Part shown: piece by piece, positions 1 through 64,000 of the stretch | Layout of the letters: each line of letters begins with the position of its first letter | Position numbering within the stretch: the stretch's first letter is position 1 | Source: Zootoca vivipara | Lineage: Eukaryota | Direction of reading: 5' to 3' | Assembly (NCBI RefSeq): GCF_963506605.1 | Contig: NC_083288.1 | Span: forward strand, 45,880,001 to 45,944,000 | Length of the DNA stretch: 64,000 nt | Translations under genes and position numbers: made by a program | The notes under the pieces: model-generated | What the model saw: the letters and a program-made list of their open reading frames with translations, nothing else | Told to the model about the DNA's origin: nothing | Database searches by the model: none

Positions 1-1636
1 ACATCTGCAGCAACACCTGCGGAGGCTAGGCCACCATCACCACCGTCACCATCATCGGGGCAAAGGAATGTGGTATTCGAAGTGGAGGAAGGAGAAATGA
101 GGAAGGTGCTGAAGGGAATCAACTCAAGGAAGGCTACAGGGCCAGGTGGAGTAGCTGGAAGAGTCTTAAGAGACTGCGCAGACCAACTAGCAGGAGTCTT
201 CGCTGGGATCTTAAATCGATCCCTAGCCCAGGCTACTGTCCCATCTTGCCTGAAGTCCTCTATTATTGTTCCAGTACCAAAAAAATCCAATCCGGAGAAT
301 CCGAATGACTTTCGTCCAGTAGCACTTACACCCATAATTATGAAGTGCTTTGAAAAGCTGGTACGAAATTATGTCATTGCCTGCCTACCAGAGGGATTGG
401 ACACATTCCAATTTGCCTACAAAACGAAAAGATCAACAGAGGATGCCGTGGAAATTGCCCTCCAAGCTGTTCTTGCACATTTGGAGCAGCGGGGGAGCTA
501 CGCCAGACTGCTTTTTGTAGATTTCAGCTCGGCATTCAATACCATTCTACCGCGATGTTTGATAACTAAATTGGGAAATCTGGGGCTCCCGCTATCACTC
601 TGTGGGTGGATACTGGACTTTCTCTCAGATCGCTCCCAGAGGGTCCGGTTGGGCCCTTATATGTCTAACATGCTTAGGACTAACACAGGAACACCACAAG
701 GATGCGTGCTTAGTCCGCTCCTTTATACTCTTTATACGTATGATTGTGTCGCTGCCCACCCTAGAAACAGGGTTGTCAAATTTGCAGATGACACAACCGT
801 GATCGGGCTCATCTCTGATAAGGAGGGTGAAACTGAGTATAGAGATGAGGTGGAGCGGCTGACAGAGTGGTGCAGAGTCAACAACTTGCTCATAAATACA
901 AAGAAAACTAAGGAGCTTGTGGTGGACTTTAGGAGACAGAAGAACGAGGTCCAGCCACTTTTGATTGACGGAATTTGTGTGGAGAGGGTAACAACGTTTA
1001 GATTTCTAGGCATTGAGTTACAGGAGGATCTGTCCTGGAGTGTTAATACGAGGGGGCTTGTGAAGAAGGCGCAGCAGAGACTGTATTTTTTGAGAATTTT
1101 AAGGAAAAACCATCTTCCACAAAAGCTGCTGCTTGCCTTCTATCACTGTGCCATACAGAGCGTGCTCACGTACGGTTTATGTGTGTAGTACGGAAGCTGT
1201 ACTTCCCAGGACAAAGCAGGGCTGTGTAGAATTATTAAAACAGCAGAGAGCATTATTGGCTGCTCACTCACCACCTTAGAACAACTTTACACCACCAGGT
1301 GCCATAGAAAAGCACTAGATATATCAAGAGATCCAACGCACCCTGGTCACCATTTCTTTCAGCTCCTGCCATCGGGACGGAGATATAGAACAATGCAGGC
1401 AAGAACAAGCCGTCTCAGGAACAGTTTCTTCTCTAGAGCAATTTTGGCCTTAAATGGAAAGCCTGGACTTTGAAGTCATCTTATTTTACTTGTTATTTTG
1501 TATTATATTTACTGTTTTTAATTAGGTTTTTGTAATTTTGGATTATGCGGAATGCTTTATCTGAGTGGATGTAGCAACCGAGTAATTTCGTTGTTCCCGC
1601 AAGGGGACAATGACAATAAAGATATCTTATCTTATC
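1..1636 (+). mobile_element. Rex1/Babar-clade non-LTR retrotransposon, 3' part (RT domain), one nonsense mutation
   Basis: ORF 70-1188 has RT motifs KATGPGG, DFRPVALT, FVDFSSAFNT, GTPQGCVLSPLLY and KFADDTT. TAG at 1186-1188 (probably from TGG) is followed in frame by a Rex1-type C-terminus (DPTHPGHHFFQLLPSGRRYR...SRLRNSF) ending in TGA at 1471-1473. AATAAA and a (TATCT)n tail at 1615-1636. Confidence 0.88.
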
Positions 1637-1982
1637 TGAATTGACCATTAAAGGACAGAGTTTCTGCAGCTGATTCGGTAAAGGAGAAGCCTTGAAGAAA
1701 CTGGGGGAGCTATTTCCAAAATAAAAGGAAAGAAATCAATACAGAATATCTGAATGCTGAAGATTTCAGAATATGAAACAAAATATAGAACAAAATATAG
1801 AACATAGAATATAGAACAAAAAGTAAAGTATTTTCACCCTGTAGCAATCTGGGTGATTGGAATAAGCAAAGTTTGTTAAGAAGAAATTTCATGCCAAGGC
1901 TGCAGAGATCGAAATTTGATATTCCTACCAACAATATTTGATCTGCCTTTCTTTTCAGAAAAGTCAATAGCATGCAAAGCAA
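1637..1982 (-). pseudogene. V2R relic: 3' end of exon 3, intron 3 and 5' part of exon 4
   Basis: 1709->1640 reads LPQFLQGFSFTESAAETLSFNGQ (V2R-C exon 4 reads [23 protein letters not shown]). 1860-1982 aligns to the V2R-C exon 3 end (32140-32255). The donor is destroyed (GGCAT|GAAATT). Confidence 0.75.
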
Positions 1983-2084
1983 CTTGTCATCTAGTCCTAC
2001 CAAGTGTTTAATGCAGCAATGTTTGGGCAATATGAGGATACGTTTTTTAAAAAAAAGCCAGGATATGTATAGAGCTAAACAGCC

Positions 2085-2175
2085 ATGTAGTTTCCTACAG
2101 ATGCTGCTGGACTACAACTCCCATCATCGCTCATCCTTGACTGTAGGTAATGGGAGCTGGAGTTGAAAAACATTT
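2085..2175. mobile_element. Degenerate palindromic hAT-type MITE (same family as 21745-21880)
   Basis: ggactacaactcccatcatc...tgggagctggagt core shared with the copies at 21745, 38480 and 46565. Confidence 0.55.
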
Positions 2176-2628
2176 TGTGCTGTTTTTGTGATTCCCACCC
2201 CTTTGCCCCTTGTAATAATAATACTGGTATATATCACGTCTCCCCTTAATCTCCGTGTTAAGCATATCCAAATCTTCCAACTGTTGATATTTGATATTGA
2301 CCCATTTTTTGTAAGCTTGTTTTCTTCTCCTTCCTTACTTTATAATTCTGTCCCATTGTGCACTATGTTCCATTTTAGTGAACCTGATGCAAAAGCCAAC
2401 GAGCACAAAAACTCTGGCCAAACTAATTCTTATGATAATGTTCCTTGAATGAGATAGTTGAAATAAGCATTTCACAAGATTTCCTTAGCCAAAATCCGAG
2501 CATCAGCAGAAACTTTGCGAAGAGACATCGATATAATTGGAAGTGAATATCTACCAATATTCTAAATTACTCCTGAAACTCTTTTCCAACATGCATAACT
2601 GTATGATAGAATGAAAATATAAGATTCC

Positions 2629-3530
2629 TTAATACTTTCTCCTTATTAGTTTCTCCCTGCTATTCAGTTCTGGTCGCAACACAATGATGTAACATTTTGG
2701 GCAAAAGATACAACCCAGTAACCCAGCAGTGGAGGCCAAGATGGAGAAGATCTCCACAGCCACCATGCCTTTCCCTCTTGTGCTCAGGTAAGTTGGAATA
2801 AAGGACAACCAAACACTGCAAAATGCCAACATGCTGAAGGTGATGAATTTTGCTTCATTAAAACTGTCAGGTAGCTTGCGGGCAAGGAATGCCACCATGA
2901 AGCTGGTGATGGCCAGAAGACCCATGTAGCCTAAGACACAGTAGAACATGACGACTGACCCTTCATTACACTGTACAATGATTTCTTCATTCACTGAATG
3001 CATGTCTAAATCAGGGAATGGAGGATAGGTTGCCAACCACACAGTACAAATAGCTATCTGAACAAGCGAACAGCAAATTACAATTGAATAGGACACTTTC
3101 CTCCCCACCCATTTCTTCATTCTTGATCCTGGCTTTGTAGCCATGAATGCTAGAGAAACTATGGTGGTTTTGGCCAGCACACAAGAAACAGCCACTGAGA
3201 AGATGATGCCAAAAGCTGCTTGTTGAAGGAGGCAGATCACTTTCCCAGGATGGCCAAGGAATAACAAAGAAGAGAGAAAACAGAGCAGGAGGGAGATGAG
3301 GAGAGTGTAGGAGAGGTCCCTGTTGTTGGCTTTGACTATTGGGGTATCTCTGTGCTTAATAAACAATCCTAGCACCAGGGCTGTGGTCAGTGAAAAAGAA
3401 ACTGCAGCTGAGGCCAAAGTGACCCCTAGAGGTTCTGCATATGATAAAAAGGTTATAAGTTTGGGGATGCAACCATTTTTATTTTTGTTTGCATACTGGT
3501 CTTCTGGGCATTTGAAACAGTCATCCATAT
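2629..3530 (-). CDS. Vmn2r: V2R-A exon 6 (end of Cys-rich domain plus 7TM), open
   Basis: ORF 2629-3528, AG acceptor at 3531-3532, 902 nt, motifs [11 protein letters not shown] and [10 protein letters not shown]. Confidence 0.92.
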
Positions 3531-3637
3531 CTGGAAAATAGAGAAAGATTTAAATTCATTGTCAATTAATGTGACACAGGGGAAAACAAACAAATGAACA
3601 AAAACAACAACTCTGTGATTGCAAAAACATCACCCAC

Positions 3638-3764
3638 CAGTCTGGTTTGATATCTTCCCATCTAAGCATGGGACACAATCATAGCAACAAAACTTTTCCC
3701 CTTCCTTCATTTTCTTCTCATAACCAGGATGGCACTGTTCATTACACACCGAAAGAGGAAGCAC
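3638..3764 (-). CDS. Vmn2r: V2R-A exon 5 (nine-cysteine domain)
   Basis: 127 nt, [42 protein letters not shown], flanked by AG and GT. Confidence 0.9.
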
Positions 3765-4484
3765 CTAGCCATAAAACAGGGGCAAATTAGTATGAACATA
3801 CTTTTGGATATCTTTAACTCATCCTATTTACTTAATTAGTATATAAACTGTTGAAATAAATAAATAAACAATAGGGAATATTCAAAACAAGTTATTCTTC
3901 AGTTGTTCATATAGCCTAATATCAAAAGTTACAATATGAATGTTTATGTATTAGCAGAATAAATTATTTTATTTTTAAACCTTCTTGGACAATTGTAACA
4001 GTGGACGTGTTCATCTCAGATTGCCAGGGATGAAATTTGCTTCCCCTTGTGTCTTAAAGCCGAATATAGCTTCTCCACATTATATTTTATAGGAAATCAT
4101 CAAATGGCTAAAATCAGTGCTTTTTTCTTTAAAAAGTTGCTTAGGGATACTCTCATTTCCCTACTCATATTGAAATATGACCCCTAAATGAGGCCAAACC
4201 TGGATTCACTAAATATCTAGTGGCATGCATACTCCCACGTCCCCCAGGAAAATAGCAGAGGCTATAATATCTGAATTAGATAAAAAAATTCCTATGATGT
4301 CCTTACAGGGTGTTGGTTGTAAAATATTCCAAAAATGGCAGGGTGAGTAAGTAAATCAGAATGAATGAAATAAAATTTGAAGCAATTATTTTGCTCAGCA
4401 CCCAATGGCAATCTCTCAGAAAGATGGTATTGCTGGAGGGATATGTCAGAGGCAAAAGGAATTCAGCAAAGAGCAGTTTCCTAG

Positions 4485-4496
4485 TAGTAGTAGTAG

Positions 4497-4548
<52 letters not shown>

Positions 4549-4918
4549 TTATTATTTGTACTCCGCCAATCTGGCTGGGTTTCCCCAGCCACTCTGGGGA
4601 GCTTCCAACAAAAATTTAAAATACATTACAATGTCACACATTAAAAACTTCCCTGAACAGGGCTGCCTTCAGATGTCTTCTAAATGTCAGGTAGTTATCT
4701 ATCTCTTTGACTACTGATGGGAGGGCGTTCCACAGGGTGGGTGCCACTACCGAGAAGGCCCTCTGCCTGGTTCCCTGTAGCTTTGCTTCTCACAGTGAGG
4801 GAACCGCCAGAAGGCCCTCGCCGATGGACCTCAGTGTTGAGCAGAATGATGGGGATGGAGATGCTCCTTCAGGTATACAGGGCCGAGGACGTTTAGGACT
4901 TTAAAGGTCAGCACCAAC
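4485..4918 (-). mobile_element. 5'-truncated L2 LINE 3' end with (AAT)n/(AGT)n tail in V2R-A intron 4
   Basis: Matches the reverse complement of the L2 3' end at 60320-60763. Absent at the paralogous site in V2R-B (13515-13530). Confidence 0.85.
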
Positions 4919-5289
4919 ACCACCTTATCTATCTCCAGCACTGAAAACTGTAAAAAGATCTATGAACCACTGCCAGCAGCAGACTCTTTGAAATCAGAGT
5001 GCTAGTGATAACGTATTACTTCAGGAAAGCAAATGTGAAGAAGCAAACCTCAGAGTTGATAAACAATGTATAGAACATTTGACAGAGTTTTCAATTTAAG
5101 AATAAACAGAATCCATGCCTCATTAAAAGCTCTAGGCCACACAATTCTATCTTCATCGACGGTGAATCGGTTTCCTTCATGGGCACTGGGATCAACCCTC
5201 CCAACTTTCACTTTCTGGAATGAGTTATTTGGCAAGATGACCAGATTCATGATGTCAAATCCACCTCTCATTTCCTGTTTTTCGTTAAA

Positions 5290-5290
<1 letters not shown>

Positions 5291-5336
<46 letters not shown>

Positions 5337-6097
5337 TTATTTATACCCCGCCCATCTGGCCGGGTTCCCCCAGCCACTCTGGGCGGCTTCCAAAAAAACA
5401 GAAATTCTAAAATACAGAAATCCATCAAACATTAAAAGCTTCCCTAAACAGGGCTGCCTTGAGATGCCTTCTAAAGGTCTGGTAAATGTTCTCTTTGACC
5501 TCTAGTGGGAGGGCATTCCACAGGGTGGGTGCCACTACCGAGAAGGCCCTCTGCCTGGTTCCCTGTAACTTGGCTTCTCGTAATGAGGGAACCGCCAGAA
5601 GGCCCTCGGAGCTGGACCTCAGTGTCTGGGCAGAACGATGGGGGTGGAGACGCTCCTTCAGGTATACCGGACCGAGGCCGTTTAGGGCTTTAAAGGTCAA
5701 CTCCAACACTTTGAATTGTGCTCGGAAACGTACTGGGAGCCAATGTAGGTCTTTTAGGACCGGTGTTATGTGATCTCGGCGGCCACTCCCAGTCACCAGT
5801 CTAGCTGCCGCATTCTGGATTAGTTGTAGTTTCCGGGTCACCTTCAAAGGTAGCCCCACGTAGAGCGCATTGCAGTAGTCCAAGCAAGAGATAACTAGAG
5901 CATGCACCACTCTGGAGAGACAGTCAGTGGGCAGGTAGGGACTCAGCCTGCGTACCAGATGGAGCTGATAAATAGCTGCCCTGGACACGGAGTTGACCTG
6001 TGCCTCCATGGACAGCTGTGAGTCTAAAATGACTCCCAGGCTGCGCACCTGGTCTTTCAGGGGCACAGTTACCCCATTCAGGACCAGAGAGTCCTCC
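5291..6097 (-). mobile_element. 5'-truncated L2 LINE inserted in V2R-A exon 4
   Basis: ORF 5425-6099 is nearly identical to the C-terminus of ORF 57461-60604. (AAT)n tail at 5291-5336. The two flanks are the halves of exon 4. Confidence 0.93.
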
Positions 6098-6333
6098 ACA
6101 CAGTTTCTCCAGCTGAGTTGTTAAATGAAATGCCTCGAAGAAACGAGTGGAGCTAATTGAAAAAAGATGTTTGGGGGGGGGGATCACGGATAACAACACT
6201 TTGCAAAACGCAAGCTTCAGCTATAGAAAGAAATATGAACCCAATATTTGCATTAATGACATAAAGAGAAACCTGAATGTAGCTTCACATTATACTACAC
6301 TGTATATTAAAATACTTTCTGGTAAGACATTAC

Positions 6334-7200
6334 CTGCCAAGGTTGCAGGTTCTGAAGTTCAGTATTGTCACCAACCAACATTGTCCTATGCTTGGATGTA
6401 GATGAGTACATGGCATGCAAAGCATGAGCCAAAGCATAGACAGCAATATAAATGCTGTAGCTGTGGCCACTCATGTGCATTTCAAAAAGTCCAGCAGGGA
6501 GACTTTCCAGCCTCTCCTCTCCAGTACAAGTGTCATCATCCATTAGAGGCACCCCTGCTGGATCTGGCAAGAAACAGTCAAAGGCTTGCTCCCAGAAATC
6601 TTTTAGAAACCCATTTCCTTGAGTCCAATTTGGCTTAATGATTTGAAGAAATTCTCTGAAACCTGGTACCTCTTTTGTGTGAATTGTGAAGGAAATGGCA
6701 CCCTGGAACATCTGAAAACCCCATCCTCTTGCAGCACCCGTTAATATAAAATCCATCTGCATTGTCGTGAGCCACACCTTTCCAGATAATGGGTTTTCCT
6801 TATTTCCTGAATCTTGTGAACATATATACGTTCTCAGCCACAAAATTATTAACGATTCACCATACGTGATAATGGTACCAGCTTTATGATCTTGGAAAGA
6901 TATATCAACTGGACTTGCATCATTAAACTGATTTACGAATTCCTCCATATGAACTTCTTGTGGGATTCTTTTGGTGAAGGCTGAACAGATTCCATTTCTG
7001 AAAAACAATGGCTCCAGTTTTCTTAGGAATTGCTCTCCACTGTTATCATCCACAACAAAGAGGCCAACCCAGGTCCACCTAAAATGCTGAAGAAGCCATA
7101 TAATCCCCATATACTGAAGGTTTTCATTTGGAACCATGCAATAAAAGGGAGGAGCACCCATTGTTTGGATCTCACCTGGTGCAAATGAACCATATATAAG
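6334..7200 (-). CDS. Vmn2r: V2R-A exon 3 (Venus flytrap domain), open
   Basis: 867 nt, from LIYGSF through HFRWTWVGL to NLQPWQ, flanked by AG and GT. Confidence 0.9.
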
Positions 7201-7439
7201 CTGTAAGAAAATGTGCAGAGACCACAGAGATTCATTAATACCCATCTATTTATTCCAGAAGTCTGTGGCTGGGAGTGGGTTTGTGCAATGAATATTTTTT
7301 TAAACATTTCTAAATCTATCTTGAATTATAGGTATATTATTATGTTCCCAAGATTTTACTACTTGTCATCAATATTACTTCCTTCTTTGGAACTTCAAAG
7401 TTGATTAATAAATGATTTTCCAACATCCACAGATATTAC

Positions 7440-7720
7440 CTGTGGAATTTTGTAGAGGCCAATGATGTCCCTCATAAGGACAGAGGTGTCAGAGCCAAGT
7501 CCTCCAATAATGCCAAGAAGGGTTTTCTGTTTGCCACATTTGTAGTTGGGGAGAGATGTATGTGACTTCGAAATCAGGTCCAGTGTCGTCCGATAGGTCA
7601 TCCTTGCACTGTCATAACTGTCAGAGATGTGGAAAGTGAGGGTGACATTGGGCAGGATATTGGCATTCTTGTTGATCTCGTTTACAGTGAATGCCAAAGC
7701 CAGGCTGTGTTGGTAGAACA
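7440..7720 (-). pseudogene. Vmn2r: V2R-A exon 2 with an 11-bp deletion
   Basis: Runs from [18 protein letters not shown] to YKIPQ. Lacks ttggttatgac, which is present in B at 17479-17489. Confidence 0.85.
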
Positions 7721-8392
7721 CTGCCAAGAGAGTTTATTTTATTATCTCAGAAGATGTGTCCATAATGCACAAATGTGTTATGCTACAAACCCAGAAATAT
7801 CTACGTGCAAGTGAGTTAGAATTTTGCAATACCCTTTCTATTTCTTTCCGATGCACCACAATTTACTCTTTGAGAGCTCATCAGCAAAATGAAGCAATAC
7901 CCTTTTCTTTTCTCTGTCAAATACACTGTGTATTTAACCTCTAATTTAAATAATCTTTATTAAAATATGTGTTGTGGCAATTACATTTGTTTTCACAAAG
8001 AAGAAAAAGTACTGGATTGAAAAAGACTATAGTTCCCATTATAACCACCATGCCATCCCAAGTTACATTAGTCAGTTCTTTTATATCTCCACTTTTGGAG
8101 ATTTATTTTTGTGCGTGTGCTCATTGTGTGAGTGCACACAAAATGTTGTGCTGGATTTGATATGTACATTTCCCATGTGTATCTTGAAGCCTTGCAGTAT
8201 TCAAGATCAAGATCAAACCTTCTCCTTATTATTTTTAATGCTCCCTACTTGTCCTTCCTGATGACTTTCCTATACCAATACCCTGATTTCCCAATCTAAA
8301 AGCTTTCATTTTGGAAGGAGGATATCCACATATGCTCTTGATAATTATAAGGTATACAGATTAGAAAATACAGATGGAGTGGGGATCCTTAC

Positions 8393-8607
8393 TGTGGAAC
8401 ATCAAACAGGTTCTGAGAAGGGTGTTCCTCAAAAGTAACCGGGTTAACTATATAAGAGATCTGAGAAGCAATTCCACCAATGAGGAGGCAACCTAGCTGG
8501 TACCATTCATGTGGAACAGAGAGGGGATCACCTGTGTGACATTTCATAGTTTCCTCTTGGGACACAACAGGAGACAGGAGGAGCATCAACATTGCTATTT
8601 CTAACAT
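8393..8607 (-). CDS. Vmn2r: V2R-A exon 1 (signal peptide)
   Basis: ATG at 8607, hydrophobic leader, [14 protein letters not shown], phase-2 GT donor. Confidence 0.88.
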
Positions 8608-8726
8608 GTTGGCAGGAAAGAGTTTCTGACTCTATAAGTTCCCTAATTTGTAACTTGCATCTGATGTGAGATTGCCAATCCTAGAAGTCCAAGATTCAGA
8701 AAGGAGAAAATGTCATAGATGGACCT

Positions 8727-8945
8727 GCTGCCTCTTGTACTTAATTATAGCCTAATGCCACCAGGGTTGATTTATAACTACTTCCAGGCACCCTTACTGA
8801 TTGTTTTCTCCTGCCTTCTAGAAAGCGGCAGAAGCTTCAGGAAGGTGATCAAATTATAATTATTTGGATAATTGCAGAGGGAAATAATTGCCCCTTCAAA
8901 GTGTTGATACTGACTGACAAAGCTTTGAAACTGGGTAGGAAAAAA
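8727..8945 (-). promoter_or_regulatory. Putative V2R-A promoter (TATAAAT 8770-8776; TTGGATAATTGCAG 8864-8877)
   Basis: The motifs recur upstream of all four exon-1s in the window. Confidence 0.55.
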
Positions 8946-9016
8946 GTTGGTTCATCTTTATGGAACAGTCCACAAGTCTTCTCTATTCCCAAGAGCAGGT
9001 GCATTAATAATTTGGC

Positions 9017-9149
9017 CCTTAGCTGATGCATGAAGATAAATGGACGTATCAGATGTGTATAATAGAGAAATATACTAGGTGTAGTACGTTCGCATAAGTT
9101 TAAAAATACATTAGAGATTGGCAGTAAGGAAAATACGAAAGGAAAAGGA

Positions 9150-9192
<43 letters not shown>

Positions 9193-9564
9193 CCTTTGTT
9201 TTTCTTTCAACATCTTTAGTTTTAATGACTTTTATTGAATTCTCTCTCCAGGCTTTAGAGTTGTTATATATAATTGACATATATAATGTATAATATGAAA
9301 AAAGGAACGAGGGTGACAGGAGGGAGGGAGAGAAGATGGTAGGGAAAATGGTAGGAAAGAAGGGTGGAGAGGGGTGGGAGCAGGGAGGGGGGAGGGGGGA
9401 GGGGGCTTTTATCTACATAGATATAGGAAATGGGTATGACTTGTTAGATTTGAAGTATTTGAGTTGTACCATTGCTTTATGTGCTTTTGTTTTATGTAAA
9501 GTTTTAAATTGATCAATAAACTTGTTTTTTAAAACTTAAATAATAATAATAATAAAAATAATAA
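9017..9564 (+). mobile_element. 5'-truncated non-LTR (L1-like 3'UTR) insertion with internal (CA)n
   Basis: 12-bp TSD taataatttggc at 9005-9016 and 9565-9576. AATAAA and an A/AAT-rich tail. Empty site in the paralogous unit at 19159-19170. Confidence 0.7.
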
Positions 9565-10367
9565 TAATAATTTGGCACTTTGTTGTTGGACAAGAACTTC
9601 CATCAATTTCTCCCAGCATAACCAAAGATTCAATGACATGTAAATGTGCACAAATATCCCTTCTCTTACATGAAGCCATGAGAAAGTAATCCTGATCTCT
9701 CTGAAAAAACAAATTAATTCCAGAGAGTGACACTCTCTGGTAAAGCCAGTAATTTGTCTGAGTAACCCAGCAATGACAGTCCTGGAATGAAGGTGGCTGT
9801 GTCTTAGAATTAGAGTTTCATCTTTCCCATCTGCCAATCACTTGCCAGCAGGTGATTTTGCTACCATGTCTTACTAACAAACCATAGGGGTGAAAGAATA
9901 GGGCTTTAGAAATGCTAATGATTGGTTTCTGGATGGTGTCTGCCATCCCTGCTTTCTTTGTTTGCGTGAGTAAGGACTACAAATTAACACAGACCGTGAG
10001 TGGGTTATATACACTTTGGATAGTACTGACAATTATTGCTTTGCTTTCCACTCTAATAGCTAGTTGGTGCAATAAGAATATAAAGATCATGTCCATATCA
10101 AATGATCAATCAACAGACAGATTGACAAAAAGATATTTATTGTGTTAATGGAAAGCACCATTAAGAAGAAAAGAAGTCAATAATAGCCACTGCCATGGCT
10201 CAATATCTATATGCCCCTTCCCCATAAGCTCTGAAATCCCCCACTTAAATTCTCATAAATGGGATGAGGACACTGTCGATCACAACAGCAGAAAGCTTGG
10301 AATTAAGAAGAGGGAGGTAGTGCTTTATTTAATCTTCAATAGTGTTTAGGAGTTCTGCGTGCTGTGC

Positions 10368-10508
10368 AGTGCTTTTTTCTCTGGGGTACCCAAGGGTACT
10401 CAGTACCAGCTTCTTCTTTTTCCCCCAAATGTTAAAAGTGTGGCATTTACTGTAACAGCATCATAGAGATTGCTGGCCCCTTTTTCTCCTTAAAAACAAA
10501 AACACTGG
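10368..10508. mobile_element. Non-autonomous DNA element with CAGTGCTTTTT-type TIRs (paralogous copy at 28804-28946)
   Basis: cagtgctttttt...aaaaacactg termini. Related copies near 4116, 12973 and 35652. Confidence 0.55.
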
Positions 10509-10616
10509 TATTGTTGAACTACTTGTATACACTTATCCAGTTCAACGTTCAACATATAACAAGAGTATAATTATCCATTCAAATGATGTGATCATATAAT
10601 ATTTAAGTTCAAAGGG

Positions 10617-10619
<3 letters not shown>

Positions 10620-10648
<29 letters not shown>
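10620..10648. repeat. (GA)n microsatellite (paralogous copy at 29068-29102)
   Basis: Read directly from the sequence. Confidence 0.9.
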
Positions 10649-10653
<5 letters not shown>

Positions 10654-11095
10654 TTAAGTGAATGGAGGGTGAAAAGGAGGTCCAATGCACCTTCAGCAAC
10701 TGTTGAATCTCTTAGCAAAACACAGTGACTTTTTTTGAGATCACACTAATATTCTGGAAGAGTTCAGCTGAAGCTTTGTCCGCTGATTGGTTGGCTAAGC
10801 TCTAGTCCCCATCATAACTGATTGCCTTTTGGCCACTGTGGCCCATTCTCAAATATTTTCCATTTTAGTGAACCTGATGCACATGACAGTGATCACCAGA
10901 ACTCTGCTCAAACTACTCTTTATTAAAAAATTTCCTTGAATGAGATAAATGAAAAAACAAAAACAAAACACACCATTAACCAATGTGTACTTCTGCAAAA
11001 TCTGAGCATCATCAGAAATTTTTCAAAGTGACATCAATATAATTGGAAGTGAATATCTAGCAATATTCTGACATGCTCCTAAAGCTCTTCTCCAA

Positions 11096-11500
11096 GTGAG
11101 AGCTGGACCATAAAGAAGGCTGATCGCCGTAGAATTGATGCTTTTGAATTATAGTGCTGGAGGAGACTCTTGAGAGTCCCATGGACTGCAAGAAGATCAA
11201 ACCTATCCATTTTGAAGGAAATCAGCCCTGAGTGCTCACTGGAAGGACAGATCCTGAAGCTGAGGCTCCAATACTTTGGCCACCTCATGAGAAGAGAAGA
11301 CTCCTTGGAAAAGACCCTGATGTTGTGAAAGACTGAGGGCACTAGGAGAAGGGGACGACAGAGGATGAGATGGTTGGACAGTTCTCGAAGCTACGAACAT
11401 GAGTCTGACCAAACTGTGGGAGGCTGTGGAAGACAGGAGTGCCTGGCATGCTCTGGTCCATGGGGTCACGACTAGTCGGACACGACTAAACAACAACAAA
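11096..11500 (+). mobile_element. 5'-truncated RTE-BovB just downstream of the V2R-B stop codon
   Basis: Matches the BovB 3' end (ESWTIKKADRRRIDAFEL...) with a (CAA)n tail. Absent from the V2R-A flank (2580-2600). Confidence 0.88.
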
Positions 11501-11534
11501 TAACTGGATGGATAGAATGAAAATATAAGACTCC

Positions 11535-12436
11535 TTAATAATGTCTCCTTATTAGTTTCTCCCTGCTATTCAGTTCTGGCCGCAACACAATGATGTAACA
11601 TTTCGGGCAAAAGATACAACCCATTAACCCAGCAGTGGAGGCCAAGATGGAGAAGATCTCCACAGCCACCATGCCTTTCCCTCTTGTGCTCAGATAAGTC
11701 GGAATAAAGGACAACCAAACACTGCAAAATGCCAACATGCTGAAGGTGATGAATTTTGCTTCATTAAAACTGTCAGGTAACTTGCGAGCAAGGAATGCCA
11801 CAATGAAGCTGGTGATGGCCAGAAGACCCATGTAGCCTAAGACACAGTAGAACATGATGACTGATCCTTCATTACACTGTAGAATGATTTCTTCATTCAC
11901 TGAATGCATGTCTAAATCAGGGAATGGGGAAGCGGTTGCCAGCCACACAGTACAAATAGCTATCTGAACAAGTGAACAACAAATTACAATTGAATAGGAC
12001 ACTTTCCTCCCCACCCATTTCTTCAGTCTTGATCCTGGCTTTGTAGCCATGAATGCTAGAGAAACTATGGTGGTTTTGGCCAGCACGCAAGAAACAGCCA
12101 CTGAGAAGATGATGCCAAAAGCTGCTTGTTGAAGGAGGCAGATCACTTTCCCAGGATGGCCAAGGAATAATAAAGAGGAGAGAAAACAGAGCAGGAGGGA
12201 GACAAGGAGAGTGTAGGAGAGGTCTCTGTTGTTGGCTTTGACTATTGGGGTATCTCTGTGCTTAATAAACAATCCTAGCACCAGGGCTGTGGTCAGTGAA
12301 AAAGAAACTGCAGCTGAGGCCAAAGTGACCCCTAGAGGTTCTGCATATGATAAAAAGGTTATAACTTTAGGGATGCAACCATTTTTATTTTTGTTTGCAT
12401 ACTGGTCTTCTGGGCATTTGAAACAGTCATCCATAT
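11535..12436 (-). CDS. Vmn2r: V2R-B exon 6 (7TM)
   Basis: ORF 11535-12434, 902 nt. Confidence 0.92.
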
Positions 12437-15400
12437 CTGGAAAATAGAGAAAGATGTAAATTCATTGTCAATTAATGTGACACAGGGGAAAACAAACAAA
12501 CAAACAAAAACAACAACAACTCTGTGATTGCAAAAACATCACCCACCAGTCTGGTTTGATATCTTCCCATCTAAGCATGGGACACAATCATAGCAACAAA
12601 ACTTTTCCCCTTCCTTCATTTTCTTCTGATAACCAGGATGGCACTGTTCATTACACACCGAAAGAGGAAGCACCTAGACAAAAACAAGAGTGAAATTAGT
12701 AAGAATATACTTTTGTTTACCTTTAATTTATCTTATTTACTTAAATAGTAAATAAACTGTCTAAATAAATAAATCAGGTATATTCAAAGAAAGTTATTCT
12801 TAAATTTGTGATATCAAAAGTTACAATTGTAAGTTTATGTGTTTTCAGAATAAATGGTTTTATTTGAGACCTTCTCACAAAATTCTAACAGTGGATGTGT
12901 TCTTCTCAGACTCCTAGGGATGAAATTTGCTTCCTGTTGCGTCTTAAAGCAGACTTTATCAAATGGCTATAATCAGTGTTGTTTTCCTAAAAAAATGTTT
13001 AGGGGTACTCTCATTTTCCAACTCATATTGAAATACTGCCCCTCCATGAGGACAAACTTAGATTCATAAAAGGTTTAGGGGTATGCATATCCCTGTGTCC
13101 CCCAGGAAAAAGAATTGGTTATGATATCTCAATTAAATAAAATCTCATAATCATCCTTTTGTTGTTGTTTAGTCATTTAGTCGTGTCCGACTCTTCATGA
13201 CCCCACGGACCATAGCACGCCAGGCACTCCTGTCTTGCACTGCCTCCCACAGTTTGATCAAACTCATGTTCGTAGCTTCGAGAACACTGTCCAACCATCT
13301 CGTCCTCTGTCGTCCCCTTCTCCTAGTGCCTTAATTGGTGTTAATTGTAAGATATTGTAAGATATTCCAAAAATGGAGGCGAGAGTAAGTAAATCAGAAT
13401 GAATGAAATAAACTTTGAAGCTTTCATTCTGCCCAGCATCCAATGACAAACTCTCAGAATGTGGGTATTGCTGGAGGGATATGTCAGAGGCACAAGGAAT
13501 TCAGCTACCAGCAGTTTCCTAGAAATCACCACCTTATCTATCTCCAGCACTGATAATTGTAAAAACATCTGTGAACCACTGCCCGCAGCAGACTCTTTGA
13601 AATCAGACTTGCAGACTTATCCTATTACTTCAGGAAGACATAAATGAAGAATCAGTGTGATGTAAACCTCAGAGTTAATAAACAATGCATAGAAAATTTG
13701 ACAAAGTTTTCAATTTAAGATTAAACAGAATCCATGCCTCATGAAAACCGCTAGGCCACACAATTCTATCTTCATCGATGGTGAATTGTTTTCCTTCATG
13801 CGCACTGGGATCAACCCTCCCAACTTTCACTTTCTGGAATGAGTTATTTGGCAAGATGACCAGATTCATGATGTCGAATCCACCTCTCATTTCCCGTTTA
13901 TCATTTAAGGACACAGTTTCTCCAGCTGAGTTGTTAAATGAAATGCCTCGAAGAAACAAGTGGAGCTAATTGAAAAAGATGAGGGGGGGGGGAATCACGG
14001 ATAACAACACTTTGCAAATAGCAAGCTTCAGTTATAGAAAGAAATACGAACCCAATATTTGCCTTAATGACTTAAGGAGTGTAGCTTCACATTACACTAC
14101 ACTGTATATTAAAATATTTTCTGGTAAGACATTACCTGCCAAGCCTTTAGGTTCTGAAGTTCAATATTGTTAGCAACCAACATTGTCCTATGCTTGGATG
14201 TAGATGAGTACATGGCATGCAAAGCATGAGCCAAAGCATAGACAGCAATATAAATGCTGTAGCTGTGGCCACTCATGTGCATTTCAAAAAGTCCAGCAGG
14301 GAGACTTTCCAGCCTCTCCTCTCCAGTACAAGTGTCATCATCCATTAGAGGCACCCCTGCTGGATCTGGCAAGAAACAGTCAAAGGCTTGCTCCCAGAAA
14401 TCTTTTAGAAACCCATTTCCTTGAGTCCAATTTGGCTTAATGATTTGAAGAAATTCTCTGAAACCTGGTACCTCTTTTGTGTGAATTGTGAAGGAAATGG
14501 CACCCTGGAACATCTGAAAACCCCATCCTCTTGCAGCACCCGTTAAGATAAAATCCATCTGCATTGTCATAATCCACACCTTTCCAAATAATGGGTTTTC
14601 CTCATTTCCTGAATCTTGTGAACATATAAAAGTTCTCAGCCACAAAATTGTTAACGGTTCTCCATATGTGATAATTGTACCAGCTTTATGTTTTTGGAAG
14701 GATAAATCAATTGGACTTGCATCATTAAAATTATTGATGAATTCCTCCATACGAGCATCTTGTGGGATTCTTTTAGTGAAGGCTGAACAGATTCCATTTC
14801 TGGAAAACAATGGCTCCAGTTTTCTTAGGAATTGCTCTCCACTGTTATCATCCACAACAAAGAGCCCAACCCAGGTCCATCTAAAATGCTGAAGTAACCA
14901 TATAATCCCCATATACTGAAGGTTTTCATTTGGAACCATGCGGTAAAAGGGAGGAGCACCCATTGTTTGGATCTCATCTGGTGCAAATGAACCATATATA
15001 AGCTGTAAGAAAATGCGCAGAGACCACAGAGATTCATTAATACCCATCTATTTATTCCAGAAGTCTGTGGCTGGGAGTGGGTTTATACAATGAATATTTT
15101 TGAAGTATTTCTAAATCTATCAGTTAAAGGGATATTATAATGTTCCCACAATTTTACTTCTTGTCATCAATATTACCCCTTTCTTTGGAACTTCAAAGCT
15201 GTGTAATAAATAAGTTTCCAACATCCACATCCACAGAATGAATGAATGAATCTTTATTTGTGTCAGCCATCGGCCATAGCAATAAAACAACAATACGATA
15301 TACAAAGAATAAAAAATAAAAACTCAAGTGCCAGTGTGGTGTAGTGGTTAAGAGTGGTAGACTTGTAATCTGGGGAACTGGGTTCGCGCCTCTTCTCCTC

Positions 15401-18400
15401 CATATGCAGCTGCTGGGTGACCTTGGGCTAGTCACACTTCTATGAAGTTTCTCAGCCCCACTCACCTCACAGAGTGTTTGTTGTAGGGGAGGAAGGGAAA
15501 GGAGAATGTTAGCCGCTTTGAGACTCCTTAGGGTAGTGTTAAAGTGGGATATCAAATCCAAACTCCTCTTCTTCTTCTTCTTCTTCTTCTTCTTCTTCTT
15601 CTTCTTCTTCTTCTTCTTCTTCTTCTTCTTCTTCTTCTACAAAATACATATTAGGGTTTTTAATCAATAGTCAAATAGTAGATCTTTTTCTAATTGCATC
15701 AGCCAAAAACATTGTAATCTTTGCTGTCACCTGAGCTCATCTTGATCTGCCAAATGAAAGGACACTGTCGCACTGGCTGGGCAACCCAGAATGGAAAATA
15801 AAAGAGGGTGATAATCTCATTCCTCAAGTCTTTATAAAGAGTGCAGGCGAGAAGGACATGTGCCACCAATTTTCTACTGCCATCTCCACAGGAACATAAG
15901 CGTTTTCCGTGTTGAATCTGTTGGAATTGTCCTTCAAGTACAGCCAAGGGCAATACTTTCAATCTTGTGAGCGTAACAGAATGCCTATATTTTTGAATTG
16001 CTATGTTATGCATATCGGGTGCAAGAGAGTCAAAATGGGTAGGTGGAAAATAGTCATACCATGGTAAAATTTCCTTATTGTGGCCAAGTTGTTCTGATGT
16101 TAAATATCATTTAAGCACTGACAAATTAGATTGTTTGCTTTACTAAAACCCAAAGCAAGTAGCTGTTGTGGTGATAAATCACAAGAGTGAAGCTTCTGAT
16201 AGACAATTTTAGTCCAGGCACTCTTGTGACAATCTTGCAGCACTAGGGATATTAGACCGGAGGGTCTTTAAGTTTAGGCAAAGCCCATAGTTATGTGTCC
16301 TATGCCAAATCTGTAATTCTACTGAGGGAAGATTAGCCTCTAGGCGCACTGATGCTTTTGGGACACAGGCTGGTACGGAGAAAATTTGCCTCATGAACTT
16401 TGGAGAGCTACCATAGATCCAAGGTGTGTGCCTGTCCAAACTAATCCCCATATAATAACTGTGTTGGGGTTTAGCTTGGAACACTTCCAGGACTGATGGT
16501 ATATGTTTACCACCTTTTGTGTAGAAAAGGCCTGTCAGAATTTTGACACTTTGGGGTGCTTTTTATTTTGCACATTTCTGGTGTGCTCCCCATGACCCTG
16601 TAGACTGAAAATAAAGCCAATATATTTAAAGACTTTGACCTGTTCAATTGGCTGGTTGTCCATGCGCCATCTATGGGCCCTACAGTTTCTTGAGAAAACC
16701 ATGGCTTTGGTTTTCTTGTAATTCATGGCCAGCTGTTCTCTCTGGCAATATCCTGAAAACACCTCATCATTCTTTTTAGGGCTACATTTGTTTAGGATGG
16801 AAGAACCACATCATTTGCATATAATAGCATTGAGATGGGTTTTGTGGCCAGTTTAGGGGCATGAAAATCTGGAGATGATAGACATTGGACAATATCATTT
16901 ATATATAAGTTGAATAGTGCTGGGGATAGGATACACCCTTCCTTGACTCCCTTTGTGGCTGGTACAGATCCTGTAAGTTGCCCATTTGTGGAGCAGCGCA
17001 CTTTCAGCACAGTATCCTTATATAAGTATTTAATCAAGTACAGTCCTGTTTTTTCTATACTTGAGGAGATATTTTGAGTTATAGGGATATTATAAGGTTC
17101 CCAAGATTTTTCTTCTTCTCATCAATATTTCTCCTTTCTTTGGATCTTCAAAGCTGAGTAACAAATAATTTTCCAACATCCATATGTACAGATATTACCT
17201 GTGGAATTTTGTAGAGGCCAATGATGTCCATCATAAGGGCAGAAGTGTCAGAGCCAAGTCCTCCAATAATGGCAAGAAGGGTTTTCTGTTTGCCACATTT
17301 GTAGTTGGGGAGAAATGTATGTGACTTTGAAATCAGGTCCAGTGTCGTCTGATAGGTCATCCTTGCACTGTCATAGCTGTCAGAGATGTGGAAACCGAGG
17401 GTGACATTGGGCAGGATATGGGCATTCTTGTTGATCTCGTTTACAGCAAATGCCAAAGCCAGGCTGTGCTGGTAGAACTTGGTTATGACACTGCCAAGAG
17501 AGTTTACAGTATTTTAATATCTCAGAAGATGTGTTCATAATGCACAAATTCGTTATGCTACAAACCCAGAAATTTCTAGGTGCAACTGCGTCAGAGTTTG
17601 CAATATCATTTCTTTTTTGTTTCTGATGTGCCACAATTTTTGAATAGTATCTTCTTCAGAAATTTTTACACAGACCAAGCTATGAGGAGTGCAAAGTTTA
17701 GTACTATGTTGTATCATAGATTGCACTTTGATTGTCCATTTATTGTCCATTATACCATGTAAGCACCTGTTGAATCAAATATTTGCATCCCTTTCTCATT
17801 AAGTGATTTTGTGTCCATGTGTTTGCACCTCTAAAACCAGATCATTATTTTTTACATTCTTCCTGTTCATTTCTGATATTCCCATAGTAATAAATCTTCT
17901 TCAGTTAAAATAATTTTTTGCAATCTATGCTGCATCAGATCATATATGTCCTATTGAATGGGCTTGTTGTGACAGGCTTTGAGAGCTCATCAGCAGAGCA
18001 AAGCAATACATTTTTATTTTCTCTGTCAAATGCACCGGCAAATACCCACATCCATGACCTCTACTCTTTAATGAAATGTATGTGGTGACTCGAGAAAGAG
18101 TTTGATCTAGGGTACTGAAAAGGTCACCAAGAAGAAGAAATATAACTTTAGTTTTCCCAAAGAAGCAATTGTACTGGAGCTGAAAAAGACTAAAGTTCCC
18201 ATTAGCTGACCAATATCCCATCCCAAGTGACATTAGTCAGGGCTTTTATATTTCCCCTTTTTGAGATTTATTTTTTTGTGTGTGCTCATTGTGTGAGTGC
18301 ACACAAAACAGTTTGCTGGTTTTCATATGTATATTTTCCATGTGTATTCTGAAACCTTGCAGTATTCATGATCCAAACTTTTCCTTGATTTTTCAATACT

Positions 18401-18769
18401 CTCTGCTTGTCCTTCCTGATGGCTTTCCTGTACCAACACCCTGCTTTCCCAAACAAAGAAGGCTTTCATATCTGGAAGGAGAGTATCCACATATACTCTT
18501 GATAATTATAAGGTTTACAGGTTTGAAAATGCGGATGGAGTGAGGGATCCTTACCGTGGAAAGTCAAACTGGTATTGAGAAGGGTGTTCCTCAAAAGTAA
18601 CCGGGTTGACTATATAAGAGATCTGAGAAGCAATTCCACCAATGAGGAGGCAGCCTAGCTGGTACCATTCATGTGGAACAGAGAGGGGATCACCTGTGTG
18701 ACATTTCATAGTTTCTTCTTGGGTCACAACAGGAAACAGCAGGAGCATCAATGCTGCTATTTCTAACAT
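11535..18769 (-). CDS. Vmn2r: V2R-B, vomeronasal type-2 receptor, ~876 aa (6 exons; GC donor at intron 4)
   Basis: Exons 18555-18769, 17199-17490, 14136-15002, 13738-13965, 12547-12673 and 11535-12436 total 2631 nt with consistent phases and no stops. Confidence 0.88.
12547..12673 (-). CDS. Vmn2r: V2R-B exon 5
   Basis: 127 nt, CCYDCVPC motif. Confidence 0.9.
13158..13332 (-). mobile_element. Short RTE-BovB 3' end in V2R-B intron 4
   Basis: (CAA)n tail plus BovB 3' sequence. Absent in V2R-A. Confidence 0.85.
13738..13965 (-). CDS. Vmn2r: V2R-B exon 4
   Basis: 228 nt, [16 protein letters not shown]...WPSGFHE, followed by the GC donor GCATGG. Confidence 0.85.
14136..15002 (-). CDS. Vmn2r: V2R-B exon 3
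   Basis: 867 nt, open, flanked by AG and GT. Confidence 0.9.
15236..17075 (-). mobile_element. Decayed non-LTR retrotransposon (RTE-X-like) in V2R-B intron 2
   Basis: Frameshifted RT pieces ([49 protein letters not shown]), a C-terminal RLCSCG...[13 protein letters not shown] motif, and an AATAAA + (ATTC)n tail at 15236-15258. The clade assignment is tentative. Confidence 0.7.
15330..15638 (+). mobile_element. tRNA-derived CORE-type SINE with (CTT)n tail, nested in the RTE-X-like element
   Basis: A-box-like tggtgtagtggttaag, B-box-like gggttcgcgcc, CORE-like gggtgaccttgggctagtcac, and (CTT)n at 15568-15637. Confidence 0.75.
17199..17490 (-). CDS. Vmn2r: V2R-B exon 2
   Basis: 292 nt, [22 protein letters not shown]...YKIPQ. 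Confidence 0.9.
18555..18769 (-). CDS. Vmn2r: V2R-B exon 1
   Basis: 215 nt, ATG at 18769, signal peptide. Confidence 0.88.
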
Positions 18770-18887
18770 GTTGGCAGAAAAGAGATTCTGACTCTATAAG
18801 TTCCCTAAATTGTAACTGGCATCCTATGTGAGATTGCCAATCCTAGATGTCCAAGGTTCAGAAAGGGGAACATGTCACAGACGGACC

Positions 18888-19100
18888 TGCCTGCCTCTTG
18901 CACTTAATTATAGCCTAATGCCACCAGGGTTAATTTATAACTACTTTCCAGGCTCCCTTACAGACTGTTTTCTCCTGCCTTCTAGAAAGCTTCAGAAGCT
19001 TCAGAAAGGTGAGCAAATTATAGTTATTTGGATAATTGCAGGGGAAAATAAATGCCTCTTCAAAGCTTTGATACTGAGTGACAATTTGGGTAGGAAAAAT
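18888..19100 (-). promoter_or_regulatory. Putative V2R-B promoter (TATAAAT 18933-18939; TTGGATAATTGCAG 19028-19041)
   Basis: Motif set conserved across the paralogs. Confidence 0.55.
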
Positions 19101-19847
19101 TTGGTTCATCTTTATGGAACAGTCCACAAGTCTTCTCTATTCCCTAAAGCAGATGCATTAATAATTTGGCGCTTTGTTATTGGGCAAGAACTTACATCAA
19201 TTCCTGCCTGCAAGATCAAAGATTCAATGACATGTAAATGTCCACAAATATCCCTTCTCTGCCAGGAAGCAATGAGAAAGAAAAGTTTGGTTCCTGATCT
19301 CTCTGAAAAACAAATTAAATCAGGAGAGTGACACTCTCTGGTAAAACCTGTAACCTGACAGAATAAACCAAGCAATGATAGTCCTGGAATGAAGATGGCT
19401 GTGTCTTAGAATTAGAGTTTCATCTTTCCCACCTGCCAATTACTTGCCATCAGGCTTTTTTGCTAGCATGTCTTACTAGCAAACCAGAGGAGTAAAGGAA
19501 TAGGGCTTTGGAAAGGCCAATGATTGGCTGTTGGGTAGTGCTTGCCATCCACGCTTTCTTTGCTTGTGTGAGTAAGGACTGCAGATAAACGCAGACTTCG
19601 GGTGGGTTATATGCACTTTGGATAGTACTGATATGTTTAGATTTGTGCAGTTATTGTTTCACTTTCCACTCCAATAGCGAGTTGGTTGTCATGATCTAGT
19701 TGGCTCCTCGGCTTAATTAGGCAGCAAGCAGACTCTGTCAACTTTCAATCAGTTTTATTATATACAGTAATTACACTCAGAGCCATTCACACAGCTACCT
19801 TTCAAGAGATTCAAGCATCTGGGCTCCCATTTGGCCGCCAACAGGAT

Positions 19848-21451
19848 TTTGTTGTTGTTTAGTTGTTTAGTCGTGTCCGACTCTTCGTGACCCCACGGAC
19901 CATAGCACCCCAGGCACTCCTGTCTTGCACTGCCTCCCGCAGTTTGGTCAAACTCATGTTCGTAGCTTCGAGAACACTGTCCAACCATCTTGTCCTCTGT
20001 CGTCCCCTTCTCCTAGTGCCCTCAATCTTTCCCAACATCAGGGTCTTTTCCAAGGATTCTTCTCTTCTCATGAGGTGGCCAAAGTATTGGAGCCTCAGCT
20101 TCACGATCTGTCCTTCCAGGGAGCACTCAGGGCTGATTTCCTTAAGAATGGATAGGTTTGATCTTAAAGCAGTCCATGGGACTCTCAAGAGTCTCCTCCA
20201 GCACCATAATTCAAACGCATCAATTCTTCGGCGATCAGCCTTCTTTATGGTCCAGCTCTCACTTCCATACATCACTACTGGAAAAACCATAGCTTTAACT
20301 ATACGAACCTTTGTTGGCAAGGTGATGTCTCTGCTTTTTAAGATGCTGTCTAGGTTTGTCATTGCTTTTCTCCCAAGAAGCAGGCGTCTTTTAATTTCGT
20401 GACTGCTGTCACCATCTGCAGTGATCAAGGAGCCCAAGAAAGTAAAATCTCTCACTGCCTCCATTTCTTCCCCTTCTATTTGCCAGGAGGTGATGGGACC
20501 AGTGGCCATGATCTTGGTTTTTTTGATGTTGAGCTTCAGACCATATTTTGCGCTCTCCTCTTTCACCCTCATTAAAAGTTTCTTTAATTCCTCCTCGCTT
20601 TCTGCCATCAAGGTTGTGTCATCTGCATATCTGAGGTTGTTGATATTTCTTCCGGCAATCTTAATTCCGGCTTGGGATTCATCTAGTCCAGCCTTTCGCA
20701 TGATGAATTCTTCATATAAGTTAAATAAGCAGGGAGACAATATACAACCTTGTCGTACTCCTTTCCCAATTTTGAACCAATCAGTTGTTCCATATCCAGT
20801 TCTAACTGTAGCTTCTTGTCCCACATAGAGATTTCTCAGGAGACAGATGAGGTGATCAGGCACTCCCATTTCTTTAAGAACTTGCCATAGTTTGCTGTGG
20901 TCGACACAGTCAAAGGCTTTTGCATAGTCAATGAAGCAGAAGTAGACATTTTTCTGGAACTCTCTAGCTTTCTCCATAATCCAGCGCATGTTTGCTATTT
21001 GGTCTCTGGTTCCTCTGCCCTTTCGAAATCCAGCTTGCACTTCTGGGAGTTCTTGGTCCACATACTGCCTAAGCCTGCCTTGTAGAATTTTAAGCATAAC
21101 CTTGCTAGCGTGTGAAATGAGCGCAATTGTGCGGTAGTTGGAGCATTCTTTGGCACTGCCCTTCTTTGGAATTGGGATGTAGACTGATCTTCTCCAATCC
21201 TCTGGCCATTGCTGAGTTTTCCAAACTTGCTGGCATATTGGGTGTAGCACCTTAACAGCATCATCTTTTAAAATTTTAAATAGTTCAGCTGGAATATCAT
21301 CACGTCCACTGGCCTTGTTATTAGCAATGCTTTCTAAGGCCCATTTGACTTCACTCTCCAAGATGTCTGGCTCAAGGTCAGCATCCACACTACCTGGGGT
21401 GTACGAGACCTCCATATCTTTCTGGTATAATTCCTCTGTGTATTCTTGCCA
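19848..21451 (-). mobile_element. 5'-truncated RTE-BovB LINE with intact RT frame
   Basis: ORF 19859-21487 (NYRTIALISHASK, FIDYAKAFD, GVRQGCILSP, LRYADD), (CAA)n tail, and 12-bp TSD cgccaacaggat at 19836-19847 and 21452-21463. Confidence 0.95.
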
Positions 21452-21744
21452 CGCCAACAGGATACCCTCCAGGAAATCCCCTTTCAATTCTTTGATTGAC
21501 GTCTTTCCTTGACCCTTGTTAACCTACGAGCGCGGGGATTCTGGTTGGCATCCTACCCCTTCGTCTGACAAATCACACTCCCCCTTTCTGTTGTTGCTAG
21601 AGACCGCTCCAGACCTCTCTCACTTCTCTGAGAATTTATCTCCTCTTCTCCAGCAGATGAGAAGGGCATGTGTTGGGGGAGCTGTCTTCAAATGGCTGGG
21701 AAGGAAGAAGAACTGCTCCTTCCTCCACTTCTAATTCTCTAACC

Positions 21745-21880
21745 CAGACATCCCCAAACTGCGGCCCTCCAGATGTTTTGGACTACAACTCCCATGATCC
21801 CTAGCTAGCTGGACCAGTGATCAGGGATGATGGGAATTGTAGTCCAAAACATCTGGAGAGCCGAAGTTTGGGGATGCCTG
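21745..21880. mobile_element. Palindromic hAT MITE (136 bp)
   Basis: TIRs cagacatccccaaact / agtttggggatgcctg and 8-bp TSD ctctaacc at 21737-21744 and 21881-21888. Confidence 0.88.
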
Positions 21881-22599
21881 CTCTAACCCTCTCTGGGGAG
21901 TCCTTTTTCTGGCATTCTCTGGCTCTCTGCCCCCTTCTCCATCCCCATAGTCTGTCTGGAGAGCCCTTTCTTTTTTCTTTTCTTTTTTTTTTACTTTAAA
22001 AATAGGCTTCATTTCGATTGTACAAACACAAAATATAACATAAAATTTAACAAAAAAATCATATTCAAACATCAACAAAAGATAACAAAAAGGGAAAAGA
22101 AAAGGCGGGAGAAAAAAAGAGGGGATGGGGAGAACTGTATATATGTAGCCTTATAAATACACACATATATATAGTAAAAAGGTAAGCTTATAGACACTAA
22201 TTTGAAATACAATTCCATTTCAAAGAACTTAAAACTTAGCATACCAGATAGTATACCTGATAATGCTAAATGATATAACATAACATAACTATTAACACAA
22301 ATGAAATAACATAATATAGCAAGATCAACACCCATAAAATGTATCAAATAAGATGTCATATAAATTTAGGATTTGGATTACAAATCCTGAGATAAAAGAT
22401 AGACAAGAAAAACGGAGAATGAAAATTATAAATTGAAAATTGAAAATTGAAGATTACCATAAAAAGAAAAAGAAAAACTTCCCACTGTTCATACATCGCT
22501 TTGTTTACATATTTACCAAATTCTTGCTTCTTTTAGATTATCTTTGAATTCCTACTGCTAATTTTAACCTTTTTATTAATTTTTCCCTGTTTCTTAACT

Positions 22600-25500
22600 T
22601 CAATTTAAGCATATCACCAGATGTATATTAAAATTTTCTTTTCTTAAATAATCTTCTACCTGTTTCCATTCCTTAATACATTTCTGTTTGGGGATGTTCC
22701 TAATTGCTGTGGTCATTTTATCTAGGTTCATGAATTCGACCAATTTCTCCTGCCACTCATATATTGTCGGCATTTTTTCACCCTTCCAGTTTTTAGCTAT
22801 CAATAGTCTGGCGGCTGCACTAGCATATGATAGTATATTTCTTTTTCCTTCAGGAATATTTTCTGGGATCATATACAATAAAAATATTTCTGGATTTTTG
22901 GGGAACGTCATTTTCAACATTTTTTTCAATTTTTCATATACTCCGTTCCAAAATTCTTGGATCTTGCCACATTGCCACCAGCAATGGTAATAGTTTCCAA
23001 TTTTCTCTTTACATTTCCAACATTTGTTGGAATCATTTTTGTATATTTTGGCAATTTTGGCCGGCGTAAGATGCCATCTGTAAACCATTTTAAGAATGTT
23101 CTCTTTAATTCCTGAGCACGCTGTAAATTTCATTCCTTCTTTCCAGAGTCTTTCCCATTTATTACTAAATATAGGTCTCCCTAAATCTTGGGCCCAACGT
23201 ATCATCGTGGTTTTTACCAATTCATCCTTTAATTCCCACTCGAGAAGGTAAGCATAAAATTTTGACATTGGCTTCTCGCCATTTTCCAGTAGTATCTCCT
23301 GGAATTTAGATTTATTTTCGGAAAAACCAATTTTCAGATGTTTAGTAAAAAGACTTTGGATCTGGCCATAATGAAGCCAGCTCATGCATTCTTGTTTAAG
23401 CTCATGATATGATTTCAATCTTAATTGTTCTCCCTCTCTTTCTAGGATATCCGAATACGTCGGCCATTTACTCTGCCTGAGTTTTCTGAATAATGCAGTT
23501 GCTTCCATAGGGGAGGCCCACCAAGGCGTTTTCTGCTCCAAGATATTTTTATATTCGTACCAAATTTTTAATAAAGATCCTTTGAACACATGGTTCTTAA
23601 ATTCTTTGTATCCGCCTTTTTTTTCTTCTAACAGATACTTGTGCCATCCCTGAGTGTTATTAAACCCTTCTATGTCTAATATCTCTTTATTCTCCAATTC
23701 TACCCATTCTTTTAGCCACACCAAGCCTGCTGACGCGTGATACAGTTTTAAGTCTGGGACCCCCCATCCTCCCCTCTCCCTTGTGTCAGTCAGCAATCTG
23801 TATTGTATCCTTGGCCTTTTTCTACCCCATATAAATTTGCTCAACCCCTTCCTCCATTTTTCGAATATTTCCTTTTTTTCCACAATTGGGAGCATTTGAA
23901 ATAAAAATGATAATTTAGGTAATATTACCATTTTGATCGCCGCTATCCTTGCAGAAAACGTCATTTGTAGGTTACCCCATCTTTCTAGCTCTCTCTCTAT
24001 TTCCTTCCATTTTTTGCCATAATTATTTTCGAATAGGTTTATATTTTTGGCTGTAATTTCGATTCCCAAATACTTCACTTTATTTACGATTTCCCATCCT
24101 GATTTTTCTCTCAATTCTTTTATCCCTTTTTCTCTTATATTTTTTGTAATAATTTTCGTTTTATTCATATTTATTTTAAAACCCGAAACTTTTCCATAAT
24201 CATTTAAGACTCTTTTCAAATGCCCTATTGTCTCTAGAGGATCCTCCAAAATTATAATGACGTCATCTGCAAAGGCTCGCGTTTTATACATGCTTCTTCC
24301 CACTTTAATTCCTTTGATCTTTTCACTTTCTTTTATTTCCTTCAATAAGCTTTCAATTGTTAGAATAAAAAGGAGGGGGGAGAGTGGACATCCCTGCCGG
24401 GTGCCCCTTGATATTTCAATTTCTTGGGAAAGCTCTCCATTTATTATCAAAATTCCTTTTTGTTTTTCATAAATTGAGTTTATACTTCTAAGAAAATTCC
24501 CTTCTATTCCTATTTCTTTAATTACTTCTTTCATATATTCCCAATTGACATTGTCGAATGCCTTCTCCGCGTCCAGGAATATCAAGGCGGCTTCCCGACC
24601 AGGGTTCCAGTCAAGGTATTCGATCAAATTAATCAGAATTCTGACATTATTATTCATCCTTCTTTTGGGGAGAAATCCTTGTTGTTCTTTTTCTATAATT
24701 CTATTTAGCACCTCCTTTAGTCTTTTTGCCATGATTGCTGCGAATATCTTGTAATCGACGTTTAATAGGGATATGGGCCTATAATTCTCGACTGAGTCTA
24801 TTTTGTCTCCCTTCGGTATGAGGGTTATAAAGGCCTCTTTCCAAGACTGGGGCATTTTCCCTTCTTCCATTATTTTATTAACTACTTTCACGTAAATCTC
24901 TCCTATTTCTTCCTTGAGGATTGTGTAGTGTCTACTCGAGAGCCCGTCCGTACCAGGGGACTTCCCTACTTTTAGATTTCCAATTATTTCATGTACCTCT
25001 TGCAAGGAAACAGGTTTGTTTAACCTTTCTTTCTCATCCTCACTTATCTTTTTTAACTTGTGTTTTCTAATATATTCTCTTATCATTTTCTCATTAATAT
25101 GGTCTCCTTTATACAAATTCCCATAATATTTCATGAAGCATTTATGAATATTTTCTCTCTTAACCCAATTTTTCCCATCCATTTTAATATTTGTGATTAT
25201 TCTTTCATTCTGTTTCTTTTTTAATTGCCAGGCCAATAATTTCCCCACTTTCCCTCCCATTTCAAAATTTCTTTGTTTGGCCCACTTAATTTTTTTCTCC
25301 ATTTCTTGTCCCGTTAATATTGATAACTCTGTTTGCAGGATTTTAATTTCAGATGCCACTTTGGCATCTTTGGGTTTTTTTACTAATTCTTTTTCTTTTT
25401 CCTCAAGTTCTTTTTGGATCTTATTTAAATTCTTTTCCCTTTGTCTTCTTATTTTACTCTTTTGTTGTATATATATCCCTCTAATAAAGGCTTTACTGGC

Positions 25501-26349
25501 GTCCCAGATTGTTTCCACCCCTTGTTCGCCTAATAGATTAATTTGAAAAAATTCTTTAACCAAATTCTTTATTTTGCCTACAAACTCATCATCACTTAAG
25601 ATGGTTTCGTCTAACCTCCATCTCCTTTTACTCCTATACTCTTCCTTTAAATTTAGCATTATTGGGTTATGGTCCGACAATGATTTCGTCATAATTTCAC
25701 ATTTGTCTAATTTAATCATTAACCTATTTGTGATCCAAATATTATCAATCCTTGCTGATGACCTTTGTACATTTGAATAAAATGTGTACTTTCTTTCCTC
25801 CGGATTTTCTAACCTCCAGCAATCTTGTAAATTATAGCTCTCTAATAATCTAAAGAAAATTTCCGGTAATTTGCCTTTATATTTCTTTCCTCCACTTGAC
25901 CTATCTAATTCCAGTTTTATTACTCCATTGAAATCTCCTGCTAGTATTACTTCTTCATCCTCAATACAATTTCCCATTAGCTTCCATAAATTTTTAAAGA
26001 ATTCAGTCTTTCCTCCATTTGGTACATACACATTTACCACCACAATTTCCCCTTCTGGTACATATAACTTAACCGCGATTGCTCTCCCCTCTTCGTCTTG
26101 AAAGAGTTTTTCTGCTCTAATCTTAGAGTCTACATATATAACTACTCCTCTCTTCTTTTTATTATTCAAGGAGACAAATTCATTTCCCAGTCTTTTGTTC
26201 GTCAACAATCTTTCATGTTTTTTTGATATATGTGTCTCCTGGAGACAAATTACCTTCCATTTACCTTTTTTCAAGATATGTTCAATTTTATTTCTTTTTA
26301 CTTTATTATTTAGGCCATTAATGTTCCAGGAGATTACCTTGAGGCTCAT
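22600..26349 (-). CDS. L1 ORF2p (APE endonuclease + reverse transcriptase + C-terminal domain)
   Basis: ISWNINGL, CLQETH, GDFN, SDHNP, NYRPISLLN, DAEKAFD, GTRQGCPLSPLLF, AFADD and CWKC...HCWWQC. Likely ATG at 26349. Confidence 0.95.
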   Translation of the reverse strand: MSLKVISWNINGLNNKVKRNKIEHILKKGKWKVICLQETHISKKHERLLTNKRLGNEFVSLNNKKKRGVVIYVDSKIRAEKLFQDEEGRAIAVKLYVPEGEIVVVNVYVPNGGKTEFFKNLWKLMGNCIEDEEVILAGDFNGVIKLELDRSSGGKKYKGKLPEIFFRLLESYNLQDCWRLENPEERKYTFYSNVQRSSARIDNIWITNRLMIKLDKCEIMTKSLSDHNPIMLNLKEEYRSKRRWRLDETILSDDEFVGKIKNLVKEFFQINLLGEQGVETIWDASKAFIRGIYIQQKSKIRRQREKNLNKIQKELEEKEKELVKKPKDAKVASEIKILQTELSILTGQEMEKKIKWAKQRNFEMGGKVGKLLAWQLKKKQNERIITNIKMDGKNWVKRENIHKCFMKYYGNLYKGDHINEKMIREYIRKHKLKKISEDEKERLNKPVSLQEVHEIIGNLKVGKSPGTDGLSSRHYTILKEEIGEIYVKVVNKIMEEGKMPQSWKEAFITLIPKGDKIDSVENYRPISLLNVDYKIFAAIMAKRLKEVLNRIIEKEQQGFLPKRRMNNNVRILINLIEYLDWNPGREAALIFLDAEKAFDNVNWEYMKEVIKEIGIEGNFLRSINSIYEKQKGILIINGELSQEIEISRGTRQGCPLSPLLFILTIESLLKEIKESEKIKGIKVGRSMYKTRAFADDVIIILEDPLETIGHLKRVLNDYGKVSGFKINMNKTKIITKNIREKGIKELREKSGWEIVNKVKYLGIEITAKNINLFENNYGKKWKEIERELERWGNLQMTFSARIAAIKMVILPKLSFLFQMLPIVEKKEIFEKWRKGLSKFIWGRKRPRIQYRLLTDTRERGGWGVPDLKLYHASAGLVWLKEWVELENKEILDIEGFNNTQGWHKYLLEEKKGGYKEFKNHVFKGSLLKIWYEYKNILEQKTPWWASPMEATALFRKLRQSKWPTYSDILEREGEQLRLKSYHELKQECMSWLHYGQIQSLFTKHLKIGFSENKSKFQEILLENGEKPMSKFYAYLLEWELKDELVKTTMIRWAQDLGRPIFSNKWERLWKEGMKFTACSGIKENILKMVYRWHLTPAKIAKIYKNDSNKCWKCKEKIGNYYHCWWQCGKIQEFWNGVYEKLKKMLKMTFPKNPEIFLLYMIPENIPEGKRNILSYASAAARLLIAKNWKGEKMPTIYEWQEKLVEFMNLDKMTTAIRNIPKQKCIKEWKQVEDYLRKENFNIHLVICLN

Positions 26350-26551
26350 TTCTTTATTAATATACTTTCTATCAACCACAGCAAAAATTTCAACTTTTAT
26401 TCAAAATTTTGATTCCCCGTTGAGACCCAAGAATTTTTACTATAAACAGGTGTGAGTAACTATGTGGTTATATAAGCAAAAAAGGTACTAAATCTAAAAT
26501 GAAAAAGGAAAGAAAAGGCAAAAGAAGATTATCTGCTAAGTCGCTATATTC

Positions 26552-27469
26552 TTACTCCTCTCCTTCCACCACCTGTCCCTCCTCTACACTGTTCTCCTCT
26601 CTTTCTCCTACTAACTCTCTCCAATTGTTCTTACTGAATCTTTCCGCTTCCTCTGGTGCTTTTATTGTTTTCTTTTTCCCTTTGAAGCTGAAGGTGAGTC
26701 CTTCTGGGTACTCCCAAACGTACCAAATATTTTTCTTCCTCAGAATATCAGTCAGGACTTTGTATCTTTGTCTCTTCAGTCGTATTCTTTTAGGCAGTTC
26801 TTTGTAAATGTCCACAATCTTTCCCTCTATTATTAGTTCATTCTGTTTTTTCGTTTGAAGGATCTTGTCCTTAAGGAGTATTGAATTTAGATACATCATG
26901 CAGTCTCCCACCGCTTTGCCATTCTTCTTCTTGTCGACTCTGATTCTATAAATTTTATCTATATCCAGCCACAAGGCGTCTTCTTCCACTTCCAGCCATC
27001 GGGCTATTTCTCTAACAATTCTCTCATCCACCCTTTCGTTAGCGATCTCCGGCACTCCCCTCAGGCGGAGGGTCAAGGCATTTTGTTTAAGTTCGAGCAT
27101 TGCCATCTGGTCCGCTATTTCTTCTTGCAGTTTCCTTAACTCAGCTCTCTCTTCCTCCTCCTTTTTTTGCATTCTTTGTATTTCTCTGTTTTCGTTTGCT
27201 ATTCTTTTTATAGATTCTTCTTGCTTATTCAATTTCACCGTCATTTCTTTTACTGTCTTGTCCAATTCTTTGTGTTTACTGCTCAGTTCTTTTATTTGGC
27301 CAGACATGGAGTCCAGTTTTTCACTCAACGATCTGTTCATTTCGGTGATGAGATCTTTAATTTCTGCTAATGGGTCGTTTTCTGATGTTAATGATAATCT
27401 CTTTGAGTTGCCTGCTGGATTTGCTGCCATTGCTGATGTTATTTTCCTTGTTGTCATATGGCCAGGCAT
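26552..27469 (-). CDS. L1 ORF1p (coiled coil + RRM/CTD)
   Basis: 305 aa, coiled-coil stretch followed by LRLRGVPE and YVWEYPEGLTF; lies upstream of ORF2. Confidence 0.9.
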   Translation of the reverse strand: MPGHMTTRKITSAMAANPAGNSKRLSLTSENDPLAEIKDLITEMNRSLSEKLDSMSGQIKELSSKHKELDKTVKEMTVKLNKQEESIKRIANENREIQRMQKKEEEERAELRKLQEEIADQMAMLELKQNALTLRLRGVPEIANERVDERIVREIARWLEVEEDALWLDIDKIYRIRVDKKKNGKAVGDCMMYLNSILLKDKILQTKKQNELIIEGKIVDIYKELPKRIRLKRQRYKVLTDILRKKNIWYVWEYPEGLTFSFKGKKKTIKAPEEAERFSKNNWRELVGEREENSVEEGQVVEGEE

Positions 27470-29063
27470 TTCTTACTCCTTCTGGTGTAGCTTTTCTCAA
27501 TATATTATTGCTTATTCGGTCTTTCCCTGAGGTTTCTATTTTGTTTTGGGAGTTCCCTTTCCAGGTTGATTACAGGTTCATCTGTTGGCTCCCCTTTATA
27601 TTATTTCAGCTTGTAATATCCCCTCAGTCCAGTAGGTGGCAGCCTTCTTCACCCCCAGTATCTATGACTCTTCTCTTTCTGCTTCTTGTTGATCACTCAG
27701 CTTCCGTAGTGAAGGAGGAAGTGTTGCAACGATGACTTTGCAAGTCTTAATCCTCCATTTTCTCCCTCTCATCCACTCCAAATATTGAGGTAGGGAACAT
27801 ATCTCAAACAGTCTTTAAACCTTATTTCGCGAATATAGTTGACGTATTTAGCGCTTCAAAAGTTGTTCCGCAGCTGCTCCCCTTTGCCTCCACTTAACGT
27901 GCCGGCTTGGGGGGTTTCTCACAGCTTCTCGCAGCGCAAATATAGTTCTTTAGAGGCGTTATGCTTCCCTTTATAATTGGCGCAGTCTTTGGATTTGTAA
28001 ATTAAGATATAATAATGAAAGGAACTATAAAAACAGGGCTTACTCTGCAAGTCTTTTCCGCGATGTATGCAGCAGCCCCGTGACCTCCTTCCCGGTTTGC
28101 GTCGCGTTTTCTCTCTTTGTTTCCTTTTTATCGCCAAACCGTTGTCCTTAAACTAAATTCTTTCTGGTCCGGGGATCTTGGGTGCTCTCTGGGCGGGTTT
28201 CGGGGCGCTCTGCCGTTCAGCTGCTTGGATTTAGCGCCAGCTTCTCTCCTCCGCTTTCACTCCCCTGACGTGGGGGGGGGAGTGTTAGCCCGGAGTTCTG
28301 CTTTTTCGGCGCTGCTTTTTCTTCTTTATCCAGCCAAACCCCGCGCTTGGCTGTTTTGGGGGGGTAGTTTTAGCGCCACTGGCCCCCACGCACTCGCTTT
28401 CACGGCCTGTAGGAGTTCTTTTTTCACAGAGCTCCTCTTTGCCGACCCGATCTCCAGGGCACCCTGACCGGAAGTCTGGAGAGCCCTTTCTCAGACATTG
28501 GTGCAATTAAAATATAAATATCATGTCCATATCAAATTATCAATCAACAGACAGATAGACACAAAGACATTCATTGTATTAATGCAGAGCACCATTAAGA
28601 AGAAGAAAAAAAGAAATCAATAATAGCCATTGCCATGGATCAATATCTCTATGCCCCTTCCCCTAAAGCTCTGAAATCCTCTGCCAGATGTGTCATAAAT
28701 GGGGTGAGGACACTGCCAGTCTCAACAGCACAACAGTTAAAAGTGATAAGAGGAGGGGTAGTGCTGGATTTAATAATAGTGCTTAGGAGTTATGTGAGTT
28801 GTGCAGTGTTTTCTCTCAGGGGGTACTCAAGGGTACTCAGCACCTGCTTCTTCTTTCCTCCCCAAATGTTAAAAGTGTGGCATTTACAGTAGCAACTTCA
28901 TAGAGATTACTGGGGTACACACAAACACCCAAAAAAGAAAAGCACTGGTGTTGTGGAACTACTTGTATAAAATAGTTGTACACTTATCGAGTTCAACATA
29001 TAAAAGAGCATAATTTTCCATTCAAATTACATGATCACATGATATTTAAGATCAAAGGGAACA

Positions 29064-29105
<42 letters not shown>

Positions 29106-29549
29106 GGTTAAGTGAATGGAGGGTGAAAAGGAGGTCCAATGCACCTTCAGAAACGGTTGGAATCTCTTATCAAAACACAGTGACTTTGTTAATGCTATGT
29201 CCTCTGATCAGTTGGCTAAGCTCTAGCCCCCATCATAACTGATTGCCTTTTGGCCTCTCTGGCTCCCTTAAGGAACTGTTCTTAAAATTAAGAATAAATA
29301 GATCATTAGTATTAGACAAAATTATTCCTCTAATGCAGTAGGAACCCATCTTGGCATTTTGAAAAGCTTTGCGGTTCTTAAACTCTTAGTTGCTGACAAT
29401 GTATACATACGTAGCTTCATTTGTCTGCCCATGGTTAGTCTGCTCACAGTTTCTGTATTATTTTACACCACTGTCCTTGTAGCTGATCTGTACCTGAAAT
29501 ACTTGCCCATCATGGAAAGCAGTACATTGGAGAAAAGAGGAGAATTTTT

Positions 29550-30451
29550 TTAATTCTTTCTCTTCATTATCTGATCTCTGCTGTTCAGTTCAGGCCTCAG
29601 CACAATGATGTAGCACTTAGGGAAAAAGATACAACCCAGTAACCCAGCAGTGGAGGCCAAGATGGAGAAGATCTCCACAGCCACCATGCCTTTCCCTCTT
29701 GTGCTCAAGTAAGTCGGAATAAAGGACAACCAAACACTGCAAAACGGCAGCATGCTGAATGTAATGAACTTTGCTTCATTAAAACTGTCAGGTAGCTTGC
29801 GTGCAAGGAATGCCACAATGAAGCTGGTGATGGCCAGGAGACCCATGTAGCCCAGGACACAATAAAACATGGTGACGGACCCTTCATTACATTGTACAAT
29901 GATTTCTTCATTTACTGAATGCATGTCTAAATCAGGGAATGGGGGAAAGGTTGAGAGCCACATGGTGCAAAAACCCATTTGAACAAGTGAACAGCAAACA
30001 GCAATTGAATATGACACTTTCTTCCCCATCCATTTCTTCACTCTTGATCCTGGTTTTGTGGCCATGAATGCTAGAGAAACAATGGTGGTTTTGGCCAACA
30101 CACAAGAAACAGCCACTGAGAAGATGATGCTGAAAGCTGGTTGTCGGAGAAGGCAGGCCAGTTTCCCAGGTTGGCCAAGGAATAACAAAGAGGAGAGGAA
30201 GCAGAGCAAGAGGGAGACGAGGAGAATGTAGGTGAGATCCCGGTTGTTGGCTTTGACTATGGGGGTATCTTTATGTTTAACGAAAGAAGCAAACACCAAT
30301 ATTGTGATGAAAGAAAAAGAAGCTGCAGCTGAAACTAAACCTTTGCCTAAAGGTTCTTCATAAGACAGAAAATGTATAAGTTTGGGGTTGCATTGATTTC
30401 TATTCTTGCTTGGATACCGATCTTCTGGGCATTTGAAACAGTCTCCCATAT
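29550..30451 (-). CDS. Vmn2r: V2R-C exon 6 (7TM)
   Basis: ORF 29550-30449. Confidence 0.92.
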
Positions 30452-33400
30452 CTGAAATTTAGGTTGGGGAAATTTGAACTCAGTGACAATTCATTGAATA
30501 CGGCAAATTATTTTCAGCCTGTATTACGGAAAAATGACATTACCTACCCGTTTGGTTTGAAATCTTCCCCTCTGGACATGGAACACAATCATAGCAGCAA
30601 AATTTTTCACTCTCCTTCCTTTTCCTCTGATGACCAGGGTGGCAATATTCATTGCACACAGAAAGCGGTACCACCTGTTCATATACATATTGTTTGTTTT
30701 TAGATTACTGATATTCAAAAAATACACTTATTACTTGCTGTTGTTTCCCCAAACCCCATATCACAACGATGGAGACAGCCGTGAAGCATGTTCAGACCAA
30801 ATGAAATCGATCACATTTAATAAACATAGGTGCACAGTGTTTTTGTCAGTGTGGGTTTTGTTGCCCCCCCCCAATTGTTTTATGTGATATTCAAACTATC
30901 ATTGCAGAACATACAAAGGACTTGAGTAGGCAATTATTTCACACACAAAAATCACTCTCACAATTATTTCTGGTTCTATTTTATTCCATCCTGGCATGAC
31001 ACTCAGGGCAGTTACATAGAACACAGGTGGGTACAAGATAAGGATTTGGGGGCAGTTCTGCAGAGGACTTGTTCTGAAATGAGATGAGCACCACATCCCA
31101 TAATTTTTTTGATGGGACTTAGCTGTCTAGGTGTCTTTCACCTTACTTTACCTAGAGCAAAAAGTTGATTAAATCTCAATGTTCATTAAATATGTTTGGA
31201 AAAGGTAAAATAATATTAAAAACAGGAATAGTAGTATATGGAATTTAAATGCATGTAATTGTTTCTGAATGTGAAAGGAATACAGTCATACCTCATGTTA
31301 CGTCTGCTGTGGGTTATGTCCTTTCGGGTTGCGCTCTGTGCCGAACCCGGATACTCTGGAACGGGTTACTTCCGGGTTCGGCACGTGCACATGTGCAGAA
31401 GCGCTAAATTGCGCTGTGTACATGCGCAGAAGTGCTAAATCAGGCTTTGCACATGCACAGAAGCACCAAAACACAACCCACATGTGCGCAGAAGCACAGA
31501 CGCAGGTTGTGAATGCTGTGGGTTGCAAACGTGCATCCTGCACGGATCATGTTCACCACCCGAGCGTCCACTGTAATTGAAATCATTCAACAGCTTTATA
31601 ATCTTAGTTCATAGTTGAACCATAGTTGCCAAGTTTTCCCTTTTCTCGCGAGGAAGCCTATTCAGCATAAGGGAAAATCCCTTAAAAAAAGGGATAACTT
31701 GGCAGCTATGAGTTGAACACAATGGCTTTACTAAGACAGAACGAGAATCAATACCTCATTAAAATACCTATGCCACACAATGTTATCCTCACTAATGGTG
31801 AAAATTTTCCTATCAGCAGCATAGGGATCAACACTTCCAACTTTAATTCTCTGAAAGGAATTGTTGGGGAAGGTGACCAGGTTCATGATGTCAAATCCAC
31901 CACTCATTTCCCATTGATCATTAAAGGACATAGTTTCTCCAGCTGAGTTGTTAAAGGAGATGCCTTGAAGAAACTGGTGGAGCTATTTCAAAAAAAAAAA
32001 AAAAGGAATGAAATCAATCACAAAAAACAGCATGCTGAAGATTTCAGAATGCTATTCATTGCAAGTTTCAGAAATAGAAAGGAAATGTAAACCCAGGTTT
32101 TAAAAGAAAAACGGTGTAAAATCTGGGTGATTGAAATCAGCAGAGTTTGTTGAGAAGAAATTACCTGCCAAGGCTGCAAAAATTGAAGTTGGATATTGCT
32201 ACCAACTTTCTTTGATCTGCGTTTGGATTTAGAGAAGTCAATTGCATGCAAAGCATGACCCAAAGCATAAACTGCATTATAGATACTGTAGCTGTGACCT
32301 GTCATGTGCATTTCAAAAAGACCTGCAGGGAGACTCTCCAGCCTCTCCTCTCCAGTACAAGCGTCATCGTCCATCGCAGGCATACCTGGATCTGGAAATA
32401 AACAATCATATGCTTGCTCCCAGAAATTTTTGAGAAAACCATCTCTTTCAGTCCTGGTAGGGTTTATATTCTGAAGGAATTCCCTGAAACCTGGAACCTC
32501 TTTTGTGTGAATAGCAAATAAAATGGCACCCTGGAACATCTGGAAATCCCATCCTCTTGCAGCACCTGTTAATATAAAATCTGTCTGTGTTGTCACAATC
32601 CACACCTTTCCAAATAATGGGTTTTCTGTATTTCCTGATTCTGGTGAACGCACAAAAGTTTTCAGCCGCAAGATTGTTAAAGATTCTCCATACATGATCA
32701 TCGCACTGGCTTTATGATCTTCCCGAGATAAATCAATTGGACTTGAACTATAGAAATGATTAATGAATTCCTCCATACGAACTTCTTGTGGGATTCTTTT
32801 TGTGAACGCTGAACAGATTCCATGCCTAGAAAACAATGGCTCCAGTATTTTTAGGAATTGCTCTCCACTGTTATCATCCACAACAACAAGCCCCACCCAT
32901 GTCCACCTAAAATGCTGAAGAAACCATATAATCCCCATATACTGAAGGTTTTCGTTTGGGACCATGCGGTAAAAGGGAGGAACTTCCATTGTTTTGGTCT
33001 CATCTATGGCAAATGAGCCATATGTAAGCTGTAAGAAAACATAAAGATACTGCAGAGATATGTTCAGAGTAGTCTACTTTTTTCAGGAGGCTTCTGCATA
33101 ATAAAATATATTTTTCCCAAAATAATTTTTGAAGTTGGTGAGAGATAGGGTCTTTTTCTGGCTGAATTTTCTTAAGTTATTGAGATCTTATCTTATTTGC
33201 AAATACAGTCAAATTCTAAGTCACTAATTTTTTTATTCTGAAAGATAACAGAAAAATATAATATTACCATCTGCACCCATGCACTTATCCTACCTGTGGT
33301 ATCTTGTGCAGACCTAAGATGTTCATCAGGTGGAAAGAAGTGTCAGAGCCCAGTCCTCCAATGATGGCTAGGAGGTTTTTCTGCGTGCCACACTTGTAGT

Positions 33401-34387
33401 TGGGGAGAAATGTATGTGACTTGAAAATCAAATCCAGGGTGGTGCGATAGGTCATCCTTGCATCATAATAGGTGTCAGAGATGTGGAAACCAAGTGTCAC
33501 ATTAGGTAGTAATTTTGGATCCTTGTTGATTTCATTTACAGCAAAGACCAAAGCCAGAACATGCTGGTAAAACTTGGTAACGACTCTGCCAATAGTATTA
33601 CTCTCATTAATTCAGAAGATGAGTCTGTCATGCATGAATTCATTATGCTACAAACCTCGTAGTTCCTGTTCGTAACTGAGTTGAGTTCACTTACAGCAAA
33701 AGCCAGAATAAATACATGCTGCCAGAACTTGGTCACCACCCCAACAGTAGACACCCCCCACCAATTCTGATGATGTATTTACAATGCATGAAGCTGTTAT
33801 GCTATAACCCCACTGATCTATATGAGCAATTGAAACTCTTTCTAATTCAATATCTTTTCCATTTGTTTACGATTCCCTACAGCTAAGTATCACCATTCTC
33901 GCCAGCCAAACCTTTATTTATACTTTGTTACAGGAAACAATTTGATTTGTCATCTGTAATGCATAGCCGCTTTGTGATCTCTTGAGCAAAATATATCAAT
34001 ATATTTAATCTCTCTTTCCAATGCACAAGAAATACTCATAGAGATGACTTCTATGAATGTTTTATTACTCATCATGCATAAATCTTTAGAGCATTGGATA
34101 CTACTCCATATTTATTTTATATTTACAAAATTCCTGCAATATTAAAGATTCAAGGGGGGGGGGGATCCTTACTGTGGAATGTCGAAGAGGTTCTGAGCAG
34201 GATGTTCCTTGAACAAAACTTCATGGAAAAAGTAAATGATCTGAGAAGTAATCTCACCGATGAGGAAACTGCCTGGCTGGTACCATTCATGTGGTATAGG
34301 CAAGGGATCACCTGTGAGACATTTCATGGGACCTACTTTGGACACAATGGAAGGCAGAAGAAGCAGTAGCAATGTTTTTCCTAACAT
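29550..34387 (-). CDS. Vmn2r: V2R-C, intact vomeronasal type-2 receptor, ~875 aa
   Basis: Exons 34173-34387, 33294-33585, 32165-33028, 31755-31982, 30548-30674 and 29550-30451; all GT-AG; 2628 nt; open. Confidence 0.92.
30548..30674 (-). CDS. Vmn2r: V2R-C exon 5
   Basis: [14 protein letters not shown]...[17 protein letters not shown], 127 nt. Confidence 0.9.
31283..31573. mobile_element. Tc1/mariner (Tigger-like) MITE
   Basis: CAGT...ACTG termini flanked by TA on both sides; internal tgcgcatg-like repeats. Confidence 0.65.
31621..31710. mobile_element. 90-bp hAT MITE
   Basis: 15-bp TIRs catagttgccaagtt / aacttggcagctatg (1 mismatch) and perfect 8-bp TSD agttgaac. Confidence 0.88.
31755..31982 (-). 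CDS. Vmn2r: V2R-C exon 4
   Basis: 228 nt, GT donor. Confidence 0.9.
32165..33028 (-). CDS. Vmn2r: V2R-C exon 3
   Basis: 864 nt, open. Confidence 0.9.
33294..33585 (-). CDS. Vmn2r: V2R-C exon 2
   Basis: 292 nt, [22 protein letters not shown]. Confidence 0.9.
33680..33742 (-). pseudogene. Ghost partial copy of V2R exon 2 within intron 1 of V2R-C
   Basis: Reads [20 protein letters not shown]; the AG acceptor is absent. Confidence 0.65.
34173..34387 (-). CDS. Vmn2r: V2R-C exon 1
   Basis: ATG at 34387 ([12 protein letters not shown]), 215 nt. Confidence 0.88.
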
Positions 34388-34487
34388 GCTTTCCTCAAAT
34401 CTTACTTCTAAATATGAGCTGCCTTGCACCTATTTCATTATATCGAGCTTATAAAAAGCAAAGGGATAAAAGTGTCAAAGATGGCCC

Positions 34488-34705
34488 TGCCTGCCTCTTG
34501 CACTTAATCCCAGCTTCCCATGGCACAGGTATTCATTCATTTATAACCACATAGAGGCTTGCTTACAGATTGTTTCCTCCTGCCTTTTTGAAAGTCTCTG
34601 AAGCTTTGACTGCATGAGCAAATGGATAATTGGATAATTGCAGGGGGACAGTAACTGCTTTCTCAGTGTGTTTTGATACTGAGTGACCCTTCTGGTAGGA
34701 AAAGC
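34488..34705 (-). promoter_or_regulatory. Putative V2R-C promoter (TATAAAT 34539-34545; TTGGATAATTGCAG 34630-34643)
   Basis: Conserved motif set; the TGGATAATTG core is tandemly doubled here. Confidence 0.55.
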
Positions 34706-35469
34706 ATTGTTTATTTCTTCCATTTGTGATCAGAAGTCTTCTCTGCTTGCTGAACAGATGGGATATGGGACCTTGGTTCCAGATTTCCATGAGGAGCAGT
34801 CTCCAACAGGACAGTGAGGCGTTACGACCATTCTCTGTGGCACTTGAACTGTGGCATTCCCTCTGCACAGTAGTATGCCTGGCATCTTCGCCCAGCAGCT
34901 TCTGGTGAATGCTGGAGATGCCCCAACATACTGTTGCTAGAGAGAAGCACAACAAATGGGAAACAAACTGGGAAATGAAACAAGGGTTATGTCAGGAAAG
35001 TTCCCTTGTTCTTCTCTGTAGGCAAGTAGGAGGGACAACCGAGTACACCATTTTTTTTCTGTTGCTGCTTATGACATCAGGGGCGTAGGAAGATAGGGGC
35101 ATCTCCAGCATTCACCAGAAGAGAGTGATGCAATCCTAGGGACGCCATCGCCGCTGCCCGCCCCGCCCCCAAATGTGTGCACTGCCCCTGCGCACGGCGC
35201 GCCCCGCCCCCAAATGCACACCACGTCATTGTGCACGCCCCCAAAACGCGCATCACACCCCGCCCCAAAATGTGCGCCATGTCACTGGGGGCAACGCGCC
35301 TGCTCTCCGCCCCTGGTGGCGGAGCATGAAGCTCCACCGCTGTATGGCATGATTTCCTATCCCCGCCCCCCAGTTTCTAATTCTTATTTTCCCTGCTAGC
35401 CTGTTTCTGTTTATCTCACATCATCTTATCTTAAAAGTGATTGCTTCTTTTGGACTTGGAAGTTTGCTC

Positions 35470-35625
35470 AAGGGTTCAAATCCAAACTCATCCATGAAGT
35501 TCACTGGGTGACCTTGAGCCAGTCATTCTCCTTTAGCCTAACCATAGATGTCTGGGAGGATAAAATGAGGAGGAGAATGTGTAACCCACCTTGAGTTCCT
35601 TGGAGAAAATGTGGGGTTAAATGCA
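35470..35625 (+). mobile_element. Old CORE/MIR-like SINE fragment
   Basis: ggttcaaatcc B-box and gggtgaccttgagccagtca. Confidence 0.55.
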
Positions 35626-35651
35626 ATCAATCAGTCAATCAAGCAATCAAG

Positions 35652-35991
35652 CAGTGCTTTTTCCCCCTCGGGGTACGTAGGGGTATGCATACCCCTAAAA
35701 ATTTTGTGTATCTAATGGGAAAAGAAACTAAATTTGTTTAACATTTTTTGTTTCGTCTCTAGCACAGTGATTCGTCAGTTCCGTTGCTGCCCCGGATGGC
35801 GGCCTCATTTCCTGTCACGGTGTTTCCTGAGTCTCGGACAGAAGTGAGTGTTTAATGTGTGAAGTAGGATTTGGAATCTAGCACAGTGATTGGTCAGTTT
35901 TGTTGTATTTGTATTTTTTTCCCTGATTTGAAGTATAAAATGGTGATTTTCTTAAGTCAAAATGAGAGTACATTTTTTTAAAAAAGCACTG
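35652..35991. mobile_element. Non-autonomous hAT element with CAGTGCTTTTT TIRs
   Basis: cagtgcttttt...aaaaagcactg with an 8-bp TSD caatcaag / caatcaac. Confidence 0.75.
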
Positions 35992-36079
35992 CAATCAACA
36001 TTGACTCTGCTTAAGCAGGGATTTTTCTTCTATAAACTCAACATGCATTTTGCAAGCTATGGCTGGAACACCAGTCATA

Positions 36080-36510
36080 GTCTGACCACAGTGACCCATG
36101 CATGAGTAATACCAAGATTCAATTATCACAATGCACTCTATGTGAGGCTCCCTTTGGACCTTGTCTGAAGGCTTCAACATGTGACAAAAGCTGTGGTTAG
36201 ACTGTTGATGAGGGAAAGGCTATCACCAAGACATATGTTCAATGCTAAAAAGTTTGCACTAGCTGTTAATGTTTTATTAGGCTAAGTTCAAGGTTCTTTC
36301 ATAAATTTACAATTTGGGTCCAGGATACCCCTTACCAATGGTAGTTGAAAGATAGAATGCTTAATGTGTTCTCCTTATTAGTTATTCCCTGCTGTTCAGT
36401 TTGGGACTTAGCACAATGTTGAATAGGATATCCCATACATTTAAGTCTCTTCTCTTATGCCTCTGAGGTCTTTGAGGGAGTCACTATTGGTGGTCCCTCA
36501 AGCCTCAGGT
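36080..36510 (+). mobile_element. Ancient L2 ORF2 C-terminal fragment interrupted by a V2R tail fragment
   Basis: Degenerate match to 60110-60445 (region encoding HALVISRLDYCNALYVGLPL and onward). Confidence 0.5.
36345..36418 (-). pseudogene. Orphan V2R C-terminal tail fragment
   Basis: Reads IVLSPKLNSRE*LIRRTH* followed by a 3'UTR stub. Confidence 0.65.
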
Positions 36511-37371
36511 ACAAAGCCCATGACCATCAGATTTTATTTTGTATCTTAGTGAGTTTCTTTGTTGTTCGTTTCTTAATTTAAGTGCAGACATCTGCTTCTC
36601 TGTGTAGACAAATGGATTTATGAAGAAATCTTTATTGCCTCTAACATCTTCCAACTATACTTGGTAACCACATCAGCACCTCCTTCATCCTGATAACACC
36701 TCCACAGATCTGCAGTATACTGTATACTACAGGTGATTCTCCAATACTGGTTTTTTGACAACTCCCAAGCATTTTGGAGTAATTTGATTTCATTTACATC
36801 ACATCGCAAATTCCCACCTTTTTTTTTTTAAAAAAAAGCCAACAACAATCCCCTCTGTTCCTCTTTGGAAGTAGAATTTGACTGTAATGGCTTTTCTTGG
36901 CAATTTGCCATTTATATTTATTTTAGTAGCACTATGGTCACTGCTTCCAACTGGCTAAACAACATGACATCTTTCAACAAGTTCTGATTGCCACTTAAGA
37001 TAAAGTCCAAGGTCATTTTCTTCCTAATCCATTCTGTGACCAACTGTTCTAGGGTATAGTCTCTTTAAGGAGAGTTGAAATTACCCATTACTACAACAGT
37101 TCCTGTTCGGAATGGTTTTTATTATTTTTATTTCTTCATCTCATGTTCTCACCAAGCATTGTTATTAGAGGCAAAATAGTACAACCCAAGTACTAAATTA
37201 CTCTTGGGCTTTTGTGTCACCACTCATAATGACTTCCGGGGAGGAGTTTGCCCCTTTTTGGATTTATAGCTTGCTGGAACCAATGACCATTTTGACATAC
37301 AAAGTTACATTCTCCTTCAGTACATTCATACCTGTCCTTCCTAAGCAATTTTAATAATGTTATACTAAGGT

Positions 37372-38352
37372 TGTTGTTGTTGTTTAGTCGTTTAGTTGTG
37401 TCCGACTCTTCGTGACCCCATGGACCATAGCACGCCAGGCACTCCTGTCTTCCACTGCCTCCCGCAGTTTGGTCAAACTCATGTTCGTAGCTTCGAGAAC
37501 ACTGTCCAACCATCTTGTCCTCTGTCGTCCCCTTCTCCTAGTGCCCTCAATCTTTCCCAACATCAGGGTCTTTTCCAAGGATTCTTCTCTTCTCATGAGG
37601 TGGCCAAAGTATTGGAGCCTCAGCTTCACGATTTATCCTTCCAGGGAGCACTCAGGGCTGATTTCCTTAAGAATGGATAGGTTTTATCTTCTTGCAGTCC
37701 ATGGGACTCTCAAGTGTCTCCTCCAGCACCATAATTCAAAAGCATCAATTCTTCAGCGATCAGCCTTCTTCATGGTCCAGCTCTCACTTCCATACATCAC
37801 TACTGGGAAAACCATAGCTTTAACTATACGGACCTTTGTAGGCAAGGTAATGTCTCTGCTTTTTAAGATGCTGTCTAGGTTTGTCATTGCTTTTCTCCCA
37901 AGAAGCAGGCGTCTTTTAATTTCGTGACTGCTGTCACCATCTGCAGTGATCAAGGAGCCCAAGAAGGTGAAATCTCTCACTGCCTCCATTTCTTCCCCTT
38001 CTATTTGCCAGGAGGTGATGGGACTAGTGGCCATGATCTTGGTTTTTTTGATGTTGAGCTTCAGACCATATTTTGCGCTCTCCTCTTTCACCCTCATTAA
38101 AAGGTTCTTTAATTCCTCCTCACTTTCTGCCATCAAGGTTGTGTCATCTGCATATCTGAGGTTGTTGATATTTCTTCCGGAAATCTTAATTCTGGCTTGG
38201 GATTCATCTAGTCCAGCCTTTCGCATGATGAATTCTGCATATAAGTTAAATAAGCAGGGAGACAATATACAACCTTGTCGTACTCCTTTCCCAATTTTGA
38301 ACCACTCAGTTGTTCCATATCCAGTTCTAACTGTAGCTTCTTGTCCCACATA
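37372..38352 (-). mobile_element. 5'-truncated RTE-BovB
   Basis: ORFs 37753-38349 and 37384-37629 (one nonsense break), (CAA)n tail, short TSD taaggt. Confidence 0.92.
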
Positions 38353-38479
38353 AGGTGGGACATAAGGTATCTCCCCACAAATACTTGGACTTCCGATAGT
38401 GTTCTATTTGACCACTGTGTGCAAGAAGGATTATGACTAGATGTTATAATGTAGTGGCTGAAAGATAGAATGCTTCTTT

Positions 38480-38614
38480 CAGGTTTCCGAAACTTGGGTC
38501 TTCAGCTGTTTTTGGATGACAGTTTCCATCACCCCTGACCACTGGTCCTGCTAGCTAGGGATGATGGGAGTTGCAGTGCAAAAACAGCTGGAGACCCAAG
38601 TTTAGGGAACCCTG
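38480..38614. mobile_element. Palindromic hAT-type MITE
   Basis: caggtttccgaaacttgggtc...gacccaagtttagggaaccctg inverted ends. Confidence 0.7.
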
Positions 38615-38697
38615 CAATAGTTCATAACATGCGGGACTTCTTCTATGACTTGGAAATATCAATGATGGCTAAATCTTATGGTGTGGTGACCAACAGG

Positions 38698-38775
38698 TAG
38701 AATGCTTAATGTTTTCTCCTTATTAGTTACTCCCTGCTGTTCAGTTCAGGTCTCAAAACATTGATGTAGCATTTG
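38698..38775 (-). pseudogene. Orphan V2R C-terminal tail fragment
   Basis: Reads [21 protein letters not shown]. Confidence 0.7.
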
Positions 38776-39414
38776 TCGCACATTGTGTACAGCACTTTGA
38801 AATTTCCCACAATCAAGTGTTGTATACATTTTATGAAATAAATTACTAAAATAATGAAAACCAAATTGACCTGCACCTAAAATGCTTGCCTAACACACAT
38901 GTCAGTATAAGAACAGGATTTTCACGTTTGAATGCTTCTTTGATTTCTGCCTCTCAAGATTTTCCTGAGCATTGTTATAAGGTGCACAATAGCACATCCT
39001 CAGTACTAAATTACATTAGGGATCCTGAATCACCGCTCATAATGTTTCCCCTTTTTGGATTTCTAGTTTGCTGGACTCAGTGTTCACATTGACACACAAA
39101 GTGGCATCCTCCTCCAGTACATCCTTTCCTGTCCTTCCTTTAGAAGTCATAATATGACATAATAAGTAAATATCTATAAATAGTGTTGTATAAATGTATC
39201 TCTCCCCCAAATATCTAGACACCCCATAGACTTTTGGTTGGCCACTGTGAGTAGGATGATGACTAGAATGTTGGTAATATGACCAATTTGAGATTTCCTA
39301 CATTTTTATGAAATAAATTAATGAAATAATGGGTGGGGGGGGACGACGATGATTGATCTGTACCTAAAATGCTTGCCAAACATACATGTCAGTGTAACAG
39401 AAGTGACAAATCCT

Positions 39415-40316
39415 TTAATGTTTTCTTCTTATTAGCTGCTCCCTGCTGTTCAGCTCAGGTCTCAACACAATGATGTAGCATTTGGGGCAAAAGATGCAGC
39501 CCAGTAGCCCAGCACTGGAGGCCAAGATAGAGAAGACTTCCACGGCCACCATGTCTTTTCCTCTGGTGCTCAGGTAAGTAGGAACAAAAGAGGCCCAAAC
39601 ACTACAAAATGCTAACATGCTGAATGTAATGAACTTGGCTTCATTGAAGCTGTCAGGTAACTTGCGGGCTAAGAATGCTACAACGAAGCTGGTGATGGCC
39701 AAGAGGCCCATGTAGCCTAAAACACTGTAGAACATGGTGACTGACCCTTCGTTACATTGCACAATAATTTCTCCACTTACTGAATGAAAGTCCAAATCGG
39801 GGAAGGGAGCCGAGGTTGCCAGCCACATAGTACAAATGCTTGCTTGAATAAGGGAGCAGGTTAAAACAATGAAGATGGCCAGTCTTTTCCCCACCCACTT
39901 CCTCACGCTGGAGCCTGGTCTGGTGGCCATGAAAGCTGTAACCACAGTGATGGTTTTGGCCAGGATGCAAGAAACAGCCAATGAGAAAATTATGATGAAA
40001 ATTGGTTGTCGGAGAAAGCAGGTCACAATACAAGGTTGGCCAAGGAATAACAAAGAAGAGAGGAAGCAGAACAAGAGGCAGAGGAGAAGAGTGTAGGTGA
40101 GGTCCCGATTGTTTGCTTTGACTATGGGTGTGTCCTTGTGCTTAATAAATATCCCTAGCACCACAACTGTGATGATGGACAAAAAAACAGCAACTGAAGC
40201 TAAACTGATCCCCAGAGGTTCTTTATAAGAGAGAAAGTTTCTAATTTTTGAAGTGCAAGAATCTCTGTTTTTGTTTGAATATTGGTCTGCCGGGCACTGG
40301 AAACAGTCTTCTGTAT
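39415..40316 (-). CDS. Vmn2r: V2R-D exon 6 (7TM)
   Basis: 902 nt; starts (D)[12 protein letters not shown] and is in frame with ORF 39415-40182. Confidence 0.92.
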
Positions 40317-43300
40317 CTGAAATACAAATAGAAGAGACATTTTAGCGGTAATTCATTCGCCACATCATATTGAGTTACTCATGTATGTTAACAAAATTTC
40401 ACGAACCTACCTTTCTGGTCTGAAATCTTCCCTTCTGGACATGGAGCACAATCATAGCAACAGAATTTTTTCTCTTCCTTCTTCTTCTTATGATGACCAC
40501 GGTGGCAGTGTTTATTACACACAGAAAGTGGAAGCACCTAGGCGCAAACATAGGAGGGCTTTGTGATTTGGGGTGGGAGATCGGTGGAGAAATTTATGCA
40601 GGTCATCTCCAGAGCCACATGATATTTAAGCAAGGTTCCACAAGTATTAGACGTGCATAAATATAGTTATTTATTCCTCTGCAAGACTACATTAGGTAGG
40701 ACTAGTACTTTTGGACATCCTCAGTGCCTATTTGCCCAACAGACAGTCTGCTAAGAAATCCCCACTATCTCTACCTGATTAAATGTTTTATGCCAGACAA
40801 TGAGATCTTCATTAATGGTGAAGTCTTCTTCTTCACTGGGATCCACTCTCCCAACTTTCACTCTCTGGAAAGAGTTGTTGTGGAATGTGACCAGGTTCGT
40901 AATGTCATATCCACCACTCAATTCCCCTTTATCATTGAAGGACACCATCACCCCAGCAGAGTTGTTAAATGCAACATCTTGCAGAAATAAGTCAACCTAG
41001 TTTAAAGAGAGAAAAAAGTTTTCAGAATGAACTTCATTATATGGTCCCAGTACAGAATGAGATGTAAACCCATGAATCTGTTTCAGTGATTACAATTCAT
41101 AACACTTTTTCATCTGTTTTTCCAAGATGCTGAGTGTAATCTCATTGGATGCAGAGACTGAAGGTCACCAAGTTTCTCCAATAAAAATGTTCTTTGTTCG
41201 TATCTAGATGTGTACATGTCATGTAAACCATAAGCTACGGTATTTTAAAAACGTTGTATTTTGCAACCATAAGGTCTACTTATGCGAATAAAAGAATGAT
41301 TTCTTTATGAAGACATTACCTGCCAAGGCTGCAGAGAATGAAGTTCAAAACTGTTGCGATCCACCCTTGCTCTTTGCTTGGATCGGGATGAGTAGAAGGT
41401 ATGCAGAGCATGAGCCAAAGCATAGACAGCATTATAGACACTGTAGCTATGGCCTGTCATGTGCATTTCAAAAAGACCAGCAGGGAGACTTTCCAGCCTC
41501 TCCTCTCCAGTACATGTGTCATCATCCATCATAGGCATCACTGGATCTGGAAATAAACAGTCAAATGCTTGCTCCCAGAAGCCCTTGAAAAAACCATCTG
41601 CTTGGGTCCTGGAAGGCTTGATACTCTGGAGAAATTCTGAAAAGTCCGGAAGTTCTCTTGACTGAATTGTGAAGGAAAGTGCACCTTGGAAAAGCTGGAA
41701 ATCCCAGTTTCTCTGAGGGCCAGTAGATGTGAAATCTATCTGGGATGTCATAATCCATACCTTTCCAAATGAAGCACTTTCTTTATGTCCAAGATCATTA
41801 AAAATATTAACCATTCTCAGCCAGGCAGTTGTCAAAGATTCTCCATAGCAGATAAGGGTTCTGGCCTTGTTATCTGTGAGAGATACAAAAATTCTTTCCA
41901 TTAAATTAGTTATTTCACCTAGATTTTCCATGGAAACTTGCTCTGGGATTCTTTTTGTGAAGGCTGAACAGATTCCATGCTTGGAAAACAGTGGCTCCAG
42001 GGTCTTCAAAAAATGTTCTCCTGTGTTATCATCTGCAACAAACAGCCCAACCCATGTCCATCCGAAATACTGAAGTAAACGGATAATGCCAATATATTGA
42101 TGGCTTTCATTTGGGACCATGCAGTAAAAGGAAAAGCTCTGCAATGCTTGACTCTCTTCTGTGGCAAATGAACCATAGGTGAGCTAAAAGAAAACATACC
42201 GTAGCTTTATTGCAGCGATAAGTTAAGATATTTATATGTGTGCCCATTTTGCTATGAGAATGTGACTTTATAACAAAATATTCATTTAAGAACTTTGTGG
42301 GTTCCAAAAAAATGACAATTAATCAATTTTTTGACAAAAATATGCATTTTCCAGTACAGTAGTACCTTGTTTTGCATATGTCTTGGTTTGCATACATTTT
42401 GGATTACGAACACGTCAAACCTGGAAGTGCGTGTCCCAGTTTGCAACATTTTTTGAGATTACAAAAATTGGATTGTGAACAATTTTTGGGGGGAGGCCCC
42501 ATTGTCAAAAGCACACCTTGGGTTACAAGCTATTTTGGTTTACAAATGGACCTCCGGATTATGGTTTTAAACCAAGGTATGATTGTATATTTCTTCTGCT
42601 TTACCTAAGCCTGGCAGAAGGAATAAAGACACTAATTAGTGTTACCTGTTGAGTTGCCAGTTCATGTAAGCAAACTGAACAGGTTTAGGATCCAGCCTAA
42701 GCCCTGCCTCTGTCCCACCCTGGGAGGCCTTCTGAGTGCAGGACTTACACCAGTAGTGGCTAAACCATAGCTGAGATGGGACGAGCATATTTTAGTAGCA
42801 TATCTTCAGCTGATCCAGGATTGGGGACTTAACACTCTCTGAACCTGTCTGAGGCTGGAGTTCCTCTGTGTCACTCATCCCGGAAGATCTTGCCACAGGA
42901 TTGCTCACCCAACTCTGCCCTTTAAAAAATAAGCATTCTCTTTTAATTTGCATTCTCCCTTATTTTCCAAAACACAGATCCTACCTGTGGAACCTTGTAG
43001 AGGGTTAAGATCTCTGCCATATTGATAGATATGCCAGATGTAAGTCCCCCAATGACGGCTATGAGGTTTTCCTGGATATCACATATGTAGTTGGGGACAA
43101 ATCTGTGTGATTTGAAGAGCAGGTCCAAAGTGGTACGATAGGTCATCCTTGCATCATAATAGCTGTCATAGATGCGGAACCCAAGTGTAGCATTGGGCAA
43201 GATCTTTTGATCATCGTTGATCTCCTTAATGGCAAACACCAAGGCCAGGATGTGCTGATAGAACTTTGTCACTATACTGCCAATGGAGTCGATACATTAA

Positions 43301-44440
43301 TACTTTGATTCACACTTAACCATTTGATACCACCTTTCCTCAATCCCATTCATTTTTGTTAGAATAGTATTTTATTTCTTGCTGTTTTCATTTTTGAAAT
43401 CCTGCATCATAGTGCATATTTCTCCTGATCCATTTTTTTTGCAAGCAATTTCCTCTAATGCAATTCTATCATCAATATATTTTGTCTTCTCATTTTTTTA
43501 TTTTTATGTTGTGAACTCCCCTGCAATCTTTGAATGAAGGGTAGTATACAGATTTAATGTATAAAGGGTAGTGTACAGAAACTACAACTAATCCAGAATG
43601 CGGCAGCTAGACTGGTGACTGGGAGCAGCCGCCGAGACCACATAACACCGGTTTAAAAAGATCTACATTGGCTCCCAGTACATTTTCGAGCACAATTCAA
43701 AGTGTTGGTGCTGACCTTTAAAGCCCTAAATGGCCTCGGTCCAGTATACCTGAAGGAGCATCTCCACCTCCATCATTCTGCCCGGACACTGAGGTCCAGC
43801 ACCGAGGGCCTTCTGGCGGTTCCCTCGTTGTGAGAAGCCAAGTTGCAGGGAACTAGGCAGAGGGCCTTCTCGGTAGTGGCACCTGCCCTGTGGAACGCCC
43901 TCCCACCAGATGTCAAAGAGGAAAACAACTACCAGACTTTTAGAAGACATCTGAAGGCAGCCCTGTTTAGGGAGGCTTTTAATGTTTAATAGATTACTGT
44001 GTTTTATTTTTCTGTTGGAAGCCGCCCAGAGTGGCTGGGGAAACCCAGCCAGATGGGCGGGGTATAAATAATAAATCATCATCATCATTAATTAACAACA
44101 ACAGCAACAGGTATGTGGGAGTGAAGTTGCTGCTGGATGGGTATCGCTAGCCACTCCTGCTTCACACAAACATGCAGCCTTCTAAAAGACAAGTTATATT
44201 TCATTAAAAAGTGGGGAATATAAGTACTTACTGTGGAACCTCAAGTAGCTCATGAGCAGGATCTTCCTTAAATTGAATTTCTGAGGAATGGTAAAATATA
44301 TGAGAAGCAATCCCACCAATCAGGAGGTCACTTGGCTGGTACCATTCATGTGGAACAGGGATCGGATCACCTCCAGGGCACTGCATTGTATTGACTTTGC
44401 ACACAATGGGTAGCAGAAGCAGTAGCAAAAGCCTCTGCAT
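39415..44440 (-). CDS. Vmn2r: V2R-D, intact vomeronasal type-2 receptor, ~871 aa
   Basis: Exons 44232-44440, 42985-43276, 41320-42183, 40775-40996, 40411-40537 and 39415-40316; all GT-AG; 2616 nt; open. Confidence 0.92.
40411..40537 (-). CDS. Vmn2r: V2R-D exon 5
   Basis: 127 nt, [11 protein letters not shown]. Confidence 0.9.
40775..40996 (-). CDS. Vmn2r: V2R-D exon 4
   Basis: 222 nt, [12 protein letters not shown]...WHKTFNQ. Confidence 0.9.
41320..42183 (-). CDS. Vmn2r: V2R-D exon 3
   Basis: 864 nt, open. Confidence 0.9.
42357..42585. mobile_element. Tc1/mariner (Tigger-like) MITE
   Basis: cagtagtaccttg...ccaaggtatgattg with TA flanks. Confidence 0.6.
42985..43276 (-). CDS. Vmn2r: V2R-D exon 2
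   Basis: 292 nt, [20 protein letters not shown]. Confidence 0.9.
43578..44090 (+). mobile_element. 5'-truncated L2 in V2R-D intron 1
   Basis: Matches 60193-60725; (ATC)n tail. Confidence 0.88.
44232..44440 (-). CDS. Vmn2r: V2R-D exon 1
   Basis: ATG at 44440 ([11 protein letters not shown]), 209 nt. Confidence 0.88.
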
Positions 44441-44589
44441 AGTTGCAATAAATCTCCTCCTAGTGTGCAGATTCCTTGGTGTTCCTATACACCAACTGCC
44501 TGACTTTGACTACGTTAAATGTTGCCTCACTCTCACAATTCACTTCATAAGGTGAAACATATCACCCATGCTTTTAGCATGAGCATAGT

Positions 44590-44915
44590 TTAAATACTAA
44601 TTTAAATAGCTGATCCTTCTTTCTGTCTTTATGCTGGGTGTTCAATATGAAAAAGTGGTGCTGTGTGTAATCATTATCAAATACTGGCCACTGTCCCCCA
44701 CTCCCAACTGTCAGTGAGCACTGGGTTTCCTTAATACTTTTCCAAGCTGTTTATTGACTATTTTTTAGTATCTCTATTAAAGCCTTTCGATATTTGGGTG
44801 ACTGAACCAATTATTTTGAATTGGATAATTGCAGAGGTAGATAATTACTCCTTCAGACTTTAGATTCTGAAGTAACTGCAAATAAGTTGCCTTGTTTTTG
44901 TAGGAGAGAAAACTT
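44590..44915 (-). promoter_or_regulatory. Putative V2R-D promoter (TTTAAAT 44600-44606; TTGGATAATTGCAG 44821-44834)
   Basis: The invariant 14-mer is retained although the surrounding DNA is divergent. Confidence 0.5.
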
Positions 44916-45802
44916 CAGAATTCCCTGAAGATCAAAGCCCTGCAAGAAAATCAGGACCTGACACAGAGCCATAATCTTACCTAAGGAAACAAATAAGTGC
45001 TAAATCCTTAAATGAAACCAACTGTCCAACTCCAGTTTTGCAATAAAATGGTAACCTAGAACGTATTGACATGGGATCAACAAGAGGACCAGTGATACTT
45101 GATTTAAGCTAAAACTGATCCTGTAGTCTGGTGTGAGCTGTTTTGTTGAGCCAGCTCAAGAATATCAGAATACCAGGCTCATGTAGCCCAGAACTGAGAC
45201 ATCACAATGGTTAACCAAATGCTCACCCACAGGTTCTGAAAGCAAAAGCATTCTCCCCACACGTGATTCCCACCAACTGGCATTGAGAAGCAATACCGAC
45301 GGTGGAGGTGAAACGTAGCCATTATACTTAGTAGCCAACTGTTCTCCACAAAGGGGGACAGCCCTGGCATATAGCCCTTATTGGGGAAGGTGACAATACA
45401 CCTCTTACAGAGAGATGCATCACACTTACTTTTATTGAATCCTTACTTAGGTTGCCAACACTTCAATGTGAGTACTAGCTAATAAGTTGAAAATTGGAGA
45501 CTTGTTGTTACTAATAGTAACAGAGTCCTGCCAACCACTTGATGCCCGCACTCCCAACTATACGTGACAGAGGGGATTGTTTATAACTATTTTCAAGCTT
45601 TCCCCCCCCCCCCACATTTTTGGTAAGAGATATGAAGACCTTTCTTTTGAGATTTGACCACACATCTCTTCTGCTCCCTAAAGAAATTAGAAATGGAATA
45701 TTTGTTTCAGATTTCCATGGTGAGCAGATCCCATCTGGAAAATGCATCTACTGTACAGTGGAACTGTCTTATTGCCTGGAGACGTAATCAGTAAATTCTG
45801 AA

Positions 45803-45853
<51 letters not shown>

Positions 45854-45910
45854 TTATACCCTGCCCATCTGGCTGGGTTCCCCCATCCACTCTAGGCAGC
45901 TTCCAACAAA
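45803..45910 (-). mobile_element. L2 3' end with (AAT)n tail
   Basis: ccctgcccatctggctgggttcccc plus AAT repeat. Confidence 0.8.
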
Positions 45911-45960
45911 TGATGTCTAATGTTCAGAAAATGGAAGCATACTTATCAATCGCATACTTA

Positions 45961-46223
45961 ACAGATCGTGAAGCTGAGGGTCCAATACTTTGGCCACCTC
46001 ATGAGAAGAGAAGAATCCTTGGAAAAGACCCTGATGTTGGGAAAGATTGAGGGCACTAGGAGAAGGGGACGACAGAGGACAAGATGGTTGGACAGTGTTC
46101 TCAAAACTACGAACATGAGTTTGACCAAACTGCGGGAGGCAGTGCAAGACAGGAGTGCCTGGCGTGCTCTGGTCCATGGGGTCACGAAGAGTCGGACACA
46201 ACTAAATGACTAAACAACAACAA
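45961..46223 (+). mobile_element. RTE-BovB 3' end
   Basis: KLRVQYFGHLMRREESLEKTLMLGK; (CAA)n tail. Confidence 0.88.
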
Positions 46224-46564
46224 CACTTATCAATCTATTTTTATTTAACAAATTTATACCTTATTTCTTGAGAGAGCTTCTCCACAATGTGCAACAAAAT
46301 GTAAAGTCCCAGTAGCATCCCAGTGCAACTTGTGTAATATCAATGAAATAAGTGCCAATCTCCCAATCTCAACTGCAAAGCAGGTAGATTTATTGTAGAT
46401 TTATTGTTTCAGAGATGAAGTTTTTGAGCAGCCTTCAAAGGCAGCCCAATTCACAAATCTGTCCAGATGTTGGTCAACAACATTTTTGGATTACTAGACA
46501 TATTTCAAATTTTTAGCTAGTGCTATGGGCACGTTGTAAAATGGCCGTTCTAGGTAAAATATCC

Positions 46565-46677
46565 TCCAGCTGTTCTCAGATTACAATTCCCATCATCCTT
46601 GACCACTGGTCCTGCTAGTTAGGGATGATGGGAGTTGTAGTCCAAACACAGCTGGAGACCCAAGTTTGGGAAACACC
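46565..46677. mobile_element. Palindromic hAT-type MITE (partial)
   Basis: Same family as 38480-38614. Confidence 0.65.
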
Positions 46678-47329
46678 GTTCTACACCAAAGCCAAGGCTG
46701 CCATCCTCTACTCATTTACTTGAGACTAAACTCGGTTAAAAACTGAGACTTACATCTGAATAGATGTGCTGTAAATTAACTATATAGTGAATTATTAGTA
46801 GGTGTCTGGCCTTTAGCTGCTTGCAAGCAGGAGACATGTATTTGGGGGAAGAAGGCAATGGCAGCAATCTCTCTCAGAAATGAACCATGCCTTGAATCCA
46901 GGAATGAAGGAGAGTTTCAGTGAGTTTGCTTTTTAAAGTGAAGCAATGTATTTCATACCTCCTCAACTGATACACAGATAAGATTGGAATATAGAATTAT
47001 ACCTTGGATTTTGCACATTTCTGAATTTTGTAGTAACAGCTTACGGCTTGAACAACAGCACCAACATGCCTTAAATTTATAAAATGTACTTAGAAATGTT
47101 CATATTGAGACTGTCAAAAGTTTAGGATTCTTTTCCACAGATGAACAGAAAACTGTGCTAAATAAATACAAGATTGACACATATTGATGTGCCCACCCCA
47201 AACTTGAATGACAACAAACACACACTGTTTTTGAAGGCAGAAATACACAATGTAAGGACCACCACAAAGCAAACCACCTGTTTCCCTGAATCCCAGCTCC
47301 AAAAAGCATAAGAGGGAGGTTTTTAAAAC

Positions 47330-47432
47330 CAGAACAAACTTTGTTGGTCTCTAAGGTGCTAATGGACATTTTTTTTAAAAAAATAATAATTTAATTTGAC
47401 TGCGTCAGACCAACACGGCTACCTACCTGAAT
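47330..47432. mobile_element. Probable Penelope-like terminal fragment
   Basis: ttgttggtctctaaggtgcta...gaccaacacggctacc resembles squamate Penelope-derived ends (recognition only). Confidence 0.4.
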
Positions 47433-47844
47433 TTAAAACCTTGTTTGCCTCATGTCTCCTGGAATCCTGTTGGAGCTGTAGTCTGCCGCTTTAATTACAA
47501 CAATCTTTTTAAATAAAGAAGAGAGAGAAATACACTCGCAGAGATCTGGTTCTTAATGAGACAATTGGCAGGAGATGTGGCATTCCTCCCCTCCCACCCC
47601 CTGGGAGATGCAAAACAAATAGAAAGCATCTTTGGACTCATACAGAAAATGACACAATTGGTGTCATACTTAACCACCACCACCACTCCACATACAAATT
47701 CTCAAGTTCACGTGGCACTCTGCAATGAAAGCATTTCACTTCAATTAAGACATTGAAGACCCTTGATGAATCAGGCCCAAGTCCCATCTGGTTTAGCATT
47801 TTGATTCTCCCAGTGGAAGCTTGCATTCTCTCCACTTGTGATTA

Positions 47845-49585
47845 AAGGTAAAGGGACCCCTGACCATTATGTCCAGTTGTGACCGACTCTGGGGTTGTGG
47901 CGTTCATCTCGTGTTATTGACCAAGGGAGCCGGCGTACAGCTTCCAGGTCATGTGGCCAGCATGACAAAGCTGCTTCTGGCGAGACTTCTGGTCTACCGC
48001 CAATGCTGCGCAGCAACGCTCCCCTCGAGCTCCGAGGGAACGGGCTCCAAGAGGAGGAAGGAAGAGCCGAGAGAGCAACGCGGTCCCAAAAGAGCTCCAG
48101 ATTGGGCTTTCTGGAGACGAAGTTACTCGGCAGAGCCCAAAAAGCGACCCCTTTACTCCCCGGCAAGCCCTGTTAGGAGCTCCGGAATGAGTGGGGTGCT
48201 GCAGGCCATCGAGCGCCATTGTTACCCTCTCGGAGTGAAGCTCTGAGCTGACAGCGGAGAACGGTGGATTGTTCCTAAACAAAAAGAAAATTCTGCTGAT
48301 TTTGGACATTGTGAGTAAAAACCTTGATTGGCTAAATAATTTTAATGAATTGGTCACGGTGGGAGACTCCCACATTGATTTGCTTTGAAGCAGTAACCTG
48401 ACCCCTAGCAGGAAAGGTGAAAGGAAGCAATCAATTTACTGGGAATTGGACTGCTAAAATGCTCCCCTGAAGCAAGCTTGGGGGGGAGAGGTTTGAACTG
48501 AGGTAAATTGCCTGCAAGACTTTTAAGGAAGTTAAAAATCCTCCCCCCCCCCCCCAGGGAGCTGGATCTGGGTCCCTGGAGAGACCAGTGAATGGATTTA
48601 TAATTTTGTTGCTGTCAAGATTGGAATATTTTATAGTCAATTGGATTGGATTAATTTACAAAGAGATATTGAAGAGGTGCTTAAGACTGTGAATTAGGAC
48701 TTGGAGCTATAACAAAAGAATTAAAATGGAGTGGAATAGGCAGAACTGGACTTAAAATGGTGTCTATTTGGAAATTTGATTCCTGCCCCTTCCGGATTGG
48801 TTATCTCCTGTTTTCCCATGGGATCTGAAAAGGCAAGAGCTATGGCAGACTCAACACCATCACAAGACTTATATTGGCAAAAGCTCTATTTGGAACTTTT
48901 GGACATTAAAGATGAACTGGTCAAGAATACTAAGGAATTGCAACAAATTAATAAACAATTAAGTGATGCATGGTGCAGCAAGGAAAATGAGGTGGAAAGA
49001 GAAGAGACTTGTTCGGAGGAATTGGAGGAAAAATCACAAACAATAGACAGTATTAATAACTTGGAATTTAAAAGTTGTAAAGGAGAGGAGGAAGACGGCT
49101 GGAATGTCCCACAAGTGAGAGATGTGGAACAGAATTTGGATCTGAATAAAGAACTCCTCAAGGGAGAACCGGGGGGACTATTGCACTCCCAGTGAGAGAG
49201 GGAGTGCAAGGAAATCTCTGGGAAAATGGGAAGAAAGAAGGAGGGTGCTGGGAAGCAGCAAGAGAAGTGGGAAAACAGCAGAGTTGGTTTAAAAAATATT
49301 GGTGGAAGTTTTCGGAAAGGGTGGGAGCGGGTTAAAAAGGCTAATTGTATGATTTTAGGCTGGATTGATTGGGAACCAGCACAGCACACGGAAATGCCAT
49401 TTACCTTCCCACTGGAGCAGTACCTATTTATCTACTTGCACTTTGATGTGCTTTTGAACTGCTAGGTTGGCAGGAGCTGGGACCGAGCAACGGGAGCTCA
49501 TCCCGTTGCAGGGATTCAAACTGCCGACCTTCTGATCGGCAAGCCCTAGGCTCTGTGGTTTAACCCACAGCACCACCCGCGTCCC
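47845..49585 (-). mobile_element. Sauria-type SINE split by a 1.4-kb insertion
   Basis: Minus-strand start GGGACGCGGGTGGTGCTGTGGGTTAAACC, end CCTTTACCTT, TSD acttgtgatta at 47834-47844 and 49586-49596. Halves at 47845-47983 and 49375-49585. Confidence 0.85.
47984..49374 (+). mobile_element. L1-like 5' segment (5'UTR + degenerate coiled-coil ORF) inside the SINE
   Basis: Starts GACTTCTGG, like the L1 at 28476; CpG-rich head; ORF 48776-49195 with heptad-like LLDIKDELVKNTKELQQINKQL. Confidence 0.5.
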
Positions 49586-49624
49586 ACTTGTGATTAGGAA
49601 AAGACTATTGATGACAACTAGCCA

Positions 49625-49805
49625 TGGTGACTATGGACAGCAATGCTTCTGAGTACCAGCTGCTGGAAACCAGAGGAGCAGAGAGATCTCTTGTAGACAA
49701 ATCTTGCTTGCTGGATTCCCAAAAGCATCTGGTTGGCCACAGTAAGAGTGGGATGCTGAATTAGATGGGTCATTAACCTAATGCATCAGTCTCTTCTTAT
49801 GATTC
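49625..49805 (+). mobile_element. Old CR1-like 3' end
   Basis: ggttggccacagt...ggatgctgaattagatggg...tcttcttatg pattern. Confidence 0.5.
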
Positions 49806-49921
49806 CCAGCACTTGATACTGAGAAGCACGTGACAGTGGTAAAATACAGCCATTGTGTTTAATATATGCACTTTTTTAATTTGTAAGTGTTCAAACTGTC
49901 GTTAATATCACGTTTTACATT

Positions 49922-50090
49922 TCTTGGTGGTGGCGCCTGTCCTGTGGAACGCCCTCCCATCAGATGTCAAAGAGAAAAACAGCTACCAGATTTTTAGAAG
50001 ACATCTGAAGGCAGCCCTGTTTAGGGAGGCGTTTAATGTTTAATTGTTTTATTTCATTTTTCTGTTGTAAGCCGCCCAGAGTGCTCATGA

Positions 50091-50142
<52 letters not shown>
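49922..50142 (+). mobile_element. L2 3' end with (TTA)n tail
   Basis: Matches 60483-60680. Confidence 0.8.
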
Positions 50143-50809
50143 TGTAATATGTTTATATTGTTTATATCCCCGTGTCCTTTGTTTTTAAATCTGATTGCAG
50201 TACCAAAAAAATGAACAGAAACAGGTCATAGCCTTAATTGATGAATCATATTTTTATTTCTTAAATTTGTTCAGATATGTGAGAAAAATGAAATGAATCA
50301 ACTGATATGGTATCCTGAACTAACTGATAGGGTAGGTCCACAGCTTCCATTGCCACAAACACCTCAGACGAAATGCAAATGTAATATCAGATTAGCATTA
50401 CAGTAGTATCAGTGTTCGAAACGCCCATTGTTCTAGTTGCATTTTATGACAGGGAATTTCATTAGCACAAACAGTTTGTGAGCTCTGGGCACAGTACTGT
50501 GCCTAAGATTTTAGATAAAAAATTGCAGAGTGGAAGGAAAGGATGACTTTTTACTGCCTCCCCACTGGAGAAGAGACCATCTTAAGAATATTAGGGAGGT
50601 GGGCAGGGGAAAAATTAGACAATGTGAAAAATAAACATAATATTTTAGCTGCAGTTCATTCATTTTCAGCTTTGTAGTCTTGTTATAAGAAATGTGCCTA
50701 GACATTCCATTTTTGAACCTATAACCTAGGTTTATGGTGTCGTTCAGTTCTTAGCATTCATATCTCAGTTTCTAACACTGAGTAGAATGTAAATATATTA
50801 TTGGATTCC

Positions 50810-51151
50810 TTAATTATATCTCTTTGCTAGTTGCTCTCTGATGTTCAGCTTGGGCTTCAGCAGAATAATGTAGCATTTAGGGACAAAGATACAACCCAAT
50901 AACCCAGCACCAGAGGCTAGTATGGAGAAGATCTCTACAGCTACCATATATTTCCCCTTGGTGCTCAGGTAGGTAGGGACAAAGGACATCCAAACACTAG
51001 AAAACATCAACATGCTGAAGGTGATAAATTTGGCCTCGTTGAAAGTGTCCGGCAACTTCCTGGCCAGGAAAGCCACATTGAAGCTGATGATGGCCAGAAG
51101 GCCCATGTATCCCAGGACAAGATAAAACATGAGGACGGAACCTTCGTTGCA
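50810..51151 (-). CDS. Vmn2r: V2R-E exon 6, 3' half (TM5-7)
   Basis: [17 protein letters not shown]...[10 protein letters not shown]...AKRYN*. Confidence 0.9.
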
Positions 51152-54100
51152 TCCTATATAATAATGTCCATGTTGTCCCTGCGTCCAGATGTCCCGTGTG
51201 TCCCTGGGTCACTGCGCATGTGCCCCAGGGATACAGGGATTGGACAGCAGAGACTGCGCGCGCGCACTCTCCCCCCACTCTGCCTCCTCCAACCGCCGCT
51301 CCCGCCGGGGTGGAGGCCGGCGAAGGCCTCCTCACAACCCTCCCTGGCCGTGAGGAGCGGCGGTTGGAGGAGGCGGGGGGGGGAGAGTGCGCGCGTCCTT
51401 CCTGTCGGCGGCTGGGGGAGAGGAAGGAAGGAGGAGAAAGCGCCGCTTTCTCCTCCTCCGTTCCTGTCCCCCTGCCGCCGACAGCAAGGACGGGTCCCAG
51501 GGTTCGGAGAAGCGCTGCGCAAGCGCTTCTCCGAACCCTGGGATGTCTGCTTCCTGTCGGCGGCTGCGGGAGAGGAACGGAGAAGGAGAAAGCAGCGCTT
51601 TCTCCTCCTCCGTTCCTGTCCCCCTGCCGCCGACAGCAAGGACGGGTCCCAGGGTTCGGAGAAGCGCTGCGCAAGCGCTTCTCCGAACCCTGGGATGTCT
51701 GCTTCCTGTCGGCGGCTGCGGGAGAGGAACGGAGAAGGAGAAAGCAGCGCTTTCTCCTCCTCCGTTCCTGTCCCCCTGCCGCCGACAGCAAGGACGGGTC
51801 CCAGGGTTCGGAGAAGCGCTGCGCAAGCGCTTCTCCGAACCCTGGGATGTCTGCTTCCTGTCGGCGGCTGCGGGAGAGGAACGGAGAAGGAGAAAGCAGC
51901 GCTTTCTCCTCCTCCGTTCCTGTCCCCCTGCCGCCGACAGCAAGGACGGGTCCCAGGGTTCGGAGAAGCGCTGCGCAAGCGCTTCTCCGAACCCTGGGAT
52001 GTCTGCTTCCTGTCGGCGGCTGCGGGAGAGGAACGGAGAAGGAGAAAGCAGCGCTTTCTCCTCCTCCGTTCCTGTCCCCCTGCCGCCGACAGCAAGGACG
52101 GGTCCCAGGGTTCGGAGAAGCGCTGCGCAAGCGCTTCTCCGAACCCTGGGATGTCTGCTTCCTGTCGGCGGCTGCGGGAGAGGAACGGAGAAGGAGAAAG
52201 CAGCGCTTTCTCCTCCTCCGTTCCTGTCCCCCTGCCGCCGACAGCAAGGACGGGTCCCAGGGTTCGGAGAAGCGCTGCGCAAGCGCTTCTCCGAACCCTG
52301 GGATATCTGCTTCCTGTCGGCGGCTGCGGGAGAGGAACGGAGAAGGAAAAAGCAGCGCTTTCTCCTCCTCCGTTCCTGTCCCCCTGCCGCCGACAGCAAG
52401 GACGGGTCCCAGGGTTCGGAGAAGCGCTGCGCAAGCGCTTCTCCGAACCCTGGGATGTCTGCTTCCTGTCGGCGGCTGCGGGAGAGGAACGGAGAAGGAG
52501 AAAGCAGCGCTTTCTCCTCCTCCGTTCCTGTCCCCCTGCCGCCGACAGCAAGGACGGGTCCCAGGGTTCGGAGAAGCGCTGCGCAAGCGCTTCTCCGAAC
52601 CCTGGGATGTCTGCTTCCTGTCGGCGGCTGCGGGAGAGGAACGGAGAAGGAGAAAGCAGCGCTTTCTCCTCCTCCGTTCCTGTCCCCCTGCCGCCGACAG
52701 CAAGGACGGGTCCCAGGGTTCGGAGAAGCGCTGCGCAAGCGCTTCTCCGAACCCTGGGATGTCTGCTTCCTGTCGGCGGCTGCGGGAGAGGAACGGAGAA
52801 GGAGAAAGCAGCGCTTTCTCCTCCTCCGTTCCTGTCCCCCTGCCGCCGACAGCAAGGACGGGTCCCAGGGTTCGGAGAAGCGCTGCGCAAGCGCTTCTCC
52901 GAACCCTGGGATGTCTGCTTCCTGTCGGCGGCTGCGGGAGAGGAACGGAGAAGGAGAAAGCAGCGCTTTCTCCTCCTCCGTTCCTGTCCCCCTGCCGCCG
53001 ACAGCAAGGACGGGTCCCAGGGTTCGGAGAAGCGCTGCGCAAGCGCTTCTCCGAACCCTGGGATGTCTGCTTCCTGTCGGCGGCTGCGGGAGAGGAACGG
53101 AGAAGGAGAAAGCAGCGCTTTCTCCTCCTCCGTTCCTGTCCCCCTGCCGCCGACAGCAAGGACGGGTCCCAGGGTTCGGAGAAGCGCTGCGCAAGCGCTT
53201 CTCCGAACCCTGGGATATCTGCTTCCTGTCGGCGGCTGCGGGAGAGGAACGGAGAAGGAAAAAGCAGCGCTTTCTCCTCCTCCGTTCCTGTCCCCCTGCC
53301 GCCGACAGCAAGGACGGGTCCCAGGGTTCGGAGAAGCGCTGCGCAAGCGCTTCTCCGAACCCTGGGATGTCTGCTTCCTGTCGGCGGCTGCGGGAGAGGA
53401 ACGGAGAAGGAGAAAGCAGCGCTTTCTCCTCCTCCGTTCCTGTCCCCCTGCCGCCGACAGCAAGGACGGGTCCCAGGGTTCGGAGAAGCGCTGCGCAAGC
53501 GCTTCTCCGAACCCTGGGATGTCTGCTTCCTGTCGGCGGCTGCGGGAGAGGAACGGAGAAGGAGAAAGCAGCGCTTTCTCCTCCTCCGTTCCTGTCCCCC
53601 TGCCGCCGACAGCAAGGACGGGTCCCAGGGTTCGGAGAAGCGCTGCGCAAGCGCTTCTCCGAACCCTGGGATGTCTGCTTCCTGTCGGCGGCTGCGGGAG
53701 AGGAACGGAGAAGGAGAAAGCAGCGCTTTCTCCTCCTCCGTTCCTGTCCCCCTGCCGCCGACAGCAAGGACGGGTCCCAGGGTTCGGAGAAGCGCTGCGC
53801 AAGCGCTTCTCCGAACCCTGGGATGTCTGCTTCCTGTCGGCGGCTGCGGGAGAGGAACGGAGAAGGAGAAAGCAGCGCTTTCTCCTCCTCCGTTCCTGTC
53901 CCCCTGCCGCCGACAGCAAGGACGGGTCCCAGGGTTCGGAGAAGCGCTGCGCAAGCGCTTCTCCGAACCCTGGGATATCTGCTTCCTGTCGGCGGCTGCG
54001 GGAGAGGAACGGAGAAGGAAAAAGCAGCGCTTTCTCCTCCTCCGTTCCTGTCCCCCTGCCGCCGACAGCAAGGACAGGTCCCAGGGTTCGGAGAAGCGCT

Positions 54101-54165
54101 GCGCAAGCGCTTCTCCGAACCCCAGGATTCTAGCGCCCGTTATTGAACGGGCTGAAAACCACTAG
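51152..54165 (+). mobile_element. Non-autonomous Helitron (3014 bp)
   Basis: 5' TCCTATATAATAA, 3' CTAG, subterminal hairpin GCCCGTT-attg-AACGGGC (54135-54152), inserted between host A (51151) and T (54166) with no TSD. Confidence 0.93.
51399..54127. repeat. ~18 x 152-bp GC-rich tandem array, each unit containing two hairpins
   Basis: ggatgtctgc recurs every 152 bp (51541, 51693, ...). Hairpin 1 has 40-bp arms (36/40 matched); hairpin 2 has perfect 22-bp arms. Confidence 0.97.
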
Positions 54166-54725
54166 TTCAACTATAATCTCTGTAGCCTGGGAGTGCATGT
54201 CCAAATCTGGGAATGGGGGAGAGATTGCCAGCCAAACCACACAAATGCCTGCTTGAAAAAGAGAGCCTGAAAGCACAATGGAGTTGGCCAGTCTTTTGCC
54301 CACCCACTTCCTCATGCTAGATCCTGGTTTGGTGGCCATAAAAGCAATCACAACAGTGATGGTTTTAGCCAACACACAAGAAACAGCCATAGAGAAGATG
54401 ATGCCAAAAGTAGTTTGACGGAGAATGCAGGTCACCTTCGTAGGTCTTCCAAGAAACAGCAAAGAACAGAGGAAGCAGAGGAGGAGGGAGACAAGGAGAA
54501 TGTAGCTGATGTCCCGATTGTTGGCTTTGACGATGGGGGTATCTCTGTGCTTGATGAAAAGTCTTAGCACGAAAGTGGTGATGAGTGAAAGAGAAACAGA
54601 AACCGAACTAAGGCTGATCCCCAAAGATTCTTCAAAAGAAATGAATGTCATAAGCTTGGAGATGCATCTATCTCTACTCTGTTTAGGATATTGATCATCT
54701 GGGCATTTAAAGCATTCATCCATGT
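54166..54725 (-). CDS. Vmn2r: V2R-E exon 6, 5' half (CRD end, TM1-4)
   Basis: MDECFKCPDDQY...DLDMHSQATEIIVE, then reads into the Helitron and stops at 54130. Confidence 0.9.
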
Positions 54726-54817
54726 CTGAAAAAGGAAAGGAGATTCATCATCACTGTGCCAATTTATACGCAAATTGTATCTGAGTCTTAGGACTGTATA
54801 GTGGTTGGTTATTCTTT

Positions 54818-55446
54818 TTTTTTTAGGTTATCATGTGATATCTTTTTTTCTTTTAATTATCTTTATTGAGATTTTAAAATAAGACATATATAACAGCGAT
54901 AATAGAAAAGAAAGGGGGGGGGAAGCATACATATATAATGGGAAAAGAATAAATAAATAAAATAAATAGAAGACTAAACGAACAGACCTACAAACTAAAC
55001 AATAGTAAAAAGAATTAAACTCAAATCTTTATGTAACATAATCTTAATGTAACATAACCTAATAATGTAACATAACATAACCTAATATAACATAACGTAA
55101 CATAACATAACTTATCATGATATGACATATCAAACATTCCGTATCTGAATCCATATTTAGTTGATAAATTTATAATAAAGGGGAAAAAAACATAGGATCA
55201 TGTCTAAAAAGATTTGAAAGTACATTTCAAATTACGCAGTACTAAAATCTGTTATCCCACCCCCTTCACCCCCCTCCATCCTATCGTGACTTCCAGCCTC
55301 TCCTATATTCTGATTTAAATTTCTCTGATGGTCTGCATACACATATCTGGCTTGGTTCTTTCTTTAATTTCCTTGGTCTTATTTGTGCCCCTCATAATTC
55401 CGCTATGAGTCTCATCTTTTCCACTTGTTTCTGTAAATATATTTTG
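54818..55446 (-). mobile_element. 5'-truncated L1 (ORF2 end + 3'UTR) with 18-bp TSD
   Basis: TSD agtggttggttattcttt at 54800-54817 and 55447-55464; reads KIYLQKQVEKMRLIAEL*; AATAAA and poly(A). Confidence 0.8.
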
Positions 55447-56100
55447 AGTGGTTGGTTATTCTTTAGCCAATGAATCAGAGCTGTGATTGGCAAGTGACTT
55501 GAAAAAGAAACAACACCTAAGCAACAGAAGTCCATGTTGGCCTCTCCAAAAACAATACTACTGTATTCCATCCCCTTTGGTGCACTTTTTCAGTTTCTGT
55601 CTCATTTTCTAGAGCTTGGAATCTCAGTAGTTTGCCCTTCTCTTCTTCCTAGGAACAAGGATGCATATTTCCTTTGGTGAATTTCTCTGAACTCAGGTTA
55701 CTCAGTATAAATCTTTTCTTTTCTTTTTTCAAATACAGCTATACAATAGCTACTGTGTATATTAAGAAATCCTCTGCCCTCACACAGCAAAAGCAACATT
55801 AGAAAAAGAAGAAATGCTTAGCCTGTCTCCTAGGATGCAGGAGCTAAAGTCTAGGCCCTACTTAAGAATTCATTGTATAGTATACTTACACAAATCTTAT
55901 GCAACTTGCAGATCCATGAGCTCTTTTATGAATGAGCCATGGCCAAATATACCTCCAGTCCCCTGAACCCATAACATCTTGTTGGCATCCCTGTCTGCGC
56001 CTGCCAAAAAATGGCTGGGAGAGGACAAAAGTCAACCCACCACTGAACATATTCTCAATCCCCAAGTGTTCCCTGTGGGTTGCATTCTGTCTCCCATCAG

Positions 56101-57095
56101 CTACTGCTGCTCTGCCAGGGAGTGTTTGGGAGGACTGCTCCCCCTGAAGCCCACTTCCACCTGGGGCTTGGGGCGGGTCCCCCACTCCACCACAGCTTTT
56201 AAGACTCCTGGGAGGCCTGGAACATCAGTGCTGCTGTGAGTACTGGAAGGACTGCTCCCCCTGAAGCCCACTTCCACCTTGGGCTTGGGGCGGGTCCCCC
56301 ACTCCACCACAGCTTTTAAGGCTCCTGGGAGGCCTGGAACATTGCTGCTGCTGCTGCTCTGCCAGGGAGTGTTTGGGAGGACTGCTCCCCCTGAAGCCCA
56401 CTTCCACCTGGGGCTTGGGGCGGGTCCCCCACTCCACCACAGCTTTTAAGGCTCCTGGGAGGCCTGGAACATCAGTGCTGCTGTGAGTACTTGAAGGACT
56501 GCTCCCCCTGAAGCCCACTTCCACCTTGGGCTTGGGGCGGGTCCCCCACTCCACCACAGCTTTTAAGGCTCCTGGGAGGCCTGGAACATTGCTGCTGCTG
56601 CTGCTCTGCCAGGGAGTGTTTGGGAGGACTGCTCCCCCTGAAGCCCACTTCCACCTGGGGCTTGGGGCGGGTCCCCCACTCCACCACAGCTTTTAAGGCT
56701 CCTGGGAGGCCTGGAACATCAGTGCTGCTGTGAGTACTTGAAGGACTGCTCCCCCTGAAGCCCACTTCCACCTGGGGCTTGGGGCGGGTCCCCCACTCCA
56801 CCACAGCTTTTAAGGCTCCTGGGAGGCCTGGAACATTGCTGCTGCTGCTGCTCTGCCAGGGAGTGTTTGGGAGGACTGCTCCCCCTGAAGCCCACTTCCA
56901 CCTGGGGCTTGGGGCGGGTCCCCCCACTCCACCACAGCTTTTAAGGCTCCTGGGAGGCCTGGAACATCACTGCTGCTGTGAGTACTGGAAGGACTGCTCC
57001 CCCTGAAGCCCACTTCCACCTTGGGCCCGGGGGCGGGACCCATACTCTACCATAGCTTTAAGGCTCCTAGGAGGCCTGAAACAGTGCCGCTGCTG
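56101..57095. repeat. 4 x 247-bp higher-order repeat (117+130-bp subunits) upstream of the L2 ORF
   Basis: gccaggg at 56114, 56361, 56608 and 56855; shared ~95-bp core aggactgctccccctgaagccc...ggcctggaacat occurs 8 times. Confidence 0.93.
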
Positions 57096-57571
57096 CTTTT
57101 CTTGTAATTCTGATGTGTTTGTAACTTTTATTGTTTTTGGTTTTTGTTTATCGTTTAGTCTGTTAGTTTGTTTTCTGTATTGGTTTTAAATTCGATTTTA
57201 AGGGGAGGGGTTAATTTTAGTTTGTAATTTTCTGTCTTTGTTTGTATTGTTTTATTGCATTAGTTTGTTTTCTGTATTGGTTTTAAATTTGATTTTAAGG
57301 GGAGGGGTCAATTTTAGTTTGTAATTTTCTGTCTTTGTATTGTTTTACTGTATTTTTTGATTTACATAGGTTTTAGGGAGGGATTTTTAGTCGGGTGTGG
57401 GAATCTGTTAAATTTTAGTGTATTTGTAATTTTTATTGTTTTTGGTTTTATTGTTTTATTGTGTTTTTTGTGTTTTTCTTTTGTTCTGTTCTTTGCTGTT
57501 TTTACAGAGGTTTTATTTTGTTTTTAAGGGGAGGGGTCAGGGCTGCCCGGGAGGGGGTCCCAGCAAGCAAA

Positions 57572-60500
57572 ATGGCTGGGGCAGATTCCACAGGGGGTGA
57601 TGCACTGGGACAACCGATCTCAGTGGTCACGGGTAGGAGGAGGAGTTACGCTAAGACCAGACCATGTCATTACCGAGGAGGCAGACTTAGTCGTTGTCTG
57701 AGGACTATCCCTGCCTCCGGGTCTGGTCCTGACCGGACGGATATTGGAATCAGCAAGGGATACCCACATGACCTGAAGGTGCTGCTGTGCAATGCCAGGT
57801 CGATGATGAATAAGACCACTGCCATTCACGACCTGATTGTGGATGGAGGATTTGACCTGGCATGTGTGACAGAGACCTGGTTGGATGAAGCCGATGGGCC
57901 CGTTCTTGGCGCTGCTTGTCCACCAGGTTTCTCTTATGCACAGCAACCCAGGCCATCTGGGCGGGGAGGGGGGGTTGCAGTGATTTTTAGGAAGTCATTA
58001 GTTTGTACCAGGCGTCCTATTGGTAAGACGGAGTTTTCTGAGTGCATGTTCTGGAAGTTGGGCAATAGGGGCAGTACAGGATTCCTTTTGGTGTACCGAC
58101 CTCCCCGCTGCACCAAGGATTCCCTGCCCGAGCTGCTTCAGGTCGTGTCGGATGTGCTCCTGGAGACACCTAGCTTGGTTGTCTTAGGGGATTTTAACAT
58201 CCATGCCGACACGACCTTACAAGGAGCCGCTCGGGACTTTGTGGAAAGCATGGCCACCATGGGGCTGTCCCTGAATAAGTCTGGCCCAACTCATAGCCGC
58301 GGACATGCCTTGGACTTGGTGTTCACCTCTATGGATGTTGGTGATCTGACATTAAGTAAAAGCGAAACAAAAGAAGTGCCATGGTCAGATCACTTTCTGG
58401 TGCAACTGGACTTCTCCGCAACCCTTCCCCTCTGCAGGGAGGTGGGACCGATTCGGATGGTCCGCCCCCGCTACTTAATGGATCCAATTGGCTTCCAGAG
58501 AGTGGTAGGGGATGTTTTATCCCATGTCGATGGCCTTTCAGCTGATTCCCTGGTGGCCCGCTGGAATGCGGAGTTAACCAGCGCTATTGACTGTCTGGCT
58601 CCGAAGCGCCCTCTCAGATTGCATGGAGCCCGGACAGCCCCGTGGTTTTCCCCGGCGCTGAGGGTGATGAAACAGTCGTTGAGACGGCTAGAGCGCCGGT
58701 GGCGGAAAACTCATTTTGAATCAGACCGGACACGGGCTAGAGCTCAAATTCGAGCCTACCAAGTGGCAATGGCGACGGCGAAGAGGACCTTCTTCACCGT
58801 CTCCATCGCATCTGCAGAAAACAGCAGCAGGAGACTCTTCCAGGTGGTTCGCAATTTAGCGGAACCACCTGCTCCATCCGGGCCCAGTACGGGCCACATG
58901 ATCTCCTGCAATGATTTTGCAAAGTTTTTTGCAGATAAAGTCGCTCAGATTCGGGAAGAGGTAGACTCCACCGTGGGGGCAGGGCCGGGGCAGGGGAGTG
59001 CTAGAGTCCTGTCTAGTCAAGTTTTGTGGGATCAATTTCAATCTGTTACCTCCGAGGATGTGGACAGGCTGCTTCGACGAGTGAAACCAACCACCTGTCT
59101 CCTTGATCCTTGCCCATCCTGGCTTATAAAAGCTAGCCAGGAAGGGCTGGGCGATGGGCTTCGCGGGTTGGTAAATGCTTCTCTCCATGAAGGAGCCTTC
59201 CCAGACCCGCTGAAAGAGGCGGTTATTAAACCGCTTCTTAAAAAACCATCTTTAGATCCGGCCAATATGGCCAACTATCGCCCAGTCTCAAATCTTCCAT
59301 TCTTGGGCAAGGTGGTTGAGCGAGTGGTTGCTGAACAACTTCAGGCACGCCTGGAAGAAGCGGACCATTTGGATCCCTTCCAGTCAGGATTCAGGCCTCA
59401 TCATGGGACTGAAACTGCCTTGGTCGCACTGGTCGATGATCTCCGGCGGGCTAGGGACAAAGGTAAGAGCTGTTTCCTTGTTCTGCTGGATCTCTCAGCG
59501 GCTTTTGACACCATCGACCATAACATCCTTCTGGATCGTCTAGAGGGTTTGGGAGCTGGGGGCACTGTCATGCAGTGGTTCCGCTCCTTCCTCCTGGGCC
59601 GTGTTCAGAAAGTGGTGGTGGGGGATGAGTGTTCAGACCCCTGGGCTCTCACTTGTGGGGTGCCTCAGGGTTCTGTCCTCTCCCCCATGCTTTTTAACAT
59701 CTATATGCAGCCGCTGGGAGAGATCATCAGGGGGTTTGGGCTGGGTGTCCATCAGTATGCTGATGATACCCAGCTCTACCTCTCTTTTAAATCAGAACCA
59801 GTGAAGGCAGTGAAGGTCCTGTGTGAGTGCTTGGAGGCGGTTGGAGGATGGATGGCGGCTAACAGATTGAGATTGAATCCTGACAAGACAGAAGTACTGT
59901 TTGTGGGGGACAGGAGGCGGGCAGGTGTGGAGGACTCCCTGGTCCTGAATGGGGTAACTGTGCCCCTGAAAGACCAGGTGCGCAGCCTGGGAGTCATCTT
60001 AGACTCACAGCTGTCCATGGAGGCACAGGTCAACTCTGTGTCCAAGACAGCTGTTTATCAGCTCCATCTGGTACGCAGGCTGAGTCCCTACCTGCCCGCT
60101 GACTGTCTCTCCAGAGTGGTGCATGCTCTAGTTATCTCTCGCTTGGACTACTGCAATGCGCTCTACGTGGGGCTACCTTTGAAGGTGACCCGGAAACTAC
60201 AACTAATCCAGAATGCGGAAGCTAGACTGGTGACTGGGAGCGGCCGCCGAGACCACATAACACCGGTCCTGAAAGACCTACATTGGCTCCCAGTACGTTT
60301 CCGAGCACAATTCAAAGTGTTGGTGTTGACCTTTAAAGCCCTAAACGGCCTCGGTCCGGTATACCTGAAGGAGCGTCTCCACCCCCATCGTTCTGCCCGG
60401 ACACTGAGGTCCAGCTCCGAGGGCCTTCTGGCGGTTCCCTCACTACGAGAAGCCAAGTTACAGAGAACCAGGCAGAGGGCCTTCTCGGTAGTGGCACCCA

Positions 60501-60604
60501 CCCTGTGGAATGCCCTCCCACTAGAGGTCAAAGAGAACAACAATTACCAGACCTTTAGAAGGCATCTCAAGGCAGCCCTGTTTAGGGAAGCTTTTAATGT
60601 TTGA
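57572..60604 (+). CDS. L2 ORF2 (APE endonuclease + RT), intact
   Basis: LCNARS, CVTETWL, GDFNIH, SDHFLV, NYRPVSNLPFLGK, LLDLSAAFDTIDH, GVPQGSVLSP and QYADDTQLY. First ATG at 57572. Confidence 0.93.
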   Translation: MAGADSTGGDALGQPISVVTGRRRSYAKTRPCHYRGGRLSRCLRTIPASGSGPDRTDIGISKGYPHDLKVLLCNARSMMNKTTAIHDLIVDGGFDLACVTETWLDEADGPVLGAACPPGFSYAQQPRPSGRGGGVAVIFRKSLVCTRRPIGKTEFSECMFWKLGNRGSTGFLLVYRPPRCTKDSLPELLQVVSDVLLETPSLVVLGDFNIHADTTLQGAARDFVESMATMGLSLNKSGPTHSRGHALDLVFTSMDVGDLTLSKSETKEVPWSDHFLVQLDFSATLPLCREVGPIRMVRPRYLMDPIGFQRVVGDVLSHVDGLSADSLVARWNAELTSAIDCLAPKRPLRLHGARTAPWFSPALRVMKQSLRRLERRWRKTHFESDRTRARAQIRAYQVAMATAKRTFFTVSIASAENSSRRLFQVVRNLAEPPAPSGPSTGHMISCNDFAKFFADKVAQIREEVDSTVGAGPGQGSARVLSSQVLWDQFQSVTSEDVDRLLRRVKPTTCLLDPCPSWLIKASQEGLGDGLRGLVNASLHEGAFPDPLKEAVIKPLLKKPSLDPANMANYRPVSNLPFLGKVVERVVAEQLQARLEEADHLDPFQSGFRPHHGTETALVALVDDLRRARDKGKSCFLVLLDLSAAFDTIDHNILLDRLEGLGAGGTVMQWFRSFLLGRVQKVVVGDECSDPWALTCGVPQGSVLSPMLFNIYMQPLGEIIRGFGLGVHQYADDTQLYLSFKSEPVKAVKVLCECLEAVGGWMAANRLRLNPDKTEVLFVGDRRRAGVEDSLVLNGVTVPLKDQVRSLGVILDSQLSMEAQVNSVSKTAVYQLHLVRRLSPYLPADCLSRVVHALVISRLDYCNALYVGLPLKVTRKLQLIQNAEARLVTGSGRRDHITPVLKDLHWLPVRFRAQFKVLVLTFKALNGLGPVYLKERLHPHRSARTLRSSSEGLLAVPSLREAKLQRTRQRAFSVVAPTLWNALPLEVKENNNYQTFRRHLKAALFREAFNV

Positions 60605-60720
60605 TGGATTTCTGTATTTTAATGTTTGATGGATCTCTGTATTTTAGAATTTCTGTTTTGTTGGAAGCCGCCCAGAGTGGCTGGGGGAACCCGGCCAGAT
60701 GGGCGGGGTATAAATAATAA

Positions 60721-60766
<46 letters not shown>

Positions 60767-60980
60767 TTAAGGGGCTGTCATTTCTCATTCAGCTCAACAG
60801 AGACACAAGACCTCATTTTGCTTGAGCAGGCAGAGGCCAATCCTGGCCGATGTTTATGTGACCCTTCCTTCCTGAATATTTGCAGAAGTGCTTACAAAAT
60901 TTTGGCAAAATTTGAGCCACCCCACCCCATGTTCTATTTAAGCCACTGGAGTATACCAATTGATGAAGTGCATTACTTAC

Positions 60981-61107
60981 CCATTTGGTCAGAGATCTTC
61001 CCTTCTGGGCATGGAGCACAATCATAGCAGCAAAACTTCTCACCTTCCTTCTTTTTCTTCTGATAACCAGTGCGGCAAGAATCTCCACATACAGAAATAG
61101 GTGTCAC
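60981..61107 (-). CDS. Vmn2r: V2R-E exon 5
   Basis: VTPISVCGDSCRTG...[17 protein letters not shown], 127 nt. Confidence 0.9.
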
Positions 61108-61347
61108 CTATCCAGAGCAATGAAGGGAGATAAATTGTGGGGTGGAGTGTTGATTTACTGTCACACAAAGAAAAATGATAACTATAGATGTGCCTAAATA
61201 CAGAACATGGCATGTTGCTCTCCCCCTGGACAGAGCTGTTCATAGCTTGTAGGGTATACTTCTGGATCATTTAGACCTCCAATCACATACCCTGAATCAC
61301 CTATCCTGATAATGGAGCTGTTGCCCAGAGTATCTAAGAATCCACAC

Positions 61348-61575
61348 CTGCTTAAAGCTGCTGTGCCACACAATGATATTGTCATTAATGGTGAATTGTT
61401 TCCCTTCCCCAGCACTCGGATCCATCATTCCAACTTTCATTTTAATAAAGGAATTGTTTGGGAACAGGTCCATGTTCATGATATCAAATCTGGCTATCAA
61501 TTCCCCATGGTCATCAAAAAACATTTTTTCTCCAGCTGAGTTGTTAAAAGAAATTCTTTGAAGAAAGGAGTGAAG
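61348..61575 (-). CDS. Vmn2r: V2R-E exon 4
   Basis: 228 nt, [16 protein letters not shown]...WHSSFKQ. Confidence 0.9.
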
Positions 61576-61772
61576 CTGGCAGGAACAAAAGGAAAAGGAA
61601 AAGGAGAAGCATGACGAAGTCGTTTTGTGAAGTTTTATGAACATGGGTATGACCTGGATAAGATAAAATCTTATTTGTGTCAGCCACAAGCCATAGCAAA
61701 TGAATCAAATACAATCAAGTACAGATATAGCTAGATGTCATTCGCTACAATATTTCCAAATAGTTTTATTAT

Positions 61773-61930
61773 TGTGCAGTGGTTGAACCTGGATCTGGGA
61801 GACCAAGGTTCAAAACACAACTTGGCTATGAAGCTCAATTAATGACCTTGGGCCAGTCACTGCCTCTCAGCTTCATCTGCCTCATAGGGTTGTTGTGGGA
61901 CTGAATTGAGGAGAACTATGTATGCTACCG
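61773..61930 (+). mobile_element. Old CORE/MIR-like SINE
   Basis: gtgcagtggtt, aggttcaaa and tgaccttgggccagtcac. Confidence 0.55.
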
Positions 61931-62659
61931 TGGAATATAAATGCAATTTTTAAAAATTGTTAAGGCTTGTATGAAATCAGAATGCTCCCTCCCCCAACAC
62001 CTCCCCAAATTAGAAGACACTAGATTCTCTTTCTGCATAGCATCTAGTCAGCATAGGAAAGATCAGCATTATTTCTCAGTAGCTTTAGTTGCTTCAGGAG
62101 GGGTGATCTCAGAAGGTGATGCTGGGAGACTGCTTTTCCACACAATCAATGTTGTGAAAACATAATAATGGCCTATATCCCAGTATCACATTGGCCAACA
62201 CAGTACCTTTGAGAAGTTCACAATCAAGCCTTGAATGCAAAGACGTTCTCCCCATTAATGATTCCCAGTGCCTGGTATTCAGAGGCATACTGAAATGGAC
62301 AGGTGAGGAACCATCAAGTGTCTGTCATCTACCTGACAATTCTAGGGGAAATCATCAGTATTGTGATTTAAACCAATTTCAGAACTCATCATCTGATTAC
62401 AAGGTGTTTGAAATTGGTGCTAGTTCAGGAAAGGATAAGAGTGAATAAGCTGAATCTTTTCTGAATCAAGAACTGTCCGAGAACTTCCATCACCCACAAT
62501 ATCTGAGGACCCAAGTTTGAAGAACATCATTATCAGGTAGCTTGGGCAGCAAATGACAATGATCATAACAATTAAATCATTTTACATGGGTGTGAGTGAT
62601 AGGTGCTCTTTCACTTTCTACTTTACCAGAATAAAACCATTTCATTTGGGAGACATTAC

Positions 62660-63523
62660 CTGCCAAGGTTGAACACTGTGAAGGTCAAGACTTTCAAACG
62701 CCATCACTGCTCTGTACTTGACCCAAGAGGAGTAAGTGGCATGCAAAGCATGTGCTATAGCATAGACGGCATTATAGACACTGTAACTGTGGCCAGTCAT
62801 GCCCATTTCAAACACAGACCTGGGAAGGCTTTCCGGTTTCTCATCTCCAGTACATGTTGCATTCAGTATCTCCGACAACACGGAATTTGAAAAAGAACAT
62901 TCAAACGCCTGCTCCCAGAAAACTTTGAAAAATCCATCTTCATCTGCAGAGTTGGGTTTTTTGTTCTGGATATATGTTTGGAACCCATTAGGTTCATTTG
63001 AGTGAATTGCGAAAGATATGGCTCCATGGAATAGTTGAAAATTCCATGTCCTTATCATGGATGTTACAGAAAAATCTATCTGAGCTGTCATAATCCATAC
63101 TTTCCCAACAGAAGTGACTTCATTATATTCATGGAAGAATATAGCTACTATGGTGGTCAACCACATGATGGTCATAGTTTCACCATAAGTGACAAAAGCT
63201 GTGGCTTTGCTCTCCATGAAAGGGATGTTAATACTCCACCCCATATCAATCAATTCATCAAAAGAAAGGAAATTGCCTTGGTTTGGGATTCTTTGTATGA
63301 AAGCTGGACAGATTCTATTCTGGGAAAGCAGGGGCTCTAAAGCCTGCAAAAAATGGTCTCCACTGTCATCATCCACAGCAAAGAGCCCAATCCATGTCCA
63401 TCCAAAATGCTGAAGCAAATGGATAATGCCCATATACTGCTGGGATTCACTGGGCACCATGCGGTAAAAGGAAGAGGCATGTTTTGTATGACCCTCTTTC
63501 AGGGCAAAGGATCCATACGCAAG
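62660..63523 (-). CDS. Vmn2r: V2R-E exon 3
   Basis: 864 nt, open, LAYGSF...VQPWQ. Confidence 0.9.
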
Positions 63524-63803
63524 CTGAAAGACCAAAATAAAAATAAAGATTGCTTGTATAGAGCTTGGATATTAAGAAAACCTGAGTGCATTCTTATGTG
63601 ATTGCCTTTTATACCGCATATGTGGAGGTAAAATTCTTCTTTTAATTTCTACCTTTGCTTAAACACAACAGTGTTATCTTCAATGGTTCATTGGGATATT
63701 GCATTTGGAAGAAACGTGGTAACATAATTTAATCTATACACAGTCTCATGATAAAGGGTGTGTGTGTGTGCTAGACTCCCCTTACTCTGTCCCCTCTTTT
63801 TTA

Positions 63804-63888
63804 CCAGTTTTGAGAAGCCATTCCCCAGTTTCCCAGTTTTGAGAAGCAATTCCCCAGTTTACCAGTTTTGAGAAGCCATCCCCTAGTT
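63804..63888. repeat. 3 x ~29-bp minisatellite
   Basis: ccagttttgagaagccattccccagttt repeated. Confidence 0.8.
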
Positions 63889-63954
63889 CTTTAAATATTG
63901 GACAATTATTATTATTATTTTATTATTTTTTTACAGACAGCCTTTCCTTTGTGG

Positions 63955-64000
63955 CAGGGGTCAGCAAACTTTTTCAGCAGGGGGCCGGTCCACTGTCCCT
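63955..64000. mobile_element. Start of a hAT (Charlie-like) element cut by the window edge
   Basis: CAGGGGTCAGCAAACTTTTT terminus. Confidence 0.55.

What the first reader, a model, noticed from the sequence alone, without database searches (positions are those of the whole stretch)
51152..54165. Young non-autonomous Helitron cleanly splits the 7TM exon of a V2R
Seen: exact Helitron hallmarks (5' TC, 3' CTAG, a GC hairpin 9 nt before CTAG, A|T target, no TSD). The insertion falls between the Glu and Cys codons of IIVE|CNEG. Removing it restores a 902-nt exon 6 with no other lesion, and exons 3-5 are open. With it present, translation stops at 54130 after TM4. Established: these termini define rolling-circle Helitrons, which are patchily distributed in vertebrates (e.g. 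vesper bats, some squamates). Inference: this is a very recent, possibly still polymorphic, Helitron knockout of a chemoreceptor, implying recent RepHel activity in this genome.
Basis: partly seen in the sequence, partly recalled or inferred. Interest (0 to 1): 0.85.

Follow-up and report, generated by a model that had tools for sequence, protein, structure and literature searches.

The report
Helitron insertion disrupting a lizard V2R exon
A 3-kb non-coding "rolling-circle" transposon (Helitron) has landed exactly between two codons of the last exon of a vomeronasal receptor gene and truncates it; the case is clean, but young Helitrons are already documented in lizards.

Summary
Window 51152-54165 (+) is a 3,014-bp insert that starts with TC and ends with CTAG. 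A 7-bp GC hairpin lies 9 nt upstream of the CTAG. The insert sits between host A (51151) and T (54166), with no target-site duplication and no terminal inverted repeats.

It splits the 902-nt last exon of a minus-strand V2R between Glu and Cys (IIVE|CNEGS). No host base is lost or gained compared with four paralogues in the window. Exons 3-5 are open with canonical splice sites. With the insert present, translation stops at 54130-54132, after TM4.

Raw reads from two other individuals of the same species show several hundred copies of the 5' end. All break from heterogeneous AT-rich flanks exactly at 51151/51152, and most keep the A. A relative about 6% diverged shows no depth on the element.

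This is a non-autonomous canonical Helitron. Its cargo is a 246-bp palindromic leader and 17.9 copies of a 152-bp double-hairpin unit. Its end motifs resemble the published Heli1Xen1 family.

Recency is supported only circumstantially, and polymorphism could not be tested. Young, polymorphic Helitrons are already known in lizards, so interest is modest.

The parts
51152..54165 (+). Whole non-autonomous Helitron (3,014 bp), antisense to the V2R gene
   Evidence: Termini and target site. The content leaves no room for a RepHel gene.
51151..51151 (.). Host A at the 5' side of the A|T target. It is the T of the Cys codon TGC on the gene strand.
   Evidence: In other copies the read alignments start at this A: 213 + 73 reads in X20 and 302 + 95 reads in X21.
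54166..54166 (.). Host T at the 3' side of the target. It is the last A of the Glu codon GAA on the gene strand.
51152..51245 (+). 5' terminal region (LTS) shared by the largest number of genomic copies; starts TC followed by a TA-rich stretch
   Evidence: Depth is about 440-600 here against about 1 in unique flank. Many other copies diverge at 51211 and after 51245.
51259..51395 (+). Long imperfect palindrome in the leader (42-nt arms; the outer 18 nt are 100% complementary)
   Evidence: Many other copies carry an extra 35 nt at 51308.
51398..54122 (+). 152-bp x 17.9 tandem array. Each unit forms two long hairpins. The array is organised as three blocks of 6 units.
   Evidence: TRF reports 99% matches. 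Hairpins. Units 2-7 equal units 8-13 over 912 bp, and 237 CpGs are intact.
54135..54152 (+). 3' subterminal hairpin: 7-bp stem GCCCGTT/AACGGGC with loop ATTG
54162..54165 (+). 3' terminus CTAG (CTRR)
54166..54725 (-). V2R exon 6, upstream 560 nt (TM1-TM4), ending ...IIVE
50810..51151 (-). V2R exon 6, downstream 342 nt (CNEGS... TM5-TM7, with the stop TAA at 50810-50812)
54130..54132 (-). Premature stop (TAG) reached after 11 Helitron-encoded residues
   Evidence: ORF 54130..54723
60981..61107 (-). V2R exon 5 (127 nt, NCD3G domain)
61348..61575 (-). V2R exon 4 (228 nt)
62660..63523 (-). V2R exon 3 (864 nt, ANF_receptor domain)

Best explanation
A non-autonomous canonical Helitron integrated between an A and a T in the last exon of a V2R chemoreceptor gene, antisense to the gene. 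It is a rolling-circle ('peel-and-paste') DNA transposon mobilised in trans by a RepHel protein encoded elsewhere. By established Helitron biology, RepHel nicks at the 5' TC end and unwinds the element. It stops at the 3' hairpin-plus-CTAG signal and pastes the single strand into an AT dinucleotide without duplicating the target. This mechanism is inferred here, not shown. The sequence shows directly that the receptor is now truncated after TM4, with 11 foreign residues and then a stop, so this allele cannot make a 7TM receptor. The element carries no gene. Its cargo is a palindromic leader and an 18-unit array of a 152-bp double-hairpin repeat. It belongs to a family of several hundred copies in this species. 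The family was not seen in one related species. Its end motifs resemble Heli1Xen1, a family reported as recently and horizontally acquired in lacertid and cordylid lizards. The insertion is probably young, well under about 10 My and possibly far less. Whether it still segregates is unknown.
For: The insert starts with TC, ends with CTAG and has a hairpin 9 nt upstream. The target is A|T, with no TSD and no TIR. The exon is restored to the base relative to three paralogues, and the Pfam 7tm_3 profile is contiguous across the two halves. In raw reads of two individuals, depth jumps from about 1 to 440-600 at 51152. In those reads, 286 and 397 reads have heterogeneous AT-rich upstream sequence (agreement 0.35) that ends at 51151 or 51150, which indicates a precise terminus with a conserved A at -1. 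Subfamily break points at 51211, 51245 and 51308 fit 'shared ends, variable cargo'. There is no depth on the element in contigs of organism B. Those contigs do cover the neighbouring exon (3 of 138 mismatches) and the flank (about 5-7% mismatches). Youth indicators are three: exons 3-6 are open with canonical splice sites; array blocks are 100% identical over 912 bp; and none of 237 CpGs has decayed. Literature: Heli1Xen1 ends are described as TC, TATATAAA, hairpin CCCGTTA...TAACGGG and CTAG, with the family in Lacerta, Zootoca, Darevskia and Hemicordylus and an invasion 0.58-10.7 Mya (PMC12001565).
Against: The 3' boundary and the T at +1 rest on this locus alone, because reads could be laid only on the left junction. 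No read or contig shown bridges flank and element, so the filled junction is not independently confirmed. No autonomous partner was seen. The host species is coded, so assignment to a named family rests on short printed motifs only. Array identity can reflect homogenisation rather than youth. Exons 1-2 are outside the window, so the gene may already have been dead.
Confidence: 0.85

Rival explanations
1. The insertion is real, but it is old and fixed rather than a recent or segregating event. On this reading the clean ORF is luck and the uniform array reflects ongoing homogenisation.
For: About 2.1 kb of visible coding sequence can stay open for millions of years after inactivation; this is a rough estimate from neutral rates, an inference. 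Tandem arrays homogenise by unequal exchange, and the 6-unit block pattern shows such events occurred. No empty allele was observed.
Against: The family shows no depth in a relative about 6% diverged. None of 237 CpGs has been lost. No position in the leader was listed where most family reads differ from this copy (table cut). In the two lizard systems studied, Helitron insertions are mostly young or at low frequency (PMC7561263, PMC12001565).
Confidence: 0.4
2. The V2R was already a pseudogene, through a lesion in exons 1-2 or the promoter outside the window, when the Helitron landed. The Helitron would then not be the knock-out.
For: Exons 1-2 lie beyond base 64000 and could not be examined. 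V2R clusters usually contain many pseudogenes (general knowledge). The cluster is very large according to first-stage notes.
Against: Exons 3-6 total 2,121 nt. They have no stop or frameshift, four canonical acceptors and three canonical donors.
Confidence: 0.15
3. It is an assembly artefact: a repeat block wrongly placed inside the exon, or an array of the wrong length.
For: No bridging read or contig was displayed. An array with 99% identical 152-bp units is hard to assemble, so its copy number could be wrong.
Against: A chimeric join would not restore the exon to the base, sit at an A|T, and coincide with the exact family terminus defined by hundreds of independent reads. The window has no N.
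Confidence: 0.03
4. It is a different kind of mobile element: a Helentron/Helitron2, a TIR transposon, or a non-mobile satellite expansion.
For: Tandem arrays carried inside rolling-circle elements are best documented for Helentrons (PMC7492417).
Against: There are no terminal inverted repeats, no TSD and no TA duplication. The target is A|T rather than T|T, and the end is CTAG with a subterminal hairpin.
Confidence: 0.02

Closest known systems
Heli1Xen1 Helitron family (Li & Pollet 2025, PMC12001565)
   Same: It is a canonical Helitron with 5' TC followed by a TA-rich stretch (paper: TATATAAA; here TCCTATATAATAA). Its 3' hairpin is CCCGTTA...TAACGGG (here CCCGTTA-TTG-AACGGG) and it ends in CTAG. 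Hundreds to thousands of short non-autonomous copies are reported. It is young (0.58-10.7 My) and patchily distributed, and it occurs in lizards (Lacerta, Zootoca, Darevskia, Hemicordylus).
   Different: Only the short motifs printed in the paper could be compared. The paper notes capture of tandem repeats as a possibility and lists Helitron-derived arrays of 2-7 units in Xenopus, not an 18-unit hairpin array.
Anolis carolinensis Helitron-2N1..5_AC / HeligloriaB (Novick et al. 2011, PMC3014272; Thomas et al. 2010, PMC2997563; Bourgeois et al. 2020, PMC7561263)
   Same: These are non-autonomous lizard Helitrons of 0.5-2 kb, with about 600 to more than 1,000 copies and about 2% divergence. In the green anole 19,266 polymorphic Helitron insertions were found and almost none were fixed. 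This shows that young, segregating Helitron insertions in a lizard are established.
   Different: No sequence comparison was possible. Those families are described as internal-deletion derivatives of the autonomous element, not as carriers of a hairpin tandem array.
Non-autonomous Helentrons carrying satellite-like arrays in the Pacific oyster (Vojvoda Zeljko et al. 2020, PMC7492417)
   Same: A non-autonomous rolling-circle element whose interior is a short tandem array, which disperses satellite-like repeats through the genome.
   Different: A different Helitron-like group (Helentron: TIR-like ends, T|T target) in a mollusc. Here the ends and target are those of a canonical Helitron, in a vertebrate.

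Membership tests
Canonical Helitron (non-autonomous) | 5' terminus TC | tested here: met
   The element starts TCCTATATAA at 51152. Reads from hundreds of copies break at this point.
Canonical Helitron (non-autonomous) | 3' terminus CTRR | tested here: met
   CTAG at 54162-54165. This is shown at this locus only.
Canonical Helitron (non-autonomous) | GC-rich hairpin about 10-20 nt from the 3' end | tested here: met
   A 7-bp stem at 54135-54152, 9 nt before CTAG. The fold is -8.1 kcal/mol, and 4 of 200 shuffles fold as well.
Canonical Helitron (non-autonomous) | Insertion between host A and T, with no target-site duplication | tested here: met
   Met at this locus. The A at -1 is kept in roughly 84% or more of other copies, inferred from the loose-end rows. 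The T at +1 in other copies was not tested.
Canonical Helitron (non-autonomous) | No terminal inverted repeats | tested here: met
   11 of 40 ungapped matches; the best local match is 5 nt.
Canonical Helitron (non-autonomous) | Dispersed multi-copy family with unrelated flanks | tested here: met
   Depth is 440-600 against about 1. Flank consensus agreement is 0.35.
Canonical Helitron (non-autonomous) | Autonomous RepHel-encoding partner with the same ends | not testable with these tools
   None is present in the 64-kb window. The genome was not available for search.
Heli1Xen1 | Terminal motifs: TC plus TATATAAA, and hairpin CCCGTTA...TAACGGG plus CTAG | tested here: inconclusive
   There is close motif-level resemblance: 13 of 14 hairpin-arm letters match (against the text of PMC12001565).
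Heli1Xen1 | RepHel 81-100% identical to the family consensus | not testable with these tools
   This copy is non-autonomous, and the supplementary sequences are not held.
Helentron / Helitron2 | Short terminal inverted repeats and a T|T target | tested here: not met
   No TIR is present and the target is A|T.
V2R (class C GPCR, vomeronasal type 2) | ANF_receptor + NCD3G + 7tm_3 domains | tested here: met
   E-values are 4e-20, 4e-15, 6e-46 and 5e-34.
V2R (class C GPCR, vomeronasal type 2) | Six-exon layout with a long exon 3 and the 7TM in the last exon, in a tandem cluster of paralogues | tested here: met
   Exons 3-6 are 864, 228, 127 and 902 nt. Four more genes lie in the same orientation in the window. 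Exons 1-2 were not seen.
V2R (class C GPCR, vomeronasal type 2) | Phylogenetic placement with V2Rs rather than CaSR or T1R | not tested
   No tree was built. The label rests on the domains and the tandem cluster.

The most novel reading that the evidence does not exclude
The insertion is a still-segregating presence/absence null allele made by a Helitron family that is transposing now in this lizard's germline. Three observations fit this. The family was unseen in a relative about 6% diverged. Its depth differs about 1.4-fold between two individuals, while a neighbouring unrelated repeat is equal. This copy shows no decay. The locus would then give a natural, datable Helitron integration in an amniote, with both the filled and the empty allele available. 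It would also show a Helitron dispersing and growing a hairpin satellite in a vertebrate.
Probability: 0.4. Interest if true: 0.45.

Novelty: new member of a known kind. Interest (0 to 1): 0.3.

Why it matters
This is a textbook-clean example of a vertebrate exon knocked out by a Helitron, with the empty site inferable to the base. If it is polymorphic, it is a natural V2R null allele and a direct marker of ongoing Helitron activity. One V2R among a multi-megabase cluster is unlikely to matter much to the animal. Recent Helitron activity in lizards is already published. The main value is therefore as a well-characterised copy of a family that carries a hairpin tandem array, which is relevant to how rolling-circle elements seed satellites in vertebrates.

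Tried and rejected
The right junction, the T at +1 in other copies, and the empty allele therefore remain untested.

2. In one search no displayed contig bridges 51151/51152. The contigs stop near the boundary, as expected at a repeat edge. This counts neither for nor against the insertion.

3. Exact scans for both termini in metagenome contigs and viral contigs found nothing. These collections are not expected to hold lizard DNA, so the blank says little.

4. A full-text search for the terminal strings found no paper. 'Helitron' plus 'vomeronasal' gave no relevant paper. Supplementary sequences of the key papers are not held.

5. No other copy of the leader, unit or tail is present in the window.

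6. Rfam found no match anywhere in the window.

The species stayed coded, and I did not try to get around that.

8. The long ORFs of 920-1,024 aa across the array in all six frames are rejected as genes. The 152-bp unit simply contains no stop codon in any frame.

9. I considered rescue by splicing the element out. On the gene strand the insert starts CTAG and ends ...TATATAGGA. The nearest GT and AG would leave 5 extra nt and shift the frame. This is inferred from sequence; no RNA data were examined.

10. The two exon halves were analysed separately by reference. The joined (empty-site) exon was deliberately not built or searched.

Full report
**What is in the sequence.**
- On the + strand an insert runs from 51152 to 54165. 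It begins TCCTATATAATAATG directly after a host A at 51151. It ends ...CCACTAG directly before a host T at 54166.
- Nine nucleotides before the terminal CTAG lies a hairpin at 54135-54152, with a 7-bp stem GCCCGTT/AACGGGC and loop ATTG. It dominates the predicted single-strand fold; 4 of 200 shuffles fold as well.
- The two ends are not inverted repeats: 11 of 40 positions match, and the best local match is 5 nt. No direct repeat of 1-12 bp flanks the insert.
- The only ambiguity is one T, which could belong to either side.
- Both terminal strings occur once in the window and are not expected by chance.

**The host gene.**
- On the minus strand, 54732..54166 translates without a stop and ends ...ATEIIVE. 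51151..50813 continues [10 protein letters not shown]... to a TAA at 50810-50812.
- Pfam 7tm_3 matches the first piece at profile positions 2-156 (E 6e-46) and the second at 158-251 (E 5e-34).
- Against three intact paralogous 7TM exons in the same window, the first piece ends at paralogue nucleotide 558 and the second starts at 559. Nothing was lost or duplicated. The paralogues read EEIIVQ|CNEGS there.
- The exon starts at 54725 behind TTTTTCAG, giving 560 + 342 = 902 nt.
- I analysed the two halves separately by reference.
- With the insert present, the frame runs 11 codons into the element and stops at 54130-54132. That is just before the conserved extracellular-loop cysteine, so only TM1-TM4 would be made.
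- Upstream, three exons are open with canonical AG/GT sites and consistent phases:
  - exon 5: 60981-61107, NCD3G, E 4e-15
  - exon 4: 61348-61575
  - exon 3: 62660-63523, ANF_receptor, E 4e-20
- Exons 1-2 lie beyond the window.

**Anatomy of the insert.**
- It consists of a 246-bp leader, a tandem array and a 43-bp tail that carries the hairpin and CTAG.
- The leader contains a long imperfect palindrome at 51259-51395.
- The array spans 51398-54122 and holds 17.9 copies of a 152-bp unit at 99% identity.
- Each unit folds into two long hairpins, with arms of about 49 and about 39 nt.
- The array has a 6-unit higher-order pattern. Units 2-7 and 8-13 are identical over 912 bp. Units 14-18 equal the same block minus one unit, with one change.
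- Units 2-18 contain 237 CpGs, and no unit has lost one.
- ORFs of about 920-1,024 aa cross the array in all six frames. This is because the unit has no stop codon in any frame. They are not genes, and there is no room for a RepHel protein. The element is therefore non-autonomous.

**Evidence from other individuals.**
I therefore laid window 50200-51900 only.
- In raw reads of two other individuals of the same species label (about 1.5 Gb read each), unique flank has a depth of about 0-3. Depth then rises to 440 and 606 in 51169-51225, about 130-190 in the palindrome, and about 110-220 per position in the array.
- The 5' end is therefore present in several hundred copies at 92% identity or better. 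Fewer copies share this cargo.
- In these two runs, 213 + 73 and 302 + 95 reads align from 51151 or 51150 onward and carry unrelated, AT-rich sequence upstream (consensus agreement 0.35).
- The 51308 rows of the same output show how to read this table: the listed place is an aligned base. These reads therefore share the A at -1.
- No row for 51152 appears among the rows kept, so roughly 84% or more of copies have that A. This is an inference from a truncated table.
- This pattern is what a mobile element looks like when it has an exact 5' terminus and inserts after an A in AT-rich DNA.
- Further break points fit a family with shared ends and variable interiors. They lie at 51211, at 51245, and at 51308, where many other copies carry an extra 35 nt.
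- About 80% of family reads carry A where this array has G (51492 and its periodic equivalents). A similar share carries G where this array has A (51583 and 51735). This copy therefore carries a minority variant of the unit.
- Contigs of a related species (organism B) cover the exon up to 51145 (3 of 138 mismatches) and the 3' flank (about 5-7% mismatches). They show essentially no depth anywhere on the element. The family appears restricted to the lineage of organism A. This rests on one run of contigs, so the evidence is weak.
- No read or contig shown bridges the junction. No test for an empty allele was possible.

**Interpretation.**
- All sequence-defined features of a canonical Helitron were tested and met. 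These are TC, CTRR, a subterminal hairpin, an A|T target without duplication, no TIRs and dispersed copies.
- The alternatives fail: a Helentron needs TIRs and a T|T target, and a TIR transposon needs TIRs and a TSD.
- The transposition mechanism is taken from established Helitron biology, not shown here. In that model a RepHel protein nicks at the TC end, unwinds the element, terminates at the hairpin/CTAG signal and integrates at an AT.
- The functional consequence follows directly from the sequence: this allele encodes a receptor lacking TM5-TM7.

**How young is it.**
- Several observations favour youth:
  - about 2.1 kb of otherwise intact coding sequence
  - intact CpGs and identical array blocks
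  - no listed leader position where most family reads differ from this copy
  - absence of the family from a relative about 6% diverged
- Several cautions apply:
  - Open reading frames can survive millions of years of neutrality.
  - Arrays homogenise.
  - The difference table was cut.
- I therefore regard 'young' as likely, and 'very recent or polymorphic' as plausible but untested.
- The family's depth is about 1.4-fold higher in one individual than in the other, while an unrelated neighbouring repeat has equal depth. This could mean copy-number polymorphism, or GC bias between libraries.

**Comparison with what is known.**
- Young non-autonomous Helitron families with hundreds to thousands of copies are described in Anolis (PMC3014272, PMC2997563).
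- In the green anole, 19,266 polymorphic Helitron insertions were found, with almost none fixed (PMC7561263).
- Li & Pollet (PMC12001565) describe Heli1Xen1. It is a canonical family with TC, a TATATAAA-like 5' stretch, the hairpin CCCGTTA...TAACGGG and a CTAG end.
- They found Heli1Xen1 in Lacerta, Zootoca, Darevskia and Hemicordylus, dated its invasion to 0.58-10.7 Mya, and reported insertion polymorphism in Xenopus.
- The element here has very similar end motifs. This is a lead to membership, not a test, because no consensus could be aligned and the host species is coded.
- Arrays inside non-autonomous rolling-circle elements are known mainly from oyster Helentrons (PMC7492417).
- No paper linking Helitrons to vomeronasal receptor disruption was found.

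**Verdict.** The core of the interpretation, a Helitron knock-out of a V2R, is supported. Recency is only circumstantial. The broader implication is already known, so this is a new member of a known kind with modest interest.

Noticed in passing
window 51398-54122: The Helitron's 152-bp array is built of three 6-unit blocks. Two blocks are 100% identical over 912 bp. The unit has no stop codon in any of the six frames and keeps all 237 CpGs. About 80% of family reads carry a different base at two unit positions, so this copy carries a minority variant that was amplified as a block.
   Followed up: partly
window 51152-51900 (reads): Depth of the Helitron family is about 1.4-fold higher in individual X21 than in X20, and reads 99% or more alike are 3.6-fold more numerous. 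The unrelated repeat at 50599-50712 has equal depth in both. This could be copy-number polymorphism of the family, or GC bias between libraries.
   Followed up: no
window 51308: Many other copies of the family carry an extra 35 nt (ACACCGCCTCACTGCAGG...) at the centre of the leader palindrome. That segment is absent from this copy.
   Followed up: no
window 50428-50826: A high-copy repeat lies directly 3' of the V2R stop codon, with depth about 130-145 against about 1. It is shared by organism A and the related organism B. It explains the 0.15-0.16 share of words found in the other species' runs.
   Followed up: no
window 56100-60604 (+), inside V2R intron 5: An apparently intact LINE sits here. 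It has a 1,047-aa ORF with endonuclease (Exo_endo_phos) and reverse transcriptase domains. It is preceded by four copies of a 247-bp tandem repeat (97% identity) at 56100-57097.
   Followed up: partly
window 22600-27469 (-): Two long ORFs lie in tandem, of 305 aa and 1,259 aa. This looks like a full-length, possibly intact L1-type LINE.
   Followed up: no
window 2629-42144 (-): Four further V2R genes lie in the same orientation, each with an intact 7TM exon (2629-3528, 11535-12434, 29550-30449, 39415-40182) and a long exon 3. They are only about 74-79% identical in DNA to the disrupted gene.
   Followed up: partly
window 19859-21487 (-) and 37753-38349 (-): Two copies of a reverse-transcriptase ORF (542 aa and 198 aa, nearly identical in the shared part). 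They suggest a recently active RTE/BovB-like LINE.
   Followed up: no

What the first reader, a model, noticed from the sequence alone, without database searches (positions are those of the whole stretch)
51399..54127. Helitron cargo is a 152-bp double-hairpin satellite: a mobile satellite seed and possible dsRNA source
Seen: ~90% of the element is ~18 near-identical, CpG-rich 152-bp units. Each unit has a 40-bp imperfect inverted repeat (ctgtcggcggc...gagaaagc / gctttctc...gccgccgacag, 3-nt loop) followed by a perfect 22-bp one (tcccagggttcggagaagcgct-gcgca-agcgcttctccgaaccctggga), giving ~36 stems in series. There is almost no CpG decay. Established: Drosophila DINE-type Helitron relatives carry ~150-bp central tandem repeats that seeded satellite DNA. 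Inference: this may be a reptilian counterpart. A near-nucleosome-length, fully fold-back monomer travelling inside an ssDNA-intermediate transposon could stabilise the single strand, extrude cruciforms, or yield Dicer-type hairpin RNA if transcribed from the V2R promoter. I do not know of a description of this family.
Basis: partly seen in the sequence, partly recalled or inferred. Interest (0 to 1): 0.85.

Follow-up and report, generated by a model that had tools for sequence, protein, structure and literature searches.

The report
Young Helitron carrying hairpin minisatellite
A recently inserted, non-coding rolling-circle transposon (Helitron), nine-tenths of it made of eighteen 152-bp units that each fold into two hairpins, has split the last exon of a lizard vomeronasal receptor gene; it is a fresh example of the known habit of Helitrons to carry and spread tandem repeats, not a new kind of element.

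Summary
Window 51398-54127 is a 152-bp x 17.9 tandem array that is 99% identical. Each unit folds into a 40-bp imperfect hairpin and a 22-bp perfect hairpin. CpG o/e is 0.87, against 0.38 for the window.

The array fills 90.6% of a 3,014-bp non-autonomous canonical Helitron (51152-54165). The element starts with TC, ends with CTAG, has an 18-nt 3' palindrome, and sits between A and T with no target duplication or terminal inverted repeats. Removing it restores an intact V2R 7TM exon, so the insertion is young.

The window is very likely Zootoca vivipara. The element's ends match the terminal motifs published for Heli1Xen1, a horizontally transferred Helitron family reported in Zootoca and other lacertids.

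The monomer is not confined to this locus:
- The scan noted three more 152-bp-array Helitrons on other chromosomes of this genome.
- Read contigs show that the ends and the monomer are highly repeated.
- A second species holds the same 5' part, its junction with the array, and the tandem joint.

This copy's interior units are a minority monomer type arranged in 5-6-unit blocks, so its large size comes from lineage-specific expansion.

Youth alone explains the CpG retention. There is no evidence for free satellite arrays or for small RNAs. RNA reads are sparse and come from other copies.

Verdict: a new member of a known kind.

The parts
51152..54165 (+). Whole non-autonomous canonical Helitron, 3,014 bp. 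GC 65%, 273 CpGs, CpG o/e 0.86.
   Evidence: Joining A51151 to T54166 aligns without gaps to three V2R paralogues in the window and restores one open 7tm_3 reading frame. There are no TIRs and no TSD. The internal ORFs have no protein homologues.
51152..51174 (+). 5' terminus (LTS): starts with TC, followed by a TA-rich TATATAA stretch. Unpaired in the fold.
   Evidence: Sequence and fold. In organism B a contig ends its match exactly at 51151/51152 against a different flank (record 9). The motif fits the Heli1Xen1 LTS given in PMC12001565.
51175..51254 (+). 5' hairpin A (about 80 nt). It includes the most widely shared core of the family (51211-51244).
   Evidence: Fold of 51152-51397: -95.7 kcal/mol, z = -13.1. 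This part has the highest DNA and RNA depth, and loose ends cluster at 51211 and 51244/5.
51259..51395 (+). 5' hairpin B: a long imperfect palindrome (about 137 nt) specific to the array-bearing subfamily.
   Evidence: Self reverse-complement match of 76% and fold. Depth is about 4-6 times lower than at the terminal 93 bp. An organism B contig bridges from here into unit 1 (record 13).
51398..54127 (+). Tandem array of 152 bp x 17.9 units. The edge units (1 and 18) are divergent and the interior is homogenised. A variant junction (G148A + G39A) recurs at units 6/7, 12/13 and 17/18.
51554..51636 (+). Hairpin 1 of a representative unit (unit 2): 40-position stem with 36 Watson-Crick pairs and a 3-nt loop.
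51647..51695 (+). Hairpin 2 of the same unit: perfect 22-bp stem and a 5-nt loop.
54135..54152 (+). 3' subterminal palindrome of 18 nt (7-bp stem, 4-nt loop): the Helitron terminator hairpin.
   Evidence: Fold. It is the only match in the window to the pattern CCCGTT..AACGGG..CTAG. It fits the Heli1Xen1 RTS motif in PMC12001565.
54162..54165 (+). 3' end CTAG (CTRR). It lies 9 nt after the palindrome and is followed by the host T at 54166.
54166..54723 (-). Proximal part of the interrupted V2R last exon (7tm_3 profile positions 2-156). In the present state the frame runs 11 codons into the Helitron and stops at 54130.
   Evidence: ORF 54130-54723(-); Pfam 7tm_3, E = 1.1e-45.
50810..51151 (-). 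Distal part of the same V2R exon (7tm_3 profile positions 165-251, ending at the normal stop codon).
   Evidence: ORF 50810-51130(-); Pfam 7tm_3, E = 3.1e-32; the joined frame is intact.

Best explanation
This is a young copy of a non-autonomous canonical Helitron. It most likely belongs to the horizontally transferred Heli1Xen1 group already reported in Zootoca and other lacertids.

A RepHel protein encoded elsewhere mobilised it. That protein needs only the TC-...TA-rich 5' end and the hairpin-plus-CTAG 3' end. The element landed between an A and a T in the last coding exon of a V2R gene and truncated the receptor after about TM4.

Its interior is passenger DNA: a CpG-rich minisatellite of 152-bp units, each made of two palindromes. 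The minisatellite travels with the element. That is how it reaches hundreds to thousands of sites and more than one species.

Within individual copies it changes length by unequal exchange or replication slippage. In this lineage one minority unit type was homogenised and a block of 5-6 units was duplicated twice, taking the array from about 6-7 to 18 units.

The high CpG content and the perfect palindromes persist because the copy is too young to have decayed.

Shown here: the anatomy, the boundaries, the empty site, the repetitiveness, presence in a second species, and the block structure. Inferred: trans-mobilisation, the mode of array growth, and passenger status.
For: Helitron anatomy and exact boundaries.

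Youth:
- The joined flanks give an uninterrupted 7tm_3 exon.
- Units 2-17 are identical apart from two recurrent variants.

Non-coding nature:
- No protein homologue of the array ORFs among 5.8 billion or 1.84 billion proteins.
- No Rfam family reaches its threshold.

Family spread:
- Organism A summed contig depth is about 210 in the flank, 89,000-152,000 at the 5' end, 24,000-50,000 in hairpin B, and 86,000-366,000 in the monomer.
- Organism B has zero depth in the flank. It holds the 5' end against a different flank, a contig bridging hairpin B into unit 1, and a 'goes back 152' joint.
- Three further first-stage notes report 152-bp-array Helitrons on other chromosomes.

Local expansion:
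- The variant junction recurs every 6 and then every 5 units.
- At 51415, 51428 and 51431 fewer than 10% of genome-wide depth carries the state of the interior units. At 51426 the figure is 8.8%. At 51492, 73% carry the state of edge unit 18.

Family identity:
- The window's own V2R protein lies on a 54,850,491-bp contig, the same length as the contig carrying the NCBI Zootoca vivipara V2Rs.
- PMC12001565 describes Heli1Xen1 in Zootoca, Lacerta and Darevskia with TC...CTAG ends, a TATATAAA-type LTS and a CCCGTTA...TAACGGG RTS hairpin. It reports hundreds to more than 20,000 non-autonomous copies.

Precedent for Helitron-borne arrays: PMC12628747, PMC9957191 and PMC12001565.
Against: - Array-length variation among copies therefore rests on unchecked first-stage notes.
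- Summed Logan contig depth is not a copy number.
- Membership of Heli1Xen1 rests on two short published motifs. I had no reference sequence to align.
- Almost the whole element, including the non-repeated 5' part, is fold-back. Pure passenger DNA would not be expected to look like that, so a role for the hairpins is left open.
- The count of 18 copies at this locus could not be checked against long reads.
Confidence: 0.8

Rival explanations
1. The hairpins are useful to the element. In the single-stranded stage of rolling-circle transposition a strand that is about 86% self-paired would be compact and resistant to nucleases. It could also offer 3' fold-backs or structured sites for second-strand synthesis. 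That would give this subfamily a transposition advantage.
For: - The non-repeated 5' part also folds into two long hairpins.
- Only about 23 nt at the 5' end and about 13 nt at the 3' end are unpaired.
- The subfamily is abundant and shared with a second species.
- Two genome-wide variants, 51499 A>G and 51539 T>C, have nearly equal depth and are the two sides of one base pair of hairpin 2.
Against: - The terminal 93 bp is 3-6 times deeper than hairpin B, and a first-stage note reports the same ends with other cargo (s1-849373). Family members without this cargo therefore seem at least as successful.
- Helraiser experiments show that only the LTS and the RTS hairpin matter (PMC4778049).
- The paired variants were not shown to lie on the same molecules. 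They are also both CpG transitions.
Confidence: 0.12
2. The array is a source of hairpin or double-stranded RNA that is processed into small RNAs (siRNA, piRNA or miRNA-like). These would either silence the family or act on host genes.
For: - Stem lengths of 40 bp (imperfect) and 22 bp (perfect) are in the range of Dicer substrates.
- Generic sub-threshold matches to many miRNA-precursor models occur on both strands.
- The RNA run has monomer reads with the first mate on either strand (depth about 6-26 from 6% of the run), and 4 reads cross a unit-to-unit joint.
- DINE-TR1 arrays give piRNAs in Drosophila (Dias et al. 2015, as cited in PMC9957191).
Against: - No small-RNA data were available.
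- The V2R flank of this locus had zero RNA depth.
- 89% of the RNA laid runs on into unlike sequence, and most reads are only 90-95% alike. This is the pattern of read-through of other, older copies inside host transcripts.
- No Rfam family reaches its gathering score.
- Both mate orientations are expected anyway from copies inserted in both orientations.
Confidence: 0.2
3. The monomer is, or is becoming, a classical satellite: long free arrays outside Helitron ends, seeded by such elements.
For: - The monomer has the highest summed depth of the stretch, up to 366,000.
- The route from Helitron or Helentron cargo to satDNA is documented in Drosophila and oysters (PMC9957191, PMC12628747).
- This copy shows that block duplication can triple an array.
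Against: - The depth ratio of monomer to hairpin B is about 12. That equals what in-element arrays of 6-18 units would give, so no extra free arrays are needed.
- All four loci noted by the scan lie inside Helitrons.
- No published lacertid satellite matched the unit's strings.
Confidence: 0.12
4. The number of units at this locus is an assembly artefact: a shorter array that was over-expanded.
For: The units are near-identical, which is the hardest case for assemblers. The short-read contigs laid here cannot span the array.
Against: - The array has an ordered internal pattern: a paired variant at units 6/7, 12/13 and 17/18, and distinct edge units. Random over-expansion would not produce this.
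- The tandem joints themselves are confirmed in independent runs.
Confidence: 0.08

Closest known systems
Heli1Xen1 (Heli1Xen1-a), a horizontally transferred canonical Helitron family of Xenopus, Lacertidae (Zootoca, Lacerta, Darevskia), Cordylidae, Bufo and Polypteridae (PMC12001565)
   Same: - TC start and CTAG end.
- TA-rich TATATAA at the 5' end.
- A CCCGTTA-type hairpin before the 3' end.
- Host (Zootoca).
- Many short non-autonomous copies.
- Very recent activity in Zootoca.
   Different: The paper says nothing about lizard cargo. In X. laevis only 4 of 43 Helitron-derived tandem arrays came from Heli1Xen1. Here the cargo is an 18-unit palindromic minisatellite. Identity to the reference sequence could not be measured.
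DINE-TR1 / DINE-1 (Helentron-associated elements) of Drosophila, with ~150-bp central tandem repeats (PMC9957191; PMC4067079)
   Same: - A non-autonomous rolling-circle element with conserved ends around a central array of ~150-bp units.
- Array length varies.
- Arrays can expand.
- High copy number.
   Different: DINE-1 elements are Helentrons, with subterminal inverted repeats, insertion at TT and T-runs at the ends. This element has none of these and is a canonical Helitron. There is no sequence relation. The units here are double palindromes and CpG-rich.
Heli2Xen of Xenopus, with 166-bp minisatellite arrays (PMC12001565)
   Same: A vertebrate Helitron-like element carrying a minisatellite of similar unit length in most non-autonomous copies.
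   Different: It belongs to the Helitron2 lineage, has arrays at both ends of the element, and has 2-7 repeats. No palindromic units are reported.
Oyster Cg170/HindIII and other satDNAs inside Helitron/Helentron elements (PMC8268682; PMC12628747)
   Same: The same monomers are found inside mobile elements at many dispersed sites, with arrays of different lengths.
   Different: In oysters the same repeats also exist as stand-alone and one-sided 'intermediate' arrays. That has not been shown here.
Tandem arrays of truncated Helitrons made by aberrant rolling-circle replication in plants (Xiong et al. 2016, as summarised in PMC12628747)
   Same: Tandem repetition associated with a canonical Helitron.
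   Different: In plants the repeated unit is the Helitron itself, with many 5' ends and one 3' end. Here the unit lacks Helitron ends, and one 5' end and one 3' end bracket the array.

Membership tests
Canonical Helitron (Helitron1), criteria as listed in PMC4067079 | 5' end TC | tested here: met
   The element starts with TC at 51152. The boundary was fixed by gap-free alignment of the joined flanks to three paralogues.
Canonical Helitron (Helitron1) | 3' end CTRR | tested here: met
   CTAG at 54162-54165.
Canonical Helitron (Helitron1) | A 16-20-nt palindrome about 11 bp from the 3' end | tested here: met
   An 18-nt palindrome at 54135-54152, ending 13 nt before the element's end.
Canonical Helitron (Helitron1) | Insertion between A and T, with no target-site duplication | tested here: met
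   A51151 | element | T54166. The reconstructed empty site matches the paralogues and keeps the reading frame. There is no flanking direct repeat.
Canonical Helitron (Helitron1) | No terminal inverted repeats | tested here: met
   The best local match of the first 80 nt to the reverse complement of the last 80 nt is 6 nt, which is below the shuffle mean.
Canonical Helitron (Helitron1) | RepHel transposase (autonomous copies only) | tested here: not met
   There is no coding capacity. The only ORFs are read-throughs of the array with no homologues. The element is therefore non-autonomous, which does not exclude membership.
Heli1Xen1 (PMC12001565) | LTS with TC followed by a TA-rich TATATAAA-type motif | tested here: met
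   The 5' end reads TCC-TATATAA-TAATG, which matches 7 of the 8 letters of the published motif.
Heli1Xen1 (PMC12001565) | RTS hairpin CCCGTTA...TAACGGG followed by CTAG | tested here: met
   CCCGTTA-TT-GAACGGG followed by CTAG. One stem letter differs from the published motif.
Heli1Xen1 (PMC12001565) | At least 80% identity over at least 80% of the family query (the paper's own rule) | not testable with these tools
   No reference sequence was available.
Helentron-associated elements (DINE-1 / HINE) | Subterminal inverted repeats and insertion at a TT dinucleotide with T-runs at the ends | tested here: not met
   There are no inverted terminal or subterminal match, the target is A|T, and the ends are TC and CTAG.
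Classical satellite DNA | Long stand-alone arrays not bounded by transposon ends | tested here: inconclusive
   Only in-element arrays have been seen: this locus and three first-stage notes. The depth ratio of monomer to hairpin B is about 12, which fits in-element arrays. The whole genome was not searchable.
Any Rfam RNA family (miRNA precursors and others) | Score at or above the family's gathering threshold | tested here: not met
   The best hits were MIR1858 at 74.8 bits (threshold 137) and mir-627 at 53.4 bits (threshold 86). Hits occur on both strands and to many unrelated models, so they reflect generic hairpin shape only.

The most novel reading that the evidence does not exclude
A horizontally transferred canonical Helitron has picked up a self-folding, CpG-island-like minisatellite, and the fold-back design is adaptive. 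On this reading:
- The hairpins protect the single-stranded transposition intermediate or help to prime its second strand.
- The arms of the hairpins are kept perfect by mismatch correction within the fold-back. The paired A-T/G-C variant at 51499/51539 hints at this.
- Each new insertion drops a roughly 1-3-kb portable CpG island and a potential source of hairpin RNA into lacertid genes, and possibly across species.
Probability: 0.08. Interest if true: 0.65.

Novelty: new member of a known kind. Interest (0 to 1): 0.33.

Why it matters
This locus gives a clean, datable vertebrate example of a transposon-borne minisatellite caught in three states at once. It is mobile (many loci and a second species), it is expanding inside one copy (blocks of 5-6 units), and it is doing damage (a V2R receptor gene cut in an otherwise intact exon).

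It links a published, very recently invading Helitron family of lacertids to a cargo that has not been described. Each insertion adds up to about 270 CpGs.

The element could serve in several ways:
- as an insertion-polymorphism marker in Zootoca;
- as a natural test of whether long perfect palindromes are tolerated in amniote genomes;
- as a practical warning for annotators, because the array is open in all six reading frames.

It does not open a new class of element or mechanism.

Tried and rejected
1. Coding reading of the array. All six frames are open (ORFs of 919-1,024 aa). A palindrome-aware null gives P = 0.2 for a stop-free unit. Neither protein search found any homologue. Rejected.

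2. Known RNA family. Only sub-threshold, both-strand, many-family hairpin hits, and no tRNA-like part. Rejected.

3. The unit derived from the element's own 5' palindrome or from its ends. The best local alignments score 12-18, which is noise. Rejected.

4. The unit as a mini-Helitron. It has no CTRR end and no CCCGTTA hairpin. The match with the 152-bp modal length of X. laevis non-autonomous Heli1Xen1 is taken as coincidence.

5. Other copies in the window. None were found.

6. Copies in viral or metagenome collections. There were 0 exact hits for the core of hairpin 2, which is uninformative for a lizard repeat.

8. Literature strings from the unit and the ends. 0 papers. No lacertid satellite or Helitron paper other than PMC12001565 bears on this element.

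9. Selection for pairing in hairpin 1. Unit 1 and the consensus both have 36 of 40 pairs. Two of their differences close mismatches and two open new ones. No signal.

10. The search of earlier findings by sequence returned nothing.
Full report
**What is there.** Tandem Repeats Finder reports one array at 51398-54122 with period 152, 17.9 copies, 99% matches and no indels. Cutting the array into units shows that units 2-17 are identical except for two recurrent changes: G148A in units 6, 12 and 17, and G39A in units 7, 13 and 18. Unit 1 differs from the consensus at 6 positions and unit 18 at 8. A unit folded as single-stranded DNA gives -74.5 kcal/mol, against -28.8 for shuffles (z = -15.9). 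It forms exactly the two hairpins described. Hairpin 1 has 36 of 40 Watson-Crick pairs and a 3-nt loop. Hairpin 2 has 22 of 22 pairs and a 5-nt loop. 86% of bases are paired. The array has GC 65% and CpG o/e 0.87, against GC 42% and CpG o/e 0.38 for the window.

**The element around it.** BLAST of the flanks against the window showed that 51101-51152 and 54191-54260 match adjacent parts of three V2R paralogues. Joining A51151 directly to T54166 gives a sequence that aligns to those paralogues without a gap. On the minus strand it reads as one uninterrupted exon ending at a normal stop. The two halves match Pfam 7tm_3 positions 2-156 and 165-251.

The insert is therefore 51152-54165, 3,014 bp. 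It begins with TC and ends with CTAG. It has an 18-nt palindrome ending 13 nt before its 3' end. It lies between A and T with no target duplication, and it has no terminal inverted repeats. These are the defining features of canonical Helitrons as listed in PMC4067079. They exclude the Helentron/DINE-1 design, which has subterminal inverted repeats and a TT target.

The 246-bp 5' part is itself two hairpins. Apart from about 23 nt at the 5' end and 13 nt at the 3' end, the whole element is fold-back. It has no coding capacity. The 919-1,024-aa ORFs in all six frames are read-throughs of a stop-free unit. A palindrome-aware null makes this unremarkable (P = 0.2), and the ORFs have no homologue in either protein library. 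Rfam gives only sub-threshold hairpin look-alikes on both strands.

**Effect on the host gene.** The Helitron lies antisense in the last exon of a minus-strand V2R gene. An ANF_receptor exon lies upstream at 62642-63535. As it stands, the frame runs 11 codons into the Helitron and stops (ORF 54130-54723), so TM5-7 are lost. The rest of the exon is undamaged, so the insertion is recent.

**Whose genome, which family.** The window is therefore very likely Zootoca vivipara (Lacertidae).

PMC12001565 describes Heli1Xen1, a horizontally transferred canonical Helitron family found in Xenopus and in Zootoca, Lacerta and Darevskia among others. Its features are TC...CTAG ends, a TA-rich TATATAAA motif in the left end and a CCCGTTA...TAACGGG hairpin in the right end. 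The paper reports hundreds to more than 20,000 non-autonomous copies per genome and an invasion of Zootoca estimated at about 0.6 My. The ends here read TCC-TATATAA-TAATG and CCCGTTA-TT-GAACGGG followed by CTAG, and they fit those motifs. I could not align to the reference, because the supplement is not held. I rate family membership as probable (about 0.65), not shown. That paper does not mention lizard cargo. In X. laevis it found tandem arrays mostly in the unrelated Heli2Xen (166-bp minisatellite) and only four in Heli1Xen1.

**Is the monomer a family feature or a local accident?** It is both.

(a) Three other first-stage notes in this genome, on other chromosomes, describe Helitrons filled with 152-bp two-hairpin units. 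They span 887, 1,065 and 1,740 letters, roughly 6, 7 and 10-11 units. A fourth note reports the same ends with other cargo. These notes are unchecked. With this locus that makes 4 array-bearing copies in 213 windows (about 13.6 Mb), or a few hundred copies per 1.42-Gb genome as a crude lower figure.

(b) I laid public runs on 50900-51560. In organism A (the window's species) the summed contig depth is about 210 in the V2R flank, 89,000-152,000 over the terminal 93 bp, 24,000-50,000 over hairpin B and 86,000-366,000 over the monomer. Summed depth is not a copy number, but the contrast is two to three orders of magnitude. The ratio of monomer to hairpin B is about 12. That is what in-element arrays of 6-18 units would give, so free satellite arrays are not needed.

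(c) Organism B has no depth on the flank. It does have a contig that matches from exactly 51151/51152 inward behind a different flank, a contig with no mismatch over 51192-51308, one that bridges hairpin B into unit 1, and a 'goes back 152' joint. The same subfamily, with its tandem cargo, therefore exists in a second species. Organism C laid nothing.

(d) The same table shows that this array is atypical. At 51415, 51428 and 51431 fewer than 10% of genome-wide depth carries the state of interior units 2-17. At 51426 only 8.8% does. At 51492, 73% (100% in organism B) carries the A of edge unit 18 rather than the G of units 1-17. Edge units keep majority states, while the interior is a homogenised minority type. 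In addition, the paired variant (148A of one unit with 39A of the next) recurs at unit junctions 6/7, 12/13 and 17/18. The simplest reading is two duplications of a 5-6-unit block, which took a founder of about 6-7 units to 18. Whether this happened at this site or in the source copy cannot be told.

**CpG.** At the substitution rate and invasion age given in PMC12001565, only about 1-2% of CpGs would be expected to have decayed (my inference). Genome-wide, all listed CpG transitions in the monomer except 51492 are at or below 8% of depth. Youth suffices, and no protection from methylation needs to be invoked. Methylation was not measured.

**RNA.** In one RNA-seq run of organism A (6% of the run read), the V2R flank has zero depth. 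The 5' terminal part has about 50-120 reads deep per mate orientation, and the monomer about 6-26. Four reads cross a unit-to-unit joint. 89% of what was laid runs on into unlike sequence, and most reads are only 90-95% alike. This is what read-through of many older copies inside host transcripts looks like. It shows that monomer RNA of both polarities exists. It shows neither expression of this locus nor processing into small RNAs.

**Comparison with what is known.** Central tandem arrays in rolling-circle elements are well documented:
- DINE-TR1, with ~150-bp repeats that twice became satDNA (PMC9957191).
- Oyster Cg170/HindIII and other satDNAs inside Helitron/Helentron elements, and a general review (PMC12628747).
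- Heli2Xen in frogs.

Most of these are Helentron or Helitron2 elements. This one is a canonical Helitron, in an amniote, with units made of two palindromes and CpG-island composition. I found no description of this cargo. It is a new member of a known kind. It is wrong as to family, and the claims about dsRNA, the V2R promoter and a 'satellite seed' remain untested or unsupported.

**Mechanism.** Experiments with Helraiser show that transposition needs the left end and uses the right-end hairpin as a terminator, and that it passes through circular intermediates (PMC4778049). Anything between the ends is carried along. I therefore take the array as passenger DNA that hitch-hikes. It grows or shrinks by unequal exchange or slippage, which tandem and palindromic DNA favours. 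I give this reading a probability of 0.8. That the near-total fold-back design helps the single-stranded intermediate is possible (0.12) but untested.

**Limits.**
- Read laying and the look-up of sequencing runs allow one call each, so the right junction, an empty allele and the array length were not examined.

Noticed in passing
window 51499 and 51539 (hairpin 2 of unit 1; the same positions in every unit): In organism A contigs, A>G at 51499 (depth 13,155; 43 contigs) and T>C at 51539 (depth 14,530; 34 contigs) are the two sides of one base pair of the perfect hairpin. This points to a monomer subtype with G-C instead of A-T at that pair. Both changes are CpG transitions. It could reflect decay on both arms or arm-to-arm correction. 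Whether they occur on the same molecules was not shown.
   Followed up: partly
window 56100-57097 (also 57163-57343): A second GC-rich tandem array of 247 bp x 4 (97% identical, with 117/130-bp sub-periods) lies about 360 bp upstream of a LINE ORF2-like ORF at 57461-60604(+) that has Exo_endo_phos and RVT_1 domains. It may be LINE 5'-UTR monomers. It sits in the intron of the interrupted V2R gene.
   Followed up: partly
window 51154-54165, both strands: The array is free of stop codons in all six frames and gives mechanical ORFs of 919-1,024 aa. This is a trap for ab initio gene callers. It is not significant against a palindrome-aware null (P = 0.2), and no homologues exist.
   Followed up: yes
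window 2629-3528, 11535-12434, 29550-30449, 39415-40182 (all minus strand): The window is a tandem cluster of V2R genes, all on the minus strand. It contains intact 299-aa 7tm_3 last exons and ANF_receptor exons, interleaved with LINE reverse-transcriptase ORFs (19859-21487, 22600-26379, 70-1188). The gene hit by the Helitron is one of at least five paralogues.
   Followed up: partly
window 51152-54165 compared with PMC12001565: The paper gives 152 bp as the most frequent length of non-autonomous Heli1Xen1 copies in X. laevis. That is the same number as the unit length here. The unit has no Helitron ends, so I treat this as coincidence.
   Followed up: no
window 51245-51400, RNA run X21: Over hairpin B the RNA reads have their first mate almost only on the + strand (2.9-23, against 0-2.3 on the other). 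The terminal part and the monomer show both orientations. The numbers are too small to interpret.
   Followed up: no
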